Shown here piece after piece: positions 1-64,000 of a stretch of 64,000 nt of DNA. Below the pieces are notes generated by a model, which had not been told where the DNA came from, ran no database searches, and saw only the letters and a program-made list of their open reading frames with translations. The translations under genes and the position numbers were made by a program. This DNA comes from a virus (lineage: Duplodnaviria; Caudoviricetes), in IMG/VR virus record IMGVR_UViG_3300042288_001626; one strand, written 5' to 3'. How positions within the stretch are numbered: the stretch's first letter is position 1; every line of letters begins with the position of its first letter.

Positions 1-282
1 GCGGCTTCTGCAGGAGGCAGCATAGCCATAAACTCTTCGCTAGGTAACTTTACCTCTAGTGTAGGCACAAAGACATCGACACTAGGTACAAGCAGCTTAT
101 CTCTGTCCGACGGAGCAAACACAGGCAATTATAACGTTTCTGATTTAACTCTAAGGTCAGGAACCAAAACAATAACGCTTGACGCAGCAAGTCTTCCTAG
201 CAGCGCATCTTTTCAGCAAATTACAATATGTGTTAATGGTACAAACCGCACTGCCTGGGTATTAATGACAACTCCTAGCTAA
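1..282 (+). CDS. C-terminal end of a Ser/Thr/Gly-rich fibre-like protein (5'-truncated by the window)
   Basis: Frame 1 is open from base 1 to TAA at 280-282 (AASAGGSIAINSSLGNF...FQQITICVNGTNRTAWVLMTTPS*). The terminal 'ITICVNG' beta motif resembles phage fibre tips. Not in the ORF track. Confidence 0.55.
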   Translation, partial: AASAGGSIAINSSLGNFTSSVGTKTSTLGTSSLSLSDGANTGNYNVSDLTLRSGTKTITLDAASLPSSASFQQITICVNGTNRTAWVLMTTPS

Positions 283-289
283 TAATAAT

Positions 290-658
290 ATGTCTTGGTT
301 ATTTCCTGTAATACAAGGTACAGAGTGTAAATGTAATTGTCCGGCGCAACGCTGTGATGACAAATGTGCCACAAACTATGACCCGTCAGGTACTGCTCCT
401 CCATGCTCCGACAAGTCATGTTGCTCGTATCCAACTGATCCTGTTCGAGGTTGCACCGACCCTACAGCATCCAATTACAATGAATGTGCTACAATAGATG
501 ACAACTCATGCAAATCAGGATCGCGGTGTCCTGCTCCCGAGTGCTGTCCTGGAGAAACAGGCACCGGTTGCGGACAATGCTCGAACGGTCAACCGTGTTG
601 TATTTGTGGCTCCGGCCAAGCCCCTGTAGGTCCTAATTGCGCTTGCGTCTTCGTTTAA
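290..658 (+). CDS. Cysteine-rich small protein with a GCTDPxAxNYN...DDxSC repeat unit
   Basis: 21 Cys in 122 aa; contains GCTDPTASNYNECATIDDNSC; starts 7 nt after the upstream stop. Confidence 0.7.
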   Translation: MSWLFPVIQGTECKCNCPAQRCDDKCATNYDPSGTAPPCSDKSCCSYPTDPVRGCTDPTASNYNECATIDDNSCKSGSRCPAPECCPGETGTGCGQCSNGQPCCICGSGQAPVGPNCACVFV

Positions 659-676
659 AGTTAATAATATGTAGCA

Positions 677-1213
677 ATGGAAGAAGAATTGACCAAATAT
701 GAAAAGCTTGAGGTTGTAATGTACGCCATGACCTTGACTGAGCGTGCCGATAAACGTGACCTTTGGCTAAACAAAGGGGCGTTTGCTCGCGTACATAGTC
801 GAGGACCTCGAGCATTGTTTGACTACTGGAAGGCGCGACTGGATTCTGATCCTTTGGTAGAAGATTTGCTAAACACTACCTGGGCTAGATTTGTTGCTGA
901 GACAGAAAATCCACCCGCGACCGCCAAGAGCATTTCGGTACAGCCAAATAAAGTATCTGCGTTAACAAAAGCAAAAACACTACTACAGGCAGTAAAAAAT
1001 TTTACAGCAAGCGGGTTCGTTTTTGCTAGTGACGAAGTGTATAATCAAAGACTAGCTATTTGCAAATCTTGTGAGTTTTGGGACGCTGCTTCTTTTGTCA
1101 ATACCGGCAGCTGTACTTTGTGTGGGTGCTCTACAAAAGCTAAACTAAAGCTGCCTCTGGAAAAATGTCCTGCAGATAAATGGCTCCCTGTTAGTGTTCA
1201 GGAACATCAATAG
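677..1213 (+). CDS. Hypothetical protein with C-terminal Cys-rich DUF6171-like domain
   Basis: RLAICKSCEFW...CTLCGC...AKLKLPLEKCPADKW; TAATAT lies 6 nt before the ATG. Confidence 0.7.
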   Translation: MEEELTKYEKLEVVMYAMTLTERADKRDLWLNKGAFARVHSRGPRALFDYWKARLDSDPLVEDLLNTTWARFVAETENPPATAKSISVQPNKVSALTKAKTLLQAVKNFTASGFVFASDEVYNQRLAICKSCEFWDAASFVNTGSCTLCGCSTKAKLKLPLEKCPADKWLPVSVQEHQ

Positions 1214-1883
1214 TAGAGCTTAAAAATTCCTGATGGTCTATCCATACGGCTTTGCCTGTACTGTTATCTATTACTTTGCGATAGATTTTTCCGTCGCTTC
1301 CTTTGCGTGCGTTATTCACAAAGAAGTTTACAACTCCGATTGTAGTAGCCTCTACGGTTTGAATGGGATCAAGTAATCCAAACTGACTCTCATTCACTTC
1401 TCGAGAACTATCTGGAATAGCTTCACTAGATCCTATTCCTCCCATACCCATCTTGGTCACTTTGTGAGCAAGCATATACTGCTCCATAGGATTTACTCCC
1501 TCGATATTCTGAGCCAGCGAGTTCCCGACAAACACACTCTTCACCTGAGGACTAAAAAACCCTCCATGCAGCCACGAAAGATTCCTTTTTTGTCTTAGCT
1601 TGTTTTTAGCTTTTAGTTGAATCTTGCCTGCGTCATGTTCGATATGTTCTTTTATAAAATCCTCAGGACCTAAAAATTTCGAAAAGACTACGTTATCACG
1701 ATCATCAGGCTCCTCTTGTCTTCCGTACACTCTAAGAAGCTTTTGAGAAGCATTCAGCACAAGGAGAGGACTTAGAGAAGTCGTCGTCAGCCCGAGAGTC
1801 CTGCCCATGACGCTAGCATCGAGTTTCATGTTTCTAAAACTCTCTTTAAGTTTAGTTATTTTTTCTTGTTTACTTAGAGCCAT
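1191..1883 (-). CDS. rpoB: Stand-alone fragment of a multisubunit RNA polymerase beta subunit (RpoB domain 3 / fork-loop region)
   Basis: EEPDDRD..., NIEGVNPME...HKVTKMGMGGI...SREVNESQFGLLDPIQTVEATTIGV aligns with bacterial RpoB DQTNPLSE..HKRRLSALGPGG...[25 protein letters not shown]. Only 230 aa, with its own start and stop. Confidence 0.8.
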   Translation of the reverse strand: MALSKQEKITKLKESFRNMKLDASVMGRTLGLTTTSLSPLLVLNASQKLLRVYGRQEEPDDRDNVVFSKFLGPEDFIKEHIEHDAGKIQLKAKNKLRQKRNLSWLHGGFFSPQVKSVFVGNSLAQNIEGVNPMEQYMLAHKVTKMGMGGIGSSEAIPDSSREVNESQFGLLDPIQTVEATTIGVVNFFVNNARKGSDGKIYRKVIDNSTGKAVWIDHQEFLSSTIDVPEH

Positions 1884-1929
1884 ATTAGTTTATAGTAATG
1901 TATATCTGACAAAAAAACAACAGAAAGAG

Positions 1930-2118
1930 ATGAGATTTGAATTTGACTACGATACAGAAGCAGAGCAAATAACTATCGTCTATGATGGAGTTTTCACTTT
2001 GACTGTTGATTATGATGGGGAGAAATTAATTTTCAAGAATTTTGATAGAGTTGAAGACGACGAGATTGAGAAGATCTTGAAAACCCTTTGTCGTGCAGCC
2101 TTCGATGTGTTAGGTTAG
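1930..2118 (+). CDS. Small acidic hypothetical protein
   Basis: MRFEFDYDTEAEQ.... ATG at 1930 is preferred over the track start at 1807, which overlaps the divergent rpoB fragment. Confidence 0.6.
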   Translation: MRFEFDYDTEAEQITIVYDGVFTLTVDYDGEKLIFKNFDRVEDDEIEKILKTLCRAAFDVLG

Positions 2119-2124
2119 CCGACC

Positions 2125-2577
2125 ATGAATCCTACAGAAAGAACACGTCCCGACTGGGATCAGTACGGGCTTTTACTTGCTTATGCCGCAGCTCAAAGAT
2201 CTCCTGATCCTTATGTGCAAGTGGGAGCTGCAGCATTTAAGTCAGACCACTCAACAATAGGTACCGGATACAATGGAACTCCGGCTGGAGTTGAAATAGA
2301 CTGGTCAGACAGAGATAAGCGACGGCCTTTTGTGGATCATGCTGAATACAACTGTCTGAGATATACAAAACAGGGAGAGCCTCACTATCTTTACGTAACT
2401 CTATCTCCATGTACGGAGTGCTTAAAGCTGGCAGCAGCTCACGGAGTTAAAGAAATAATCTACAGTGAACTATATGGCAGAGATCAAGCAGCCTTGCATC
2501 TAGCCAGCAGTTTAAATATAAATGTAAGGCAACTAGACAGCTCATATGCGCACCTCTTTAAACCACACTCCGTTTGA
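2125..2577 (+). CDS. dCMP deaminase (ComEB/dCMP deaminase family)
   Basis: RSPDPYVQVGAA, GYNG, HAEYN and LSPCTEC zinc-binding motifs. Confidence 0.92.
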   Translation: MNPTERTRPDWDQYGLLLAYAAAQRSPDPYVQVGAAAFKSDHSTIGTGYNGTPAGVEIDWSDRDKRRPFVDHAEYNCLRYTKQGEPHYLYVTLSPCTECLKLAAAHGVKEIIYSELYGRDQAALHLASSLNINVRQLDSSYAHLFKPHSV

Positions 2578-3232
2578 CATATCTTCTAAAAGTTTTGTGT
2601 CAGCTCGATCAGACAAAACAAATATTGTTTTGCATGGAAGCCTGTCTAGAACGAAATATTCCTATACCTCTGAACAGAATAGTGAAAACTATCTGATGAA
2701 GACCTGGGGTCTTCTCGGAGACAAGGTAGCAGGGCATTATGTCGTAGGCAGGTCAGGAGAAATATTTAGCTGCTTCGATGAGGACTACTGGTCGAATCAT
2801 CTAGGACCTGACAAGCGGGTCTCTTCCTTGAACAAAAGCAGTATCAGTATCTATCTGTGTAATGAGCTTTACTTGGAGAAGGAGAATAGTCGGTATTATG
2901 CTTTTGGTTATGTACATCCTTCTAACCTATATAAAGGACCAGTTTTTGAACATAAATTCAAAGGATACAACTACTGGGCAGATTACAGCAAAGAGCAAGT
3001 GGCGAGCTTGGTTTTATTGCTTAAAGATATATGCTCTCGCTGGGATCTCTCGACCACCATGCTTGAAAATACTACGAGGCTGATCCCAAAAGCTTCTGCT
3101 CGTGCAACTATAGTTTCTGGAAGTAATGCATCTAGCTCTTCCTACAGTTTGCCTTTTCCTTCTTGGGCGCTCAACCATCTAAGTCAGTCAGGTGTCTCTA
3201 TGTTGAGTTGCATTGAAGAAGGCAAGAAGTAA
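2546..3232 (+). CDS. Amidase_2-like (N-acetylmuramoyl-L-alanine amidase fold) protein with possibly degenerate catalytic residues
   Basis: IVLHGS...GHYVVGRSGEI...YWSNHLG...NKSSISIYLCN...YSKEQVASLVLLLKDIC pattern. Confidence 0.65.
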   Translation: MRTSLNHTPFDISSKSFVSARSDKTNIVLHGSLSRTKYSYTSEQNSENYLMKTWGLLGDKVAGHYVVGRSGEIFSCFDEDYWSNHLGPDKRVSSLNKSSISIYLCNELYLEKENSRYYAFGYVHPSNLYKGPVFEHKFKGYNYWADYSKEQVASLVLLLKDICSRWDLSTTMLENTTRLIPKASARATIVSGSNASSSSYSLPFPSWALNHLSQSGVSMLSCIEEGKK

Positions 3233-3314
3233 ATTTTTGCGGTAAAAAATTAATTTTCTGTACCCAAACCTCATATTTGGGTACTATAAAACCTCACATC
3301 AATAACAAACAAAA

Positions 3315-5165
3315 ATGAGCAAGGAATTCCTAAGCAAACTCGTACACTACCGCACATACGCAAAATATCTTCCTGAAGAGCTTCGCAGAGAGTCTAAAGA
3401 GGAGACTATAAATAGGAATATGCAGATGCATATCCGGAAGTTTCCTGAGCATGCAGAAGCTATTGAAAAAGCATACGAGCAGGTTTTTGCCGGTAGGGTA
3501 GTTCCCAGCATGCGCAGCTTCCAGTTCGCTGGCGAAGCAATTGAGCGTCGCAATAATCGAATGTTTAATTGCAGTTTCCTAAACATCACAAAGTTTAGAG
3601 ATTTTGCAGACCTATTCTACATGAGCATGAGCGGTGTAGGTGTCGGCTTCAGCGTCAAAAAGAAACACATCTCTTCTCTAGGAGCTATTCCCGAAGGCGC
3701 TGTGGTCCCTCCCTATGTTGTGGCTGACTCGGCAGAGGGTTGGTGCGATAGCTTGCTGGAACTTTTCCGCAACCCTGATCTGCAGTTCGACTATACTCCC
3801 ATTCGTCCTATGGGTGCTCCTTTGAGTACAGGAGGGACAGCTAGTGGTCCGAAAGCTCTAATCAAGATGCATGCGAATGTCCGTGCAATTTTGAGGAAGG
3901 CTGTCGGACGGCAACTCACCCCTTTCGAATGTCATCGCGTTGCCTGTTTGATTGCCGATTGCGTTGTTGTCGGAGGCGTTCGTAGAGGAGCACTGATTAG
4001 TCTGTTCGATGTGGATGATGAAGAACTTCTGAACTGCAAAGCAAACAACTGGTGGGAAAAATATCCTGAGCTTGCTCGTGCAAATAACTCCGCTGTTCTA
4101 CGCAAAGACGATCCAGACTTTAGAGAAAAAGCAGGCAGGGTAATTGATGCTTGTTTTGCTGGCGGTCAGGCAGAGCCTGGCCTGAGTCTCACCAACGATG
4201 ATGAGATGGGATTCAATCCTTGTCACGAGATTGCACTCAAGAGTATGGGTGTCTGCAACCTTACAGAAATTAATGCCGCTCAATGCTTCAGCAAAGAAGA
4301 TTGGCTGAAGGCTGTTGTTAGTGCGACTATTCTAGGAACACTACAAGCAACCTATACAGACTTTAAATATGTGCAGCCTGAGTGGAAAAAGAACGCAGAC
4401 GAAGAAGCGTTGCTAGGGGTGAGCATCACAGGACAAGCTGAAGCTCAAGCCATTTTGACTCCAGAAAACCTTAAAGAAGGTGCAGAGGTAGCAGTTCAGG
4501 TAAACAAGCTCTGGGCGCAAAAGCTGGGAATCAACCCTGCTCGCCGAATAACTACCACAAAACCTTCAGGAACCAGCAGCAGCTGGCTAGGAACAACTGC
4601 AGGTGTACATGCAGGACATGAGATTCGTTATGTGCGTCGTGTACGTATGGATAAGTTTAGCGCGCTGGCTAAAGCTTTAGCCAAGAAATTCCCTGCTTTT
4701 GTTGCAGAAGATCCATTCAACAGCAACGACATGATCATGCAGGTTCCTATCAAACTGTATGACACCACACTCCTCAGAAGCCAGGAAACCGCTGTGCAGT
4801 GTTTGGAGCGCGTGAAAGTATTGTATGACAGCTGGATTGTTCCAGGGCACATTGTTGGAGACAATACCCACAACATCAGTCTAACCATAAACTACCACGA
4901 GCATGAAAAAGAAGCGATCAAGCGCTGGATGCTAGATAACAGAGATTCATATTATGGTATCAGCCTCATTCCATATGACGGCGGAGACTATAAATACCTG
5001 CCCTACAGCCAGCCTCCACATCCTGAAATTTTTGAAATTTTAGAGAAGGCTTTTTCTCTCGTCACCGACGAGTTCAAATTTGAAGATATTCGTGAAAGAA
5101 AAGATAACACTGACTTCAAAGGAGAGATTGCTTGTGCAGGAGGAGCCTGTAGCTTAGAGCTGTAG
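3315..5165 (+). CDS. nrdJ: Class II (adenosylcobalamin-dependent) ribonucleotide reductase, monomeric RTPR-like
   Basis: PSMRSFQFAG, NCSF, GVGVGF, VVGGVRRGALISL, FNPCHEI, CNLTEIN, TTKPSGT and C-terminal CAGGAC. Confidence 0.95.
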   Translation: MSKEFLSKLVHYRTYAKYLPEELRRESKEETINRNMQMHIRKFPEHAEAIEKAYEQVFAGRVVPSMRSFQFAGEAIERRNNRMFNCSFLNITKFRDFADLFYMSMSGVGVGFSVKKKHISSLGAIPEGAVVPPYVVADSAEGWCDSLLELFRNPDLQFDYTPIRPMGAPLSTGGTASGPKALIKMHANVRAILRKAVGRQLTPFECHRVACLIADCVVVGGVRRGALISLFDVDDEELLNCKANNWWEKYPELARANNSAVLRKDDPDFREKAGRVIDACFAGGQAEPGLSLTNDDEMGFNPCHEIALKSMGVCNLTEINAAQCFSKEDWLKAVVSATILGTLQATYTDFKYVQPEWKKNADEEALLGVSITGQAEAQAILTPENLKEGAEVAVQVNKLWAQKLGINPARRITTTKPSGTSSSWLGTTAGVHAGHEIRYVRRVRMDKFSALAKALAKKFPAFVAEDPFNSNDMIMQVPIKLYDTTLLRSQETAVQCLERVKVLYDSWIVPGHIVGDNTHNISLTINYHEHEKEAIKRWMLDNRDSYYGISLIPYDGGDYKYLPYSQPPHPEIFEILEKAFSLVTDEFKFEDIRERKDNTDFKGEIACAGGACSLEL

Positions 5166-5179
5166 AGTAGCTGACAGCT

Positions 5180-5223
5180 AAAAAAAACACCCACAACGAA
5201 TTACTTTTGTTGTGGGTGTTTTT
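5180..5223. terminator. Bidirectional intrinsic terminator between nrdJ and the convergent gene
   Basis: AAAAAACACCCACAAC-loop-GTTGTGGGTGTTTTT perfect stem with A and T tracts. Confidence 0.85.
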
Positions 5224-5242
5224 GTGTTCACGCTAATTCAAA

Positions 5243-5728
5243 TCAGTCTGTTCCAAGCATAGCTATCAAAGCATCTGTAATGCCTTCCCAGAAGGTAATA
5301 TGATCCTTTAATTTTCTGCTGACCAAGTTGAAGTGGTACCTGTCCACCTTTGAATATTCGAGGTCAGGGAACTCGCTGTCGTAGTTTTTCAAACAAAGCA
5401 CCGTAGGTTCGGCATCCTCCATTTCTCCAGGTTTGAATACTGTGGTGAACACTGCTCCGGAATGGAGAGGTAATGTAGTCATTATTTTTTCAACATATCT
5501 TTGGATAGTTTCAAATGCCTGACTGTTCACAGCTACCTGTAAAAAACTCATAGGGTGGCACTCTCCACAAGGACATGCCCAGAAGTTACTAGGCATCACT
5601 GCCACACCATTCACATCGTTAATCATCTCCATGTACGGTTTAGCGTTTTTGCATACCGTTTCGGACTCTACAGCCGCGACGAACATGTCTATCAAGTCTA
5701 GTTTTTTGTCTTCGGTTAGTGGTATCAT
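5243..5728 (-). CDS. Hypothetical protein (contains CPCGECHP)
   Basis: 161-aa ORF with an upstream conserved promoter motif and a downstream terminator. Confidence 0.7.
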   Translation of the reverse strand: MIPLTEDKKLDLIDMFVAAVESETVCKNAKPYMEMINDVNGVAVMPSNFWACPCGECHPMSFLQVAVNSQAFETIQRYVEKIMTTLPLHSGAVFTTVFKPGEMEDAEPTVLCLKNYDSEFPDLEYSKVDRYHFNLVSRKLKDHITFWEGITDALIAMLGTD

Positions 5729-5750
5729 AAAATAAAATCGGGTGATCTCA

Positions 5751-5770
5751 TCAATATATTATACCACAAA
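5751..5770 (-). promoter_or_regulatory. Conserved 20-bp promoter motif, copy 1 (TTTGTGG-TATAAT-ATATTGA)
   Basis: Extended -10 (TGnTATAAT); 19/20 identical to 10439-10458 and 17/20 to 61853-61872. Confidence 0.75.
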
Positions 5771-5810
5771 TGTTTGACTTTTGCTGTGAGGAGTCACAAG
5801 ATTGTGAGCT

Positions 5811-6350
5811 ATGAAGATCGCTACAAAATCAGGAGACAAAGGAAAAACAGGAAGATTGTTCGGTTCGAGGGTAAGCAAGACAGACCCGGCCATCGCTGCT
5901 GTGGGAGACATTGACGAGCTGAATGCTGCTATGGGTATGCTGAAGTATGAGGCTCATCAATACCCCAAGTACGCAGCTTCTTTAAAAGAAATTCAACACA
6001 GGCTTACTCTATTGATGGGAGAGATCGCAGCTGAAGCCGAGATGCGTGATGAATATGTTTTGAAATATGATTCGATAAAGACAGAAGATCTAGACTCTTT
6101 AGATGCTGAAGTTTCTTTACTTGAAAACATGTCTGAATTAGATCAGCAAGGCTGGGTGCTGTATGGAGAGTCTAAAAGAGGTTCGCTTGCAGACTTCGCC
6201 TCTAAGGTTTGCCGTCGCGCAGAAAGATCTGTTTTGCGTATGGAAGAAGCTGAAGGCAGCGTTGTCAGACCTACACTAAAAAAATACCTCAATAGGCTGA
6301 GTGATTTTCTCCATCTACTAGCTAGGTATTTTGATTTTGAAGAAAACTAG
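5811..6350 (+). CDS. pduO: ATP:cob(I)alamin adenosyltransferase, PduO type
   Basis: IATKSGDKGKT, RVSK, AVGDIDELNAAMG, VCRRAERS and YLNRLSDFLHLLARY. Confidence 0.93.
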   Translation: MKIATKSGDKGKTGRLFGSRVSKTDPAIAAVGDIDELNAAMGMLKYEAHQYPKYAASLKEIQHRLTLLMGEIAAEAEMRDEYVLKYDSIKTEDLDSLDAEVSLLENMSELDQQGWVLYGESKRGSLADFASKVCRRAERSVLRMEEAEGSVVRPTLKKYLNRLSDFLHLLARYFDFEEN

Positions 6351-6365
6351 AAACTGAAAATTAAT

Positions 6366-6749
6366 ATGAGTACAACCCAATTAAAACTTAAAAAGAATCA
6401 CAAGAAGGCGTTAGAGGAGTCTTTGAAGGAATTTAACCTGACTGTTGATGAAGCTCTGTCCTGGCTGAGCGAAAGCCAACAGGCGCTGCAGCCAAAAAAG
6501 CTTTGCGGTTCTGCGTCGTGCGAAAACCCTTATAGATGTAATATTGAAGGATGTGAGTTTTCCGAAGCCTTGAACTGTGTTAATCCTCCCAGCAACGTCA
6601 CATTCATTCCAGGAGACTCGATAAACCCTGCCTCTGTTTTTGTAGGCACGACCAGAATGACTGGGCTTGTGGAAACTAACGTAACTTACGTTGGAGCAGA
6701 TTCTCCTGTTTTGCGATTGACTATAAGGGGAGCAAAAATATCTAATTAA
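6366..6749 (+). CDS. Hypothetical protein (Cys cluster CGSASCENPYRCNIEGC)
   Basis: 127-aa ORF followed by a terminator. Confidence 0.65.
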   Translation: MSTTQLKLKKNHKKALEESLKEFNLTVDEALSWLSESQQALQPKKLCGSASCENPYRCNIEGCEFSEALNCVNPPSNVTFIPGDSINPASVFVGTTRMTGLVETNVTYVGADSPVLRLTIRGAKISN

Positions 6750-6774
6750 CCGATTGCGAACGAGACCATGTATG

Positions 6775-6809
6775 ATGAGCCTGGATAGTTACCTGTCCAG
6801 GCTCATTTT
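6775..6809 (+). terminator. Intrinsic terminator
   Basis: ATGAGCCTGGA-loop-TCCAGGCTCAT-TTT. Confidence 0.75.
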
Positions 6810-6817
6810 ATTATGTG

Positions 6818-6846
6818 TTGAGCTTGCGGATTAAATGTACTACAAT
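6818..6846 (+). promoter_or_regulatory. Sigma70-like promoter, probably leaderless
   Basis: TTGAGC-17 nt-TACAAT, then 7 nt to ATG 6854. Confidence 0.65.
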
Positions 6847-6853
6847 TATTGGT

Positions 6854-8068
6854 ATGGCATTTATTATACTTGTAGCTCTTTCTGCATTTTTTGTGGCCGG
6901 TTGTGCTGCCTTTTTTAGTATAAAAGGACTTGTTGTATTATTTTCTGGAAGTTCACTGGCTATAGGCATAATGGCCAGCTCTCTGGAGATAGGAAAGCTT
7001 GTTGCTGCTAGCTTTCTTCATAGCTACTGGAAAGATATTAAATTTTTACTTAAAGTTTATCTCTGTAGTGCTGTGTTAGTTTTAATGGGCGTTACTAGCT
7101 TGGGTATTTTTGGTTTTTTAACAAATGCCTATCAAACACACGCCACCACCGTAAGTTCTTTTGAAACCAAAATAAAAACTCTAGAGAACGAGAAGCTCTC
7201 GCTGGTTGAGAGTATCAGCAACAACTCAGAAAGAGTTAGAGTGCTGTCAGATATACGTACAACACAAGAACAGCGCGTAAAAGATGCTGGTAACTACAAA
7301 GCCCCCAGAGATCAGGCTTATAAGGCGATAGCCGACGCTAATGAGGAAGCACAAAAGAAAGAGGCTTTGATTTCCCAATCTAGAGAAAGAAGCATATCTG
7401 TAGACAGGGAGATAGAAGATTTAAAAATAGCTATGAATACAACTACAGACGTAGGGTCATTCAAATTTATAGCTAATGCACTCAACACTGACGTAGATAC
7501 CTCTGTTCAATACTTTATATTTGCCCTGATTACTGTTTTTGACCCTTTGGCAGTCACTCTAATTCTAGCTTTAAACAAGCTTATTGAGCTTAGGAGCGCA
7601 CGGAAAGAAGCAGAGATGAAAGAGCTGGAAAACCTACTCAGGACCGAAGTGGTGCCTGAGTACAGCGAGATTTCATCACCATCTACATCTCCAGCCCCTA
7701 TATTTGTTCCGCCCTCTTCTGCTCCTGTTATTGCTCCCGACATCGCTCCTGCTTCTGTTGCGCACGAACCTGCAGTGACTGAACTTGTCGAAGAAATAAT
7801 TCCTCCTGCCGTTCTGGTCGTCCCGCCTGAGCCTGAGGTTGTGTCCTACACTCCTGTCATAGTGCATGCCGCTCCAGAAGACCCTCTGTGGGCTCTTGAA
7901 GACTCTACGCCTGTTCCGGCTTCAGTGTCAGAGACTTTACGGATTGACGTTCCTACAGATATGGTATCAGGTCTTCCTGTAGCTCATGTAGACTCTGAAG
8001 ACCCACATACTGATACTAAGCGTAGAACAATACAATCAGGCGACAACAACTCTATAATCAGAGGCTAA
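6854..8068 (+). CDS. Multi-pass membrane protein with coiled coil and Pro-rich tail (conserved phage hypothetical)
   Basis: AFFSIKGL...SSLEIGKLVAASFL...FGFLTNAY, coiled coil, VFDPLAVTLIL. ATG 6854 is preferred over GTG 6815. Confidence 0.8.
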   Translation: MAFIILVALSAFFVAGCAAFFSIKGLVVLFSGSSLAIGIMASSLEIGKLVAASFLHSYWKDIKFLLKVYLCSAVLVLMGVTSLGIFGFLTNAYQTHATTVSSFETKIKTLENEKLSLVESISNNSERVRVLSDIRTTQEQRVKDAGNYKAPRDQAYKAIADANEEAQKKEALISQSRERSISVDREIEDLKIAMNTTTDVGSFKFIANALNTDVDTSVQYFIFALITVFDPLAVTLILALNKLIELRSARKEAEMKELENLLRTEVVPEYSEISSPSTSPAPIFVPPSSAPVIAPDIAPASVAHEPAVTELVEEIIPPAVLVVPPEPEVVSYTPVIVHAAPEDPLWALEDSTPVPASVSETLRIDVPTDMVSGLPVAHVDSEDPHTDTKRRTIQSGDNNSIIRG

Positions 8069-8820
8069 TTTTTTTTAGACTCCATTACTGCAGGATTCTC
8101 TTCAAAAGTTTTCACTATGAATCTGCAGAGTTCGCTACGAACAATGTCCGAAGAATCAAAAGCTACGCTATATATGCCGAACTGCTGAGCTTCGACAGTA
8201 TTGAACATGTGAGCGCACTTTTCAAAGCCTCCTTGTTTGTTCTTAGGTAGGTCAGACTGCTTGGGATCTGCACACAAAATCATTTTTGTAAACTTCCCTA
8301 TACGAGTCATCAGAGTCTGAATCTCGTTAATTGTTAGATCTTGGCACTCGTCGATTATAATTAATTTAGCTGTCCAGCTAGCCCCTCTAACAAAATTAAT
8401 GGGCTGGTAGATAAACCTATTTTCAGCTTTTAGTTTTTTAACATCTCCGGCACACAGCAACTCTTCCAGTTTATCTTCGAAAGGTCCCATATAAGGCTCA
8501 TACTTTCCGTTAATGTCTCCAGGAAGATAGCCGAGCTTTGAGTCTGCAGACTCTACAGCAGCCCGCACAAAGACAAGGTCGGACACCTTCTTACTGTTTA
8601 ACATCTCTAGTCCGATTCTCATTGCGCAGGTGGTCTTGCTGCTTCCTGCAGGACCAGACAAGAAGATAATTCTGCTGTCTCTAGCTGATCCTAGCTCAAT
8701 TAAAGCTTTTTGCTTTTCGGTCCATGGAAGCTCGCGAATTTTAAGCTCGAAAGAAATTTTTTCTCTCTGGTACACCTTAGGGCTAGTGTCTGGTTTTGCG
8801 GGCGTTTTTGGTTTTGTCAT
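8065..8820 (-). CDS. phoH: PhoH-family ATPase
   Basis: IFLSGPAGSSKT, LGYLPG, FVRGASW, IIIDECQDLT, RIG and CADPKQSDL. Confidence 0.93.
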   Translation of the reverse strand: MTKPKTPAKPDTSPKVYQREKISFELKIRELPWTEKQKALIELGSARDSRIIFLSGPAGSSKTTCAMRIGLEMLNSKKVSDLVFVRAAVESADSKLGYLPGDINGKYEPYMGPFEDKLEELLCAGDVKKLKAENRFIYQPINFVRGASWTAKLIIIDECQDLTINEIQTLMTRIGKFTKMILCADPKQSDLPKNKQGGFEKCAHMFNTVEAQQFGIYSVAFDSSDIVRSELCRFIVKTFEENPAVMESKKN

Positions 8821-8821
8821 A

Positions 8822-9268
8822 TTATTTTACGTATATGCCTTTGGTTGGATTGTCCGGATAAATCTGTTTGTATTTTTCACTCAGACTTACCGCGTGCAGG
8901 ACATTTAATCTTAGCCCAGCCAGCTTAAACGCTGCTTTTATCTTATGGGCTCTGCGAAAATTACTTCCGTTAATCAGATACTTATTGTGAAACGGGATAT
9001 CAAACAGGGAGAACAGCTCTATCCACACCTTTCGCCTAAGGTATCCTTCGTTAATTACATCAGTGCAAAACAAGAGGTCAAAATCTGCTCCTGTTGTTTG
9101 ATGTATATGTATTTGAAGCTCAAAAATGATTTGCCTAAATTCTCCTAAGAACTCTTTAAAGTCCAGCTTTAACAGAGCCTGTAACGCTTCTATAACTTCT
9201 CCAAGTAGTGAAGTTAGCGGGTACTTTCTACCACCTAACAACTCTTCGCAAACCTGTTTAACTTTCAT
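8822..9268 (-). CDS. Hypothetical helical protein
   Basis: 148-aa ORF, translationally coupled on both sides. Confidence 0.65.
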   Translation of the reverse strand: MKVKQVCEELLGGRKYPLTSLLGEVIEALQALLKLDFKEFLGEFRQIIFELQIHIHQTTGADFDLLFCTDVINEGYLRRKVWIELFSLFDIPFHNKYLINGSNFRRAHKIKAAFKLAGLRLNVLHAVSLSEKYKQIYPDNPTKGIYVK

Positions 9269-9525
9269 TTATATTCTATATTTGAAGGAATCAGCTTTCT
9301 TTGCGTGTGTATTTTAAATCCGGAAGGAATATGCGTTATGCCTACATATTTTTCATTTAACTTTGAGTCTATCTTAAACTGCTTGGGGCTTTTGTTAAGA
9401 ATGTCTTGAAGTATTTTATTTTTTGTTGTGTAGTCGCCTGCGTCAGACCGCTCCTTGGCCTCAATAAGCTTTCTAAGCTCTAAAGACTTGGCTAGCTTAA
9501 CTATATTGGCAGGCAGCAATCGCAT
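9265..9525 (-). CDS. Small basic protein with an N-terminal VKLA motif
   Basis: LIEAKERSDAGDY..KNKIL...YVGITHIPSGFKIH; TG-C-TATTAT lies 6 nt before the ATG. Confidence 0.7.
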   Translation of the reverse strand: MRLLPANIVKLAKSLELRKLIEAKERSDAGDYTTKNKILQDILNKSPKQFKIDSKLNEKYVGITHIPSGFKIHTQRKLIPSNIEYK

Positions 9526-9569
9526 ACTTCTATAATAGCAGGTTCTAGCCTAAAAGCCACCTAATAGCT

Positions 9570-9601
9570 AAAAAAAGGGCGGAGAATATCTCCACCCTTT
9601 T
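9570..9601 (-). terminator. Intrinsic terminator
   Basis: Minus strand GGGTGGAGA-TAT-TCTCCGCCC-T7. Confidence 0.8.
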
Positions 9602-9632
9602 CTTGTATGCCTAACTCTTGTTTAGCCTGGCT

Positions 9633-9836
9633 TCAGGGACGTTTTTTACCTCTCTTTCTAATGCGTCCTAGGGTGTCCCATACCCCAGTCCTTTTAAGCT
9701 GAGGAAACAACCAAGGCCGCTCCATGATTATGGGCTGCCAATAATCCTCGTCTCTGAGCATGCTGCTTCGGGCATTCGCAGATTCTGCGATAGTCCTCGC
9801 GCTTCCGTGCGGGTTAGGCATGTATGGAGAGCACAT
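9633..9836 (-). CDS. Small hypothetical protein
   Basis: Starts 1 nt after the upstream stop and is followed by a terminator. Confidence 0.5.
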   Translation of the reverse strand: MCSPYMPNPHGSARTIAESANARSSMLRDEDYWQPIIMERPWLFPQLKRTGVWDTLGRIRKRGKKRP

Positions 9837-9837
9837 A

Positions 9838-10392
9838 TCATCTGTCCGCGAGTATCACTTTGTCGGCCCAGAACACATAGCTCTGCTTGAGTCTTACAGC
9901 AAACTCGTCGACCGAGATCGCCATCGGTGAACCTCCAGGCAGCAAGAAGTAATTCTTGATGAGAGTGTCAGGATGGATTGGCTGCGGACCAGTGCCCTGC
10001 TTCGTGATTATAGTCACAAGCTCGAAGGTTGAATCTTCGTGTGTCGCATCTCTCCCCAGAGCAGTTCTTCCGTACATCACGAGCTCCGCAGAGTCAAACG
10101 GATCAGGAGTTAGAGAAGCGTCAGCTCGCAGGCGCTTCGACGGAAGTTCATCTACTCCGGGTCTGGCTTCGAACGTAAACGTTCCTGTATCTCCAGGCTT
10201 TAAAGTAACAAGTACCGGATTCACCCATTCTGTGGGAATGGTTATCAGGTACGTGTCAGGCTTGTCTCCTTCTGTAAATGCTCTGGTTTTAAAAGCATTT
10301 TCTGCGGCTTCGACCAAAGTCGCGGCATCGACATTGACGCGGCTGAGCTGGCTTTCAGTGAAGTACTTATTCAGGTTAATTTTAACGTTCAT
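9838..10392 (-). CDS. Hypothetical protein
   Basis: 184-aa ORF downstream of conserved promoter copy 2. Confidence 0.7.
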   Translation of the reverse strand: MNVKINLNKYFTESQLSRVNVDAATLVEAAENAFKTRAFTEGDKPDTYLITIPTEWVNPVLVTLKPGDTGTFTFEARPGVDELPSKRLRADASLTPDPFDSAELVMYGRTALGRDATHEDSTFELVTIITKQGTGPQPIHPDTLIKNYFLLPGGSPMAISVDEFAVRLKQSYVFWADKVILADR

Positions 10393-10438
10393 GTTTTGTT
10401 GGGTGGTTAAAAGGCTACCAGGACAACATGTCTAGGTA

Positions 10439-10458
10439 TCAATATATTATACCATAAA
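10439..10458 (-). promoter_or_regulatory. Conserved 20-bp promoter motif, copy 2 (TTTATGG-TATAAT-ATATTGA)
   Basis: Near-identical to 5751-5770. Confidence 0.75.
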
Positions 10459-10486
10459 TTTGCCCTATTATTTAATCAGGCAATAC

Positions 10487-11488
10487 TTAGATTTCGTAGT
10501 CTTCTTCGATTTTGTCGAAGGTTAAAATAGGTTTAATGGTGAAGTTCAGTTTTGAGTCGTAGTCTTTGAATCCGACATTATTGCTAGCATAAGACGTACG
10601 TCCTATGAGATGTACATACAAGTGCTCGCAAGAATCGTAAGCATTTGCAAAGCTCTTGCGAAAAACCCTGCCGTCTAAATACGCAAAATACTGCTCTTCA
10701 AAATTTTTAAAAGTTGTTTGAGCTACTCCATTTGGTAGCTTTTCAGGGAATTCAAACCTGGCCTGTAGCTTATCAAAATATAATTTATTTTCAGCTCCTG
10801 GGTGATAAGTGTCTGCCACTATTCCCGAGTAAGCAGTATAAAAATACTTGAACTTATCAGGATAAAGTCCGGCATACATTTTAAGTGTACATTGAAACCA
10901 TCCCTCATCTAGTAGGTGTTGATCTCTAGTCTTCGGGATACTTTCCTTGGCTTCTTTTAGTCTAGACGGCATGTAATTTGGGTGATTTGGCCAGTTAGAC
11001 ACATCCAATAAAATATTTTTAGCTTTGTCCCCTTTCTTTAAAAAACAAAGATGACCTCTGTTGCCTATAAAGTCGTATTGTTCAAAGTCTTGAAGAAATT
11101 TGGAAGCATCTCCAAAAATAAGATCGCAGTCTACAAACCCCCAATAAGGGTAGCTCTGCAATTCTTCAGCAAACACGTCACCATAAAGAAATTTGTAATC
11201 GCACAGTTTATACAGCGCCGGTCTTCCGTTGGACATCTTGCCTTCAGGAAAGGGTGTAGCCACATCTACCGAAAACCAATCTTTGATAGCTGCAGTTATT
11301 CTCTTACCTACCTCATCAACTGAATAGATTTTGTTATAAACGTTCGAGGGTAGATCGGGCACAGGATGATCTGTAACCAGCAACAAATCAAAAAAGTCTT
11401 TGTTTCTGCCTACACTATGTAGAAACAAATTAAAGTAGGCATGAAACGGTCCGTAATAGGGAAGAACCAAACAAATTTTATTTTTCAT
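10487..11488 (-). CDS. Glycosyltransferase-like protein (DUF6625-like)
   Basis: KICLVLPYYG..YFNLFLHS...LLVTD, YKLCDYK..YG, YWGFVDCDLIFGD (DxD) and LLDE. The start at 11488 overlaps the upstream gene end. Confidence 0.75.
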   Translation of the reverse strand: MKNKICLVLPYYGPFHAYFNLFLHSVGRNKDFFDLLLVTDHPVPDLPSNVYNKIYSVDEVGKRITAAIKDWFSVDVATPFPEGKMSNGRPALYKLCDYKFLYGDVFAEELQSYPYWGFVDCDLIFGDASKFLQDFEQYDFIGNRGHLCFLKKGDKAKNILLDVSNWPNHPNYMPSRLKEAKESIPKTRDQHLLDEGWFQCTLKMYAGLYPDKFKYFYTAYSGIVADTYHPGAENKLYFDKLQARFEFPEKLPNGVAQTTFKNFEEQYFAYLDGRVFRKSFANAYDSCEHLYVHLIGRTSYASNNVGFKDYDSKLNFTIKPILTFDKIEEDYEI

Positions 11489-12386
11489 ACATTCTCTTAT
11501 AGTTAAACGCGGTAAAGTCTTTTGCAAATATCTCGTAAAACAAGCTCTCTGTGTCCGGATCAAACATAGTGAAATGATCTGGTAGTGTGTTGGTTTCTGT
11601 AGCCAATTTCACAATTTCGTCTCCGTGTGTGGTTGCAGAAATGCTGCCTCTCAGATCTTTTTTAGGGGCGGTGCTGTTCCTGTTCGCATGTACTTTTAAA
11701 TTTTGTGCAGTCAGCTCTTTTATCCGGGCAAGATCCCCTTCGCTTAAAAATCTTCCGTAAAACTCTGCTACACCGTCAGGAAGACGTTCAATATCCATTA
11801 CATATATATCTTTTAAAATCCTGTCGAGCTCCCAGCCAGGGTAGGGATAAAAGCACTGAAGTTCGTGGTGCTCTTCGAGATTGAAGATTCCGTTAGCTTT
11901 AAAGAACTTTAAAAACTCCAGATACCTTCTAAACGAAGTATCAAAGTCGTCAGGCACATCACCTAGGTTGATCGGCAGCTTCGCCTTTCTGATCAATGAT
12001 TTTAATGACGGAGACAATCTATGCAGCTCGTCATTGTCTGAAGCAGTGGCTACCAGCTCTGCATCTTTTGTAATACAGTACAATTTAAATAAATTTACAA
12101 ACTTTACAGAAAGAGTTGTTTGGCTTCCCTGGACATGTAAGAACTTATCATAGTAGGCGCTGAGTACTCGCTTATAAGGATTCCTAACCAAAATAAACTT
12201 GTTGCTTGTTGCATAGACCTGAGGCTTGTCGTTGCCGGTAACAAATAGCGAGCTGAAATTAAGCCCGTCCCAAGAAGAGTACTCATCTTCGTGAAAGTCT
12301 TTGTATATTTTACGCATGAGGCTGCATCCTGCCTTGGGCACGTAACACATCACGTAGTCGTGTTTTTTATTGTAGATAATATTCAT
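11478..12386 (-). CDS. Sulfotransferase family 2 (carbohydrate sulfotransferase-like)
   Basis: 5'-PSB-like YVPKAGCSLMR, 3'-PB-like FILVRNPYKRVLSAYYDK, H..Q, and a terminal FYEIFAKDFTAFNY. Confidence 0.85.
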   Translation of the reverse strand: MNIIYNKKHDYVMCYVPKAGCSLMRKIYKDFHEDEYSSWDGLNFSSLFVTGNDKPQVYATSNKFILVRNPYKRVLSAYYDKFLHVQGSQTTLSVKFVNLFKLYCITKDAELVATASDNDELHRLSPSLKSLIRKAKLPINLGDVPDDFDTSFRRYLEFLKFFKANGIFNLEEHHELQCFYPYPGWELDRILKDIYVMDIERLPDGVAEFYGRFLSEGDLARIKELTAQNLKVHANRNSTAPKKDLRGSISATTHGDEIVKLATETNTLPDHFTMFDPDTESLFYEIFAKDFTAFNYKRMYEK

Positions 12387-13186
12387 AAAGTTTTTAGCAG
12401 GCTTTGAAATTTACGATAATAGTGAATTATTGATTCCTCCGCGTGTTTACTATGACATACCAGCGGCTTTAATCCAGGGATTCGTTCAGCAAAAAGAGAG
12501 GCTCCAAGCTCAATCAGTTTTTCAGCACGATCGCTCTGCATTCCGTGATAATGTATAATGCTTGCATCATCATTTATACCCCAGTAAGTTTTCCAATTCA
12601 ATAGATCGCTAAGCTTTTTAACTGAGGTCTTATAAAAGCTATTCAGAGCTCCCTGGTCTCTTCCTGCGAATTTAAACTGTTTATCTGTAATGCTTGTGAT
12701 GAGCGCGTCGTATGTTTCGAGCATGTACTCACTATTGCACCACAGCACTCCTGCATTAAAATGTTTGCTTACATCACAATTTTTAGCGTTCTCTCCTGCA
12801 GCAGCAAAAGTCTCTGGCAAATAGCTGTTGAGTAACTCGTACGGGTCACTTTGGAAAAGAACATCCACATCCGTATACAGATAATGCGATGCTTTAACCT
12901 CGAGCTTTTTAAGTACAACAGGAACATCTAACCTAAGATATGTGGAACAGGCTGTGCGCACTTCGTTAGGGTCAGACACATACTCGTGGATTTCGTCATG
13001 TATAGCGCACTCTCCTCTTATTACAGTCACCTCATAGCTCTCCAAGAAACGAACAAAAGCCTCATCATTGCCGTTATACAGACAATAGCGCTTAAAGTTT
13101 TTACAAATTTCGGCAGTAGCTACAGCCACTTTTGCTTGCTCTTGATATAGATCATTAAGACAGATGAACCAGGGTATTGAGCTCAT
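12383..13186 (-). CDS. GT8-like glycosyltransferase (paralog A)
   Basis: YLRLDVP, YLYTDVDVLF (DxD), FNAGVL, DQGALN, LNWK and HYHG. Confidence 0.85.
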   Translation of the reverse strand: MSSIPWFICLNDLYQEQAKVAVATAEICKNFKRYCLYNGNDEAFVRFLESYEVTVIRGECAIHDEIHEYVSDPNEVRTACSTYLRLDVPVVLKKLEVKASHYLYTDVDVLFQSDPYELLNSYLPETFAAAGENAKNCDVSKHFNAGVLWCNSEYMLETYDALITSITDKQFKFAGRDQGALNSFYKTSVKKLSDLLNWKTYWGINDDASIIHYHGMQSDRAEKLIELGASLFAERIPGLKPLVCHSKHAEESIIHYYRKFQSLLKTL

Positions 13187-13188
13187 AA

Positions 13189-14001
13189 TTACAAAGAAGC
13201 TAGCTGTTGTTTATATGTGTTGTAGTAATAGTTAAGCGCTTCGCCTGTGTCTGGCTTGTAGTTTACAATATGCCTAATCATAGGCCATTTTTGTAAAAAC
13301 TTTTCACGGTCCAGGGTAACAAAGTCTTCCAGACGGTCTATTTTAAGTCCGTGAAAATGGACAAGATAAGCTTCTTTGTTAATTCCCCAGTAAATCTTCC
13401 AATTAAGAAGATCTGAAAATTTGCAGACTGCGTCTTTGTAAAAAATATTTAAAGCTCCTTGATCATGAGCTTGAAAGTTGTACTTACCTAGTTTTACAAA
13501 CTGTATAAGATCTTCGTAACTGTTGTACATGTATCGTGTGTTACACAGCATAACTCCTGCATTAAACAAGTTCTTAACATTGCCTTGCTCTGTAAATTCT
13601 CCTGTAGCTGCTATAGTGGAGGGTAGATTATCTACAAGTTCGGTATATGGGTCTTTCTGAAAAATTACGTCAGTATCTGTATAGAAGTAGTGCGAGTAGT
13701 CTAGTCCGCGCTCATGCATTACTTTTGGAATATCCATACGCATATACGTACCCTGCATCAATAGTTTTTCACCAGGGATTCGATTTGTCTTGTTTATATC
13801 GTCAGTAAATGTCGATTTATGTTTAATGACTGTGACTCCTGTACCTGTAAGGTAATCTACGAATGCTTGGTCTTCTCCAGCATACAGACAGTAACGGTCA
13901 AAATTTTCGCACACCTCCGACGATTTGGCCGCTATTTTAGCTAGATCGTTATATATGTTTTTTCTGTCGTTAAGACAGATGAACCAGGGAATTTTTTCCA
14001 T
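13189..14001 (-). CDS. GT8-like glycosyltransferase (paralog B)
   Basis: YMRMDIP, YFYTDTDVIF, FNAGVM, DQGALN, LNWK and HFHG; collinear with the adjacent paralog. Confidence 0.85.
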   Translation of the reverse strand: MEKIPWFICLNDRKNIYNDLAKIAAKSSEVCENFDRYCLYAGEDQAFVDYLTGTGVTVIKHKSTFTDDINKTNRIPGEKLLMQGTYMRMDIPKVMHERGLDYSHYFYTDTDVIFQKDPYTELVDNLPSTIAATGEFTEQGNVKNLFNAGVMLCNTRYMYNSYEDLIQFVKLGKYNFQAHDQGALNIFYKDAVCKFSDLLNWKIYWGINKEAYLVHFHGLKIDRLEDFVTLDREKFLQKWPMIRHIVNYKPDTGEALNYYYNTYKQQLASL

Positions 14002-14002
14002 A

Positions 14003-14797
14003 TTATAAATTTTGTCTTATTTGCTCTGCGTATTGTTTTGCGGTATCGTCATAGACTTCATTAATGTCGTAGGCATCAAACCAATCAATATCCGCACGTT
14101 CTTTAAAGTTACTCGAAGTTTTGTCGCTAGCTCTGTACTTTTCTAGATAATCCTCGTAAGCTCTTGTAAAATATTGATTAACTCTTATCTTACTCCCATT
14201 AACAGCTTCTAGTCTACCTGGAGTTTCTCCTTTAATTAATTCTCCGTTCTCGTCAGCAGTTCCTTTTAAAGTATTAAATACATGAGGATTTAGATAACCT
14301 ATCACCTCGCTAGGTTTTACAATGCTTTTGACGTGCAAGTTCACGCACCAGTCGTCTTTGCCTCTGTTTAAAAAATTCTCAACACAAAGACCTGAGACTG
14401 GTCGCAGAATGTGTCCAGAAGATCCGTACGTTCTCCAGTTTGCGCCTACTCCAGAAAACTCCTCGTAGTCTTCAAGAAATTTCCTCAAATCATCCACAGC
14501 TTGAGGTATAAAAAACTCGTCAGGATCACAAAATATCATCCACTCTGTTTTGCTCTTAAAGTATTCAACTGCGAAGTTATAAGCGGAAGCAATTTTGTCT
14601 GTTTTATTTAGTTTAAAGTCTATGAAGTTTATATCGTCCGAAAAGGGTAAATCATACACTTCGTCTTCTGTTCCGTCCGTGGATCCGTTATCAAAGATAT
14701 AGAACTGCTCGACTCCCATGCTCTTGTAGTAAGCCAGCCACTCTTTAATATAGTGCTTTTCATTTTTAACTATGGTTGTGGCAGAAAGGTAGTTCAT
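14003..14797 (-). CDS. GT2-like/GT92 glycosyltransferase
   Basis: IVKNEKHYIKEWLAYY...FYIFDNGSTD, WMIFCDPDEF, WRTYGSSG and KSIV. Confidence 0.85.
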   Translation of the reverse strand: MNYLSATTIVKNEKHYIKEWLAYYKSMGVEQFYIFDNGSTDGTEDEVYDLPFSDDINFIDFKLNKTDKIASAYNFAVEYFKSKTEWMIFCDPDEFFIPQAVDDLRKFLEDYEEFSGVGANWRTYGSSGHILRPVSGLCVENFLNRGKDDWCVNLHVKSIVKPSEVIGYLNPHVFNTLKGTADENGELIKGETPGRLEAVNGSKIRVNQYFTRAYEDYLEKYRASDKTSSNFKERADIDWFDAYDINEVYDDTAKQYAEQIRQNL

Positions 14798-14800
14798 GGC

Positions 14801-15862
14801 TTAAAAATGATGCTTACAAAAAAGTGTTCCGTCGCAGTATTGTTCCCATCCAGACGCTGACCATTCTTCTCCAATGCTACCGTCCCAGCCAGTCATATAA
14901 AAATTACCGTGAGGTCTTTTAAACGTCAGCCTATACGGAAGCACCTCTTGTAACGCTTTACAGTTGTACAAAGAGAATCCTCCTCCTTGCATCTCTACCC
15001 GTATCAGTCTAGGCTGCATGTCTTCAATTTTGGGAGTCTTACCCCATATGAAAGGTTGCATAGATAGGCATGGTGTCGAAGGGTCCAGTTTCTGCCTATA
15101 GTACCCTCCTACGCAAGCCACTTTCTTTTTCTGTTTCTCTAAATTTTTTATCTGCTCGTAGAGTCTTACAAATCCGTCCTCTGGAGGCTCCATATCGTCC
15201 TCTATTTTTAGTATATAGTCGAAGTGCTCGGAGGGTTCTTGCAGCAGTATCGAATAATTCACAGCCACATGAGCATGCTTGTGCATTTCTAGATAGTGGT
15301 CTTCAGGTTTAACCTCGTAAGGGTCTCCCAAATCTAAAATGTGTATGTCTCTATATTTTAAAGACAACTCACTCTTTAGCTGAACTTGTAGATTTTTTAC
15401 GTTTGTGTTTCCGCTATTATCTCCCAGAATCACATCAACTTCGACATCGTCAGGAAATTGCACATTTTTAATAAATTCTAACCAGCAGTCTCTTGAGGCT
15501 TTTGGAGAAAACATAGTAATTATGGCTACACTAGTTTTCTCTGTACTTTTAAAGTTAAAAAGTCTGGGCTTCGAAGGCACGTCAAAGGCTAAAGAATTTA
15601 TCGTGTAATTCGCGGCTACCGCCTTTTTAAAAAGCTCTTGAATCGATCCGAACTGCTTTTTGAAATGTCTTACTCCGTTGACGTTGATGATGTATATTCC
15701 AGGATAAGGCTCAGTCCAGATAGCTCTGCGGTCTGTGGGTAACTCCACTTCTGGAGCTGCTCCATCTCGCCACACGCTTGAGTCCACAAGCTTAATATGT
15801 TCCGTAGTTGTGTCATCTATAGCTGTGTGCAGAGCACTAAGCAATTTTTCTTCGGTTATCAT
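14801..15862 (-). CDS. GT-A fold glycosyltransferase-like protein with an N-terminal extension
   Basis: ILGDNSG, YILKIEDD, VGGYY, GGGFSLY and GWD. Confidence 0.65.
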   Translation of the reverse strand: MITEEKLLSALHTAIDDTTTEHIKLVDSSVWRDGAAPEVELPTDRRAIWTEPYPGIYIINVNGVRHFKKQFGSIQELFKKAVAANYTINSLAFDVPSKPRLFNFKSTEKTSVAIITMFSPKASRDCWLEFIKNVQFPDDVEVDVILGDNSGNTNVKNLQVQLKSELSLKYRDIHILDLGDPYEVKPEDHYLEMHKHAHVAVNYSILLQEPSEHFDYILKIEDDMEPPEDGFVRLYEQIKNLEKQKKKVACVGGYYRQKLDPSTPCLSMQPFIWGKTPKIEDMQPRLIRVEMQGGGFSLYNCKALQEVLPYRLTFKRPHGNFYMTGWDGSIGEEWSASGWEQYCDGTLFCKHHF

Positions 15863-17346
15863 ATAACTATGGTTGTAGAACCTGAATTTGTTGAATTGGG
15901 GAAACTACCCATCCCAGCTATTGGAGTGGTAGAAGTATATCCTGTAGGTAAAGGAGTAATCTCGTCGATAACTCCTGATAAGTTTACTGAGTAAATAAAG
16001 TTGTTGTAGCTGAAGTCCTGAGCTAGAGGTGTCGATAAATTTGGATTTGCAAATACCTCCGCATCTAAGCCGAGTGTCTGATTTTGTGGTACCCATATTT
16101 CCTTACGAGAAGACGTGGAACCTCCGTAGGCATTGCCCAGGTAACCTTTGTTAAGCTCTAGAGGCTCTCCAGCTGAGTTGTATCGTGCTGCAGCCAGTGT
16201 AGTTTCAGAAGTCTGCGTTCCTGTAGTTGACCTTATGAGGTTTCCATCGATAGTTTTCGTAAACCCTGTTCCTGTTGGAGGGGTACTTAAATACCCGTTA
16301 TTGTAAAATCCTGTAGTATAAGGCCCCGACACCCATCCTCTCGAGCTATATCCACTCCAGCCTGCTGTGTCTCCTTCCCAACGATCTGTCCCTGCAGCAA
16401 AAGCCGCCGATCCTGTAGCTGTCCCGCCAGGGTCAGCAGGAACATATTCGGGTGTTCCTCCTGTTCCTGCGTTTAGTCCAGAGTATGCATCAAAAATAGC
16501 GTCGGCTCCTTGGAAATACACTCTCCTGTTCGCTGCTGCAGGTATATCTAGAGGCACGCTAGGTTTAACTTCTCCAAAAGCTGGATAGTAAAAAGTTCCA
16601 GATTGAAAGTAGCCGTTGCTGTATACTCCACTGGCAACTCGGGTTGTTGGTGTTTGCGTCGGAGCATTATCTCTTCCTGCGACGTTGTATACTCTGAATA
16701 TCCCATCGTCTATTGCTGGGCGAGGCGTAGGCACAGGTACAGTAGTGATACCTCCATTTAAATATCTCCCAGTGCTGTAATATCCATTAGCAGGATTAGA
16801 AGACCCTGCAGAGTAATTGTAGTATACATTAGCCGGACCATCCAGAGCAGGGGTAGGCAGATTTATTACCGTAGCGGAAGCAATCTCTCCGTTATCTCCA
16901 TAATACGCGTTTATGTAAGGACCAACTTTATACTCGGTAACTGCTCCGTATATCGCTGCGTTAGCTGTATTTGCAAGCCTCTGAACTCTGGCGTCACCAT
17001 ATACTGTTACGTTATTTATTATAGCGTTATTCCGTATCACTACCTTTCCTGTAACTACTGCAGGCTGATTAGGACTACCAGCTATCGCTCCTGCATTGAG
17101 AACAACCTCTCCCAAGACTTGACCATATATTTCTCCCTCAGCGTCGACAACCACTTTCCCTGTACATAGTGTGCTTGTTGGACAGCTTTTCCCGTGATTT
17201 CCTCCTTTGCGTACGTTAATATTTCCTATCACCGTACCGCAATTGCCTCCTCCTTCGTTTATTTCCACCTCTCCGTGCACAGTAGTGTGCAGAGTTGCTC
17301 CCGCATTCAGTGTGGTGTTTACAAATATTTGATTCTGGTCAGCCAT
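15859..17346 (-). CDS. Fibre/adhesin-like protein with an N-terminal beta-helix (bactofilin-like) and Y-S/T-x-G-x-Y/F repeats
   Basis: Repeated V-x-G-x-V-x-I units (VHGEVEI, VIGNINV, VLGEVVL, VTGKVVI, VYGDARV), then YSTGRY, YSNGYF and YTTGFY. Confidence 0.55.
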   Translation of the reverse strand: MADQNQIFVNTTLNAGATLHTTVHGEVEINEGGGNCGTVIGNINVRKGGNHGKSCPTSTLCTGKVVVDAEGEIYGQVLGEVVLNAGAIAGSPNQPAVVTGKVVIRNNAIINNVTVYGDARVQRLANTANAAIYGAVTEYKVGPYINAYYGDNGEIASATVINLPTPALDGPANVYYNYSAGSSNPANGYYSTGRYLNGGITTVPVPTPRPAIDDGIFRVYNVAGRDNAPTQTPTTRVASGVYSNGYFQSGTFYYPAFGEVKPSVPLDIPAAANRRVYFQGADAIFDAYSGLNAGTGGTPEYVPADPGGTATGSAAFAAGTDRWEGDTAGWSGYSSRGWVSGPYTTGFYNNGYLSTPPTGTGFTKTIDGNLIRSTTGTQTSETTLAAARYNSAGEPLELNKGYLGNAYGGSTSSRKEIWVPQNQTLGLDAEVFANPNLSTPLAQDFSYNNFIYSVNLSGVIDEITPLPTGYTSTTPIAGMGSFPNSTNSGSTTIVI

Positions 17347-17347
17347 A

Positions 17348-17785
17348 CTAAGGTCGCAGAGCTACATTATTTGCTATTAGTCTTGCAGACCTTTCTCCGT
17401 ACACTGAACAAGAAAAAGCTGGAGGTGTGGCTGCGGTAGACGTTAGGGTCAAGGTAACATCTTTTTCTAGATATATGCTTTTAGGCGTTACCCAACTCGA
17501 AGAGTCTAGATTCGCTGCGCAACTAGAGAGTAATGTAACTTTTGATGAACTGGTCGGTAAACTCGTTGCGTTTGTTTTACGGCTAAGATTTTTATACCAG
17601 TTAGCCAGATTAGTCCACTGTGTGTCGCTGCCTACGGCATAGAAGTATAGTGGATTGGTTCTAGAGAACTTGTCTAGAACTCCAGAAGCTCGTCTGATAT
17701 CTGTAAATTTAGTCAATAGCGGCATAACAACAAAAATAAATATGAGAGCTGCATAAAGCATAAAAAAATACCGATACACCTTCAT
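17348..17785 (-). CDS. Membrane-anchored small protein with a W-x-x-x-x-N-W beta module
   Basis: N-terminal hydrophobic helix, then YFY...QWTNLANW...LPTSSSKVTL; GGAG upstream. Confidence 0.6.
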   Translation of the reverse strand: MKVYRYFFMLYAALIFIFVVMPLLTKFTDIRRASGVLDKFSRTNPLYFYAVGSDTQWTNLANWYKNLSRKTNATSLPTSSSKVTLLSSCAANLDSSSWVTPKSIYLEKDVTLTLTSTAATPPAFSCSVYGERSARLIANNVALRP

Positions 17786-17885
17786 GCATCAGTATCTCCG
17801 AAGTTAAAAATACTTTGTTTTTTTGCTCATAATCTCTGTTAATATATAACATATTACAGAGAATCGAGCAATTTAATTTAACCTG

Positions 17886-18467
17886 CTACGGTTTAAATAT
17901 AGCCCAACTAGAATCTATATACTTTTGTAGGGTGAGCTCTTTATTATTAGCTAAAAATTCATCTACTGCTTTTACTGCGCCAGGCCAGCTTACCTGATTA
18001 TAGTCGTGTCCTGCAAGTACTCCACCAGAAGGAATTTTGTCGTACCATGCAGCGATGTCTGACTTTACATCCCCATAGTTATGGTTCCCGTCGATGTACA
18101 CTACGTCAACTTGATCTATTTCCTCAGAAAAATCTAGTGATGATTTTTTGTGGAGCACGCAGCGGCCCTCACGTATAGCATCTTTCAATCTTCTAGCGCT
18201 TAAAGAATTTTCCAGTATGTCTACACAATGTAGCTTTTTTATGTATCTAAACCCTAATAACAGCGCTGCCGCCTCTCCGTGGTGTGTGCCTATTTCGACC
18301 CATATACTTTTATGTTTTGCCTTCTCCTGCACATCTTGAGCCAAATGAAGCAGGCCTTGTATTCCTTTAGGGCTCAGAGGATTCCAAGGCATCATATAGC
18401 GCAAGGATATGTATTGTGTCCCTTCCAGGGTAATGCTGACCAGTCTAGAGTCATTGGTTATTTCCAT
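17886..18467 (-). CDS. Class I SAM-dependent methyltransferase (Methyltransf_24-like)
   Basis: WVEIGTHHGE, VYIDGNHNY..VKSDI..WYDK..GGVLAGHDY. Confidence 0.88.
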   Translation of the reverse strand: MEITNDSRLVSITLEGTQYISLRYMMPWNPLSPKGIQGLLHLAQDVQEKAKHKSIWVEIGTHHGEAAALLLGFRYIKKLHCVDILENSLSARRLKDAIREGRCVLHKKSSLDFSEEIDQVDVVYIDGNHNYGDVKSDIAAWYDKIPSGGVLAGHDYNQVSWPGAVKAVDEFLANNKELTLQKYIDSSWAIFKP

Positions 18468-19410
18468 CTTCTTTACGCATTTTAAAATAGTTATAAACTT
18501 CTTGCTCGAGAGCTGTATTTTGCTCTCTGTAGGTCAAAACTCCTTCTGAGGTATATTTTAAACAAGTTTCAGGACTGTACTGATTGTTCGTCAATATTTT
18601 ATGTCTGTGTGTATAGTTCCTGTCTTCAATCTCTCCATGACTATAGTGACAAACCAAGCCTCGCACACTAGATATTCGAGCGTTGGTCAGTTTTCCTATA
18701 TGCTCTGCAGCATCCTCAGCAATCCCAGCCAGCATGCCTGTACTTTTTAGTTTTAACTTAGCTATCAGGATTAGTGAATCTGCTCCTCCTACAATCCCTT
18801 TGTCGTACAATCCTCCTAGCTTTGTATAGAACTCTCTGGTTATCGCCCAGGCCTGTCCTGGATGTCCTCCCCATACATTAGTGGTAAGCCTTCCTATCGT
18901 GGAAGGCGTGGCTCTATGCCAGTTATCTGTAGTCATTGTGTTTTTCGCAAAAAAGCTACAAAAGCTTTCAGCAAAAACAACAGACTCCGTGTGTTTTGTT
19001 ATAGTTTCAGGAAGGTGATCTTTATCTAAAAAAACACAAGAGGTCCAAGGCTGCACGAGATCGTTGTATTCTAGCTGCTGGATAGTCTCCTCTACCCAGC
19101 TTGTATTTGTGAATAAAATATCTCTGTCTATCCAAGAGGCATACTTCCAATCATCAGGCAAACTAGCTACGCCTATGTTTATTAAATTTTCTTTGACCCA
19201 CAAAACGCTAGGAAGATGAACTTTAATATGCTTGAAAATTTTTTCTGTAAAATCAGGCAGGCTAGTCTCTCTGTATCCTTCTACCAACACCATTTTAATG
19301 TCAGGGTACATAGCCATCTGGCTTACAAACCTGTTTAGATTTTTTAATCCTGAGGAGTAATTTACAAAATTAAAATACGGTACGACTACAAACAAAGATT
19401 TGTCGCTCAT
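18451..19410 (-). CDS. Glycosyltransferase-like protein (GT-A, conserved in phages and giant viruses)
   Basis: WVKENLINIG, ASWIDRDILF, VQPW, HPGQAWA..R, GGLYD..IVGGAD and HYSHG. Confidence 0.65.
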   Translation of the reverse strand: MSDKSLFVVVPYFNFVNYSSGLKNLNRFVSQMAMYPDIKMVLVEGYRETSLPDFTEKIFKHIKVHLPSVLWVKENLINIGVASLPDDWKYASWIDRDILFTNTSWVEETIQQLEYNDLVQPWTSCVFLDKDHLPETITKHTESVVFAESFCSFFAKNTMTTDNWHRATPSTIGRLTTNVWGGHPGQAWAITREFYTKLGGLYDKGIVGGADSLILIAKLKLKSTGMLAGIAEDAAEHIGKLTNARISSVRGLVCHYSHGEIEDRNYTHRHKILTNNQYSPETCLKYTSEGVLTYREQNTALEQEVYNYFKMRKEDGNNQ

Positions 19411-19413
19411 AAA

Positions 19414-21474
19414 CTACAGTACGGTTGTTTCTAAAAAACTTTTTAATTTGTCTGTGTTAACAAACATGCTTCTTTGTGCGTGAGGCGCAGAGCTAGAAAC
19501 TTTCTTATTGGGTTCGCTCTCAGCGCAAACGATACCATAATATTTAAATCCTACTGAGTCAGCTAAGCTCATATAGTACGGAGCAATATAATAAGCAGGA
19601 AGCAAGTCTATCAGAGTAGTTTTGGTTGAGCAAAACACGCAGTTTGCCATCGCAGCTCCGTGTGAGCCTATAACCACGGAAGCTTCTTGCATGATCCTCG
19701 GGAGATCTGCTTGATTACTTGCGTATATTGTTTCAAATCCCAGAGAAGCAAGCAGGTCCTCAAAAGGTTCGAGGTTGTGTACGTCTCTTCCTCCTCCCTC
19801 TCTAGAAAGATATATCAACCGGTACGGTTCTCTAACGGAACTCATTTCCTCTTTAAATAACTCCCGGAGATCCAAAAATGTATCTTTGCGGTATAGTCTG
19901 CCGAACCCGCTAAAAGTAGGCGATGTAACAGAGTCAAAAATAAAGCCATTCTTGTGTGTGGCTTTTGTTTGCTTTGTAACAGGATCATATTTCAAGCCAC
20001 AATGAATTAACTTATTTTTAGCTAGGTTTAGCTTTTTATACAGGGAGGAAATTATGTTGTTTTTAAAAGAGGGCACTATATACCAGTCAAACGACTGCAA
20101 ATCTATTTTAGCTTTATTTAGTACATGTATCCCGCAGCCCATTGAATCTAGTAACGCGTGACAAAGATTGTTGTTTCCAAAAAGTTTTGTCATGTTTAAT
20201 GCGGTTCCTCCCTTGTATTCCAGGGGAATGTCTGGATTATTATCTAAATTGCATTTACCAAACCAGGTTAATTTTGTTTCTGAGTTTTTTTGCGTACGCA
20301 ATCTTACGGTACCTAGCTGTGTTACTCCTCCGTACCTTGTAGAAGTGTCTCTATTAAACACGAGACCTCTTCCGCAGACTACTGCATCGTTAACCGTAAG
20401 AACACCCGCAGAGGGAAATGTAAACTTCTTTATGATGTTGTCCACATTGTCTTTATCTGGAGATTCCCACAACAGATACTCTCCTGTGTTAAACTCATAC
20501 TCAGTCTCAGGATAAACCTGAACCCAGAAGGAAGAGTCTAATTCTCTGATATCCTCATCATGAAAAGCTAACGGGTAGTGTTTGGTGCTACTCTTGCTTT
20601 TATATGCGAGTCCAAGATCTCCACAACTCTGCAGCCTGAAGTCTCTAAAGTTTTCACTTAAAAAAGGAGAATGCGTTAGAGCGAACTGCTTGACTCCGCT
20701 AGTTGAAACTACGCTAGCTAGCTGAAGCTGCTTCTCACTATTTGCTACCTTACCTATCCACTCATATAAAATTTCCCTAGTTCCTATGTAGGCGAAGCAA
20801 GCATCAAGCTTTACGAAATTACTATAGTTTGCTTCTGTCTCAATAGAGATAGGGTGCCTTCCTCCTAGAAACAAGACGTCGACCAGCTCAGGAACTATTC
20901 CTTTAATATTTAGTAGCGAATTAAAAAAATTTGAAGTGAACACACAGTCAGAGTCTACTATCAAAAATCTTTTGTGTTCTTCTTCAACAGCTTTTTTCCA
21001 TGCTTGTCCGTGATTGTACGTGATTCTGTCTTGTATGTTTTCTATATCGCTCGAGGGAATAAAAGTTATAGAATTAAACCCCGCAGAGCGTAAATGCTCT
21101 TCAGCTGTATTTATACCTATTCCTGTATCAACTATATAGCAAGGCAAAGAAAGTAAGCTCTCCGCACAGTCGAACAGATACAGGTCTTTATATTTTTCTG
21201 CATAGTCGTAGAAAAGATCTTGTAGATGTTTCCGCTTGTCCACAGAGACCGTCTTGATTTCTCCGTTGAGTCTGTACGTGAACTGTATCTCTGTCTTGTC
21301 AGACAGTAAATTGTCGGCTACCTCAAAGTACTTGTTACTTTTAACATAGTCGGCATCAAGACTTTTCGTAAACTTCACAACTCTTCTCCCTTGAAGCAAC
21401 TCGACTCCTGCCACTTGTACGCTGAGGAGTTGAGAAAGATCTACATCTTCCTTGCCAGGTATTTTAAACCGCAT
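19414..21474 (-). CDS. Fusion glycosyltransferase: GT25-like GT-A domain plus C-terminal GT61 (DUF563) domain
   Basis: WKKAV....FLIVDSD..LFLGG. C-terminal IYLSR....RDVHN..., ASVVIGSHGAAMANCVF...TTLIDL...YY. Confidence 0.75.
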   Translation of the reverse strand: MRFKIPGKEDVDLSQLLSVQVAGVELLQGRRVVKFTKSLDADYVKSNKYFEVADNLLSDKTEIQFTYRLNGEIKTVSVDKRKHLQDLFYDYAEKYKDLYLFDCAESLLSLPCYIVDTGIGINTAEEHLRSAGFNSITFIPSSDIENIQDRITYNHGQAWKKAVEEEHKRFLIVDSDCVFTSNFFNSLLNIKGIVPELVDVLFLGGRHPISIETEANYSNFVKLDACFAYIGTREILYEWIGKVANSEKQLQLASVVSTSGVKQFALTHSPFLSENFRDFRLQSCGDLGLAYKSKSSTKHYPLAFHDEDIRELDSSFWVQVYPETEYEFNTGEYLLWESPDKDNVDNIIKKFTFPSAGVLTVNDAVVCGRGLVFNRDTSTRYGGVTQLGTVRLRTQKNSETKLTWFGKCNLDNNPDIPLEYKGGTALNMTKLFGNNNLCHALLDSMGCGIHVLNKAKIDLQSFDWYIVPSFKNNIISSLYKKLNLAKNKLIHCGLKYDPVTKQTKATHKNGFIFDSVTSPTFSGFGRLYRKDTFLDLRELFKEEMSSVREPYRLIYLSREGGGRDVHNLEPFEDLLASLGFETIYASNQADLPRIMQEASVVIGSHGAAMANCVFCSTKTTLIDLLPAYYIAPYYMSLADSVGFKYYGIVCAESEPNKKVSSSAPHAQRSMFVNTDKLKSFLETTVL

Positions 21475-21482
21475 ACTAAGTT

Positions 21483-24400
21483 TTAGTTAATAAGAGAGTA
21501 CGTGCCGTTATTGTACTCGTATATTTTGCCTGTACTAGTGACCGTTAATCTTTTCCCGTTTGTGGAGGTTATGCTTGATACTCGAGAGTCGATCAAGCTG
21601 TTATTTTTAAGGCTGACCACGCTGATGTTTCCTAATATGGTTTTTGGAGTGGCACCAAAATCTACCCCGGTAGAGTACCTTATTAATAAATTACCTCCAA
21701 TATAAGTAGGAAAATTGCTAGCGAGACTGTCCATGTTTGCCTCCGAGATGGATAAGTACTCCAGAGAACAAGACCCTATAATTACTCGTGGAAGTCCTGT
21801 GAAATTGGTTGCCCTCTCTAGCGTCATAAGAGCATCCCCTTGAACTTCGCGGGGAAGGAGAGGCATGATCGCGTTGGATCTGTCCGGAAGGTATGAAAGC
21901 GTTATAAGAGAGTCGGTAAGCAAGCAATCAGCCAAGTTAGCAGTCAAACCTGTGCCTTGAGGATCATAATTTCCATGGGTCACACGATCATTCACAACAT
22001 ACAGCTGCTTGCTAGAATTGTACGAAGCTAAGGTATATACCTGAGTATACGGGTAGCCATTATTATGTATGTAATTAGATACGCGTCCGTCCCTTACCTT
22101 AGTAGGCACGCCGTTAGCGTAGGTATAGAAGTCTCCTGTGTCTGCGGCTTTTTGAGGAGTAGAGTTCGTATATGTTGTAGATATGGCGTCTAAAGTCTGA
22201 TCAAAGTAGCCTATACTTAAAGCCATGCTCTGCTGTACTTGCGTCCTTCCTGTTGAAGAGTAGCTCCACCAAACTCCACAACGGTCTGGAACTATTAATC
22301 TTTCGTGACTCTGCAATCCAGGTAAACTTATACTGTTTATTGTGCATGGAGCATTCGTTAGCATTCTACGTATAAGCCCGGTCCCTGTTATCGTAAGGCT
22401 ATTTAGTGTAGCAGGTAGTGTTGAGAGATCGGACGTCGTCCCAAATACGCCGACATTCAATGTAATGTTCTGTACATTTGCAGGAATATTGCCAACTCCA
22501 AAATTTCCACTCCCGCTGAATCTAAAAGTTACAATAGAGGTAGGAAGCGCGCTAAGATTTATCAAACCATTAGCTCTGGTTACAAAAAGGTTAAAAGTAT
22601 TTATCTGAACTCCTGCAGGAAATGTAGAAAAGCTGGGAGGCAGCGTGAAGGAACTCCCATAAGTGAATTCTCCTGTTACCGTAGGACAACCTGCAAAAGA
22701 CAACAACTCTACAACGGGTCTAGAAATGTCGGTATTTTCTCCAAAGTCTAAATTTCCTACTTTTCTTGCAGTATGACTTAGATCAGCATAGGTTTTCGAT
22801 ATACCAGAACCCTGCGCTGCTCTATATCGTAGTGTACCCGTTACTTCAACTGGAGCATAGCTGGCAGGATAGTCGTAAATTATTGCTTGCCCGCTAGGAA
22901 AGGTTATGTTTAAATCACCTAGAACCGTGACATTAGAAAAGTCTGCATATCCGATTGTGAAGTTTGGTCCGTACGGCACATTCCAGCTCACGGACGGAAC
23001 AGTGAATTTTTGAGTTACACTGTCGTATGAAACCTGTACGGGCGCCAAGTATGGCAAGATTACTAAACCTTTGCGTCCCATGGTAGGAGTTCCATTGCTG
23101 AATGTATAGAAATCTCCTGTGTCTAAGGCTGTTTGAGGAATAGAGTTTGAGTATGTGAGGTCTTTGACTCCTGCCGTGGTAAAGTACCCTATGGACATTA
23201 CTCCTAGGGCCTTTACTCTCGTATTATTGTTATAAAACCACCATACCCCACACTTATCGACAGAGGTCACACTTTGCGCCGCAGCATAAGCATTAGAAAA
23301 TTGACTTATAGTGCAGGGAAAATTAGTATAGTCGGTAAGTTTTGTGTTATTTAACACCAGCCTATTTACAGTTTGAGGTAGATCCAGCTGCGCTAGCTGT
23401 GCAGCGTTCTGGAATTCTACACTACTCATTGAGGATCCTCCTATAGTTACCTTAGTTAAATTTGGCATTATTGACGCAAGAAATGTGTGGGTTCCTGCTA
23501 TAGTTACTTCGGCGACTCTTACACTCAAAAAAGTCGTCGTCCCTGCTACAGTTCCAATGTTAGCTATATATCCACCTCCGTAATTGGCTGACTGTACAGT
23601 CAATGACCCTCCTACATTCCCTATAGATAATAATGAAGAGATTGCTGTGTTACTGATTAGAACATCTCCCGACACATTAGGAATGCTTACAGTTGTAAAG
23701 CTGCCATTTAACAATTGAAACGACGTGAAATTCCACTTGTTATACTCACTTTCAGGTAACTGTACATTTCCTGAAAAAATAAGCGTACCTATGGTTGCAG
23801 TACCTACAACAGAAGTCAGCGAATTAGGCACTACTATCAAAGTTCCTATTTCACTAGGAAGGCCTAGCGATGTGTAACTGCCCGGACTTAAGGATAACGT
23901 ACCTGTAAAAACCACGTCAGCTATATTAAGGGACAGCAAGTCTCCTTGAATTCCTGTTGGAGTGGAATGGCTGCCATCCACTTTGTATTTGCCTCCCACG
24001 TAATATATAGAAGCGCCATTCCACAAAACACCATCTCTAACTTTTGTGGGTACGCCGTTAGCGTAGGTATAGAAATCTCCTGTGTCTATGGCTTTTTGAG
24101 GAGTAGTAGTTGAGTAGGTTGTAGCCAGCGTTCCTTTAGGGGAGAAGTAACCTGTACTATAGGCTCCAAGAAAATCGACCTCTGCTGTTCTTGTGTTGTT
24201 TAAATATACCCATTTAACTCCACATTGGTCAGCAGTCACAGGAAACATTTTTCCTCCAAGGAAAAAATTTACTCCTGCGCAAGGCATATAATTTACATTT
24301 GTAATGCCTGTATTTTCTGCTCTTAGAGTCGTGATGCTTTGAGGTAAGTATTGCAAGCTCGTTAAGTTAGGTAGATTGCTACAATTGTACGAGACGAGCT

Positions 24401-26111
24401 GTTTGTCGGTAGGACCGTAACGCAAACTAGTTAGTGGGTGATTTCGATTACAGTCAAACTCTTGAAGAGTTCCTGGAACATTAAAGCCTTGCAGACTAGT
24501 TAAACTGTTCCACATGCAATAAAAGTTGTGTACATTCCCTGCAGCAGAAAAGTGTTGTAAACTGGTTATTTGATTAAAAGAGCAGTCAAAACTTGCTCCA
24601 TTAGGAATGGTTGGAACGTACTGAAGACTTGTGAGATTATTGTTAGAGCAATTAAATCCTGGTCCTGCTACTCCAGTTAGAACAGGAGCTCCTTTTAGGG
24701 TTGTTAGTGCGCAATAAGAACAATCTAAAGATCCTACACTAGGAGTACAGTTTGAAAGAGACCCTATTGCAACACCTGAGCAGACAAAAGCACCTGTAAT
24801 ACTCTCCGCAACACAACGATAGAGCCCATACTGTAGGGAGTTACCGTTTATTCTAAAGTCTCCCTCAACTCTTTTTACATTGTTAAATCTTAGAGAAGTT
24901 AGCCCTTTGGTTGCAAAGTTTACAGAGTCATGTACGGTTATTTTGCCGTCACTGTCTACTGTGTGACTAGGAATATCGTCAACAATCACTCCCAGAAAAA
25001 ACTTTTTTGTTTCCGTGCTTGTAGTGCAACTAAAAATAGTTCCAGTAGTATCTGCTGTGCGGCTGTTGCGCGCTGCGGATACTGTCCCTGTAAATGGTAA
25101 GCCGTTTAAAAAGAAATAGCCTTCATACAGCTCACTGAAGAAGGATGGTCCTTCTCCGTCTGTAGGGTTGTTCTGATCGTCAACTCCGCAAGGACCTCCA
25201 TCTATAACAACAGAACTTAGCAACTCAACATATTGATTATAATAACCATTGACGCCTGCATTGGCGAAAGTATTTCCCTTAGGATCCGTTCCGGTAGGAT
25301 CGGTAGAGGAGTATGTCTCCACTCTACGAACTAAACCGTCGGTGAACTCATAAAATCCTGAACCTAGCAAAGATATTTGCCCTGCTGCGTTATGCACAGC
25401 CTTGTCAATTACCTGTGTACCTACCCATGAGCCTGCATTGATGAGTCCACTATAGATATAATTATTATATACTCGTTGAACTTTAATTGTTGTTTCCGCT
25501 ACATACACTGCTCCAGGATCTGCAGAAGTAGTTAAAACACAACGAATTCTTTGATTCTCTAAAGCTAAAAAATCTGATGCTTGTGTGTATGTGTTTGAAG
25601 TCGAAGGAAGATCTGTCCAAGAGGTGAACGGAGCGCTTGAGCTTTTTTGCCATTTATACGTTATCTGTGCTGAGCTGTTCGGTCCATAGTAGGCAGAGAC
25701 GCTTAAAGATAAACCTACCTTCTCATCAATGTAAGTTTCTTCTTCCGGAGTACTACTGACTACAAATCTGCTCACAGAGCCTGTATTCACGGAGCCAGGA
25801 TACCTGCGCAAATTCCCAAGAATCTGTCCTCCATTCACACCCTTTAGAATAACTGTGGGTGTGGTTATACTTCCTGTGTTAGTGCCTGTGGTATCTATAG
25901 TAGTCCGAGCCGCAACAATGTTTCCGTTATTTACGCTTCCTCCTGTGACGAATACATCCGTGGCTGTAATGTTTCCTGAGTTGGTAGCCCCATTTCTCAA
26001 CCGAACCTGGCCTGACGCTCCGCTAGTAGGCACATTCCCTGCACTAGTCTGCAAGGTTTTAACGTTTGTGGAGCTGTTTAAAGTAATGTTGTTGGCTATG
26101 ATAGACCCCAT
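21483..26111 (-). CDS. 1542-aa surface/fibre protein: beta-helix head, Ig-like domain, LRRs and a threefold repeated module
   Basis: ITYKWQK Ig-like motif; LTSLxxxP...FxCSxN LRRs; three copies of CGVxW...S[TI]GYF...PQxAxDTGDFYT[YF]xNG[VT]PT. Confidence 0.7.
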   Translation of the reverse strand: MGSIIANNITLNSSTNVKTLQTSAGNVPTSGASGQVRLRNGATNSGNITATDVFVTGGSVNNGNIVAARTTIDTTGTNTGSITTPTVILKGVNGGQILGNLRRYPGSVNTGSVSRFVVSSTPEEETYIDEKVGLSLSVSAYYGPNSSAQITYKWQKSSSAPFTSWTDLPSTSNTYTQASDFLALENQRIRCVLTTSADPGAVYVAETTIKVQRVYNNYIYSGLINAGSWVGTQVIDKAVHNAAGQISLLGSGFYEFTDGLVRRVETYSSTDPTGTDPKGNTFANAGVNGYYNQYVELLSSVVIDGGPCGVDDQNNPTDGEGPSFFSELYEGYFFLNGLPFTGTVSAARNSRTADTTGTIFSCTTSTETKKFFLGVIVDDIPSHTVDSDGKITVHDSVNFATKGLTSLRFNNVKRVEGDFRINGNSLQYGLYRCVAESITGAFVCSGVAIGSLSNCTPSVGSLDCSYCALTTLKGAPVLTGVAGPGFNCSNNNLTSLQYVPTIPNGASFDCSFNQITSLQHFSAAGNVHNFYCMWNSLTSLQGFNVPGTLQEFDCNRNHPLTSLRYGPTDKQLVSYNCSNLPNLTSLQYLPQSITTLRAENTGITNVNYMPCAGVNFFLGGKMFPVTADQCGVKWVYLNNTRTAEVDFLGAYSTGYFSPKGTLATTYSTTTPQKAIDTGDFYTYANGVPTKVRDGVLWNGASIYYVGGKYKVDGSHSTPTGIQGDLLSLNIADVVFTGTLSLSPGSYTSLGLPSEIGTLIVVPNSLTSVVGTATIGTLIFSGNVQLPESEYNKWNFTSFQLLNGSFTTVSIPNVSGDVLISNTAISSLLSIGNVGGSLTVQSANYGGGYIANIGTVAGTTTFLSVRVAEVTIAGTHTFLASIMPNLTKVTIGGSSMSSVEFQNAAQLAQLDLPQTVNRLVLNNTKLTDYTNFPCTISQFSNAYAAAQSVTSVDKCGVWWFYNNNTRVKALGVMSIGYFTTAGVKDLTYSNSIPQTALDTGDFYTFSNGTPTMGRKGLVILPYLAPVQVSYDSVTQKFTVPSVSWNVPYGPNFTIGYADFSNVTVLGDLNITFPSGQAIIYDYPASYAPVEVTGTLRYRAAQGSGISKTYADLSHTARKVGNLDFGENTDISRPVVELLSFAGCPTVTGEFTYGSSFTLPPSFSTFPAGVQINTFNLFVTRANGLINLSALPTSIVTFRFSGSGNFGVGNIPANVQNITLNVGVFGTTSDLSTLPATLNSLTITGTGLIRRMLTNAPCTINSISLPGLQSHERLIVPDRCGVWWSYSSTGRTQVQQSMALSIGYFDQTLDAISTTYTNSTPQKAADTGDFYTYANGVPTKVRDGRVSNYIHNNGYPYTQVYTLASYNSSKQLYVVNDRVTHGNYDPQGTGLTANLADCLLTDSLITLSYLPDRSNAIMPLLPREVQGDALMTLERATNFTGLPRVIIGSCSLEYLSISEANMDSLASNFPTYIGGNLLIRYSTGVDFGATPKTILGNISVVSLKNNSLIDSRVSSITSTNGKRLTVTSTGKIYEYNNGTYSLIN

Positions 26112-26112
26112 A

Positions 26113-28104
26113 TTAATTTATAGTTACCTGATCAATTAAAAGATTAGCATTAGGTAGATTGATATCGCAAGATATTGTTGAAGAATGTATGCGTACGTAA
26201 TTATCCCAGTTATCTTCAAACGATCCCGGCATTTTGTTATTTTTTCGATAGCCTATACTTCCTTCTATTCTGGTAGGCATTCTATCTGCAGATATTTGCA
26301 TCACTAGTACCGACACTGCCTCGATCTGCGGATTGACCATTCCTGCAGGAGGCGTAGTAGAAGCCTGAGAATACTCGTCATCCATACCCAAGATATTTAT
26401 GATTGCTCCTTTCAAAGGCAGCCCTGACGCAAGAGGTGCAGTACGTGTACTGTCGCTATAGAAATATGTGCCTCCTCCTGCGAGCCAATCGTAGAGCCGA
26501 GGTTGATCGCCGTTCGCTTTGCCGGGCTCTCCTGCATACAGATAGGCTACAGAATAGGACGGGATGTCTGTGGCTTGAAAATCCAGCAATAGCTCTGTGT
26601 TGTTCACAAGAGGAAGAAGTGCTGCAGGCTTTGTAAAATTGGTATTACCATCAAGCAGATCTGTCACAATACGAATATTTCCTAGCGAGCCTCTAAACTT
26701 GTTTGTGGAAGGTGGGAGATCTGCAGAGGTTTGTCCGTAGCCTATAACAGCGTTAGAGCCTATCCAGAGATTGTAGGTATTGTCGTTTAACAGTGTTATT
26801 CCTGTATCGGCAAGTACACCATCTATAAAAATTTTAAATACCGATGACACTGGTTCCCTGGTTACTCGCACATGATACCAAGTCGAAATAGCTATGGGCA
26901 CTCCGTCACTAGCGAACACGCTGCCGTTATCTACACGCAGCCTGCCCTGCTTTATATGAACGTGTAACTTTGTGGCATTTGATTTATTTTTAAAGCAAAA
27001 AACACTTTGATCGTCTAGACTGCTGGTGTTGAGCCAAAAATCTAAATTTATCGTATTTGTTCTCACGTCGATAAATTCATCCACAATCAAAGCTCCAGGG
27101 GACGTGCTGTTTGCGGTAAGTCCAAAACTAGCGCAACCTGCATCTGTATCTAGTTTTACATCTCCTCCAAAAGCTACATTTCTCAAGCTAAGAGAAGCAT
27201 CGTCCATCCATCTAGCCAGCACAGGTACACGCACACTTCCGTTAGTCAGTAGCAATTGTGTTTGATTAGTTTTAGGAGGAATGGTGTACGCTCTAGGCGC
27301 GATTAATCCAAAAACTGTAGGAATAGCTTCTGTTGTTGTGTTAACAGCTCTAAAATAGCAGAAAGCTTCGGCTTGTGCTTGTGTTGTGCTTTCAGAGACA
27401 CATACATCTAGTCTAGGAACAACTCCAAGGTTAGCTGTGTTATTCCACGCGGGATCGAAAGCATTAACACCATTCGATTGATATAGCGCCATAGATCCTC
27501 CGCTCAGTACAATCTCTATAGGATCGCCTCCAGCAGGATTAACGAATATTTCTAGCTTACCGTTTAGATAAGTTGTTATCTTTCCATCATCGAATATAAC
27601 GGCGAGATGATTCCAGCTGTTTGGAGATATCTCTGTGGTTCCGGTTATTTTCCCGGTAGGATCGACGGCAACATCTCTCCACAGGAAAATTTGCTCTAGT
27701 GAAAATTTTGTATTATCTGTTGCGCTTGTTACGACAGAGTAATTTAACAAGTCGTAACCGTATCCACTCAAATAGAGCGTGCTGCCGCTCAGTGGAGTAC
27801 CTATCGCTCTAAATATGATATCTCCGGAGCGCTTTACTCTAAATACTGTATCTATATAAAACTTGGTTGCTCCTAATGGAAATGCGCTAAGAGGTAGTTG
27901 TAGTGCTCCGTAGTCAGAAGACTGGTTTTTATACGCTATAGCATATTTGGCTGGAGTAGATGTGTCTGATTTCTGTTCTACATTCCCTACAAGTGTAACT
28001 GTTCTGCTATACCTCGATCTGTCCGCATACCAGGATACGATAGAGGCTATACCTCCTAGAGCTTTAGAGGCACTATTAATGCCTGCTGTGGTTATTAAAG
28101 GCAT
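26113..28104 (-). CDS. LamG/concanavalin A-like lectin domain protein (two domains)
   Basis: WNHLAVIFDDGKITTYLNG; DFWL...WYHVRVTR...KIFIDG...IG...FRGSLGNIRI. Confidence 0.8.
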   Translation of the reverse strand: MPLITTAGINSASKALGGIASIVSWYADRSRYSRTVTLVGNVEQKSDTSTPAKYAIAYKNQSSDYGALQLPLSAFPLGATKFYIDTVFRVKRSGDIIFRAIGTPLSGSTLYLSGYGYDLLNYSVVTSATDNTKFSLEQIFLWRDVAVDPTGKITGTTEISPNSWNHLAVIFDDGKITTYLNGKLEIFVNPAGGDPIEIVLSGGSMALYQSNGVNAFDPAWNNTANLGVVPRLDVCVSESTTQAQAEAFCYFRAVNTTTEAIPTVFGLIAPRAYTIPPKTNQTQLLLTNGSVRVPVLARWMDDASLSLRNVAFGGDVKLDTDAGCASFGLTANSTSPGALIVDEFIDVRTNTINLDFWLNTSSLDDQSVFCFKNKSNATKLHVHIKQGRLRVDNGSVFASDGVPIAISTWYHVRVTREPVSSVFKIFIDGVLADTGITLLNDNTYNLWIGSNAVIGYGQTSADLPPSTNKFRGSLGNIRIVTDLLDGNTNFTKPAALLPLVNNTELLLDFQATDIPSYSVAYLYAGEPGKANGDQPRLYDWLAGGGTYFYSDSTRTAPLASGLPLKGAIINILGMDDEYSQASTTPPAGMVNPQIEAVSVLVMQISADRMPTRIEGSIGYRKNNKMPGSFEDNWDNYVRIHSSTISCDINLPNANLLIDQVTIN

Positions 28105-28118
28105 AGTTTTCTCCTGTA

Positions 28119-30578
28119 TTAGCGGGTTACTGCTCCGTAGGTATTCTGGAACACGAACGACGTATAGTCGCCTCCGGTTTTTATCAGTGTAATACCATAA
28201 ACATTAACTGTGCTTGTGGTTGGAGTGAATGTAGGCAGATTGATAAGTGTCGAAGACCCTCCATCAATTGTTATACTGGATATTGTATAAGCTGTAGTCG
28301 TTCCGGTTGTAATCATTATCGAAATGGACATTGCTTCTCCATTTTCGAGAAGGCTGTCAAACGTTGTGTTTGCGTTACCTTTCAGGTTTATCTGGAAATC
28401 GCTGGTGGCTGGGTTTGTAAAATAGACCACTTGTCCTGCTTTGATAAACACATCCACAGAACCTCCAGTATCCGCCATGACGTTCACTACCTCTTTTGTA
28501 GGAACACCAAGCAGAGGACTCATGCTTCCTGTCGCTCCTGTTGCACCTAGAATACCTGTTGCTCCTGTAGCCCCATTAGACCCTGGAGACCCTGTCGCTC
28601 CGGTTGCGCCTCCTGCGGGACCTGGATCACCTTTTGGTCCAGTTGCCCCAATACCAGTTGCTCCCTGAGCTCCGGTTGCTCCTGCAGCTCCAGTTGCTCC
28701 TTGTGGGCCTGTAGCTCCATTAGATCCTGGAGACCCTGTTGCTCCTTGTGGGCCTGTAGCCCCATTAGATCCAGTTGCTCCTTGCGCTCCGGTTGCTCCA
28801 TCAGATCCTGCTCCAGTAGCGCCTTGCGGGCCTGTTGCACCTACAGCTCCAGTAGATCCTGCTCCAGTAGCGCCTTGCGGTCCTGTGCTTCCTTGCGGTC
28901 CTGTTGCTCCCTCAGCTCCAGTAGACCCTTGAGCTCCTGTGGATCCCTGTGTGCCTGTAGCGCCCTGAATACCAGTTGCTCCTGTGGCTCCTTCTGCTCC
29001 CGTTGCTCCGGCTCCGGTTGCACCCTGGATACCAGTTGCTCCCTGAGTTCCGGTTGCTCCTTGTGGTCCTGTTGCGCCTCCGCCGGGGCCTGTGGCTCCC
29101 ATAACGCCTGTCGCTCCTGTTGCGCCTCCTGCAGGACCGGTAGCGCCCATAACCCCTGTTGCGCCTGTTGCGCCAGCGCCTGTGGCTCCCTCAGGTCCTG
29201 TAGACCCTTGAGGTCCTGTGGATCCCTCGGGTCCTGTGGCTCCTTGTGAACCTGTACTGCCTGTGGCACCAACTCCAGTAGCTCCAGTAGCTCCTCCCGC
29301 AGGACCCGTAGCTCCTTGAATACCAGTTGCTCCTGTGGCTCCAAATCCTGTAGACCCTTGAGATCCTGTAGACCCTTGAGGTCCAGTAGCACCTTGAATC
29401 CCTGTGGACCCGGTAGAGCCTGCAGCTCCTGTAGCACCCTCAGGTCCAGTAGCCCCTTGAACCCCTGTAGATCCAGTGGCTCCACCTGCAGGACCAGTAG
29501 CACCCATAATCCCTGTTGCTCCGGTTGCACCTCCCGCAGGACCCGTAGCGCCTTGAATACCAGTTGCACCTGTGGCTCCAAATCCTGTGGCACCTACGTC
29601 TCCTGTGGCTCCTGCTACACCTGTGGACCCTTGCGCTCCGGTTGCTCCAGTAGCTCCGCCTGCGGGGCCTGTGGCTCCCATAACGCCTGTCGCTCCTGTT
29701 GCGCCTCCTGCAGGACCGGTAGCGCCCATAATCCCTGTTGCTCCAGTAGCGCCAGATCCTGTAGCTCCTACGTCTCCTGTGGCTCCTTGTGAACCTGTGG
29801 CACCCTCCACGCCAGTTGCTCCTGTTGCTCCTCCTGCTGGCCCAGTAGCACCCATAATCCCTGTCGCTCCTGTAGCTCCTCCTGCGGGGCCTGTGGCTCC
29901 CATAATCCCTGTTGCTCCTGTGGCTCCAAGCCCTGTAGCCCCTTGCGTTCCTGTAGCTCCGTTAGACCCTGGAGAGCCTGTCGCACCCTGAGGTCCTGTG
30001 GCTCCTAGACCGGTTGCTCCCTGCACGTTCTGCAGCTCTACAGCATAAATAACAGGAGCAGCAAATGTAACGTTTGATGTACTTAAGCTAGGTACTCTAA
30101 GAGTATATATGTGAGTACCTGCCGGAGCATCAGTATCTATGATAGACAAGCTGAATGCTTGATTTTCATTTGCATAATAGCTTTGTGTGTAAGCTATATT
30201 GCTGATCATTACCCCGTTTCTATATAGAGCTAACGGACAATTGATAGGAAGACTCGGATTAAATACGTCCCCGTAAGCCACCACCTGTACAGGATTTCCT
30301 TTGGTAGTTAAAGAGCAGGTAACTACAATAGCAGGCATTGTAGCTCCGGTAGTTATTGTTGTTAAAACTCCTTTTGTTTGTGAGTAATTTAATGCAGATA
30401 GTGGGGAAGCTGGACCAGTAGCACCCTGAATCCCTGTAGCCCCTTGCGTTCCTGTTGCCCCTGCCGCTCCTGTTGCTCCTGTAGCTCCCGAGCCTACACC
30501 TGAAGCTCCTGTAGCGTTAGTTATACTGGTCTGCAGAGCAGCGCTCAGCATTGTAGAAGTTATTTTTGTTAGCGGCAT
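28119..30578 (-). CDS. Collagen-like (Gly-X-Thr) fibre protein with phage fibre N- and C-terminal domains
   Basis: Long [12 protein letters not shown] triplet tract; C-terminal VVYFT...FQINLKG...YGITLIKTG domain. Confidence 0.85.
29085..29731. repeat. 68-bp exact direct repeat (29085-29152 and 29664-29731) inside the collagen tract
   Basis: ggggcctgtggctcccataacgcctgtcgctcctgttgcgcctcctgcaggaccggtagcgcccataa is present twice. Confidence 0.85.
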
Positions 30579-30646
30579 GACTTTTGTTATCTAGAGGTTG
30601 ATTGTATTTTAAATAAAGCTCGTGAGAAATACTAGTAAAAATAGTA

Positions 30647-31576
30647 TTAATAGAATGTCATTATAGTTACAGGAGCATCTAGAGCAGGAGCCTCATCAAA
30701 AACAAGCGAGCCTCCGTTGAGGGCATTAACAGTATAGGATACGTTTGGTGCCTGTACCAATCCTCCTACAGTAACTATATACTTCGTCGCGTCCATGCTT
30801 GTAATCCCTGCTACAGGACTGAAAACAAGCTTTGTGCCTGTACCCTGGAAGTTGGTTGTGGTTCTAGAATAAGACCCTCTAAAAGCCATAACAATCAGTT
30901 CGAGGCCTGCTGCAGGAGTTTCATCAAAAAAGAACACCTCTCCTCCTGTTGGAGATGTGCTCACGGTGTATGCCTTGTATGGAGGCTGAATAATACCATC
31001 TAAAACGACAATATATTTTGCAGCATCAGGAGACACTATTCCAGGGATTGGGGAGTACTTGTCTTTTACTCCGTCTGTAGTCACCGCAAACATCGTGACA
31101 CTTTCAGGAGAAGCCCCAGAAGCGAGAATACCCCACTTCGCGCCGTCTGTCGGAAACTTCCCGACAGTATCCTCGAGAGCTATATAAGAAGAACCTACAT
31201 AGCTCACTGCGTCATTGGCTTTATAGTTTTTTGTATGAATGTACTCGCCCTGCCAATTTAAGGATGCTCCGGTAGCTCCTGTGGACCCTTGAGCTCCGGT
31301 TGCTCCAGTAGCTCCGGTTGCACCCTGAATACCAGTTGCGCCTGTAGCTCCTTCTGCTCCTGTACTTCCAGTAGCTCCTTGTGCGCCAGTTGCTCCGGTA
31401 GCGCCTTGTATCCCTGTAGCGCCTGTAGCTCCTTCTGCTCCTGTACTTCCTGTACTCCCTTGAATACCGGTACTACCTTGAATCCCGGTGCTTCCTGTAG
31501 CTCCGAGTATCCCTGTAGCTCCTATTGCTCCAGTTGACCCGGTTGCTCCTCCAACGGTAGATGCGAATAATTTCAT
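30647..31576 (-). CDS. Short collagen-like protein with a carbohydrate-binding-like module and two fibre beta modules
   Basis: GAT/GST tract; WQGEY...[16 protein letters not shown]...W; two copies of the Y-I-V-x-x-x-G-x-x-Q-x-P...YTV module. Confidence 0.8.
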
Positions 31577-31579
31577 AGA

Positions 31580-32149
31580 TTAACCTTCGTAGGCTGTAAA
31601 GTTCTTGCCTGCAGTAGTACAAAACACGGTAATTGCTTGTGTAGGAACAAAGCTATCGCAGCTGATACCTCCGCCATTCTTAGCCATCAGCATTCCTGAT
31701 GTAAGACTAGCTGTTCCGCCTATAGACAAATACATGTCAGTGTCAGAAATATTCTGGAAAAAGAAATATTTTCTATTAGCGTTTTGTGCTACAACCTGGA
31801 TGCTTGTATTAGCTGTAGCCGTAACAAATCCTCCAGACTTGTCCAGCAAGGCTCCAGATGTAAATGAACTCGCATTTACATTACCCACACTAATACTACC
31901 AGAAAGCAAGAGAGCTCCCTGGTCGCTGATCTTGATTGGGTTAATTCCTCCAGTAGGAGTAATACCACACATAACCCTGGCCTCTGTATCAGGATCTATA
32001 TCTGTAAGATCGACGATCTTTTCTCTCCATTTAGATCCGTCAGAGTAATAATACTTTCCCTGATCTGTGGCGAAATAGTATTTGTCTAGCCTTGTAGCTG
32101 CTGAAGGTATTGATGCGTACGGACCAGAATCTGTTATTTTTCTAGGCAT
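31580..32149 (-). CDS. Probable small structural beta-sandwich protein
   Basis: NANRKYFFFQNISDTDMYLSIG...FTAYEG, a type of module common in phage structural regions. Confidence 0.6.
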   Translation of the reverse strand: MPRKITDSGPYASIPSAATRLDKYYFATDQGKYYYSDGSKWREKIVDLTDIDPDTEARVMCGITPTGGINPIKISDQGALLLSGSISVGNVNASSFTSGALLDKSGGFVTATANTSIQVVAQNANRKYFFFQNISDTDMYLSIGGTASLTSGMLMAKNGGGISCDSFVPTQAITVFCTTAGKNFTAYEG

Positions 32150-32175
32150 AATTTAAAAATAGCTAATTTAGTCTT

Positions 32176-32204
32176 ATTCTATCTCTTTTTGAACTTGATA
32201 GCAA
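32176..32204 (-). promoter_or_regulatory. Sigma70-like promoter
   Basis: TTGCTA-17 nt-TAGAAT upstream of 32149. Confidence 0.7.
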
Positions 32205-32224
32205 TAAAAGACTGCCTCTATTGT

Positions 32225-32905
32225 CTAACCCCACTTATTTTTAAATGTATTCCTCTGCCCCATAGTCATATTTATTTTCTCATCTTTAAAAAGCTCTGTA
32301 GATTGTCCTGAGAAGTGACGCACCAGAGAATCTAGTACCAGTGCATGCTTATAGCCTGCTCGCTTTATCGTCTCTGCATAGTCATCATCCTGATACCAGA
32401 AAGGAAAACTCTCATCAAACAGCTTGCAGCTATCTATCAGCTCTCTGTGAGAAGCAATACACCAGCCTTTGACGTGGTGCCTTATTTCATATCCTTGCAG
32501 CCCTTCAACTCCTTGGTGTCCTTTCCTGAGCTGGTCCTCGTGTAAAGGATCACACGGAGAGAAGCTTTTCACATCAGGATTGTTTTTGTGGTAGTTCATC
32601 ATTGCTGAAAACCAACCAGGATAGAAAATGACGTCGTTGTTGACCACGACCACCCATTCTCTCGAACAGTACTCTAATCCTCTATTAAGAAACTTGTTGT
32701 AGTGAAATGGTTCGTTTGGAAAAATACACAAAGCCTCCGGATAACTGAATCCTTGGTTGTGTGCTTCTGAGTGAGACTCTACAAGTTTTACCTCGAAAGA
32801 ATAATCTGTCTCCGACTCTTTCAAAGAGGCTAGAGCCTGTTTCGTCATTTTATAGAGTTCCTCGTTACTGGAACTGGCGAGCATAATAATATCAATTGGA
32901 ATCAT
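32225..32905 (-). CDS. GT2-family glycosyltransferase
   Basis: FHYNKFLNRG, VVVNNDVIF, GWC, FDESF.FWYQDDDY and VRH. Confidence 0.85.
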   Translation of the reverse strand: MIPIDIIMLASSSNEELYKMTKQALASLKESETDYSFEVKLVESHSEAHNQGFSYPEALCIFPNEPFHYNKFLNRGLEYCSREWVVVVNNDVIFYPGWFSAMMNYHKNNPDVKSFSPCDPLHEDQLRKGHQGVEGLQGYEIRHHVKGWCIASHRELIDSCKLFDESFPFWYQDDDYAETIKRAGYKHALVLDSLVRHFSGQSTELFKDEKINMTMGQRNTFKNKWG

Positions 32906-33903
32906 AATACGTTTAATAGTGCGTTAACTCTGTTTACATAGGTATGGTTTTCTTGTACATACCTCATTGCTGATTGAATTCTATCATAGTCTGTCAAGTA
33001 GGGTTGAGCTGCAGATAACAGTAACCCTGAGTTGTCAGAAAAAATAACATGGTCTTGCATCAAGTCTTTGACTGCAGGCGAATTAGTTATCCCTAGCTGT
33101 CCATAGCTTATGTTTTTAAAAGTTCTACATGGAATATATCCTATAGATAGATGGTTGCATTCCTCTGCAGTAGATCCAGAGCAAGTTAGTCCGGACCCAC
33201 GAATATCTGGAGCAATATACGACTTCTGAACAAGATGCTTCGCTTCCTCGTTGGTTGTCATCTTTTTCCAGGGGTCGTGAACCACAAAGCTAATGCCCTC
33301 TTTTTCCAGAGACTGCTGAAATTCTTGAAGCTCTTTCATGTTTGCCGACCAAGCAGAACCTATATGGTGCACTTCCCTGTCTCTAGGAATATATGCGTCA
33401 TTCAGGTCGATCTCGTGAGGCAGCATGTCTGTAGCCCACATAACATAAACCGCCTCGTAGCCTGCGACTCCTTTTCTGTGTCTTTCTGCTAACGCGTTGT
33501 CGTTAGCATTTTTTTCATAGGCAGTGAAGGGGTCTACGCCAGTCAGACTCAGGTTAGCTAGACAATAGTCGTAAGTGTAGTCTCTAGTTCTTTTGACGTT
33601 AAACCTAATATCTATTAGACGAGCGCCCGCGCTCACAAACTTTGATGGATTTTTACAAACATGGACAAAATATGTGGACGAAGAGACTACCGGCATTTGT
33701 TCATCTGCATAGCCTTCGGTAATGAAAAGAGCGTTCTCGTAATCAAAGTCTGTAGGATGATCTTGGTCGTGGAACCAGTACGTTTCATAGCCTAGATGTT
33801 TAAAAGCTTTATACCATCCGTGGTGTATGAACGAGTGCGAGTGTGAGTATAGAGGATATCCCCAAATAATCACTTTTTTAAATTTATGCATATTCCCTGT
33901 CAT
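32902..33903 (-). CDS. GT-B-like glycosyltransferase (CgeB/Glyco_trans_1_2-like C-terminus)
   Basis: YI.CRTFKNISYG, and C-terminal YVQENHTYVNRVNALL. Confidence 0.6.
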   Translation of the reverse strand: MTGNMHKFKKVIIWGYPLYSHSHSFIHHGWYKAFKHLGYETYWFHDQDHPTDFDYENALFITEGYADEQMPVVSSSTYFVHVCKNPSKFVSAGARLIDIRFNVKRTRDYTYDYCLANLSLTGVDPFTAYEKNANDNALAERHRKGVAGYEAVYVMWATDMLPHEIDLNDAYIPRDREVHHIGSAWSANMKELQEFQQSLEKEGISFVVHDPWKKMTTNEEAKHLVQKSYIAPDIRGSGLTCSGSTAEECNHLSIGYIPCRTFKNISYGQLGITNSPAVKDLMQDHVIFSDNSGLLLSAAQPYLTDYDRIQSAMRYVQENHTYVNRVNALLNVL

Positions 33904-33909
33904 ATAGTA

Positions 33910-34896
33910 TTATTTCTGTATTGCTAGAAATTTAGCAAGAGCATCTTCAATTTTTTCAATATTTTTAGTCGGTTTAAAGTATTTCAAATTTTCAATCGCT
34001 TTATTCAGAACAAGCAGAGCAACAGGATCATGCTCGTCCATGTTGCTGCTTAAAAGTTTTTGATTTTCTAGCTTGTCGACATATCTAAAGTCTAGAGCGA
34101 CATCTAGCTTGGTTTTACTCAACCTCTCTAGACCATATCTGTGCCTAGATAGTCCTACCAGCAGACCATTTCTCTTTGCTCTGCGTAGATACCCTAGGTA
34201 ACCAGAAGGCTGCTCGTCCTGGTATTCTGCTAGATATTTTACCGTAGGATTTACCGCTCCATATATTTCTTGATGTATTCTACGCAACATAGAGCATTCC
34301 GGGACAATAAAACTTATGTTGTTTTCAGGTAGCAGGCATGAGGCAAGAGCGAGTACGGGCATGTTGTACTGCGCTTGTGAAAGCCAGCACTCATGCTCTT
34401 TTGAACCCTCAGTGTACGGATTCGACAGACGCAGAACTCTGACGAATAAAGAAAACTCTTCAGGGAGAATCTCTTCAATTTCTGTGGTCGTGATTGCGTC
34501 ATTGCAAACGTCCGCACACAGTTCTCCGGAAATACGTATATTTTTAATTGCTCCATGATTCTGTAGGAGCTGCACTATTGCGGCATGAGGAAGAAGCGAG
34601 TTGTTATGAATCACATCTCCCTCAGTTATTTTTTCAATGTTACTATAGATCGGGAAGCTTTGTTCTATCTCTGTAGCTATCTCTATTCTCTTGAATACTT
34701 CAATTTCCTGAGTGCTCCACGAACGGGTTTCCGCCAGCTTACTGTACACCTCGCTTAGAGAGCTACATGAGTACTCTGCAATCTCTCGCTCTTTTGCAAA
34801 ATCAGTTACGGCTGTGCGACTCTCTATCAGGTTAAACAAACCTGTTTTCGTTTTACATCTACGCCCTAACAGAGAGTCGAAACAGTTCCAGTGCAT
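33910..34896 (-). CDS. Hypothetical protein
   Basis: 328-aa ORF within the operon-like run. Confidence 0.7.
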   Translation of the reverse strand: MHWNCFDSLLGRRCKTKTGLFNLIESRTAVTDFAKEREIAEYSCSSLSEVYSKLAETRSWSTQEIEVFKRIEIATEIEQSFPIYSNIEKITEGDVIHNNSLLPHAAIVQLLQNHGAIKNIRISGELCADVCNDAITTTEIEEILPEEFSLFVRVLRLSNPYTEGSKEHECWLSQAQYNMPVLALASCLLPENNISFIVPECSMLRRIHQEIYGAVNPTVKYLAEYQDEQPSGYLGYLRRAKRNGLLVGLSRHRYGLERLSKTKLDVALDFRYVDKLENQKLLSSNMDEHDPVALLVLNKAIENLKYFKPTKNIEKIEDALAKFLAIQK

Positions 34897-34912
34897 TTCT
34901 TAACCTAAAGAA

Positions 34913-35446
34913 TTACAATCCTTCTGCAGCAATATAAGAGGCTAGCCTTATTGCTTGGGGAGTTTCTTCTGCGATAATCCTGTCATAGCAAGCAGCTCCG
35001 TATTCTTTGAATACTACCGCATTGTTTCTAAACCAACCCATATGATATCCAGAAACCATAAAAGCTATAAGCTTGTCTGTAGCTTCTGCATCTACCACGT
35101 AGTTTAACAGAGCAAATTTTTCTATCCAATACTCTTTGGGCTGACAATTGATATGTCCATGACCACCTTGACCTGGGATGGCAGCTGAAAACAACACTAC
35201 TGGAGCCAGTCCTGTGAGTGTTTTAACAAGGTCATCAGCTCTTGTCGCTGGTAGATGTTCAGCGACCTCGATACACATGGCTATGTCGTATTTTCCTTTG
35301 TATTTAGAATCAAAATCACTAGAAAAAACGTCCATAACATCATATGGACAACGAGGATCAAGATCAACTCCATCAGCTTCCACACCAGCTTCTCTAAGAG
35401 CTTTGACATAAATGCCTGGCCCACACCCAACATCAATAATTTTCAT
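34913..35446 (-). CDS. Class I SAM-dependent methyltransferase
   Basis: IIDVGCGPG, YDIAMCIEVAEHL, FSAA.PGQGG.GHINCQ..EYW. Confidence 0.88.
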   Translation of the reverse strand: MKIIDVGCGPGIYVKALREAGVEADGVDLDPRCPYDVMDVFSSDFDSKYKGKYDIAMCIEVAEHLPATRADDLVKTLTGLAPVVLFSAAIPGQGGHGHINCQPKEYWIEKFALLNYVVDAEATDKLIAFMVSGYHMGWFRNNAVVFKEYGAACYDRIIAEETPQAIRLASYIAAEGL

Positions 35447-35447
35447 A

Positions 35448-36596
35448 TTATACGTATAGCGCTTTGAAGTTTAATCCGAGACCTGTATCCAAAGTACGAT
35501 TGTGATCAGTATACCAACCTTCTTTGTTGAAGACGTCACTGAAGTCGTCAAAAGCCCTCTCAAACTTGGGTTTTACTGCAGTGAGACTAAAGTTATCGTT
35601 TGCGAAAGCTACCAATCTATTGCGATCAATAGTATCGACCAGACGTACTGCTCGCAGTATGTCTCCCATCGTATTGCATCTAAATCCGTTAACTCCATCA
35701 ACGATGTACTCGGTCATTGCTCCGTTGTCTGCGCAGATAGGAACACAGCCGCTGAACAGCATCTCTACGGCAGTTCCGCCAAATGGTTCCCAATAAGTAG
35801 ACAATAAGAACCCGAATTTGGCTCTGCCCATAAGGTCTTTTCTAGTAGCCACATCAGCATAGCCAAGATATTCAACATGCGCAGGCCACTCAGTCATTCC
35901 GATGTCTGATGGTCCTCCCTGACCACACACCTTAAGTTTAACTCCTAGCCTCTTGCAGGCATCAATAGCGAGGTCGAGACCTTTGTTTGTTCCTATTCTA
36001 CCAATATATAGTGCCCAGTCCTCTCTTTCCGATTTTGCCTCGAACTCTAGAGGATTAAAATAATTTGGGACAATTCTGTGATACCAGGTAGGATTACAGA
36101 ACGATACGCCGTCTGTGCCCACATATGCTCCTTTTAAAGGATAGCTTTCGTAACATCTAAACTGCGCAAAAGCCCAGCCACTACCTATACCAGGCTCAAC
36201 AACAATAAGATCTCCGTCTTTGTTGGCGATCTCGCACGCTTCTCTTGTTCCTCCCCAGAAAGCTAACACAAGATCAGACTTTTTCTTTCTTTTTAGAATC
36301 TCTCTTCCTGCGTTTTGATTGAATACCTTGTGAGCAAGGTCATCTGTAGCGTGCTTAAAGAACCCTTTCTTCCAATCATAATCTCCATAAGCAGAGTTTA
36401 GTACTTCATCACTTGTAACATCAACCTGCTCGTGAGCGTCTGTATCTGATTTGTTGTGTCCGTAGTGTATGGTTCTGTATTTGTCGCTGTCTTTAAACAT
36501 CGTTAAAAACTTGCGTACTTTCTGAGTAAAAGCGCAAGCGACATAGTCAGCATTAGTTATTGTGTGCGGTAATCCTAGGCAGTGTAGTTGTGTCAT
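35448..36596 (-). CDS. GT4-family (GT-B) glycosyltransferase
   Basis: LYIGRIGTNKG, LGYAD...RKDLM, YWEPFGGTAVEMLFSG.P.I, G...E.I.DGVNGF. ATG at 36596. Confidence 0.9.
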   Translation of the reverse strand: MTQLHCLGLPHTITNADYVACAFTQKVRKFLTMFKDSDKYRTIHYGHNKSDTDAHEQVDVTSDEVLNSAYGDYDWKKGFFKHATDDLAHKVFNQNAGREILKRKKKSDLVLAFWGGTREACEIANKDGDLIVVEPGIGSGWAFAQFRCYESYPLKGAYVGTDGVSFCNPTWYHRIVPNYFNPLEFEAKSEREDWALYIGRIGTNKGLDLAIDACKRLGVKLKVCGQGGPSDIGMTEWPAHVEYLGYADVATRKDLMGRAKFGFLLSTYWEPFGGTAVEMLFSGCVPICADNGAMTEYIVDGVNGFRCNTMGDILRAVRLVDTIDRNRLVAFANDNFSLTAVKPKFERAFDDFSDVFNKEGWYTDHNRTLDTGLGLNFKALYV

Positions 36597-36641
36597 ACCC
36601 AAGCAGACTACATCAAACTACAAACTAATGTCTATATATTT

Positions 36642-39600
36642 TTAGCAGCCGTTCAGACAGCCTGATCCTCCTAGTGTCGAGTAAAGGATGGTCGTTGACT
36701 GTCCGTATGACTCTACTCTAAATGGTGCAGTCTCAGCTCCCTCACCTGCAGAGTTGGTGAACTTGGCCTTTACACACAAAGACGCGTTGGTAAATCCGCT
36801 TCCGCAATTAACGTTACCTCCCCAAGAAATTAATACTGAGCTAGAGTTAGCATTATTGACAGTAAATCCGCTTGAACCGCCAAAACAACTCCAGGATTGC
36901 CCAAGCCAACTTCCATTGTTGCTTGGACAACCTGTGACGGTCATTCCTGTAACCACAGAAGCTGTGCCAAACCCTGTGGCTCCTGAGAAATTAACTCTAG
37001 TCGTTCTCCAGTTATTGCCTATGTAATAAGTCATGCTTACTGGTACAGGCGTTCCTGCGGGAGCGACTATAGTCACAAAACTTAATATACCTGTGTATGT
37101 GTTAGTTGCTCCGTCTCCTGCTGCACTGTAAGCAATAAGATCGGCGGTATAATTTTGTCCGTCTGGTACTCCGGTATATGTTGTTGTCCTGTTTGTTACT
37201 GTGGTCCAGTCAGACACAACAGTAGCTCCGTTACGCAATCTGACTTTGTATCCCTGAATAAGGCATCCTCCTGTGACTGCTGGGGCATCCCAATTAAGCG
37301 TAATAGTACCTGCAGCTTTGGTATATGTCATGTTTCCAGACACTCCTGGAACAGTGCAAACCGTCACCCAGTCACTCGCTATTGCTGTGCTTGATCCTGC
37401 CGCATTACGAGCAGATACAGAAATATAGTAATTTGTTCCGTTTGTCAGTCCGGTTGCTGTAGCACTTGTATTGGTTGTTGTTGTGGGGCCGGCAACAACT
37501 GCGTTCCCTGGACTGGTGTAAAAAGTATAAGTATAGTCGAGAATTGCTGCTCCGTTCGTGTTCCAACCAGACCAAGAAAAAGTCAGCTGTTGGTTGCCTC
37601 TAGTGAACAGATAGCTTATTGTTCCAGAAGGCACACCTCTACAAACAATATTGCCTGACTGCGCTCCTGCGCTTGTTCCTGCTCCATTGGTCGCCGTTAC
37701 AGTAATGTTGTAATCTGTTCCGTTGCTGAGTCCAGTAATTGTGACACTCGAGTTGGTTGTTGAGGTAGGTCCTGCAACAACCGTTCCTCCTGAGGTACGA
37801 ACTGTGTAATTGTATCCTGTAATTGAAGAGCCGTTGTTCGAGAATACGCTACCCCAATTGAAAGTAACTTGTCCGCTGGTGCCGTTTGTATTGGAGAACG
37901 AGCCTGTAAATGCTGGCGCACCTATACAAGCAACATTGTTCGACTGCGCCGATGTAGATCCTGCGGCGTTTGTAGCCGACACAATAATGTAATACTGTGT
38001 TCCATTATTTAATCCTGTTTGTGTTATGCTTGTATTTGTTCCTGCAGACGTGGGTCCTGCAACCACGACTCCTCCCGAGTTATACACTGTATAAGTATAT
38101 CCTGTGATTGCTGACCCATTCGCCGTAAACACGCTACCCCAATTAAAGGTGATTTGATTGCTGGTACCATTCGTGAGGGTGTAGTTTGCTGCTGTTGCTG
38201 ATGGAGCAGCTGCACACAGCGTACCTGCTGTAAAGTCAGCGAAAGCACTGTTCCCTGCATTTGAACTGGCTGTATACATTCTAGCTGTATATGTTGTTCC
38301 TGCAGTTAATCCTCCAATTGTTATCGGAGAGGATGTGGTTCCTGAATCTGACACAGCTACCGTGCCTCCTATAGCTCCTGAGTACAAAATATAGCGATAC
38401 GGAGACGCGGTCAAAGTAGACCCGTTTGTCGAGCCTGCAACAAACGATAGCGAGAGGCTTGTGCTGCTTCCTGCTATTCTGCTGAGTAAAACTGAGGTAG
38501 GCGCAGCAGGAGCAATTGCACACACCACTCCACTAGAGCTCGCTGAGGCGCTGTTGCCGAAGTTGGTACTCGCGGTATACACACTGGCAAAATATGCGGT
38601 GCCTGTGGTAAGGCCAGTGATAGATATGCCACTTGTGCTGCTTGTGGATCCTGATGCCTGCTGTGTTCCTGATACCGAGCCTACATTTATAGTATAATTG
38701 TACGGGTTTGTCTGTAATGTAGATCCGTTTGTTGCTCCTGGAGTGAAAGAGAGCGTCATACTTGTGGCTGACGCAACTGTCAGAGTCACTCCTGAAGGAG
38801 CTGATGGAGCAGCTGCACACAGCACAGCAGTGGATGTTCCTCGAGCTCCTTCCCCTAGATTGCTGTTTGTCCAGACTTCTGCATAGTATGTAGTTCCTGC
38901 TGTAAGCCCAGAGATTCCTATGCCGCTGGTCGAACTTGTTGTGGTTGGACCTGACACAACCACGTTGTCACTCGATCTCTTTAGGCTATAGCTATAGTTT
39001 GTGAGAGTTGATCCATTCAGTGATCCTGGGGTAAACGTCAAACTCATCGTTGTGCCGCTTGTGGCGGCTAGTGTTATGCTTGAAGGAGCACTAGGAACGC
39101 CAACAGTTGTGACTCCAGAGGATACTGTTACTCCTGTGCTGCCTGCCACGCCGTTTACAGTATAGTTTGTTTTAACTTCGGCGTAGTAGGTTGTACCAGT
39201 GGAGAGGCCAGTTATAGGTATTCCGGATGTTGCTGTGGTGCTTATGTTCTGCTGCCCTGCCACATAACTACTTACAGCATACGACGCGCCTGCCCTTAAA
39301 CTATAGGTGTAATTATTTATTGTGGCTCCGTTTGTCACTCCTGTAACAAACGATAGTGTGACTGATGTGCTTGAGGCTGCTGCAAGAGTTACAGAGCTAG
39401 GTGCAGCAGGGGCAACAGCACACGTGACTCCAGAAGAACTTCCTGCAGCTGTGTTGGCGGTTGATCCTCCAAAAGTATAGTTTGCCACAACATCAGCAAA
39501 ATAGGTTGTTCCTGTTACAAGTCCTGTTAGTACTGCCCCACTAGTGATGGTTACTCCGCTATATGCAGGCACAGCCGGACCTGTAGATGCTGCTACTGTG

Positions 39601-41573
39601 CGTAATGTCAGCACATAGCTGTTTATTGTGGATCCGTTCGTAACGCTGCCTGTAAAAGAAACATTCAGGCTTGTTGAAGAAGCTACGGTGAGGGTTACGC
39701 CTGTTGGGGCATTTGCCGCTGCGCCGACCATCAATCCAGATGTAAACGTGCCTGTTTCACTGTTTCCAGCTCCGCTAGTAGCGTACACAGCTGCATAGTA
39801 TGTTGTTCCGTTCGATAATCCTGTAATAGCAGTGTTTCCGACACTCACAGCCACGTCCTGTCTACCAGGCACAACAGTAGAAAGTCCTGAGTTTGTATAT
39901 AGTGTATATCTGTATCCTGTGATTGCAGACCCTCTCGCTGTTGAGGCTGCAAAGCTTAGAGTTAGTCCTCCATTTACAGCAGAACCGAGCGTTACACTTG
40001 CTGGGGCTGTAGGTGTAGTAAATGGTGTCGCTCCTGCCGTGAATGATCCCGCCGTTCCATTTCCTCGCGCTGTGGTTGCGTATACTCTCGCATAATAGGT
40101 CGTACCGTTAGCCAAGCCAGAAATAACAGTGCCACTAGGTGATGCTCCTGCCACATCTGTTTTGCCTGCCACGGCAGCTGTCAGAGCAGCATCGGTATAC
40201 AATGTATAATTATACCCTGTAATAGCTTCTCCTTGAGCTGTTGCTGCTCCGAAAGTGAGTGTAAGTACTCCGTTGCCTGCCGAACCCAGCGACACACTTG
40301 TTGGAGCTGTAGGAAATTCGAATGGGTATGCGCTAACAGCGCTACCTGTTCCTGCTCCTAGGGCTGAAGTTGCCCATACATTGACATAATAGGTTGTTCC
40401 GTTTGTGAGGCCAGTAATAGAGTTAGTGCCTACCGCAGCAGCTACATTTACCTTGCCTGCGACCGCCGCTGTAAGTCCTGGGTCAGTGAACACAGAGTAT
40501 TGATAGCCTGTGATAGCTGCTCCTTGAGCTGTTGCTGCTCCAAAAGAGAGCGAGAGTGATTGTGATGCTGACCGAGTTAACGTCACGCTCGTCGGAGCCG
40601 ACGGAACCGTTGTAGGAGTTCCAGAAGCACTAGCATAGTCGCCATAGCTTGCATTAGAGCTATATACTCTCGCTCTTACATAGTATGTCGTTCCATTAAC
40701 GAACAAAGCATTCGTAAGAGTTACAGTTGTGTTTGTTGTTGTTACTGCAGAGTAGCTTCCTACGATGTTTGTAAGTCCGCTATTACTATACACGGAATAC
40801 TCAAACGAACCAAAAGTAGAATGATTTAAAGTTGTGGATGTCTGTGTGGGGAATGTAACTACCAGAGTATTGGATGTTCCGTTACCAGCAACAGTCATGC
40901 CAGAAGGAGCCTGAGGAGGAGCGTAGGGAAATGCTCCTGCTGAAGAGGCTGGCGAACTATCTCCAGAACTCAGCGTTCTTACAAATACTCTAGCATAGTA
41001 TGTTGTTCCATTATTTAAATTTGAATTTGTTACAGTTACAGTTTTAGCCTGTGCAGGCGTAGCCACGTTACTTAATCCTGCTACAGGAGTTGTGTATGCT
41101 GCATCGCTAAATATTGTATATATAAACTCCGACAAGGTCCCTCCGTTAAGGTACGTGTTTCCTGCTCCTGTACCAAAAGTAATCACCAGCGTACGAGCTG
41201 TACCATTCCCTGCTAGACTTATTGTGTTTGGAGCTGATGGAAGTATTCCTAGTGTTGTGTTCGAGGAGTTCGAGCCTAGGGTGTTTGCTCTGTTTGTGAC
41301 TTTTGCATAATATGTAGCAATATCTGCAGTTCCTGCATTGGCCAGCAAAGTCGGATTAGATGTAAATGGCAGGGTATTCGCTGTGCTTGTAGCGAGAACT
41401 GTAGAGAACCCTGTTTTATACCATTCTATAACAATAGGCAGTGTTCCGTTATTTACGGTGATACTCGGAGCAAAAGCACTGTTTAGCCCTACGTTCGTAT
41501 TGGCTGCTGGTTGAGCACTAATATTTGGAACAATATTTAGTGCTTTTGCTCTTCCTCCAGGAAATCTAGGCAT
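36642..41573 (-). CDS. 1643-aa fibronectin type III repeat protein (one Ig-like plus about 14 Fn3 domains)
   Basis: Repeated P-x-AP...NG..I..Y.Y...GL.NGT.YY..V.A.N units of about 100 aa; Cys-rich C-terminal domain. Confidence 0.88.
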   Translation of the reverse strand: MPRFPGGRAKALNIVPNISAQPAANTNVGLNSAFAPSITVNNGTLPIVIEWYKTGFSTVLATSTANTLPFTSNPTLLANAGTADIATYYAKVTNRANTLGSNSSNTTLGILPSAPNTISLAGNGTARTLVITFGTGAGNTYLNGGTLSEFIYTIFSDAAYTTPVAGLSNVATPAQAKTVTVTNSNLNNGTTYYARVFVRTLSSGDSSPASSAGAFPYAPPQAPSGMTVAGNGTSNTLVVTFPTQTSTTLNHSTFGSFEYSVYSNSGLTNIVGSYSAVTTTNTTVTLTNALFVNGTTYYVRARVYSSNASYGDYASASGTPTTVPSAPTSVTLTRSASQSLSLSFGAATAQGAAITGYQYSVFTDPGLTAAVAGKVNVAAAVGTNSITGLTNGTTYYVNVWATSALGAGTGSAVSAYPFEFPTAPTSVSLGSAGNGVLTLTFGAATAQGEAITGYNYTLYTDAALTAAVAGKTDVAGASPSGTVISGLANGTTYYARVYATTARGNGTAGSFTAGATPFTTPTAPASVTLGSAVNGGLTLSFAASTARGSAITGYRYTLYTNSGLSTVVPGRQDVAVSVGNTAITGLSNGTTYYAAVYATSGAGNSETGTFTSGLMVGAAANAPTGVTLTVASSTSLNVSFTGSVTNGSTINSYVLTLRTVAASTGPAVPAYSGVTITSGAVLTGLVTGTTYFADVVANYTFGGSTANTAAGSSSGVTCAVAPAAPSSVTLAAASSTSVTLSFVTGVTNGATINNYTYSLRAGASYAVSSYVAGQQNISTTATSGIPITGLSTGTTYYAEVKTNYTVNGVAGSTGVTVSSGVTTVGVPSAPSSITLAATSGTTMSLTFTPGSLNGSTLTNYSYSLKRSSDNVVVSGPTTTSSTSGIGISGLTAGTTYYAEVWTNSNLGEGARGTSTAVLCAAAPSAPSGVTLTVASATSMTLSFTPGATNGSTLQTNPYNYTINVGSVSGTQQASGSTSSTSGISITGLTTGTAYFASVYTASTNFGNSASASSSGVVCAIAPAAPTSVLLSRIAGSSTSLSLSFVAGSTNGSTLTASPYRYILYSGAIGGTVAVSDSGTTSSPITIGGLTAGTTYTARMYTASSNAGNSAFADFTAGTLCAAAPSATAANYTLTNGTSNQITFNWGSVFTANGSAITGYTYTVYNSGGVVVAGPTSAGTNTSITQTGLNNGTQYYIIVSATNAAGSTSAQSNNVACIGAPAFTGSFSNTNGTSGQVTFNWGSVFSNNGSSITGYNYTVRTSGGTVVAGPTSTTNSSVTITGLSNGTDYNITVTATNGAGTSAGAQSGNIVCRGVPSGTISYLFTRGNQQLTFSWSGWNTNGAAILDYTYTFYTSPGNAVVAGPTTTTNTSATATGLTNGTNYYISVSARNAAGSSTAIASDWVTVCTVPGVSGNMTYTKAAGTITLNWDAPAVTGGCLIQGYKVRLRNGATVVSDWTTVTNRTTTYTGVPDGQNYTADLIAYSAAGDGATNTYTGILSFVTIVAPAGTPVPVSMTYYIGNNWRTTRVNFSGATGFGTASVVTGMTVTGCPSNNGSWLGQSWSCFGGSSGFTVNNANSSSVLISWGGNVNCGSGFTNASLCVKAKFTNSAGEGAETAPFRVESYGQSTTILYSTLGGSGCLNGC

Positions 41574-41577
41574 AGGG

Positions 41578-44500
41578 TTATACGATAAGATCTCCGCTCA
41601 GTACCCACACAGCAGGAGTTGTTGATACACAATGAAGCACAGCAGTCGAATACTGCTGGGCAAGTTTATATCTCCCTCCTGCAGAAACAACGCCGTTTGC
41701 CGAGGAGACAGTGTGAAGCGCACTCGCAGAACCATTAACTAGAATTATTTGCGTTCCTTGAGCAACATTTGTAGCTACAGGTGCGGTGATTGTGACTGCG
41801 CTTGTTCCTGTGTAGTATACTGTGTTGTTTGCATCTGTCGTCTGCAGTGCGTCGGTTGTGCCAGAACTTACTGTTCTGGTGCTCGGAGCACTATATGGGC
41901 CTGTACTTCCCTGAAGTCCTGTGGCTCCAAATACTCCTGTAGCTCCCACTAGTCCTGTTGCCCCTACCGCACCTGTGGCCCCTACTAGCCCGGTAGCACC
42001 CTGAAGTCCTGTAGCTCCTGCTGACCCGCCAGGTCCTGTAGATCCTTGAATTCCAGTTGCTCCAGTTAATCCGGTTGCTCCTTGAACTCCTGTGGCTCCA
42101 GAGCCTGTGGCTCCTTGCGGACCTGTGGCTCCTGTGGCTCCATTATTAGCTGTCTTTGCATTCACAATACTAGCCTCAATCGTTGTGGTAGTATTGGGAA
42201 TCATTGTCGCGTTCCCTGCTGCACTGTTGTACATAGAGAACATGTATCCAGAGTATTTTGTTCCTCTGTATACACTGACCAGGAAAGGGCCTCTGTATAA
42301 ATTTCCTTGATAGAAGGACAATGGACGAGCCAATACAGTAGGAGCTGTGACCGCTGTGTTGGCTCCTATGCTGAGAGTTGTGTTTGTTGTGTATGTCGAG
42401 GAACTAAAGCTTACTAGCAACCCTGCAGCTATATTCACATTATTGCTCGTGGTACATGTGACTGCATTATTCGTTACCGTGGCTCCTGCAGTCAAATTAA
42501 CCAAATTATTAACAGTATATGGTGCGCCTGTTCCTGAGACGATGAATGTGTTCGGAGGTATCCCTGCTCCTTGAATAAATGTGCCTGCAGGCAGAATATT
42601 GCCTCCAGTTGTTGAGAAAGAGGTCGTATTCGTTGCTGTTGCTGACACTGTGGTGCTCAGTGAATATGTAACAGCTGTGACTGTTGTTCCTGCTGGAATA
42701 CCTAATCCTTGAATTCCAACACCTACAGTGAGAGGAGTTCCACTGCAGTTATTCAAACTAAGTGAGTTTGTTGTGCTTGTTGTTGTAACAGTGCCGTAGA
42801 ACGTGTTGTTTGTGCTTGCGATGTATATGTTGTTTGCTCCTCCAACACCCAGAAGATATGAGTTGAGACTGAGAGGAGTTCCAGCTCCGTTACTCATGGT
42901 CAGTGTTGTGGTCGAGCTGGCAGCAGCAAGTCCTGTGTAGTTAGAGCCTGCACAAACAACCTTCCACAAACCTCTCTGTGCTGGAGTTGTTGTTTGTGCT
43001 CCCAGCAGAACCAAATCGTTAGCTAGTACCGTGTAGCCATCTATTACAAGAGGACCTGCTGCGGTATAAAGCTGATTTGCAGTTGTCGTAGCAGCAATAT
43101 TGGTTTCGCTATAGGCTGCAGCATAGTATAATGAAGCAGGAGAGAATCCTGTTGCTCCTGGGATAGTTCCTCCATAAGGAAGCTGTTCGCTAACAAGGTT
43201 AGTTCTAGCGACGTTATTTGTTACGTTGGAAAACGGGGTACTTCCTGTAACATAAAGCGTATTACTATCCCATTCTACAGCGTGAGCAGCTGGAGTCTGT
43301 AATAGCACGCCAGCCTGAAATCCAATAGGAGATCCTGTGGTAGAACCTGGAGCGAATGTCTGTCTTGCTATATATGTGTTGCCTGCAGTTGTGGTATTGG
43401 TTGATCTCTGCCCTATGACTACTGTGCTGATACCTGTATTACCCACAACAATGTCTGAGTTTACAGTAGCAGAATATACATTGTATATATAGTTTACTCT
43501 AGTTGATCCGAAGCGTACATAGGCCAAAACACCACTTCTGACTGTGCCTTTATACCACGGAGGTCTCTCAAACGTAGCAGGCGTTCCTGCTCCTCCAAGA
43601 GAAGTAATAATCCAAAAACCATTTTGAATATTGCTTGTCTGGGCAGTAAATAGAATGACAGAATTAACCGGCGGACTATACGCCGTATCAAAGGTGATCG
43701 GCGAGGCTAGATTGCCTGTGGCGTACGTGTCTCCTGTCATCACACCTGATAGGTTTCCTATCTGTGCGACGTTAACATAGTATATGGGACTGTTTAGGGC
43801 ATTTAATGCCTCATAAATTCCTGTTGCTCCTGTTCCTCCTGAACCTATGGATACAGGAAGAGTTACTCCTGGACCTGTAGCTCCCTGAGCTCCTGTAGCT
43901 CCCTGAGCTCCTGTAGCTCCAACCAATCCTCCAGACACAGGAGCAAAAAGAACAGCGTCATTGTTATTGAATTCGGCTGTTCCTCCGGTAAGGGTAACAG
44001 GAAGAAGTATATAATTATTATCAACTAGTGTAGGAGCAGCATTTACAGTCCATCTCTGAGACTTGCTAGAATCCGACTTTTGTTGAATCACAAAAACGTC
44101 GTCTTTCTTTAGCAGAGCCAAAAACATATCAATGTCGTTATTAGAGACATCTTTATGTGACACTAGTATGCTAGTAGCTGCAATTTGAGTGGCTGTGTTA
44201 TAATATATATGTCCTCCTGTGACACTAAATGTACCTACAGGGGTAGGAAAAACAGCGGTATCTATTTGATAGTTGTAAAAGCTTGTCGACTGGCCTGCAG
44301 GTCCCTGAGACCCAGTCGCTCCTTGTGCTCCAGTCGCTCCTTGTGCTCCAGTCGCTCCAGTTGCTCCTGCAGACCCGACGATGCTAAAAGTCCACGGAGT
44401 AAGCGTTCCTGTACCTGCCGCAACATCAACAGACAAAGTTAAAGCAGTTCCAGCGAAAGCCGTAATAGTGCCTTCCATGTAGTTTTCAGGAGAGGCTGTG

Positions 44501-45372
44501 TGTGCGGCACGAACACGACTTCCCACATTAAACGCGGTAGCTGACGATCCGAGACTTGTTGTAAACGCTTTGTTCCCTGTACCTATAGTGAGACTCGATG
44601 CTGAGGTTAGTCCTGCATGCCCTAGTCCGGTACTTCCTGTGCTTCCTTGTAGTCCTGTGGCTCCTTGCACTCCAGTAGCTCCAGAGCCAGTCGCTCCTTG
44701 AGGTCCAGTAGAACCTTGTATACCTGTGGCTCCTTGCACGCCAGTGCTTCCTGTGCTTCCTTGTAGCCCTGTGCTTCCCTGGAGTCCTGTGCTTCCCTGC
44801 GTTCCTGTAGCACCTTGCACTCCAGTGCTTCCTGTACTTCCCTGGAGTCCTGTACTTCCCTGCAGTCCTGTGCTTCCTTGCAGACCTGTGCTTCCTTGAA
44901 TCCCTGTACTTCCTGTTGATCCGGTTATTCCAGTACTTCCTGTGCTGCCTTGTAGTCCTGTACTTCCTTGCAGACCTGTGCTTCCGGTGCTTCCTTGCAC
45001 TCCAGTAGATCCTTGCACTCCAGTACTTCCAGTACTTCCTGTACTTCCTTGAATCCCTGTACTTCCTGTTGCTCCGTTAGGAGGTCCCTGGTCTCCTTTT
45101 TGCCCTGTAGCTCCAGTTACACCGGTACTTCCCTGAAGTCCGGTAGCTCCCTGAATCCCTGTTGCTCCAGTGCTTCCTTGCCTCCCAGCTCCTGCTCCAG
45201 GAGTCCAGCTAGCTCCATCCCAGGTCATTGCCTGACCAGGAGAAGGACTCACATCAGCAAGCGGTCTTCCTTGAATTTTAACAACTTTTGTGGACGTTCC
45301 ATCTGAAGCGGCAACCACATCGCCGATTAGATCAAGCATTCCTGCGTCTGGCTTGTTAAATGGAGTACTCAT
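41578..45372 (-). CDS. 1264-aa collagen-like tail fibre protein
   Basis: Three GAT/GST tracts separated by fibre domains (IDGY...DLVLL..QT...RGLW; NGFW; C-terminal [10 protein letters not shown]...WVLSGDL). Confidence 0.82.
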
Positions 45373-45405
45373 GAAGGATATATTAACTAGTTAAATTTAT
45401 TAAAG

Positions 45406-47619
45406 CTACACATAATTTATATGGTTAGCTACCAGGGAAAACTCTCCTGATGTGTTTTTAATTATTGTAAACGCATAAAAGTCTATGCCTGCCATACTGC
45501 CTGTTGGATTTGCTCCGTTAGGCCATAAAGGATTAGCAACGCTTCCATTTATAGATATGCTGTCGAACACAGTTGTTCCTGTACTTACATCAGCAAAAAC
45601 AAAAAGAGAAAAACTCACAACTTGGTTCGCATTTAGTCCTGTAGGTGTGGTCACATTTAATGTGTAGGCGGTGTTTACGGCCTGCAGACTAAATATCTGT
45701 GATGAGTTAAGATTCAAAGAGACCACCCCTCTGGCTACCCCTACAGTGGGTCCTGCACTATTAGGAGCAGTGCTAGAAAGAACTTCATACACAGGAGGAT
45801 TTAGCAAGCCTGAGAAAGATGCTGAACCTCCAGCAACTCCACCAATCAGAGCTCTGACAGAAATAACACTGTTATTTAAAGGCACCGAAGACAGGGTTAT
45901 TTGTCCTTTTGTAGGAAGCGTAGGATGCTGAATTACAGTAAAATTCAATCCAGGAATCTGATCTATTCCATCAATACTTACGAAATAGTTTGCCGGATCT
46001 GTTCCATTAAATCCGTCGAATGTAAACGCTGATTGAAATCCATTACCTGTAATCTGAGTATTTACTGAGCCTGCTACAGCTGTAATGGAAATATACCCAG
46101 TGGCTCCCGTAGCTCCTGTTGGACCGCCTGCGGGTCCTGTGGCTCCTATTGGACCTGTACTGCCTGTAGCACCAACTCCAGTGGCTCCTGTAGATCCATG
46201 AGTTCCGGTAGCTCCCTGAATCCCTGTTGCCCCTGTAGCTCCTTCAGATCCTGTAGACCCTTGCGTCCCGGTACTTCCTTGTGATCCGGTTGCTCCGGTG
46301 CTTCCTTGAATTCCGGTAGCTCCCTGAGATCCTGTAGCTCCTTCAGATCCTGTAGACCCTTGAGCTCCTGTGCTTCCTGTGCTTCCTTGTGATCCAGTTG
46401 CTCCAGTACTTCCTTGAGTTCCAGTAGCACCTGTTTCGCCTGTGGCTCCCTGAGATCCAGTGCTTCCTTGTGACCCGGTTGCTCCAGTACTTCCTTGAGT
46501 TCCAGTAGCACCTGCAGCTCCTGTTGCGCCCGCACCTCCTGATCCTCCTTGAATTCCTTGAACTCCTGTCGCGCCTTGAGGACCTGTAGCTCCTGTAGCT
46601 CCTGCCCCAGTTGCGCCCTGTGTTCCGGTGGCCCCTTGAATACCAGTTGCTCCTGTTGCGCCAGCACCTGTAGCTCCCTCAGGACCAGTCGATCCTTGTA
46701 TACCTGTAGCTCCTTGAACTCCTGTTGCGCCTGTTGCACCAGCACCTGTGGCTCCCTCAGGACCAGTAGCTCCCTGAATCCCTGTTGCTCCTGTAGGACC
46801 AGTAGCGCCTCCGCCAGGACCAGTAGCACCTTGAATACCAGTCGCTCCTGTGGCTCCACCTGCATCACCACGATCTCCCTTCGATCCTGTGGCTCCCGTC
46901 AATCCTGTTGCACCTGTTTCTCCTGTAGCCCCTGTGGCTCCAAACCCTGTTGCACCTGTAGAACCTTGATTCCCGGTACTACCTGTACTGCCTTGAATCC
47001 CTGTGCTTCCCTGAAGTCCAGTAGCTCCGGTACTGCCTGCCAATCCTGTGGCTCCTGCTGTTCCAGTGCTTCCTACTAGCCCTGTAGCTCCGGTACTTCC
47101 TCCAGTTCCTGCTGTGCCAGTTGCTCCGGTTAATCCGGTTGCCCCTGTGCTTCCTGCTAATCCGGTACTGCCTGTGGCTCCCTGGGCTCCTGTACTTCCT
47201 GTACTTCCTGTTGATCCAGTTATTCCTGTACTGCCTGTGCTGCCTTGAGGTCCTGTACTTCCTTGTCGTCCGGTTGCTCCGGTTGCTCCTGTAAACCCTG
47301 CAAGTCCTGTCGCTCCTGTCGCACCGTTTCCTCCACCTCCACCGCTACCTGTACCTGTTACAACAAGATTTGATATATCTAGCAGGTTTTTCCAGACAAT
47401 ATCATTTGTCGTATACTTCCACTGAATTGATGTTCCGTTGTTTCTTAGAGTGATCTCTCGACCGTCTTTTCCTGTACCTATAGCTCCGGCAATAGCCTGC
47501 TTCAACAAACCGAAGTCGACCTTTTTGGTTCTGCCGTTCTGCTCTAATATGAGCAGGTCAGGATTATTTACCACTGTCGCGGCAATAAGGTCAGCAATTT
47601 TCTCAGTAAGAACAACCAT
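45406..47619 (-). CDS. 737-aa collagen-like fibre protein
   Basis: GREITL...SIQWKY...W motif, long Gly-X-Thr tract, [12 protein letters not shown] module and C-terminal W.NG..PT....[10 protein letters not shown]. Confidence 0.85.
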
Positions 47620-47688
47620 AAATAATAACTATATGTTACTGTAGCCAGCAATAAATTTCAACCTTATTCAAAAGCAAACTATATAAGG

Positions 47689-48675
47689 CTAAAACCCATC
47701 ATACAGTGTTTTCCATTTATTTAAAACACTGTTTTCTAGATTAGCTGTGATATCTTTAAAATATGGAGCTAATTTGTCTCTATCTATACTCTTTACTATT
47801 TCTGGAATATCTTCTTCAGATTCAAAATAGAATCTCACACTCTTGTGTTCTGGATTGTACCATTCGCAGAGCTTAGCAAGATCTTCTGTAAGCATGCTTC
47901 CTCCTCCATGCCCTGTTAGATTGAATAGATAGTCTCCTTTGCTCAGCTCGAGAAGTCTCGAGATGGACGGAAGCACAACAGGAATACCTGCATGCAACGA
48001 TTCAAAGACAAACAGCTTAGACATTGCATCAGGCTGAGTAATATAGGCCTTGAAGCCAGAGAGCTCGGCTACATTCTTAAACTTTCCGTGATATACGCTG
48101 AGTTCTTTCGCTTTTAAACTTTGTCCAAGCAGAACATCGTTTCTATACCCTGGTACGATCATCTCTTTCTGCTCACTCTCAGCCTCTTTCCAGGAATGGC
48201 AAGGACTCTCTCCCTCTGGAATAGTGTCTCCCAAAGCTTTTCCTAATGGAGTAATTACAGGAGCAGACAGAACATCAATGCCTCGCTTCAAACACCATAT
48301 CTTTTCCCAGAAAGTGTAGCATGCTACTCTTACTTGAGGATGGTCCTTGTATCTGTTGAACAGTTCATAGAACTCAGGCTCGTGCCACATAGCATAGTCG
48401 AACCTGTTGCATATCCAGATAACGAGCTTTGATTTAAACTCATCCATGTGCTGCAGAATACATCTGGTGATTGCAGATGTATCTGACACAAGCACGTAGT
48501 CGTGAGAGTTGATAAGCTCTCTGTGCTGATTCCAGAAAGTTGATGCTATGTCTCTCGATACCGTATAGGCTCCAGGATAGAATGGGAGGTTCGTTACCTG
48601 AAATCCCAGAATGTTAAGTATGCTGTACTGATCTTTAAAGCAGCCAGAATGGAAGGAAATGTGTAGAACTTTCAT
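47689..48675 (-). CDS. Probable GT-B-like glycosyltransferase or conserved hypothetical
   Basis: LHISFH.GC, VSDT, WICNRFDY, K.FE.L.AGIPV..PS and EWY.PE. ATG at 48675. Confidence 0.5.
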   Translation of the reverse strand: MKVLHISFHSGCFKDQYSILNILGFQVTNLPFYPGAYTVSRDIASTFWNQHRELINSHDYVLVSDTSAITRCILQHMDEFKSKLVIWICNRFDYAMWHEPEFYELFNRYKDHPQVRVACYTFWEKIWCLKRGIDVLSAPVITPLGKALGDTIPEGESPCHSWKEAESEQKEMIVPGYRNDVLLGQSLKAKELSVYHGKFKNVAELSGFKAYITQPDAMSKLFVFESLHAGIPVVLPSISRLLELSKGDYLFNLTGHGGGSMLTEDLAKLCEWYNPEHKSVRFYFESEEDIPEIVKSIDRDKLAPYFKDITANLENSVLNKWKTLYDGF

Positions 48676-48707
48676 ATTCACTGAATCTACAGTGATATTC
48701 CTTCTTG

Positions 48708-49289
48708 TTACAATACAAAACGAGCCAGTCCTATTTTAGTTTTTTCTAGTTTCGAGTAGTAGTCTTCGTGCTCTTCGAGATGATCTTTCGCTATCTCTTT
48801 AGCCAGCCTAGCGTTTGTTGTATGCTCTTTCTCGTGCTCCTGCCCTTTTCGAAGTTCTTTTTTGTCGTATTCGCTGTCAGGCAGCTCGTCAGCCATGCCT
48901 CCAGAAAGCAGCTCTAGAGCTATCTTTAATGTGGGTGTTCGATGCTTCGGTATCTTGAATGTATCGTCTTTTGGAACACTAGGCTTATTCTCTTTCAGTC
49001 TCTTGTCTGTCAGTGGTTTTTCTTTAGCTGTATAGAGGTGATTAAAGTCAGCTGTCGGATCTGCGGCCAGTTTCTGCAATCCTAGCAATATAGAGGCAGC
49101 AAAACTATTTCCTGCCTCTCCCTTCTTCTCTGGAAGTTTAGAATGCTTTGTGGCTGCAAAGTCATGAAGCTGCTTCTCAGACATGCTGGAAGCAAGCTCA
49201 TGTATTTTTTTGTCATAGCTGCCTTTGCCTCTTTTTGCACTAAGCGCCATACCAAACAGTCTTTGTTGTGCTTCGCTTTTAGCAGGCAT
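48708..49289 (-). CDS. Two-module small protein: DUF3008-like plus DUF5661-like
   Basis: MPAKSEAQQRLFGMAL.AKRG...MSEKQL.DFA.TKH..LPEKK; GG.AD...EL.KG.EHEKEHT...AKEIAKDHL.E..DYY.KL; modules joined through QKLA and LKIA. Confidence 0.7.
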   Translation of the reverse strand: MPAKSEAQQRLFGMALSAKRGKGSYDKKIHELASSMSEKQLHDFAATKHSKLPEKKGEAGNSFAASILLGLQKLAADPTADFNHLYTAKEKPLTDKRLKENKPSVPKDDTFKIPKHRTPTLKIALELLSGGMADELPDSEYDKKELRKGQEHEKEHTTNARLAKEIAKDHLEEHEDYYSKLEKTKIGLARFVL

Positions 49290-49290
49290 A

Positions 49291-51780
49291 TTATCGAATA
49301 TTGTTGTATCCTTTATCTGCCCAGATTTGCTGCTTAGTCATACCTGGGTTGTTCCTCAACAATTGGTCAATATACTGTTTCTTTCTTTGATCTAGTGGCG
49401 AACGCTGATTATAGCTTCCCATAATTCCTCTATAATCTGCAGACGGAGCCGCAGGTGTTACAGGCTGACCAGGAGCAGGCATAGAAGGAGGTCTTACTGC
49501 AGGTTGCTGTTGTTGTGGCTGCTGCGCTTGAGGTTGAGGCGCATTCTGGAGCTGAACTGCTGGTGTTGTCCGGAAGTTAGCAACAGGAGGATTAGGCCCT
49601 TGTCCTTTAGGTACAGGCGATGGAGCAGCTGTCTGAGGTTGCTGAGGATTTACCTGATTATACGCATTATATGCTGCCATACTTAACCAGCTAGGGTCTG
49701 CATTTGCCGCTAGTTGAGGATTGCCTGCATATCCTTGCTGCTGCGCTTGCTGAACAAACGCCTGGTTCATCGGAGAGCCTGCAACAGCCAGATCAGGATA
49801 TTGCTGAGCGAGCCTAGCCTGCTCATTCTGATAGGTAGTCATGTTAGCTTTGTTCTGATCTGCTTGAACCTGGTCACCAAGCAGAGAAGAAGCATATCCA
49901 GGGTTACTTCTCCAAATGTGCTCCCTCATCATAGGAGGGATTTCATTATATCCAGGAGTTCTAGCTTGTGTACCAGCAGCAGGTCTTTGAGGAGCCGCTG
50001 GAGGCTGAGGACGAGCCACAGGTTGCACTGGAGTCGGGCGGACCTCAGGCTGGTCAATTATTTCAGGAGCACCTACAGGAACAGGAGTTCCTTTTGCTTT
50101 GAAGTATGCATTTCTGTCTGCATTGCTTGCCCAGCCTATGCCTGCATCCATATCCTTCTGATATTGATTTTGTCTGTTTTTCTGGGAAGGAGCAAACTGC
50201 CTCGTCAACCAATTGGCTTCTTTGGCGAGATACTCTTCCACAAAAGCCACGCCGGCATGCTTTGTTTGCCCTTCAAGAGCCTTACGCTCTTGTCTTTTTC
50301 TCACCATTTTAGCGACCTGCGCCAGCAAAAACGCCCCAGCACTAGCTCCTCCTAGAGCAGCAAGTGTTTTGATATTTTTGATCTTATTGTTCTTAACATC
50401 TTCTCGAATAGTTTTACCTATCTGAGAGAAATCAGACTCGTAGCCTGTTGTTCTGCCTGGAGCGTGAGGAACTCCTTCGCTCATGATCTTGGCAAGAGCC
50501 TCACCCCTATTCTCTCCCATAGTATCCCATGTATGAGCTCCTGGAAATTTACGAACAGTCTCTTCAGCATTAACAGGAAAATGCTTCATATAACCTTCAG
50601 GCTTATCGTTAGGCAGAACATTAATCATTCTTGGTACATGTTCTCCTGGCATACGCATCACTTCAGCCACTGTGCTTCCTGGTGTAGCAAAAACGTAATG
50701 AGCATCAGCAAAAGCCCCTGGCATATCGTCGATATGATCAAGCACCTGAAGTCCTTTGAATCTCCTTTGTCCTTCTGGGTCTTCTGTAACATACTTCCTG
50801 AGTTTCTCGATAAACTCTTTGTTGTCAGGCCATGTATTCGCTTTACCTAGTCCGGTAAGGAATTTGAGATTCACATTGTCTTCGCCATGAGTCTTTCTGA
50901 GATTCTCCATAATGTCATCAAGGAAGAATCTCTTGCTAACGTCATAATCACGCCATTGCTGTCCCTTGAGTCTCTCTTCAAGATTATATACTCCAGGACG
51001 ATCTGCTCCTGGAAGAAGTCCGGCATGCTCTTTAGGAAGCTCGTCAAACACCTGAGGCATCGCGTTACCTCCACCAGTAGTAAGCACAGCATTGATCTTT
51101 GCTCCAGGACTCCAGTCTTTCTCTTTAAACGGAGTCTGACCAAACACATCTCTCGTAGGAATGTTACCTGTCATTACTGTAGGAAGCTTACCCTGGTATT
51201 GTTCAGGCATAGGTATGCTAGGATCTCCTGGTGTAAAGAACCTATCGTAGCTCTTTGGGTCCTCACGCACAGCCATCCTGTCTCCTCCTACAGTCTCGAT
51301 GATCTTTCTCTTCAGTTTGTCTGAAGAAGACTCACTTTCACCTCCATGATAGAGAAGCTTGGGACTGATAAAGTTGCCTTCTCTAAAGTCACTGTTGATT
51401 CTGTATTTAACCTTTCCTATGTCTGCCAGATCTTTACCTGGAAACGAGTTATGTCCTACATAAATAGAAGCATCGGAGCCTGGAGCATCGAGCAATCGTC
51501 GAAATCCTCCCAGACGCTCTTTGTCTGCTGTGCTTGTCCAAGAGTATGGAGTGGCTTCGATACCTTCAGCCTTCAGCATAGATTCTAGCCCTTTAGCTTG
51601 ATTACCAAAAGATCCTTCTGCTCCGCTCATTACCTGTACTCTAGGAGCAGCCTCTGTATCTAATCCTCTTGTTCCGCCTCCTTGAATAAACCTATAGCCG
51701 CCAGCAAGACCAAGTCCGCTGCCAACATAATTAAGATATGTTTCCAGTTTGTGATCATTTTGTTTTTTTTCAGTACTCAT
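49291..51780 (-). CDS. Multidomain protein: GT28/MurG-MGDG-synthase-like glycosyltransferase, hydrophobic helix and Gln/Pro-rich tail
   Basis: VLTTGGG, FLTG, VLDHIDDMP.AF..AHYVFATPGSTVAE and NAE; then LAALGGASAGAFLLA, TKHA/AKEA, and a Q/P-rich region. Confidence 0.65.
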   Translation of the reverse strand: MSTEKKQNDHKLETYLNYVGSGLGLAGGYRFIQGGGTRGLDTEAAPRVQVMSGAEGSFGNQAKGLESMLKAEGIEATPYSWTSTADKERLGGFRRLLDAPGSDASIYVGHNSFPGKDLADIGKVKYRINSDFREGNFISPKLLYHGGESESSSDKLKRKIIETVGGDRMAVREDPKSYDRFFTPGDPSIPMPEQYQGKLPTVMTGNIPTRDVFGQTPFKEKDWSPGAKINAVLTTGGGNAMPQVFDELPKEHAGLLPGADRPGVYNLEERLKGQQWRDYDVSKRFFLDDIMENLRKTHGEDNVNLKFLTGLGKANTWPDNKEFIEKLRKYVTEDPEGQRRFKGLQVLDHIDDMPGAFADAHYVFATPGSTVAEVMRMPGEHVPRMINVLPNDKPEGYMKHFPVNAEETVRKFPGAHTWDTMGENRGEALAKIMSEGVPHAPGRTTGYESDFSQIGKTIREDVKNNKIKNIKTLAALGGASAGAFLLAQVAKMVRKRQERKALEGQTKHAGVAFVEEYLAKEANWLTRQFAPSQKNRQNQYQKDMDAGIGWASNADRNAYFKAKGTPVPVGAPEIIDQPEVRPTPVQPVARPQPPAAPQRPAAGTQARTPGYNEIPPMMREHIWRSNPGYASSLLGDQVQADQNKANMTTYQNEQARLAQQYPDLAVAGSPMNQAFVQQAQQQGYAGNPQLAANADPSWLSMAAYNAYNQVNPQQPQTAAPSPVPKGQGPNPPVANFRTTPAVQLQNAPQPQAQQPQQQQPAVRPPSMPAPGQPVTPAAPSADYRGIMGSYNQRSPLDQRKKQYIDQLLRNNPGMTKQQIWADKGYNNIR

Positions 51781-51797
51781 GGTTAAATTGATTAGGC

Positions 51798-52658
51798 TTA
51801 AGAATGACTTTTCTCTTTTTTATTATCATATATATGCTTCGCAGCGCCCACACCAGTCAATCCTGCTCCTGCAGCAGTCATTCCAAGTCCAGCGAGACCT
51901 GCCTTACCATACATTGCTCCCACCCCTGCTTTTTGTGCCTGCATGGTTTTTAAGATATGAAGAATGTCCTCATCTTTGGTGTTTCTAATATTGGCAAGCA
52001 CATCACCCTCCTGCTCTACAAGAGCTTTAAATTTTTCTGCGCGCCTCTCAAACTCCTGCATTTTCTTTGATGTTCTATGATCTTTGCCGGGCATCTTTTC
52101 CACATACTTGCCATCGTGCATAATATGTTTACCTTTAGCGCCTGGCTCTTTGGCATAAGTCATGTTTTCAAGATTATGCGCACGCATTTCATCGAGCCAC
52201 TTTAACAATCCTTCACGCTCGGGACCTGTAAACTTGTCGTAATGATCTATGGCTTCTCGTTTGGCTGCCTCTAGAGTAGGATAGGTTGGAGTTGTTTTTG
52301 CCTGACTTTTTGCAAACGCTTTAAACCCTTCCTTGTATGGAGTGTTTCCAAGCCCATGGCCGCTTTCAATATAGTCTGCCACAAACTCAGCAGGCATATA
52401 TTTTCTTCCAAAGTGTCTCGCTAGAAAACCTTCCGTCCCTTCTATAATAGCCTCAGTTTCAGGATTTCTCTTCACATTCATTCTAGGATCCATCAACTGC
52501 TTCAGAGCCATTTTGCTGGCAGGGATACTACCGGGAAGACTAAGTGCTCCCAGAGCAGCCAATGGTATACCTGCAATAAGAAACGGGTTAGTCTTTTTCC
52601 CTCCGGTTTCTTCTTCGGTTTTGGCGATTTTTTCTAACAGCTTAATGGCTTTACTCAT
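51798..52658 (-). CDS. Protein with two hydrophobic/glycine-zipper segments and an N-terminal EKIA motif
   Basis: FLIAGIPLAALGALSL; GKAGLAGLGMTAAGAGLTGVGAA. Confidence 0.7.
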   Translation of the reverse strand: MSKAIKLLEKIAKTEEETGGKKTNPFLIAGIPLAALGALSLPGSIPASKMALKQLMDPRMNVKRNPETEAIIEGTEGFLARHFGRKYMPAEFVADYIESGHGLGNTPYKEGFKAFAKSQAKTTPTYPTLEAAKREAIDHYDKFTGPEREGLLKWLDEMRAHNLENMTYAKEPGAKGKHIMHDGKYVEKMPGKDHRTSKKMQEFERRAEKFKALVEQEGDVLANIRNTKDEDILHILKTMQAQKAGVGAMYGKAGLAGLGMTAAGAGLTGVGAAKHIYDNKKEKSHS

Positions 52659-52720
52659 ATATTTGCACGGATTTGTTTATTACATTATATGTTGTAGTTT
52701 AAATTAACTCAACTCAGATT

Positions 52721-52754
52721 AAAAGAAAAGCCTGCGCAAAGGCAGGCTCTTTCT
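52721..52754. terminator. Intrinsic terminator
   Basis: AAAAG-AGCCTGC-loop-GCAGGCT-CTTTCT hairpin with flanking tracts. Confidence 0.75.
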
Positions 52755-52779
52755 AGGTTTAATATGGTGTTTTTAGCTG

Positions 52780-53298
52780 TTATCGAGGACTTGTTGCATT
52801 GATAGCTTGAAGATTACCTAAATAGCCTGCACCAGGACCTCCCATGTTAGCCGCCTGATTCTGAAGCATCTCGTTCGCTACTCCAGCATGGTTGTATCCT
52901 AGAGGATTTACATTGGAGGGATTAGCATCGCCAATGTTCAGTTTGGCTTGCCCCATCAAATTATGTCCTCCAACAGGAACAGACTCTCCAGACCAGCCAG
53001 GGCGAACAGCATCAGGACGGCTAGAGCCTGGGTAAGGAACATTCACACCCATCATCTGCTTCAACGGGGAAGCACTGTGTTGAATATATGATGCTGACGC
53101 CTCTTGAGGCGTTCTCTTTGGTTGCTGAATATAGGCTGCATCATTTCCAGAGATGAGTGGCCGCTGCAATGGCGACGGAATTCTACCAGGAACGGTATTA
53201 GCTGACTTCAGTAGAGCAACTGCCTGTTCGTCAGTATAGCCAAACTCATTTGCCTTTTTAACAAAGCCGTACAGATAAGATTTTTCGATGTTATTCAT
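52780..53298 (-). CDS. Low-complexity protein with an N-terminal YLYGFVKKA...LLKSA motif
   Basis: ATG at 53298; TG-C-TATTAT upstream. Confidence 0.7.
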   Translation of the reverse strand: MNNIEKSYLYGFVKKANEFGYTDEQAVALLKSANTVPGRIPSPLQRPLISGNDAAYIQQPKRTPQEASASYIQHSASPLKQMMGVNVPYPGSSRPDAVRPGWSGESVPVGGHNLMGQAKLNIGDANPSNVNPLGYNHAGVANEMLQNQAANMGGPGAGYLGNLQAINATSPR

Positions 53299-53341
53299 AG
53301 TTATTGCGGTTGTTCTAATAATAGCAGCCAAATATAAAAAA

Positions 53342-53788
53342 TTAAAGAGTTTTTGATACCTTTCTCTTTCCGTAAGCCTCTAGCAGCTTTTCTTTAACTG
53401 CGTCTGCATCTTTGTTTATTTCTTTTTCATCCAGTCGAAGCACAACATAGCCTGCTTTCTCAAGCCTCTTGGTCTTTTCTCTGTCTTTATACTCTTTCAT
53501 TGCTCCGCTATGCCAGTAGGTGCCGTCAGCAAAAACAACCACATTAGGAGCTATAAATATGTCTGCTACAGTAATACCTAGTAGCGGTTGTTGAGTGACG
53601 AATGCTATATCTAGAGCAGCTAGTATTTCTTGTAGCTTAAGCTCTATGCTTGTTTCTTTCCTGTCTCCAGACAAATAGCCTTTTATGCTAGCGCATTTCG
53701 TGCTGCAGGTTTTGCCTTGTCTCATTCTTTCTGTCTCTCTGTTCCATATCTTTCCGCATATGGAACATTCATGCGTTTTATGCCTCAT
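53342..53788 (-). CDS. DUF559/Vsr-like endonuclease with an N-terminal zinc finger (possible homing endonuclease)
   Basis: CSICGK...KTCSTKC; TSIELKL..IL....F..QQ....VADIFI....VVFADGTYWH...KD..KT..L...GY.VLRL.E.EI. Confidence 0.8.
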   Translation of the reverse strand: MRHKTHECSICGKIWNRETERMRQGKTCSTKCASIKGYLSGDRKETSIELKLQEILAALDIAFVTQQPLLGITVADIFIAPNVVVFADGTYWHSGAMKEYKDREKTKRLEKAGYVVLRLDEKEINKDADAVKEKLLEAYGKRKVSKTL

Positions 53789-55146
53789 TAAGCGATTATT
53801 TCTTTTATTACATTTCCAAATACATCGGTAAGCCTGAATGGTCTGCCGTTATACTCGTAGATTAGCTTTGTGTGATCAAACCCCATGAGCTGCAGTATTG
53901 TAGCGTGGAGATCGTGAACATGTACCACATCTTTCACAGATGTCGAGCCGATCTCATTTGTCTCTCCGTATTTCTGTCCGCCTTTTACACCACCTCCACT
54001 CATCCATATGCTAAAAGCTTTGCCGTTATGATCTCTTCCTGGTGCCCCAGCCCCTCCTCCAGCAATGCTCGTTCTGCCAAACTCACCTCCCCAAATCACT
54101 AGTGTAGAGTCTAGCAAGCCTCTTTGCTTGAGGTCTGTGAGCAGCGCACTAAATGCCTGATCATATCTTCCTGCTGTTCTAGTCATGTTTGTTTTGATGT
54201 CGCTGTGGTGGTCAAACCCTCCCACATTTACCTGAACCATCCTCACCCCTTTCTCTACAAGCCTACGAGCAAGCAGCATTCTTGCTCCCTCTTCTGTGCG
54301 TCCATACAAATCTTTTATTGTCTCAGGCTCTCTGCTGAGGTCAAAAGCATCTGTAGCCTCAGTCTGCATCTTAAAAGCCACCTCAAAAGCCTCTATTCTA
54401 GACTCTAGCTGCACATCTCTTTGCAGCTGCTTCATGTGATCGAGATTCATCATTTTTGAGAAATCTATCTGCCTTCTCTGCCTGTCGAGAGTAGAGAACT
54501 CGCTGCGTATGTTGTTGAGAGCCTCTTCTGCTCTCATACCGAGCTTATAGTTTATGTTACACCCTTGATACATGCCTGGAAGAAAAGCGCATTGCCTCCA
54601 GGTAGCGTCACCATTCAAGGTTACAAAGCCTGGCATGCTCTGATTCACGGTTCCAAGACCATACACGAGCCATGAACCTAGGCTTGGCTTTGGCAGCTGT
54701 GTAGAGCCTGTGCTCATCATCTTTTGAGCAATGCCATGGTCTGGCACATCTGTCTGCATAGAATTGATGATAGCCATATCATCCGCATGTTTACCCAGCT
54801 TTGACCATACCTCAGATATCTCTAGACCTGATTTGCCAAATCGTGGAAACTCAAAAGGAGAAGCAAGCAGCTGTCCTCCTCCATCATTCACTCCATCTCT
54901 TTTTTTTAGCTCTGGCTTAAAATCAAATGTATCAAGATGAGAGGGTGCCCCTGTAGCAAAAAGATGAATCACCGCCTTTGCTTTTACAGGGAAGTGAGGA
55001 TTTTTTGGTTGCAGTGGGCTTGCTCCCTCGGATGTTGAAACACCGAACAGTGAGGCTAGTGAAAGACCCCCAAGGCCCCAGCCAAACTTGGTGAGCAGCT
55101 CTCTTCTAGTTGTAGGATTAGTGTCGTGATTACCGCAGTCTTGCAT
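53788..55146 (-). CDS. DUF1501 family protein with twin-arginine N-terminus (second subtype)
   Basis: TTRRELL, KAKAVIHLF..GAPSHLDTFD.KP, PSLGSW..YGLG, GFDHH, WGGEFGRT and GRDHN. ATG at 55146. Confidence 0.9.
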   Translation of the reverse strand: MQDCGNHDTNPTTRRELLTKFGWGLGGLSLASLFGVSTSEGASPLQPKNPHFPVKAKAVIHLFATGAPSHLDTFDFKPELKKRDGVNDGGGQLLASPFEFPRFGKSGLEISEVWSKLGKHADDMAIINSMQTDVPDHGIAQKMMSTGSTQLPKPSLGSWLVYGLGTVNQSMPGFVTLNGDATWRQCAFLPGMYQGCNINYKLGMRAEEALNNIRSEFSTLDRQRRQIDFSKMMNLDHMKQLQRDVQLESRIEAFEVAFKMQTEATDAFDLSREPETIKDLYGRTEEGARMLLARRLVEKGVRMVQVNVGGFDHHSDIKTNMTRTAGRYDQAFSALLTDLKQRGLLDSTLVIWGGEFGRTSIAGGGAGAPGRDHNGKAFSIWMSGGGVKGGQKYGETNEIGSTSVKDVVHVHDLHATILQLMGFDHTKLIYEYNGRPFRLTDVFGNVIKEIIA

Positions 55147-55333
55147 AGTCTTTTGTGGTTTGTATAATCTACTTATGAAACGTATCTGGTATATATGGTC
55201 CAAGGCAATTGGCGAAAAGTCTCACAAAGACAATGAAATTGCAGATCAAATAGCAATAATAAGAACTTTAATTATTTTTTGCTATATAATCACCAACATC
55301 TTCATCGTTGCTGGAATAATACGCCACTGGTGA

Positions 55334-56605
55334 CTAGGTGAGCAGGTCGTGCATAACACTTCCGTTATACACGATTTTTACAGGCCTTCCGCCTCCTCCT
55401 TCAAGAGTACCTTCAGGGTTGATGCCTATCTGATGGTATAGTGTGGCAGCGAGATTCTCTACTGTTACAGGCTTCTCATCAACATCATCTCCTGTGACGC
55501 TAGACTGACCATACACTAGTCCTTTTTTGAAGCCTCCTCCTGCAAAAACAACAGAGAACACTCTAGGCCAGTGATCTCTACCTGCATCTTTGTTGATCTT
55601 TGGAGTGCGTCCAAATTCAGAACTGATCATCACCAGTGTAGAGTCTAGCATGCCTCTCTGTTCGAGATCAGTTATCAAGGTGGAGTAGGCCTGGTCAAAA
55701 GCAGGTAGAGCCTTGCTTATGCCGTTGCCTATTGTTGTGTGCATGTCCCAGCCGCCGTAGGTAACAGACACATATCTAACCCCTGCCTCTACCATTCTTC
55801 TGGCCATAAGAAGTCGCTGACCTGCCTGGTTTCTTCCATAAGCATCTCGCATAGCCTGAGTCTCACGATCTATTGCAAAGGCCTCTCTGGCTTTTGGAGA
55901 AGCTATAAGGTCATATGCCTGCTGATAGAAAGTATCCATAGCAGACAAAGAGTCGCTCTTTTCTAGATACCTGAAATGACTGTCCACTGTATCGAGTATG
56001 GACCTTCTTCTGTCAAAGCGCTCTTCCGATACGTTTGATGAAAGATCTCTTACCTTGAATCCCTCGGCTGCAGGATCGCTTCCCAGACTGAATGGTCCGT
56101 ATGCTGTGGGCAAGAAGCCTGCGCCAAGAGCATCTGTGCCGTTATTCTCCATCTTTTGAGGTATACAGACATATGCAGGCAGGCTGTTTCTTCCTCCCTG
56201 CTGTTGAGATATTACAGAACCAAAAGATGGATAGGTTATAGCAGGAGAGGGCTTGTAACCTGTAAACATACTAGTTACTCCTCGCTCATGCGCAGCTTCG
56301 CCGTGGGTCATCGAACGTACAACAGTCAGCTTGTCCGCAATTCTAGCTGTTTTGGACAGATGCTCAGAGAAATGTATTCCTGGGATGCTTGTGGCTACAG
56401 ATTTTAGAGGTCCTCTATACTCAGAAGGAGCGTTTATTTTTGGATCCCATGTTTCCTGTGCGGCTGCTCCGCCAGGAAGAAATATATGAATAACCGAGCT
56501 AGCCTTTGGAACTGTTGCAGACTCTGCCTGTAGTTTAAGCACGTCTCCCAGACTCAAGCCTAGTCCACCAAACAATCCTGTGTATAGAAATTCACGTCTG
56601 TTCAT
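55334..56605 (-). CDS. DUF1501 family protein with twin-arginine N-terminus (first subtype)
   Basis: MNRREFL, SVIHIFLPGG..AQETWDPK, PS.GSVIS, GWDMH, SEFGRTPKIN and GRDHWP. Confidence 0.92.
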   Translation of the reverse strand: MNRREFLYTGLFGGLGLSLGDVLKLQAESATVPKASSVIHIFLPGGAAAQETWDPKINAPSEYRGPLKSVATSIPGIHFSEHLSKTARIADKLTVVRSMTHGEAAHERGVTSMFTGYKPSPAITYPSFGSVISQQQGGRNSLPAYVCIPQKMENNGTDALGAGFLPTAYGPFSLGSDPAAEGFKVRDLSSNVSEERFDRRRSILDTVDSHFRYLEKSDSLSAMDTFYQQAYDLIASPKAREAFAIDRETQAMRDAYGRNQAGQRLLMARRMVEAGVRYVSVTYGGWDMHTTIGNGISKALPAFDQAYSTLITDLEQRGMLDSTLVMISSEFGRTPKINKDAGRDHWPRVFSVVFAGGGFKKGLVYGQSSVTGDDVDEKPVTVENLAATLYHQIGINPEGTLEGGGGRPVKIVYNGSVMHDLLT

Positions 56606-56606
56606 A

Positions 56607-56972
56607 TTATTTGTATGTTTTGGGTTTAGCTGTTCTGCTCTTCGGTTTTCTTATAACTGCTCTCTTTTTCTTGCCTGCTGCTTTCTCTTGCATTTCCTTA
56701 AAAAGCTCCCACTGCCACCAGCTAAGCCAGAAAAAAGTAACGCTGATTCCAACATTTAAAATCACTTCTGTAACTGGAGGTGCGCTAAGAGTGAGTACAT
56801 TCGCCGAAGCTCCGCAAATCACAATAGATAGTCCTCCTTTAGCAAGCCAGGCCTTCACGCTATTATCCCAGACAGGATTATCAGGATCACCGAATATGTG
56901 AATGAGCAGTCCAAGAGCAGAAAGGGACGTGGTTATATTGGCAACGGCATTGATGGTGGTCTCTGTAATCAT
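56607..56972 (-). CDS. Small membrane protein (about 3 TM) with a basic C-terminus, holin-associated
   Basis: Hydrophobic helices followed by a K/R-rich tail. Confidence 0.65.
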   Translation of the reverse strand: MITETTINAVANITTSLSALGLLIHIFGDPDNPVWDNSVKAWLAKGGLSIVICGASANVLTLSAPPVTEVILNVGISVTFFWLSWWQWELFKEMQEKAAGKKKRAVIRKPKSRTAKPKTYK

Positions 56973-56973
56973 A

Positions 56974-57348
56974 TTAGTCTATCCTTGGTACATTTCTTTT
57001 CCTGGGCTTTCTTCTTCTGTAAGAATAGGCTGTCTTTTGTGCACTTTCATGCAGCTCTTTGTGCGCAGACTCTGGAATGATTTTTCGACTAAAATATTCG
57101 ATGCCTCTCAGTCCAAGGAAACCAAGCAGAAAAGCTATTCCATAGTGGTAGTGTGTATTGTCTAACTTTGTTACGTTAACCACAATAGGAGTTAGATAGT
57201 TAGCGCTGGCTGCTCCTCCTATTAAACTAGATATTGTTCTTGTTAAGTTTACCGCTGTATCCTTACTTGTAAGCAATATAGCGCCAAACAACCCACTCAT
57301 GAGTAAACCTACATCTATACCGTACTCTTTTAGGTTGTTTTGATTCAT
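56974..57348 (-). CDS. Holin-like membrane protein
   Basis: GLLMSGLFGA...SLIGGAASANYLTP...GIAFLLGFLGLRGIE, then a basic tail. ATG at 57348. Confidence 0.6.
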   Translation of the reverse strand: MNQNNLKEYGIDVGLLMSGLFGAILLTSKDTAVNLTRTISSLIGGAASANYLTPIVVNVTKLDNTHYHYGIAFLLGFLGLRGIEYFSRKIIPESAHKELHESAQKTAYSYRRRKPRKRNVPRID

Positions 57349-57349
57349 A

Positions 57350-60232
57350 TTATTTCTCTTTGTCTGCGTTAGGCTTTTTCTTTTCAGTTTTTGGTCTGCA
57401 ACTATCCTCACTATATGCTTCTTTTCCAGGAACAGGTTCATAGCCTTCCCAGCATCTGCCTGACCCTTGCTTTACATTTGCTTGTGGAGGTCCGGCATAT
57501 GGTAAGCTCAAAGGTTCTTTGAACTTACCGTGGTATTCTCTAAATGATTTATCAAACCCAGGGTTATTTTTCCGTAAATTTTTAGATAGTGGACGGCCAA
57601 CCATTTTAAATGGATCAAACTCTGGAGAAATTTTCTCAAGAGTTTGTGACATATATTTTCCTATGGGAGCCATTATAGGCATAGCCGACTGATTAAATTT
57701 TTGCACAGCCGCCATGTGGTCAGGGAGGCTAACATCTAGACTTTGAGGAAGTGTGAGCCCTTCGGTGTGTATGAAATCCTGTAATGGTGCAATTAGATTA
57801 GTCCCCGTCCGGTATGTATTATATCCTGCACTTGCAGTAGGTGTGTATTTTTGCTGTAGAGCTTCAGGAACTCCGAGCCGTTGCATCTCTCTCAATGCAT
57901 TCGTATTTGCAGTGTTTTCTAGTTGTAGTGAAACTGCAGGCATTTTAGTTTTAAGCTCTTGTGTCATAGCCGAAGGATGAGTAGTCATTTGCCTGTATGC
58001 CTCCAGTACCTTATCTTTATCTAAAAAATGTCCATATTCGTGCCAGAACTTCGCAAGTGGGGAGAATCCGTCTTTTCTATATTTTCCAGTTATTTGAATC
58101 ATATTTTCAATAGGCGAGTATTCTGAAGTGCCCATAACTCTACGCAATTTACCTCCAGAGGCTTTAAAGTTTCTTAGTATGTTTTTACTAGCCGACAGAG
58201 TCATTGCCTGTTTCTCTGTGATCGATTCACTATGTTCTGTAACAGGTTTGCTTTGACTGGCTGCAGAAGCTGCTTGTTTGCTCATTAGTGCACGCAGCTG
58301 AGAAATTAGAGGTTCTATCTGATGCTCTGTATGATTATAGTTGATAACCCCTGGAAGCTTCCTGAACTTCTCAATTCCAGGCTCCCAGAAGTCTACTACC
58401 GCTCTCGCTTTCATTTGCTTTTCTAGAATTTCTTCTGGAGAAAATGTGACACCTTTCTTTTTAGCTGAGCGAGCAATTCTTTGAGCTATACTTTGCTCAG
58501 GATCTCCTCCCACAAGAATATGTGCTCTATATTTTGCGAGCTCTTCAGGAGTCATATGTCCTAACTGAGCTCCCTCAATAATTGAAGCGGGAGGACTGTT
58601 ATCTATAGTGTGCTTGTTTGCTCTGTGTACAAGGTCTGTATAGAACTTGTGCTCGTCTGTGCCTGGGGTTAGCGACTTTTGCCAGCGTCCGTGGTCATCT
58701 TTAGTAACATATTCTTTAAACTCAGGATGCTTATCCACACTATGCAAAGGTAGACCAAGTTTTTCAGCTATCGTTTGCGCCAGTGTAGTTTTTCCTGCTC
58801 CGCTGTGTCCTGTGACTAGAATAGATTGCGCCGGATCGGCAGCAGCTTGTTTATTCATCAGTGCACGCAGCTGCTCTATCAAAGGCTCTACCTCATGCTC
58901 TGTGTGATTATAATTAATTACACCAGGAACCTTTTTAAACTTCTCCATTCCTGGACTCCACGAGTCAGCTACCATTCTGGACTCTAGCATTTTTCTATCT
59001 AGATCTTCAGGAGATAAGGTTATTCCTTTTTTAGCTGCTTTGTCTGTCATACGCTGCAACCGCTGAGCTATAGACTGCTCAACGTCACCACCCACAAGAA
59101 CATTAGCCATATATTTTTTGAGCTGTCTTGGTCCTAGTGTGGTTACCTGTGTACCTTCAAGAACAGCTGGACCCTCCATCTCTTTCAGAGACTTGCCTAC
59201 AATCTTTCGAATATCTTTGATATACTGCTTATTCTCAGCGGAACCTGGAGTTAGAGCGAGTCTTTCATAGTCAGGTCTACTCTCTAAATCTGCTCTTAGA
59301 TTGTCCCAGCTCTCCTGAGCATCTACTCTATGTAGTGGAATATTTAATTTCTCTGCTAGCGCTTTAGCTAGTGTGCTCTTACCAGCTCCGCTGTGTCCTG
59401 TAACCAGTATAGTCTTACTTGGATCAGCTGCTCCTTCTTTACTCAGCTTATCCCATTGTTTCTTGTCTGGATAATCCTCGTCTCCAGGCTTAGCTGCTTT
59501 CTCTCCACGCTTTCTTTTTGCATGAATATTTGCCCATAAACCAGGCCGCTCACCAGACTGCTTTTCGTTCTTTTCAGTTTGTTGAAAAGACTGCTCTGTT
59601 TTTTCAACAGGAAAACACAAGTCACCTTTCACCTCATACCCTTCAGGCACACTATATCCCATATCCTTGAGATATTCACCACTGAATGCTTCTCCCTTGT
59701 CTATAAGCTTAGCCACCTCTTTAGGTACCCCTGCCACCTTCTCGATATACGAGTATATGTCTAGTACTTCGGCGCTTTTCTCCAATCCAGTGTATTCCTC
59801 AATATCCAGATCATAACCAAGCTTGCCCAGCAGCTCCAGGTCTTCGGGATTTGTATACTCCTCACCATTCACATCTATAATCCCTGTGCTTCTTCTATAC
59901 TCTGCAGTCTTTCTGCTTGGTGTTCTGATGGGTTGAGTAGCTGCTGATCTATATGCATTAGTGCCACTCAGCTGAGGAGCAGGAGGCGGCTGATTGCTTG
60001 GAGGTGCTTGAGGTTTTGGTGCTCCTTGTTGAGGAACTGTGGGACTCTGTACAGGTTTGAAGTTTTTGTCTGCTACGCTAAATGACGTGGTCATTGGGTT
60101 GCCTCGAGCTACAGGCACACCTACCTGCTGAGGCAATACCCCCAGATGATTCTGTGCCACCATACCAGGAACACTCGGAGACACTGAATGAGCAAGGGCG
60201 ATCTTTTCAAATAGCTCTCTTATAGAATGCAT
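57350..60232 (-). CDS. 960-aa modular polyprotein-like protein: two tandem P-loop NMP-kinase-like domains, an HExxH domain and short basic modules
   Basis: ILVTGHSGAGK[ST]T twice, WHEYGH, PGLWANIHAKRKRG and CWEGYEPVPGK modules; about 10 K-x-A/S/G junctions. Confidence 0.8.
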   Translation of the reverse strand: MHSIRELFEKIALAHSVSPSVPGMVAQNHLGVLPQQVGVPVARGNPMTTSFSVADKNFKPVQSPTVPQQGAPKPQAPPSNQPPPAPQLSGTNAYRSAATQPIRTPSRKTAEYRRSTGIIDVNGEEYTNPEDLELLGKLGYDLDIEEYTGLEKSAEVLDIYSYIEKVAGVPKEVAKLIDKGEAFSGEYLKDMGYSVPEGYEVKGDLCFPVEKTEQSFQQTEKNEKQSGERPGLWANIHAKRKRGEKAAKPGDEDYPDKKQWDKLSKEGAADPSKTILVTGHSGAGKSTLAKALAEKLNIPLHRVDAQESWDNLRADLESRPDYERLALTPGSAENKQYIKDIRKIVGKSLKEMEGPAVLEGTQVTTLGPRQLKKYMANVLVGGDVEQSIAQRLQRMTDKAAKKGITLSPEDLDRKMLESRMVADSWSPGMEKFKKVPGVINYNHTEHEVEPLIEQLRALMNKQAAADPAQSILVTGHSGAGKTTLAQTIAEKLGLPLHSVDKHPEFKEYVTKDDHGRWQKSLTPGTDEHKFYTDLVHRANKHTIDNSPPASIIEGAQLGHMTPEELAKYRAHILVGGDPEQSIAQRIARSAKKKGVTFSPEEILEKQMKARAVVDFWEPGIEKFRKLPGVINYNHTEHQIEPLISQLRALMSKQAASAASQSKPVTEHSESITEKQAMTLSASKNILRNFKASGGKLRRVMGTSEYSPIENMIQITGKYRKDGFSPLAKFWHEYGHFLDKDKVLEAYRQMTTHPSAMTQELKTKMPAVSLQLENTANTNALREMQRLGVPEALQQKYTPTASAGYNTYRTGTNLIAPLQDFIHTEGLTLPQSLDVSLPDHMAAVQKFNQSAMPIMAPIGKYMSQTLEKISPEFDPFKMVGRPLSKNLRKNNPGFDKSFREYHGKFKEPLSLPYAGPPQANVKQGSGRCWEGYEPVPGKEAYSEDSCRPKTEKKKPNADKEK
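58271..59431 (-). repeat. Tandem duplication of a ~190-codon kinase domain (58844-59431 and 58271-58843)
   Basis: Both copies start AAD P and end V-I-N-Y-N-H-T-E-H..EPLI.QLRALM[NS]KQA; DNA similarity is visible at both ends. Confidence 0.85.
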
Positions 60233-60304
60233 AATTTTTATTTTTTGTGATGTATTTGCCTATTCTAAGACAAAAAATGTTTAAATTGTGCAGAAACAGG
60301 ACAA

Positions 60305-60823
60305 TTAGATCTCTCCACTCCTCCTTCTCTCCATCATTCTCTTAGCATGATCTGCAAAATCTATTTTTTTATTTTTAAAATCATTCAGCATGATCTGCTC
60401 TAGTTTGTTTAAAGGTACCTGAGGATTACTGTGTATTCTTCCAAGCATCTCAGGAGCGAGGTCATGCTGATAGTAGCTATTGATTGCTCTTTCTCTTGCA
60501 AGATGTCCTGAAAATGCTCCTATGCCTGCTCCAACCAATCCTCCGGCCGTGGCTCCTCTTAGGGCAGATGAAAGTCTGCTTTTCCTGATCTTCTGTCCTG
60601 TTCTAGGATCTATACGAGTGTCTGGATCGATCACACCCCCTATTCCTCCAGCCAGTGCTCCTGCAGTTCCTCCCACAGCTGCTCCTCCAGTTCTGAACCC
60701 TGTTGCTTTCGACCGTATGATATCCATGGCCTTCTGTTTTAGTTCTGAGCTTATCTGAGCTGCAGGAAGAGTGTTTGCTTTTTTAATAAAGCTAATGATG
60801 TTGTTTTTAAATTCAGGGTTCAT
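60305..60823 (-). CDS. Glycine-zipper membrane protein with an N-terminal IKKA motif
   Basis: GGAAVGGTAGALAGGIGG; GATAGGLVGAGIGAFSG; TATAAT lies 6 nt before the ATG. Confidence 0.75.
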   Translation of the reverse strand: MNPEFKNNIISFIKKANTLPAAQISSELKQKAMDIIRSKATGFRTGGAAVGGTAGALAGGIGGVIDPDTRIDPRTGQKIRKSRLSSALRGATAGGLVGAGIGAFSGHLARERAINSYYQHDLAPEMLGRIHSNPQVPLNKLEQIMLNDFKNKKIDFADHAKRMMERRRSGEI

Positions 60824-60861
60824 ACAGATATTATATAGTGTATTTTAACTGGCTGATAGCT

Positions 60862-60892
60862 AAAAAAAGGACTCATTTCTGAGTCCTCTTTC
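60862..60892 (-). terminator. Intrinsic terminator (GAAA loop)
   Basis: AGGACTCA-GAAA-TGAGTCCT-T7 on the minus strand. Confidence 0.85.
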
Positions 60893-60917
60893 TCGCCTTT
60901 TCTTCCTGATAGGGCTA

Positions 60918-61550
60918 CTACCAATAGCCTGCGGCTTCCTGTTCCCTCTTTCTCTCCTCTTCCTCAAACTTCAACAAAGCTTTGAGGTCCTCCTCGTGCT
61001 TCTGCACATCGAGCTCTTTTTCCATCCAGGCAAGGCTATCTTTCCAGGCATCCACCCTGGCCTGACAATATTTCGGAGTGAATTTCACAGCATCCTCTTT
61101 AAGAAGACACTCTTTAATTTCAGCTATCGAAATCTCGAGCTGCTCCATATAGGAGGGCCACTCAGGCAAAGGCTTTTCTACAGCCCTCGGCTTTTCGTCA
61201 GTTTTCGGCTTTTCCAGAGGCTTGTTCTCTTTCTTCGGAGCCTCAGCCTTCGAGTTCGTGAAGGCTTTGATGAGTTTCGCTTCAGAGCTTTCCTCGTTTA
61301 TCTCGGCCTCGGCCAGAAGATCCAGCTGACGCAGCATGCAACCAATCACATCTGAAGTAAGAGTCACTTCGCTTCTATAGAAGAATCTGACGTCTACTCT
61401 CACCTCATCAAAGTTCGCATTCATTGCTCTGAGACCTACCAGGTAAGCCTGCGCTTCCTTAATAGTATCAAAAGGCTCGAACAATCCTCCGATTGCGGTA
61501 CCAGTATGATCATAATCCAACAACGTTACTTCGAGGTTATTAACTTTCAT
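60918..61550 (-). CDS. Hypothetical charged protein
   Basis: 210-aa ORF with ATGA coupling to the upstream gene. Confidence 0.7.
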   Translation of the reverse strand: MKVNNLEVTLLDYDHTGTAIGGLFEPFDTIKEAQAYLVGLRAMNANFDEVRVDVRFFYRSEVTLTSDVIGCMLRQLDLLAEAEINEESSEAKLIKAFTNSKAEAPKKENKPLEKPKTDEKPRAVEKPLPEWPSYMEQLEISIAEIKECLLKEDAVKFTPKYCQARVDAWKDSLAWMEKELDVQKHEEDLKALLKFEEEERKREQEAAGYW

Positions 61551-61819
61551 AGTTTACAGGGGTCTAGTTTTTTCGTGGGTTTATACTTGCTCTTCAACAA
61601 TGCAACGTTGCACTGCTCTAGCTGCTCCTCAAGTTCTGCTACTCTAGCTGTCAATTCTTCAGCCTTTGCCTGCTCTCTAGTGAAACTCACAGTAAGTTCT
61701 TTGATTCTCTCAAAGTCTTTGTGCGAGTCTCTTCTGTAGAAGAAGAGGCTGGTGCTGACATCAAAACAAACAAAAAGCAGCGCGATTGCGGCTGCCATGT
61801 ATAGCGTTCTTGTTCTCAT
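61547..61819 (-). CDS. Small membrane-anchored coiled-coil protein
   Basis: N-terminal TM helix plus heptads; lies downstream of promoter motif copy 3. Confidence 0.65.
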   Translation of the reverse strand: MRTRTLYMAAAIALLFVCFDVSTSLFFYRRDSHKDFERIKELTVSFTREQAKAEELTARVAELEEQLEQCNVALLKSKYKPTKKLDPCKL

Positions 61820-61852
61820 GGGTATGGTAAAAATGAGACGCAGTATTACGTT

Positions 61853-61872
61853 TCAATGTATTATCCCAAAAA
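61853..61872 (-). promoter_or_regulatory. Conserved 20-bp promoter motif, copy 3 (TTTTTGG-GATAAT-ACATTGA)
   Basis: 17/20 identical to copy 1. Confidence 0.6.
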
Positions 61873-61885
61873 TAACCGCGAAGTT

Positions 61886-61897
61886 GGGGGGGGGGGG
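61886..61897. repeat. G12/C12 homopolymer tract
   Basis: 12 consecutive G on the plus strand between a terminator and promoter copy 3. Confidence 0.8.
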
Positions 61898-61906
61898 TCA
61901 ATACCT

Positions 61907-61950
61907 AAAAAAAGGAAAACCCCCGCCCCGATTGCTCGGGACGAGGGCTG
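61907..61950 (-). terminator. Intrinsic terminator (GCAA loop)
   Basis: CCCTCGTCCCGA-GCAA-TCGGGGCGGGG, then TTTTCC-T7 on the minus strand. Confidence 0.75.
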
Positions 61951-61965
61951 TTTTTGGGGGAAGGT

Positions 61966-62163
61966 CTAGTCCTCCTTGTTTCCCTTTTTAGTCTTGGCTG
62001 TTACGCCTCGACGGGGACCGCTCTTGAGAACATCCGGATTCTTTTTCCTTACTCCATCAGGACCCACGATATAGAAGTTCGGATTGACTGGTTTGCCGCC
62101 CATCGTCTTCTTCAGTTCTTTGCGATGGATCTCGTTTTTGACTTTGCTCGATTTGTTGGCCAT
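61966..62163 (-). CDS. Small highly basic protein
   Basis: 65 aa, Lys-rich; 7 nt after the upstream stop and followed by a terminator. Confidence 0.65.
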   Translation of the reverse strand: MANKSSKVKNEIHRKELKKTMGGKPVNPNFYIVGPDGVRKKNPDVLKSGPRRGVTAKTKKGNKED

Positions 62164-62170
62164 AGGTTTG

Positions 62171-63400
62171 TTATGCTTGGGTTGTTACTGCGGTTGTCAC
62201 TGAAGTTGTGGTTGCTGTGAAGCTCTCTGTGTTTGCTGGAGAAATATCCTGCTCCTTGATAAACTTGCACCCTTTGGCGGTGAGCTTATACTTGTTGCCG
62301 ATCTTCTCGATCAAACGCTTTTTCTTGTTGGTTGTGTATGTCCAACTATTCAGCTGCTGAGGACTGATGTCGCGCTGCTCGATGATATCCTCTTTGGTGA
62401 GCAGAATACTGTGATAGTTCTGTGAATCTGTATCCACAAAAGCACCAAGAATCTCACGCTCGAGGGCAGAGCAACGCTCGTTGACTGGATTGGTTTGCTG
62501 TGCAGTTACCGGCACACTCACACCCACAAGAGCCTGCATGCTTCCAAGCAGGCCTGTGTATTTTGTCAACTGCTCGTCGATCTTTGCAATTTCCGAGAGC
62601 AATTCTTCGCGCTTGCCTCTCAGAATCTTCATGCCCTCGACAGCTTTTTCAAGAAGCATCAAACCTTCCATAGGGTTATGACTTTCTTGCTGACTTACTG
62701 ATCTCTCAAACGTTGTTTCTAGCATTTTTTGTTTGGGTTGGGTGACTACATATCCGAATACACAGAACGTAGTTATTTTCTTTCTATAGGAAAAGACGAA
62801 CTTCTCCACTAGAGCTTTGTTATGCTGCGCTACCTCGTCTATAAGCAACTGGCTTGTCATCTCGATTTTATCCTCGATGCTAAGACAATTTAAACTATAA
62901 GCAACTGCAGCCTTGCTGGTTGGTTGTATTCCTTGAACAGCATGCACAGCAAGTGTGATTGCTATAAAACTGTTCACTGAACACAATTTGGTGATGCAGG
63001 CTTGAATATTACTCAGGTTACCATCTGTTAGTGGTCCTGTTAAATCAAACCAGGCAAAGGTGGGTTTCTCGACAAATCCTTTCTTTAACAATGAATGGAA
63101 TATGTCGCCTACATGGTGCTCCCATAATCGTTCTGGATACTCTCCTATCCCTGTATCTTCCTTGAGATATTCATAGTCGAACGTGTGGAGCTTCAGCTTT
63201 GATTCGCCACGATCTTTTTCGAGCCTGAGAATCCTATCTAGAATTCTTTCTCTTTCCTGCTCTCCAGAACAGGCAGGCATCGTAAAGATCTGGCTATCTA
63301 CTGAAAAATTATCTCGAATGAACGGTTCAAGATAAACATCTAGCTTGTCGTACGAAGCAACCTTTTCAGGCGTGCCCATGACATCAAGAGGATTTCTCAT
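62171..63400 (-). CDS. Hypothetical protein: possible Rossmann/MTase-like N-terminus, coiled coil and winged-helix-like C-terminus
   Basis: FAWFDLTG motif; heptads; C-terminal LIEKIGNKYKLTAKG. Confidence 0.6.
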   Translation of the reverse strand: MRNPLDVMGTPEKVASYDKLDVYLEPFIRDNFSVDSQIFTMPACSGEQERERILDRILRLEKDRGESKLKLHTFDYEYLKEDTGIGEYPERLWEHHVGDIFHSLLKKGFVEKPTFAWFDLTGPLTDGNLSNIQACITKLCSVNSFIAITLAVHAVQGIQPTSKAAVAYSLNCLSIEDKIEMTSQLLIDEVAQHNKALVEKFVFSYRKKITTFCVFGYVVTQPKQKMLETTFERSVSQQESHNPMEGLMLLEKAVEGMKILRGKREELLSEIAKIDEQLTKYTGLLGSMQALVGVSVPVTAQQTNPVNERCSALEREILGAFVDTDSQNYHSILLTKEDIIEQRDISPQQLNSWTYTTNKKKRLIEKIGNKYKLTAKGCKFIKEQDISPANTESFTATTTSVTTAVTTQA

Positions 63401-63411
63401 CTGCGAAAAAG

Positions 63412-63483
63412 TGCACCCAGAAGGAATCGAACCTTCATCAACGGATTAGAAATCCGCTGCTCTGTCCGTTGAGCTATGGGTGC
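63412..63483 (-). tRNA. trnR: tRNA-Arg(UCU), CCA not encoded
   Basis: GCACCCA acceptor stem, TAGCTCA D-arm, GCGGA-TT-TCT-AA-TCCGT anticodon arm and GGTTCGATTCC T-arm. Confidence 0.95.
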
Positions 63484-63488
63484 GTTTT

Positions 63489-63722
63489 TTACCGATGCTT
63501 GTTCAAGAACTCGGCCACATGATTTTTGGCGCTTGTGTACTCTGACGAGCCTGGACTGACAGGCTCTGTGCGAGTGCTCCAATACACCTCAATATCTGGC
63601 GAAGAGCTGAAAGGATCTCCGTAGTATAAAAGCAAAAACTCACCTTTACGGTAGGTATTCACTCTGTACACAGAGACATTCAAACTCCGATACTCTTCCG
63701 TCACCTTTACTTTATGAGGCAT
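63489..63722 (-). CDS. Small hypothetical protein
   Basis: MPHKVKVTEEY...; start overlaps the upstream stop. Confidence 0.6.
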   Translation of the reverse strand: MPHKVKVTEEYRSLNVSVYRVNTYRKGEFLLLYYGDPFSSSPDIEVYWSTRTEPVSPGSSEYTSAKNHVAEFLNKHR

Positions 63723-63937
63723 CACAGGATTTTTAGTCTTACTGCTGCCTCTAGTGCAAAGATGGAGGAAATGCATCCAAGTAGAAATACAACACAGGCT
63801 TCAAACCCAGGCAAGTCAAAAAACCTAATTGTTGAAAAATCGATCAAAGCCAGTACGGTGAACGCAATGCCAAACACTGAGTTGCTGCGTTGCCGGCTAT
63901 CTTTATATTCCGAAGAGCTCGTAAGTCTAGAGTTCAT
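63722..63937 (-). CDS. Small two-TM membrane protein
   Basis: 71 aa with two hydrophobic stretches, between the tRNAs. Confidence 0.6.
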   Translation of the reverse strand: MNSRLTSSSEYKDSRQRSNSVFGIAFTVLALIDFSTIRFFDLPGFEACVVFLLGCISSIFALEAAVRLKIL

Positions 63938-63965
63938 AATTAACAGGGTTGAGGTTAAACCAAGG

Positions 63966-64000
63966 TGGTGCCGATGGTGGGACTCGAACCCACACGAGGA
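63966..64000 (-). tRNA. 3' part of a tRNA, probably Leu (truncated by the window edge)
   Basis: GTGGGTTCGAGTCCCAC T-arm plus CATCGGC-A-CCA. The anticodon is outside the window; Leu is inferred from discriminator A and the acceptor stem. Confidence 0.75.

Follow-up and report, generated by a model that had tools for sequence, protein, structure and literature searches.

The 230-amino-acid gene at positions 1191..1883 (minus strand) of the window, by which we mean the whole 64-kb stretch of phage DNA analysed here, very probably codes for beta-N2, a small and obligatory subunit of the one bacterial-type multisubunit RNA polymerase (RNAP) of the phage, in a form of the enzyme that is distributed over four genes. 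Judged from its sequence, the open reading frame (ORF) corresponds to the stretch of RpoB that begins at the DDxD motif and ends with the fork domain, and to no more of RpoB. This reading is built on what we establish here: the homology of the ORF, its boundaries, the purifying selection that acts on it, its seamless complementarity with other pieces in relatives, and the presence of one RNAP set per genome.

An earlier note on this DNA described the ORF as the RpoB region running from a DDRD motif to GSDGKIY and nothing further, with a clean start and stop. This holds: Pfam, phmmer and a family profile all identify RpoB, and the gene runs from an ATG to a TAA. Pfam detects RNA_pol_Rpb2_3 (PF04565, the fork domain) at amino acids 127-187, with 24.7 bits for a cut-off of 21, and finds the catalytic beta DPBB (Rpb2 domain 6) absent from the ORF. 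Among solved structures, phmmer aligns amino acids ~109-209 to residues 497-597 of E. coli beta, with a best E of 8.6e-7, and matches bacterial and plastid RpoB chains and nothing else; the family profile reaches solved RpoB at E 3.6e-40, and bacterial and plastid beta appear in the PDB profile search with values from 1e-23 to 1e-40. Structurally, the ORF takes in the closing helices of the lobe, the connector that bears DDxD, the protrusion's second half and the fork domain.

The motifs of the ORF can be placed one by one. The DDRD motif, amino acids 60-63 (1695..1706, minus strand), is the equivalent of DDIDH in bacterial beta, and its residues D60, R62 and D63 reach 90% conservation or more in the RNAP family alignment, in which G146 and G148 of GMGGIG, the fork-loop-2 equivalent of GPGGL (amino acids 146-151; 1431..1448, minus strand), are invariant. 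At amino acids 175-179 (1347..1361, minus strand) we see QTVEA where bacterial beta has ETPEG, as had been reported; since the family consensus is xTPES, the lineage of the window is the divergent one at this place. GSDGKIY occupies amino acids 195-201. In the HMMER alignment, the pocket residues E128, L138, K141 and T143 correspond to D516, H526, R529 and S531 of E. coli, and the family consensus agrees in K and T at the third and fourth of these positions, while the first two hold no conserved residue: insensitivity of the polymerase to rifampicin is plausible.

An rpoB-like gene that was once longer and had decayed to a pseudogene, or had been truncated by a frameshift or an assembly error, could look as the ORF does, a mere RpoB fragment with the remainder missing from the 64 kb. 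However, there are 21 related loci in IMG/VR, with 69-85% identity to the ORF, and all 20 full-length relatives have exactly 230 codons, the same start and stop and no indels, with a shared beginning M-x-x-[ST]-K-x-E-K and a shared end ...[IV]PE[HYSN]-stop. Since these boundaries are identical in 20 independent metagenomic contigs, the assembly frameshift that the earlier note had considered as a cause of the truncation did not occur; moreover, the partner pieces in relatives lie kilobases away on the other strand, a layout that a frameshift cannot produce. The median pairwise dN/dS is 0.06, with a maximum of 0.09 among pairs with unsaturated dS (dS is saturated in most pairs, and dN there is 0.1-0.24), which speaks against relaxed selection, and inteins are maintained in the stand-alone gene of relatives. 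The conservation of the 230 codons, the dN/dS and the maintained inteins thus lead us to reject a frameshift artefact or a decaying pseudogene, a reading whose probability we put close to nil.

The closest described proteins provide a numbering for what follows. In tblastn against phage records, the ORF matches amino acids 231-469 of gp206 of Salmonella phage Arash (28% identity, E 5e-21), the homology spanning the full length of the ORF, and amino acids 230-462 of a 514-amino-acid ORF of Vibrio phages D69, D148 and D181 (0263 in D181; records for Arash and the Vibrio phages, OQ632216.1 and OZ196140.1). By its Pfam domains Rpb2_3, Rpb2_6, Rpb1_1 and Rpb1_2, gp206 (1,525 amino acids) is beta fused to beta'-N. 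It is labelled "subunit beta" in the Arash paper, whose available text does not mention the fusion, and by spectral count it is the most abundant in the Arash virion, with gp216 (beta') in fifth place (PMC10585845). In Vibrio phage D181, the gp206 homolog is in two ORFs, and a further ORF with Rpb1_4 and Rpb1_5 is beta'-C. The D181 homolog (locus L002, 7314-12828) is interrupted around residue 520 by about 950 nucleotides with a homing endonuclease gene and two very small ORFs; this interruption may be a self-splicing intron or a true fission.

Five relatives of the window, 93-100% complete, 182-204 kb long and one of them with terminal repeats, were searched with gp206. In each of the five, gp206 is covered by three ORFs, corresponding to its amino acids ~23-224, ~231-470 and ~480-1522. 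The first, beta-N1 (~220 amino acids), lies on the opposite strand, 3.5-7.2 kb past the end of beta-N2, and it is found on that strand in 14 of the 14 loci that reach far enough. The third, beta-C/beta'-N (~1,000 amino acids), lies about 15 kb from the beta-N2 homolog: Rpb2_6, which is the catalytic beta DPBB missing from the 230-amino-acid ORF, Rpb1_1 and Rpb1_2 are all on this one separate ORF, of 1,008 amino acids. About 3 kb beyond it comes a beta'-C ORF of ~618 amino acids.

The pieces thus complement each other in every near-complete relative, where they are scattered over both strands within ~18 kb and abut the ORF without gap or overlap; the idea of the earlier note that an RNAP had been split into dispersed genes is borne out, and the complementary fragments on which it depended exist. 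Because each of the five relatives has a single Rpb2_6 match per genome, each has one RNAP set. No homolog of the alpha subunit was found in the relatives, an ORF with sigma-70 region 2 exceeds the cut-off in one of them only, and the genes between the pieces in a relative have almost no Pfam or PHROGs matches.

The window itself holds no further RNAP piece in its 64 kb, again as the earlier note had it: tblastn with Arash gp206, with both D181 halves, and with pieces 1 and 3 and the beta'-C of an 84%-identical relative has the 230-amino-acid ORF as sole match, all other matches having E>1. The upstream side of the window is collinear with the relatives (62-amino-acid divergent gene, dCMP deaminase, PhoH), and consequently, by synteny with relatives 69-85% identical, the partner genes would be expected just left of base 1.

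These genomes also bear on another suggestion, that the ORF is a non-catalytic paralog, acting as a decoy or modulator that binds the host RNAP or the phage enzyme. Such a role would suit a small stand-alone gene that is transcribed as a separate unit, on the strand opposite to its neighbours, and in which some conserved bacterial residues are altered (QTVEA for ETPEG, and L138 against H526 of E. coli). However, the complete relatives have a single RNAP set, in which nothing else covers amino acids 231-470 of gp206, so that without beta-N2 the enzyme would lack a fork domain; the ends of the ORF abut the neighbouring pieces exactly, and in most family members the same segment sits inside a full-length chain. 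We therefore regard a paralog or modulator as improbable and retain the ORF as a subunit of the polymerase.

Aligning the ORF with unsplit homologs maps the two break points, and its ends are flush with them. In gp206 numbering, break A lies between ~224 and 230, and break B near 471-475; the D181 interruption, at ~517/525, is away from both. In the multiple alignment, a short variable linker separates the end of beta-N1 from the start of the ORF, and nothing is missing or duplicated. The AlphaFold model of P0008, an unsplit N-half homolog of 493 amino acids (pLDDT 85.4, pTM 0.81), puts break A in a loop (224-229) that joins helix 209-223 to helix 230-243, in a region that is helical and confidently modelled. 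This model superposes on bacterial and plastid beta (~10-512 of Thermus, 20-626 of E. coli) with Z scores of 20-22, rmsd of 4.4-5.5 and ~435 aligned residues: pieces 1 and 2 therefore make up the complete protrusion/lobe/fork half of beta, and the protrusion, lobe and fork folds are present in the two pieces taken together. By position, break A would fall within the lobe, approximately 60 residues before the DDxD connector, and break B follows directly on the fork domain, near position 620 of E. coli.

The ORF modelled alone reaches a pLDDT of 69.7, with the fork region below 50. This low confidence fits a chain that needs partners; a shallow alignment could also explain it. A Foldseek search with the lone model returns weak matches, all of them RpoB and none at E<=0.001.

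Both breaks can be followed through a large family. Among 1.84 billion representative proteins, there are 1,064 protein matches at E<=1e-3 and 825 clusters at E<=1e-10. Most members are unsplit, and have the region at amino acids ~230-470 of proteins of 1,450-2,900 amino acids: it is embedded at this place in long chains in 106 of the 150 best matches, while 15 of the 150 start at break A and run on, 13 finish at break B, and 16 are stand-alone or fragments. In a FastTree tree of 145 of these 150 matches, the window and P0001, P0002, P0003, P0005 and P0006 form one doubly split clade with support 100, within which identity goes down to 43%. Outside that clade the split states require several more changes, as many as 14 at break A and 7 at break B, counts that are lower if only well-supported branches count and that may be inflated by contig-truncated gene calls. 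Breaks A and B look like permissive positions that were used more than once. The split point, which the earlier note had called unusual, is so with respect to phiKZ or archaea; within this polymerase family it recurs.

The family is also pervaded by inteins. Its chains of 2,300-2,900 amino acids are beta/beta'-N fusions with LAGLIDADG inteins, and such inteins are found in Rpb2_6 and in beta'-N of long members. The stand-alone homolog cluster representatives P0001, P0003 and P0005 contain a complete intein (Cys ... Gly-Asn | Ser) right after the fork-loop GG[IL]x motif, a site that corresponds to amino acids 151/152 of the window protein (after G151, nucleotides ~1428-1433); the intein of P0001, a protein with 82% identity to that of the window, has 342 amino acids. 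Inteins persist in expressed, essential sites.

In a gene family so rich in inteins and homing endonucleases, the pieces might be rejoined into one beta chain, through split inteins (protein trans-splicing) or RNA trans-splicing: metagenomes are known to contain "fractured genes" whose parts split inteins join. However, the ORF is flush with unsplit homologs over residues 2-229, so that neither end could accommodate an intein half, its ATG and stop are conserved in relatives, and Rfam finds no group I or II intron in the window. The ends of the ORF carry no intein halves, and the only inteins seen are whole ones, after G151 in relatives. Having found neither intein halves nor intron RNA families, we reject trans-splicing as very improbable.

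The preferred reading, that of a polymerase in four separate polypeptides, would have the following history. The ancestral enzyme would have been a beta + beta'-N fusion plus beta'-C, as in Arash gp206/gp216, and the lineage of the window would have made two further cuts inside the N-terminal half of beta, leaving beta-N1 (~220 amino acids), beta-N2 (230), beta-C/beta'-N (~1,000) and beta'-C (~618), which presumably assemble non-covalently. The beta-C/beta'-N chain would carry both catalytic barrels. The helices of beta-N2 would complete the lobe begun by beta-N1, and beta-N2 would also give the DDxD connector, the protrusion's second half and the fork domain, including fork loop 2 and the rifampicin-pocket region, which line the hybrid and the i+1 site. 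The enzyme may be packaged in the virion as in Arash, the one phage for which packaging is known, at 28% identity. As for the fissions, they may have come about via the inteins and homing endonucleases that pervade the gene family: mobile elements are a likely cause because inteins occur in many members and a homing endonuclease lies between the D181 halves. We looked for a homing endonuclease adjoining the ORF, as a scar of fission, and there is none: the neighbours are the DUF6171 protein, the 62-amino-acid ORF, a dCMP deaminase and an amidase.

The immediate surroundings of the ORF suggest how it may be transcribed. As had been noted before, it is antisense to its neighbours, the flanking genes at 677-1213 and ~1930-2118 being both on the plus strand. 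The first, which encodes a Cys-rich DUF6171 protein, is convergent and overlaps the last 23 nucleotides of the RNAP piece; it is found beside that piece in some relatives only (L013, L015). The second, of 62 amino acids, is divergent and separated from the ORF by an intergenic region of 46 nucleotides (1884..1929, minus strand), with no Shine-Dalgarno sequence and with a conserved AT-rich box TAnTATA 5-8 nucleotides before the ATG of the ORF. This box is kept in 21 loci, and a sigma-70 consensus scan leaves it unflagged. In the window, the box precedes three ORF starts by 5-8 nucleotides, against 0.3 in shuffles (1884-1897, 9526-9540 and 45373-45388, all on the minus strand). Because the box is so close to the ATG, in a region of 46 nucleotides without a Shine-Dalgarno sequence, the intergenic region weakly suggests a candidate promoter of a near-leaderless transcript. 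With just three ORF starts preceded by the box and the sigma-70 scan silent, TAnTATA as a class of phage promoters is only suggested.

A bolder reading, which we consider conceivable but rather unlikely, is that beta-N2 is recurrently separated and independently expressed, with several fissions at two fixed, permissive sites through inteins and homing endonucleases, in a class of polymerases that would be large, almost undescribed and minimal, without alpha or omega and with both catalytic barrels on one chain. If this were true, the fork piece would have its own promoter, and control of assembly through beta-N2 would therefore be possible: the phage could time or limit the assembly of its polymerase, for example for packaging.

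Other features of the window deserve mention in their own right. Positions 1-20000 have no megablast match in phage records. A ribonucleotide reductase (3315-5165, plus strand; phrog_367, E 4e-114) has a cobalamin adenosyltransferase nearby (5811-6350, plus strand; PF01923, E 3e-40), and the phage may supply the adenosylcobalamin cofactor to a B12-dependent reductase. Three paralogous genes for collagen-like tail fibres are found on the minus strand, at 28119-30578, 41578-45372 and 45406-47619; the stretch at 28-30 kb has a GC content of up to 0.56, compared to ~0.43 elsewhere, and strong skews. A 960-amino-acid ORF (57350-60232, minus strand) contains two separate P-loop NTPase-like stretches, around amino acids ~270-310 and ~450-500, and has no clear family. 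A tRNA-Arg(TCT), at 63411-63483 on the minus strand, is the sole RNA family match in the window.

How does this polymerase compare with known ones? The relatives of the window share with Arash and the Vibrio phages the domain order, the beta-C/beta'-N fusion and a separate beta'-C, and in D181 the gene is interrupted too, with a homing endonuclease between the halves. However, Arash has beta and beta'-N on one chain, D181 has one cut at about residue 520 of gp206, and the relatives of the window are cut at ~225 and ~472, their pieces being dispersed over ~18 kb on both strands. The portal and the other neighbour genes of the polymerase in Arash and D181 have no detectable homolog around the pieces of the relatives.

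The enzyme is not of the phiKZ-like kind that the earlier note had cited for its split subunits: it belongs to the Arash type, in which beta'-C accompanies a fusion of beta and beta'-N. Phages of the phiKZ/AR9 type have two RNAP sets, with the beta and beta' barrels on separate chains (PMC7598289, PMC7824862). Their polymerases are likewise phage-encoded, bacterial-type, made of several beta and beta' fragments and devoid of alpha and omega; a virion-packaged form exists, and it has been proposed that mobile introns and homing endonucleases brought about their splitting. On the other hand, the relatives of the window have one RNAP set instead of a virion/non-virion pair, both DPBB barrels are fused on one chain in these relatives and in Arash gp206, and the split sites are different, the extra cuts here being inside the N-terminal half of beta. 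The PDB profile search, carried to E=10, lists no phiKZ/AR9 chain, the presence of those chains in the copy of the PDB being unconfirmed.

Fissions of archaeal RpoB (B''/B') and of plastid rpoB after the fork region still give an active enzyme. Break B is in the same general region, after Rpb2 domain 3 and at about position 620 of E. coli, the archaeal position being the one given in the literature. However, those splits are a single cut between adjacent genes, whereas here a second cut is inside the lobe and the genes are dispersed. Finally, the mReC, or multisubunit-RNAP-encoding Caudovirales, are uncultured tailed phages whose beta and beta' were found with cellular HMMs (PMC7481178). Their beta and beta' are close to cellular ones and their genome sizes are similar, a likeness drawn from published descriptions; neither the beta/beta'-N fusion nor the present fissions are described for them in the available text of that paper (PMC7481178).

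Split phage polymerases are in themselves nothing new. The four-gene layout is conserved, and the literature searched yielded no description of it.

Archaea, cyanobacteria, plastids and phiKZ-like phages all offer examples of split multisubunit RNAPs; what the present family adds is a beta chain cut within its lobe and again right behind the fork, its genes lying dispersed on both strands under selection that is still strong. Since in close relatives the enzyme is divided among four scattered genes, the 230-amino-acid gene is very probably part of a working polymerase and no relic, and annotators should avoid labelling small RpoB-like ORFs of phage contigs as pseudogenes or host-derived fragments. 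The predictions made here are testable, since the family abounds in metagenomes and includes phages in culture, namely Arash and the Vibrio phages. Within this one family, intact chains coexist with chains split once or twice, which makes it a natural experiment on which chain breaks a two-barrel RNAP tolerates and on the fragmentation of essential genes by mobile elements.

Follow-up and report, generated by a model that had tools for sequence, protein, structure and literature searches.

A Lys-x-Ala signature at module borders of phage mosaic polyproteins, a putative site of a T4-like head protease

The mosaic polyprotein P0001

The window, that is the whole 64,000-nt stretch analysed, comes from a large phage that is uncultured, and carries a block of 11 genes between 48708 and 60823; all features described below are on the minus strand. 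The 960-aa mosaic polyprotein P0001 (57350-60232) was mapped by its translation, an AlphaFold2 (AF2) domain map and its mosaic homologues, and consists of a leader helix, a disordered spacer, module A, the GLWANI module, two P-loop kinases, a HExxH region and the CWEGY Cys module, in this order. No homologue of this polyprotein was found in cultured phages. A preliminary description had placed K-x-(A/G/S) motifs at the borders of these and neighbouring modules; all the sites that it named are present where it put them, and the coordinates of NKQA, SKQA, TKHA and AKEA were reproduced on recomputation (4/4).

The leader helix (residues 1-15; 60188-60232) ends in F-E-K-I-A, with K-I-A at 60197-60205. 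It is predicted as a helix at residues 2-14 (block pLDDT 90) followed by disorder at 16-114, and hydrophobic-x-K-x-[AGS] is kept in the leaders of P0001 homologues. K-T-A (K108; 59903-59911) closes the disordered spacer immediately ahead of module A, with breakpoints of homology at residues 106 and 114 and predicted order starting near residue 115; K-x-A is conserved at this site in five of the six homologues read. Two further sites, E-K-S-A (K152) and E-K-V-A (K165), at 59732-59779, had also been taken as module borders. This did not hold, as both fall within module A in a single homology block (residues 114-214) and neither is at a demonstrated border; K165-x-A is kept in all homologues read and K152 in some only.

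The portable P-G-L-W-A-N-I-H module (residues 227-264; 59441-59554) matches phrog_11180 and phrog_22379 and occurs in 34 viral contigs in differing protein contexts. It is preceded by K-Q-S (K224; 59555-59563) in a linker predicted at residues 212-230, with breakpoints at 224-228, and is separated from the first kinase by K-E-G (K265; 59432-59440) at the end of helix 257-266, with breakpoints at 269-272. Homologues have K-K-G, K-E-S, K-A-A or K-A-S at the latter position. The kinase families AAA_18/AAA_33 are matched twice in Pfam. Copy 1 (residues 268-463; 58844-59431; pLDDT >90) ends in M-N-K-Q-A (58844-58852), and copy 2 (residues 464-654; 58271-58843), also delimited by AF2, ends in M-S-K-Q-A (58271-58279). 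The two copies are 50% identical and the motif keeps its register in both, in agreement with the earlier claim that the motif delimits the duplication. In the L001 homologue, moreover, the L-R-A-L-M-S-K-Q-A end of kinase 2 is followed by another module.

Downstream of the kinases, K-Q-A (K674; 58205-58213) follows a predicted linker (661-671) at the start of a helix ahead of the HExxH region; a single homologue covers this part. The HExxH region (57473-58204), with W-H-E-Y-G-H at residues 730-735, is a possible zincin-like metallopeptidase module, to judge from this motif. It gave no Pfam or PDB sequence match and is modelled with low AF2 confidence. Of the 58 homologous polyproteins, 15 contain HExxH, with 16 motifs in all where 2.1 would be expected. 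Finally, K-Q-G (K921; 57464-57472), with a breakpoint at residue 920, opens the C-terminal C-W-E-G-Y Cys module (57353-57472 with the motif), and K-E-[AGS] precedes all four homologous copies read.

Other genes of the block and exchange of modules

The 829-aa protein P0002 (49291-51780) has an N-terminal domain, a hydrophobic Gly/Ala helix, T-K-H-A (50254-50262), A-K-E-A (50215-50223) and a Q/P-rich tail. The N-terminal domain matches no Pfam family, and neither Pfam nor further searches lent support to the label "GT28" that it had been given. The 193-aa P0003 (48708-49289), in turn, does contain the two modules proposed for it, DUF3008 (E=2e-12) and a DUF5661-type module (E=1.3e-7) in Pfam. 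Three K-x-[AG] sites lie between them, E-K-K-G (49119-49127), Q-K-L-A (49065-49073) and L-K-I-A (48918-48926), with homology breakpoints at residues 56 and 121-124; K-I-A precedes the DUF5661-type module also in the relatives G001 and L006.

Short leaders ending in the motif head several proteins. In the 286-aa P0004 (51798-52658) the leader ends in L-E-K-I-A (52623-52631), kept as Y-L-E-K-L-A in the G001 orthologue, and Gly/Ala-rich hydrophobic segments follow. P0005 (52780-53331), translation of which probably begins at the ATG at 53298, has a two-helix leader of about 33 aa, with K-K-A at 53251-53259, K-S-A at 53200-53208 and HSP ends piling up at residues 31-36; this leader family heads many unrelated proteins and is also found internally, after K-T-A. 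F-I-K-K-A (60776-60784) closes the leader of the 172-aa P0006 (60305-60823), for which no orthologue was found in G001, and glycine-zipper segments come next. Outside the block, an 86-aa ORF (9265-9525) has a leader ending in I-V-K-L-A (9490-9498), which its G001 orthologue keeps as F-V-K-L-A. Five of the 11 block genes lack an N-terminal hydrophobic-x-K-x-A: a Vsr/DUF559-like endonuclease and two DUF1501 paralogues, assigned by Pfam (53342-56605), and two small ORFs.

The earlier proposal that domains are shuffled as cassettes agrees well with the comparisons. The G001 orthologue of P0002 keeps T-K-Q-A and K-I-A, and directly after this conserved pair a DUF5661-type module like that of P0003 replaces the Q/P tail. 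A complete leader-bearing gene, its former Met included, has been fused in frame after K-T-A. A kinase at the N-terminus of one protein keeps a 15-aa L-I-K-N-A leader that a distant kinase homologue lacks, indicating that the motif does not belong to the kinase fold. As judged from such alignments, modules move as cassettes carrying the motif. The domain repertoire of these polyproteins includes P-loop kinases, NUDIX, MazG, KTSC, DUF3008 and PF19846.

Position and clade specificity of the signature

By count, the motif is at chance: K-x-[AGS] occurs 23 times in P0001 (20.0 expected from composition), 13 of them additional copies inside domains, and 206 times in the 53 ORFs of the window (237 expected); likewise, the block proteins have no excess of K-x-A. 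The preliminary description had cautioned that position, not count, is the evidence, and indeed frequency is at background whereas position is far from it. With any BLAST HSP end beyond which at least 30 aa continue in both proteins taken as a breakpoint, 86 of the 237 breakpoints in the window and its relatives have K-x-A no more than 8 aa away (36.8 +/- 4.9 expected), as do 57 of the 176 internal ones (23.4 +/- 4.2 expected). Among 58 homologues of P0001 K-x-A lies within 5 aa of 206 of 729 breakpoints against 85 expected (z=14, a value that, like the others given here, overstates significance because breakpoints and contexts are not phylogenetically independent). The same set narrows the motif as first proposed: Ala stands and Ser is more weakly enriched (z=6.8), but Gly is at background (z=-0.2). 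About 70% of these breakpoints have no K-x-A nearby, HSP ends being imprecise. In the AF2 model of P0001, five of the ten K-x-A sites have the edge of a domain or linker no more than 6 residues away, where about 1.4 would be expected (hand count), in line with the enrichment at predicted domain edges that had been suggested.

K-x-E is somewhat enriched at the breakpoints of the 58 homologues (z about 5). The controls E-x-A, R-x-A, K-x-L, Q-x-A and K-x-K show no enrichment, nor does the reversed A-x-K, which is evidence against mere Lys/Ala-rich linker composition. In its fuller form the consensus reads [LMI]-[ESN]-K-[TEKQ]-A, with small residues after it. At the junctions, codon choice for Lys and Ala does not differ from background, which points to selection on the protein and not to a DNA recombination signal; by this measure, the signature is selected at the protein level.

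In the genomes compared, the K-x-A junction signature is clade-specific. T4-like phages that have a protease of Pfam S77 and the Gp23 capsid protein, analysed by the same procedure, showed no enrichment of K-x-A at breakpoints (8 vs 10.4 expected) or in head genes. The GLWANI module is shared by both groups. Within the 12 residues upstream of it, the clade of the window has K-x-[AS] in 24 of its 25 distinct contexts, which are otherwise dissimilar (background 17%). In the T4-like clade K-x-[AS] is found there in none of eight contexts and [LIV]-x-E in all eight (background 13%). The latter is the type of site used by T4 gp21, and the head proteases of T4, phiKZ and SPN3US all cut at short motifs ending in Glu, after the Glu (PMC5694885). 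In these alignments, then, the border motif of the module changes with protease type.

A candidate head protease and the possible role of the signature

The 64,000-nt window contains no protease, scaffold or capsid gene, so that the search for a prohead protease yielded a candidate only in relatives, the evidence coming from G001 and G002, which are syntenic with the window. In their head modules K-x-A ranks first of all 400 a-x-b patterns, with 76 copies against 32.8 expected (p=9e-11) and 72 against 32.5. Scaffold-like proteins contain 15, 17 and 16 copies (2.4, 4.8 and 5.1 expected), and together with the protease candidate have 11-17 copies each. The candidate matches phrog_18299, "head maturation protease" (E=1.8e-9); His104 and Ser155 are invariant, conserved K-x-A sites flank the catalytic domain, and there is a Cys-rich insertion. 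Its family has no match to Pfam Peptidase_S77. Among 48,161 PDB chains its predicted fold, a model of modest quality (mean pLDDT 63), is best matched by T4 gp21 (5jbl_A, Z=8.7) and then by the VZV protease (Z=7.5); a Foldseek search of the PDB gave no significant match. N-terminal hydrophobic-x-K-x-A tags are found in 12 of 24 genes of the G001 head module (p=7e-7) and in 8 of 17 of the G001 block syntenic to that of the window (p=5.5e-5), versus 14 of 192 elsewhere.

According to these data, the signature most probably serves as the cleavage signal for a T4-like head protease of the phage itself. Of the original proposal of a Lys-x-Ala protease signal, clade specificity, the GLWANI border swap and the gp21-like fold in relatives speak in favour, whereas the behaviour of Gly and the untagged block genes do not fit; the reading is partly supported, and by comparison. 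We consider it somewhat better than an even chance that the block encodes mosaic polyvalent and leader proteins of the same tagged class as the head proteins, hydrophobic-x-Lys-x-Ala/Ser being the putative site of a gp21-like head protease, with leaders that load and modules that are cut apart. A protein would be carried into the prohead by a short N-terminal helix with the signature at its end, and the helix would then be removed; in T4, the capsid-targeting sequence plays this part. Between modules, the signature would allow the protease to cut the long chains within the capsid into separate enzymes and peptides, namely two nucleotide-kinase-like domains, a HExxH domain and small Cys or helical modules. 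We propose that, with its own site on each module, shuffling, duplication, fusion and splitting could occur without loss of processing. Here we infer that the protease recognises K-x-A, that internal sites are cut besides the leaders and that the block proteins are packaged and ejected. Counting against this are the chance-level count in block proteins, the many breakpoints without K-x-A and the position of K152 and K165 inside a conserved module.

Less probably, portable helical adaptors or leaders that bind (for instance the scaffold, the portal or each other) and act as flexible connectors have the motif as their conserved end, with leaders alone or nothing cleaved and the long proteins left intact. 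Junction K-x-A sites in the AF2 model of P0001 do lie at the C-terminal ends of predicted helices, and the 33-aa two-helix leader recurs as a unit, as does the Q-L-x-x-L-M-S-K-x-A helix, which is found also where its kinase is missing. Moreover, the virion RNA polymerase of phage N4 is packaged without being processed (PMC5512222), and in SPN3US, of the giant phages the one studied best, nearly all cuts take off N-terminal propeptides without dicing of polyproteins (PMC10052503), which counts against internal cutting. However, adaptors leave unexplained the abundance of the motif in scaffold-like proteins and in the protease candidate itself, the shift of the GLWANI border to the T4 cut-site type with a T4-type protease, and the many junction sites in varied non-helical linkers, e.g. 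E-K-T-A-S-x-x-K-P.

We regard it as improbable that a different protease is responsible, either the zincin-like HExxH module of the polyproteins, in cis or in trans and possibly after injection, or a host enzyme. W-H-E-Y-G-H in P0001 and the excess of HExxH among its homologues would suit such a role, and processing of polyvalent proteins by zincin-like metallopeptidases has been proposed (PMC5512222), but 43 of the 58 polyproteins have the same junction motif and no HExxH, the HExxH region has no family or fold match here, and the density of the motif is highest in the scaffold-like head proteins and the serine-protease candidate, as is the hallmark of a prohead protease code. Just as doubtful is the absence of any dedicated function, the motif being a by-product of Lys/Ala/Glu-rich linkers, of junctions copied along with modules or of BLAST end bias: it is short, at chance by count in the window and found in contexts related by descent, and K-x-E hints at a linker-composition effect, but the control patterns, the T4-like clade, the dissimilar GLWANI contexts and an unbiased 400-pattern scan that ranks K-x-A first in three head modules, that of a cultured phage included, all speak against it.

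In the T4 system of gp21 and the capsid-targeting sequence (IPI-III, Alt, gp24), as here, short leaders on unrelated proteins end in a three-residue motif that is also dense in scaffold or core proteins and the protease, and gp21 is the best PDB match of the predicted fold in the syntenic relative (Z=8.7). The differences are a hydrophobic-x-Lys-x-Ala/Ser motif instead of L/I-x-Glu, a protease unmatched by Peptidase_S77 and with a Cys-rich insertion, motifs also between the modules of mosaic proteins of 500-1,650 aa, and tagged genes partly outside the head module. The large phages phiKZ (gp175), 201phi2-1 and SPN3US (gp245), with sites of the S/A/G-x-Glu or A-x-Glu type, similarly have many packaged or ejected proteins, one gp21-like protease and a short motif, and their propeptides hold several motif copies (PMC10052503, PMC5694885). 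However, all characterised members cut after Glu and nearly all SPN3US cuts are propeptide removals, whereas the putative sites described here, known from sequence, mark off many modules on a single chain. Among cultured phages, the nearest one with a member of the protease family is Salmonella phage Arash (OQ632216; gp222, 28.7% identity), a distant relative only, in whose head genes gp218-226 K-x-A is the top over-represented a-x-b pattern (46 vs 21); its published virion proteome has 116 proteins (PMC10585845), and the metabolic enzymes detected in particles have no K-x-A leader.

In principle, picornavirus 3C and retroviral Gag-Pol offer a parallel, in that a protease encoded by the virus cuts one chain at short motifs in its linkers while the particle matures, but there is no homology, and those chains are the core proteome whereas the ones described here are accessory and mosaic and belong to a tailed dsDNA phage. 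The polyvalent proteins of phages and conjugative elements (Iyer, Burroughs, Anand, de Souza, Aravind 2017; PMC5512222) are also long, with 2-15 unrelated enzymatic and small domains, mosaic architectures, frequent HExxH and predicted capsid packaging and processing. For these, autoprocessing by a zincin-like metallopeptidase was proposed and no junction motif was named. In the present case the repertoire is one of P-loop kinases, NUDIX, MazG, KTSC, DUF3008 and PF19846, and a specific junction signature co-varies with the type of head serine protease.

Gene content of the block and motif counts

The K-x-(A/G/S) triplets at module borders of the block 48708-60823 had been described as a prohead-protease signal for packaged cargo, and the reading of Lys-x-Ala junctions as a protease code, with cleavage, packaging and ejection proposed, appears to be partly supported by the sequence comparisons reported here. 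The minus strand carries every gene of the block. In order of decreasing coordinates these are P0006 (60305-60823), with a short leader and then glycine-zipper segments; P0001 (57350-60232), a mosaic polyprotein of 960 aa in which P-loop kinase families are matched twice (Pfam AAA_18 and AAA_33); two small ORFs; two DUF1501 paralogues (E=6e-112 and 9e-128) followed by a DUF559/Vsr-like endonuclease, all within 53342-56605; the leader-bearing P0005 (52780-53331); P0004 (51798-52658), with a leader and then Gly/Ala-rich hydrophobic segments; P0002 (49291-51780), of 829 aa and without family match; and P0003 (48708-49289), with DUF3008 (E=2e-12) and DUF5661 (E=1.3e-7). Outside the block the window encodes collagen-like fibre genes, glycosyltransferases, PhoH and ribonucleotide reductase, and no capsid, scaffold or protease gene was found within its 64 kb.

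AAA_18 scored 47.7 bits (cut-off 29.4) and AAA_33 40.2 bits (cut-off 27), each on two stretches of P0001, and the Walker A loop G-H-S-G-A-G-K-[ST] occurs twice, which supports the assignment as P-loop nucleotide kinase-like. The DUF3008-like and DUF5661-like modules of P0003 proved to be Pfam HMM matches above the gathering score (47.5 bits for a cut-off of 24, and 32.3 bits for a cut-off of 27, respectively). The GT28 label given to P0002 was not sustained: there was no Pfam family at E<=0.05, no PHROG and no PDB sequence match, its Atlas feature scores (<=0.80) are in the chance range, and its N-domain found nothing significant among PDB sequences. No similarity to cultured phages was found for the block DNA, and the sole match of the block proteins to them was one 29-residue module. 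The DUF1501 pair and the DUF559/Vsr-like gene carry no K-x-A leader inside the tagged block, an arrangement kept in G001 (184-kb viral contig of a relative, syntenic with the window); DUF1501 is unusual for a phage. In its longest form, ORF 56974-57441 (minus strand) shares 92 nt with the 3' end of P0001; because its G001 orthologue aligns only from residue 32, translation probably begins at a downstream Met directly adjoining the stop codon of P0001.

Every site named in the preliminary description is present and its four coordinates are exact. Its caution that position, not count, is the evidence was well placed, as counts are at chance: P0001 contains 23 K-x-[AGS] for 20.0 expected, 10 of them named there and the other 13 inside domains, and the 53 window ORFs together contain 206 for 237 expected from composition, with no enrichment in raw counts per protein or over the whole window. 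P0002 has only 2 for 12.2 expected, and none in its N-domain (residues 1-506). Site avoidance was rejected as the cause, as the G001 orthologue has many K-x-[AGS] in the same domain; since it does not share the depletion, this is probably lineage noise.

The structure of P0001 predicted by AlphaFold2 from an alignment of homologous fragments comprises a helix (residues 2-14), disorder (16-114), module A (~115-211), a linker (212-230), the portable P-G-L-W-A-N-I-H (GLWANI) module (231-266), kinase 1 (270-463), kinase 2 (466-660), a second linker (661-671), a low-confidence helical HExxH region, a third linker (897-925) and a Cys module from ~926. By hand count, of the ten K-x-A triplets, five are no more than six residues from a predicted edge, for ~1.4 expected (binomial p ~0.006). 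The kinase duplication is indeed bounded by the motif: the copies, 50% identical, start at K-x-(G/A)-A-D-P and end at L-R-A-L-M-x-K-Q-A. Two of the sites placed at borders, K152 (E-K-S-A) and K165 (E-K-V-A), turned out to lie inside one conserved module.

Head modules and candidate protease of relatives

In an unbiased scan, K-x-A tops all 400 a-x-b patterns in the G001 head module (76 vs 32.8, p=9e-11) and in that of G002, a 198-kb viral contig of another relative (72 vs 32.5, p=2e-9); it is not first in the control region nor in the window's own block. It is dense in the scaffold-like proteins of the two contigs (15, 17 and 16 occurrences for 2.4, 4.8 and 5.1 expected) and in their protease candidate (11 for 4.2 expected), and the likely capsid protein of these head modules starts with M-E-K-I-A.

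The candidate prohead protease was found in a relative, not in the window: G001 14077-15525, a gene of the head module, matches PHROG phrog_18299, 'head maturation protease' (E=1.8e-9). Its family has at least 236 members, with no precomputed Pfam domain on any of the 120 listed. His104 and Ser155 are invariant in the alignment, which also contains a Cys-rich insertion. Conserved K-x-A sites flank the catalytic domain, with E-K-T-A (then G-Q-T-D) immediately ahead of it and S-L-K-L-A and S-K-K-A behind it, the layout expected if the candidate were to trim itself. The N-terminus M-I-K-F-S/T is invariant in the family. The conserved insertion (C-x-W-C ... R-C-x-H-I-P ... C; L047:14077-15525, alignment A2), which follows the catalytic Ser and precedes the domain end, might form a metal site that T4 gp21 lacks.

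When the protease model (mean pLDDT 63) was compared with 48,161 PDB chains, the best match was T4 gp21 (5jbl_A, Z=8.7, rmsd 3.9, 134 residues) and the second was the VZV protease (Z=7.5). Foldseek of the model against PDB was not significant, with herpesvirus proteases among the weak rows only. By sequence, neither Pfam Peptidase_S77 (PF03420) nor Gp23 matched in G001 or G002, and three T4-like records match S77 at E=1e-26 to 1e-27; a T4-like protease sequence used as query found nothing in the two contigs, hhalign of two-sequence protease alignments aligned the N-R-N-G motif only, and PDB sequence searches with the protease and capsid candidates gave nothing significant.

A distant cultured member of the protease family is gp222 of Salmonella phage Arash (28.7% identity). 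K-x-A is the top over-represented a-x-b pattern in Arash gp218-226 (L067, 146737-151607; 46 vs 21, p=1.7e-6), and L-V-K-E-A occupies residues 24-28 of the capsid protein gp226, just before a conserved N-arm that the G001 capsid candidate shares. The published Arash virion proteome comprises 116 proteins, with no peptide-level data (PMC10585845), and its supplement is an annotation table without peptides. The metabolic enzymes reported in the particles have no leader and their genes lie in the early-gene region; therefore, they do not support a kinase or pyrophosphatase cargo. Arash is thus a test bed, not evidence, and the hypothesis is testable in it now.

Leaders, module junctions and breakpoints

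The leaders described as ending in the motif are conserved in orthologues or homologues for P0001, P0004 and ORF 9265, and P0005 has one of a shared family. This two-helix leader of ~33 residues, A-Y-x-x-G-F-x-K-R-A ... L-L-K-x-A, is not in Pfam or PHROGs and heads many unrelated proteins besides P0005 (window 53200-53298, minus strand; L003:2042-2476; L006:1327-1839; L004:12559-13812; G001 136423-137568). It is also found inside proteins: one copy follows DUF3008, and another is an entire former gene start, with its Met, fused in-frame behind K-T-A. Proteins of the window, G001 and G002 show a 2.6-3.8 fold excess of [LIVMF]-x-K-x-A over their first 30 residues. Counted up to residue 45, hydrophobic-x-K-x-A occurs in 12/24 head-module genes of G001 and in 8/17 genes of its block syntenic with that of the window, as opposed to 14/192 elsewhere (p=7e-7 and p=5.5e-5, respectively). 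In the window, 4/10 block genes are tagged versus 6/45 outside (p=0.07), and 5/11 genes of the block are untagged. It may be that only these leaders are removed and that the internal sites stay uncut, as nearly all substrates of SPN3US lose leaders only (PMC10052503).

The internal sites behave as part of the modules that follow them: recurrent modules each keep K-x-A/S directly upstream, irrespective of the preceding sequence. The context is E-K-x-[AS]-x-x-[KR]-P-G-L-W for the GLWANI module, K-x-A/S in 6/6 copies read of the A-W-Q-R-S-E-G-K-N-P-E-G-G module, K-E-[AGS] before every homologous copy read of the R-C-W-E-G-Y module (K-Q-G in P0001 itself), L-K-S-S before the KTSC domain and K-x-[AG]-A-D-P before the kinases. 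A kinase located at a protein N-terminus retains a 15-residue leader ending in L-I-K-N-A, and a distant kinase homologue starts without one, so the kinase fold does not include the motif. After its hydrophobic helix, the P0002 orthologue in G001 keeps T-K-Q-A and K-I-A.

Other rearrangements were seen in the same proteins. G001 143935-145860 (L054) joins the N-domain of P0002 to the DUF5661-type module of P0003, which takes the place of the Q/P-rich tail and DUF3008, and the swap point relative to window 48708-51780 is directly after the conserved K-x-A pair. The C-terminal 40 residues of P0002 (49294-49420, minus strand; G-S-Y-N ... L-D ... I-W-A-D-K-G-Y) recur mid-protein in a leader protein, G001 136423-137568, and resemble a further small portable module. 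The helix at the kinase C-terminus, Q-L-Q-Q-[LI]-M-S-K-K-A, appears twice without kinase in P0008 (L003:2493-5834; residues ~255-275 and ~660-680), one copy joined directly to a truncated KTSC start, which suggests that helix plus site are an independent unit or a recombination scar.

Processing could also be carried out by the HExxH (possibly zincin-like) modules rather than by a head protease, and such autoprocessing has been proposed for polyvalent proteins (PMC5512222). HExxH is present in P0001 and in 15/58 of its homologues, with 16 motifs for 2.1 expected. However, 43/58 of these polyproteins do not have it, and the many copies of K-x-A in scaffold-like proteins speak for the head protease. 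The HExxH region of P0001 itself gave no HMM match, no significant PDB-sequence match and no confident fold.

The position of the motif was evaluated at breakpoints, defined as BLAST alignment ends where both proteins run on for at least 30 residues and clustered within 10 residues, after removal of near-identical contexts and collagen-like proteins. P0001 has highly mosaic relatives in viral contigs, G001 and G002 among them. In a first sample (window, G001, G002 and four further loci), K-x-A lies within 8 residues of 86/237 breakpoints for 36.8 +/- 4.9 expected, and of 57/176 internal ones for 23.4 +/- 4.2 expected. The matches are concentrated in the polyprotein family and head proteins, and large tail and fibre proteins give none. 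In this sample none of E-x-A, R-x-A, D-x-A, Q-x-A, K-x-L and reversed A-x-K exceeds expectation, and K-x-[GS] is not significant. In a second sample, of 729 breakpoints in 58 P0001 homologues from a 5.8-billion-protein collection, at a distance of up to 5 residues, K-x-A was found at 206 for 85 expected (z=14) and K-x-S at 102 for 54 expected (z=6.8), with z=-0.2 for K-x-G and 1.8 for A-x-K, these z-values being inflated because the items are related by descent. Thus, of the third residues originally admitted, Ala holds, Ser is weaker and Gly finds no support. The junction consensus is [LMI] at -2, Glu/Ser/Asn at -1, Lys, Thr/Glu/Lys/Gln, Ala and then small residues, often A-A-D-P. The asymmetry between K-x-A and A-x-K, together with the flat controls, argues against a simple Lys/Ala-rich linker composition as the cause.

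The GLWANI module is also found in T4-like phages, where the genes for a Pfam S77 protease and the capsid protein Gp23 lie ~10 kb away. The 12 residues upstream of it contain K-x-[AS] in 24/25 distinct contexts of the window's clade (background 17%); in the T4-like clade they contain K-x-[AS] in 0/8 and [LIV]-x-E, the T4 gp21 type of site, in 8/8 (background 13%). That the border motif changes with the protease family is difficult to account for if the border is not a protease site. T4-like breakpoints show no enrichment of K-x-A (8 vs 10.4 expected), nor do T4-like head genes, where L-x-E is modestly raised; [LIV]-x-E is not significant over all T4-like breakpoints (64 vs 59.9) and stands out at the GLWANI border only. 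In these contigs (L007-L034, e.g. L014:9293-11089) the [LIV]-x-E before GLWANI lies within an acidic linker in 8/8 contexts, and the GLWANI proteins of T4-like phages may be unrecognised T4-type head cargo. A DNA-level recombination signal was rejected, because at the junctions and in the leaders the codons for Lys and Ala follow background usage, which places the conservation in the protein.

Proposed processing and comparison with known systems

We tentatively propose, as a possibility that we rate at somewhat below even, that in a mostly uncultured clade of ~180-215-kb phages (at least 236 protease homologues, with Arash as distant cultured member) a gp21-fold protease of new Lys-x-Ala/Ser specificity dices packaged polyvalent proteins. 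The prohead would serve as the polyprotein-processing chamber of this protease. Mosaic polyvalent proteins would enter it via the leader, later clipped, and would then be diced at every module seam into separate enzymes or peptides to be ejected with the DNA, and each module would evolve as a cassette of its own, 'site plus domain'. If this is true, the packaged proteome would be predictable from sequence, with a rule listing the proteins packed and injected by a whole clade of large environmental phages. A real code would also show that gp21-type head proteases are not confined to 'cut after Glu', give the polyvalent-protein idea a concrete processing signal and enzyme, and explain the free domain shuffling in these proteins. 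The T4 capsid-targeting sequence serves as a tag for loading foreign proteins into capsids, and leader plus site could be another portable tag of this kind.

The system resembles the T4 capsid-targeting sequence/gp21 and the phiKZ/SPN3US head proteolysis in the gp21-like fold predicted for the G001 protease and, as regards T4, in the short N-terminal leaders on unrelated proteins, ending in the motif, and in the density of the motif in scaffold-like proteins and in the protease itself (G001, G002). However, the characterised relatives T4, phiKZ, 201phi2-1 and SPN3US all cut after Glu (PMC5694885; PMC10052503). The motif here is K-x-A and not a Glu-ending one (L/I-x-E, S/A/G-x-E), with E-x-A and similar patterns flat, and the protease candidate, unlike T4 gp21, is not matched by the Pfam S77 model. 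As both 'cut after Glu' and Pfam S77 fail, we set it apart from these systems as a variant, not a member. In architecture the block proteins match what Iyer et al. (2017) define as polyvalent proteins: P0001 combines two kinase copies, an HExxH region and three small modules, and its homologues, of 500-1,650 aa, carry NUDIX, KTSC, PAP2, DUF3008 and PF19846 in varied orders, as well as MazG-like domains according to their source names. What is new with respect to polyvalent proteins is a defined seam signature, tied to a candidate head protease.
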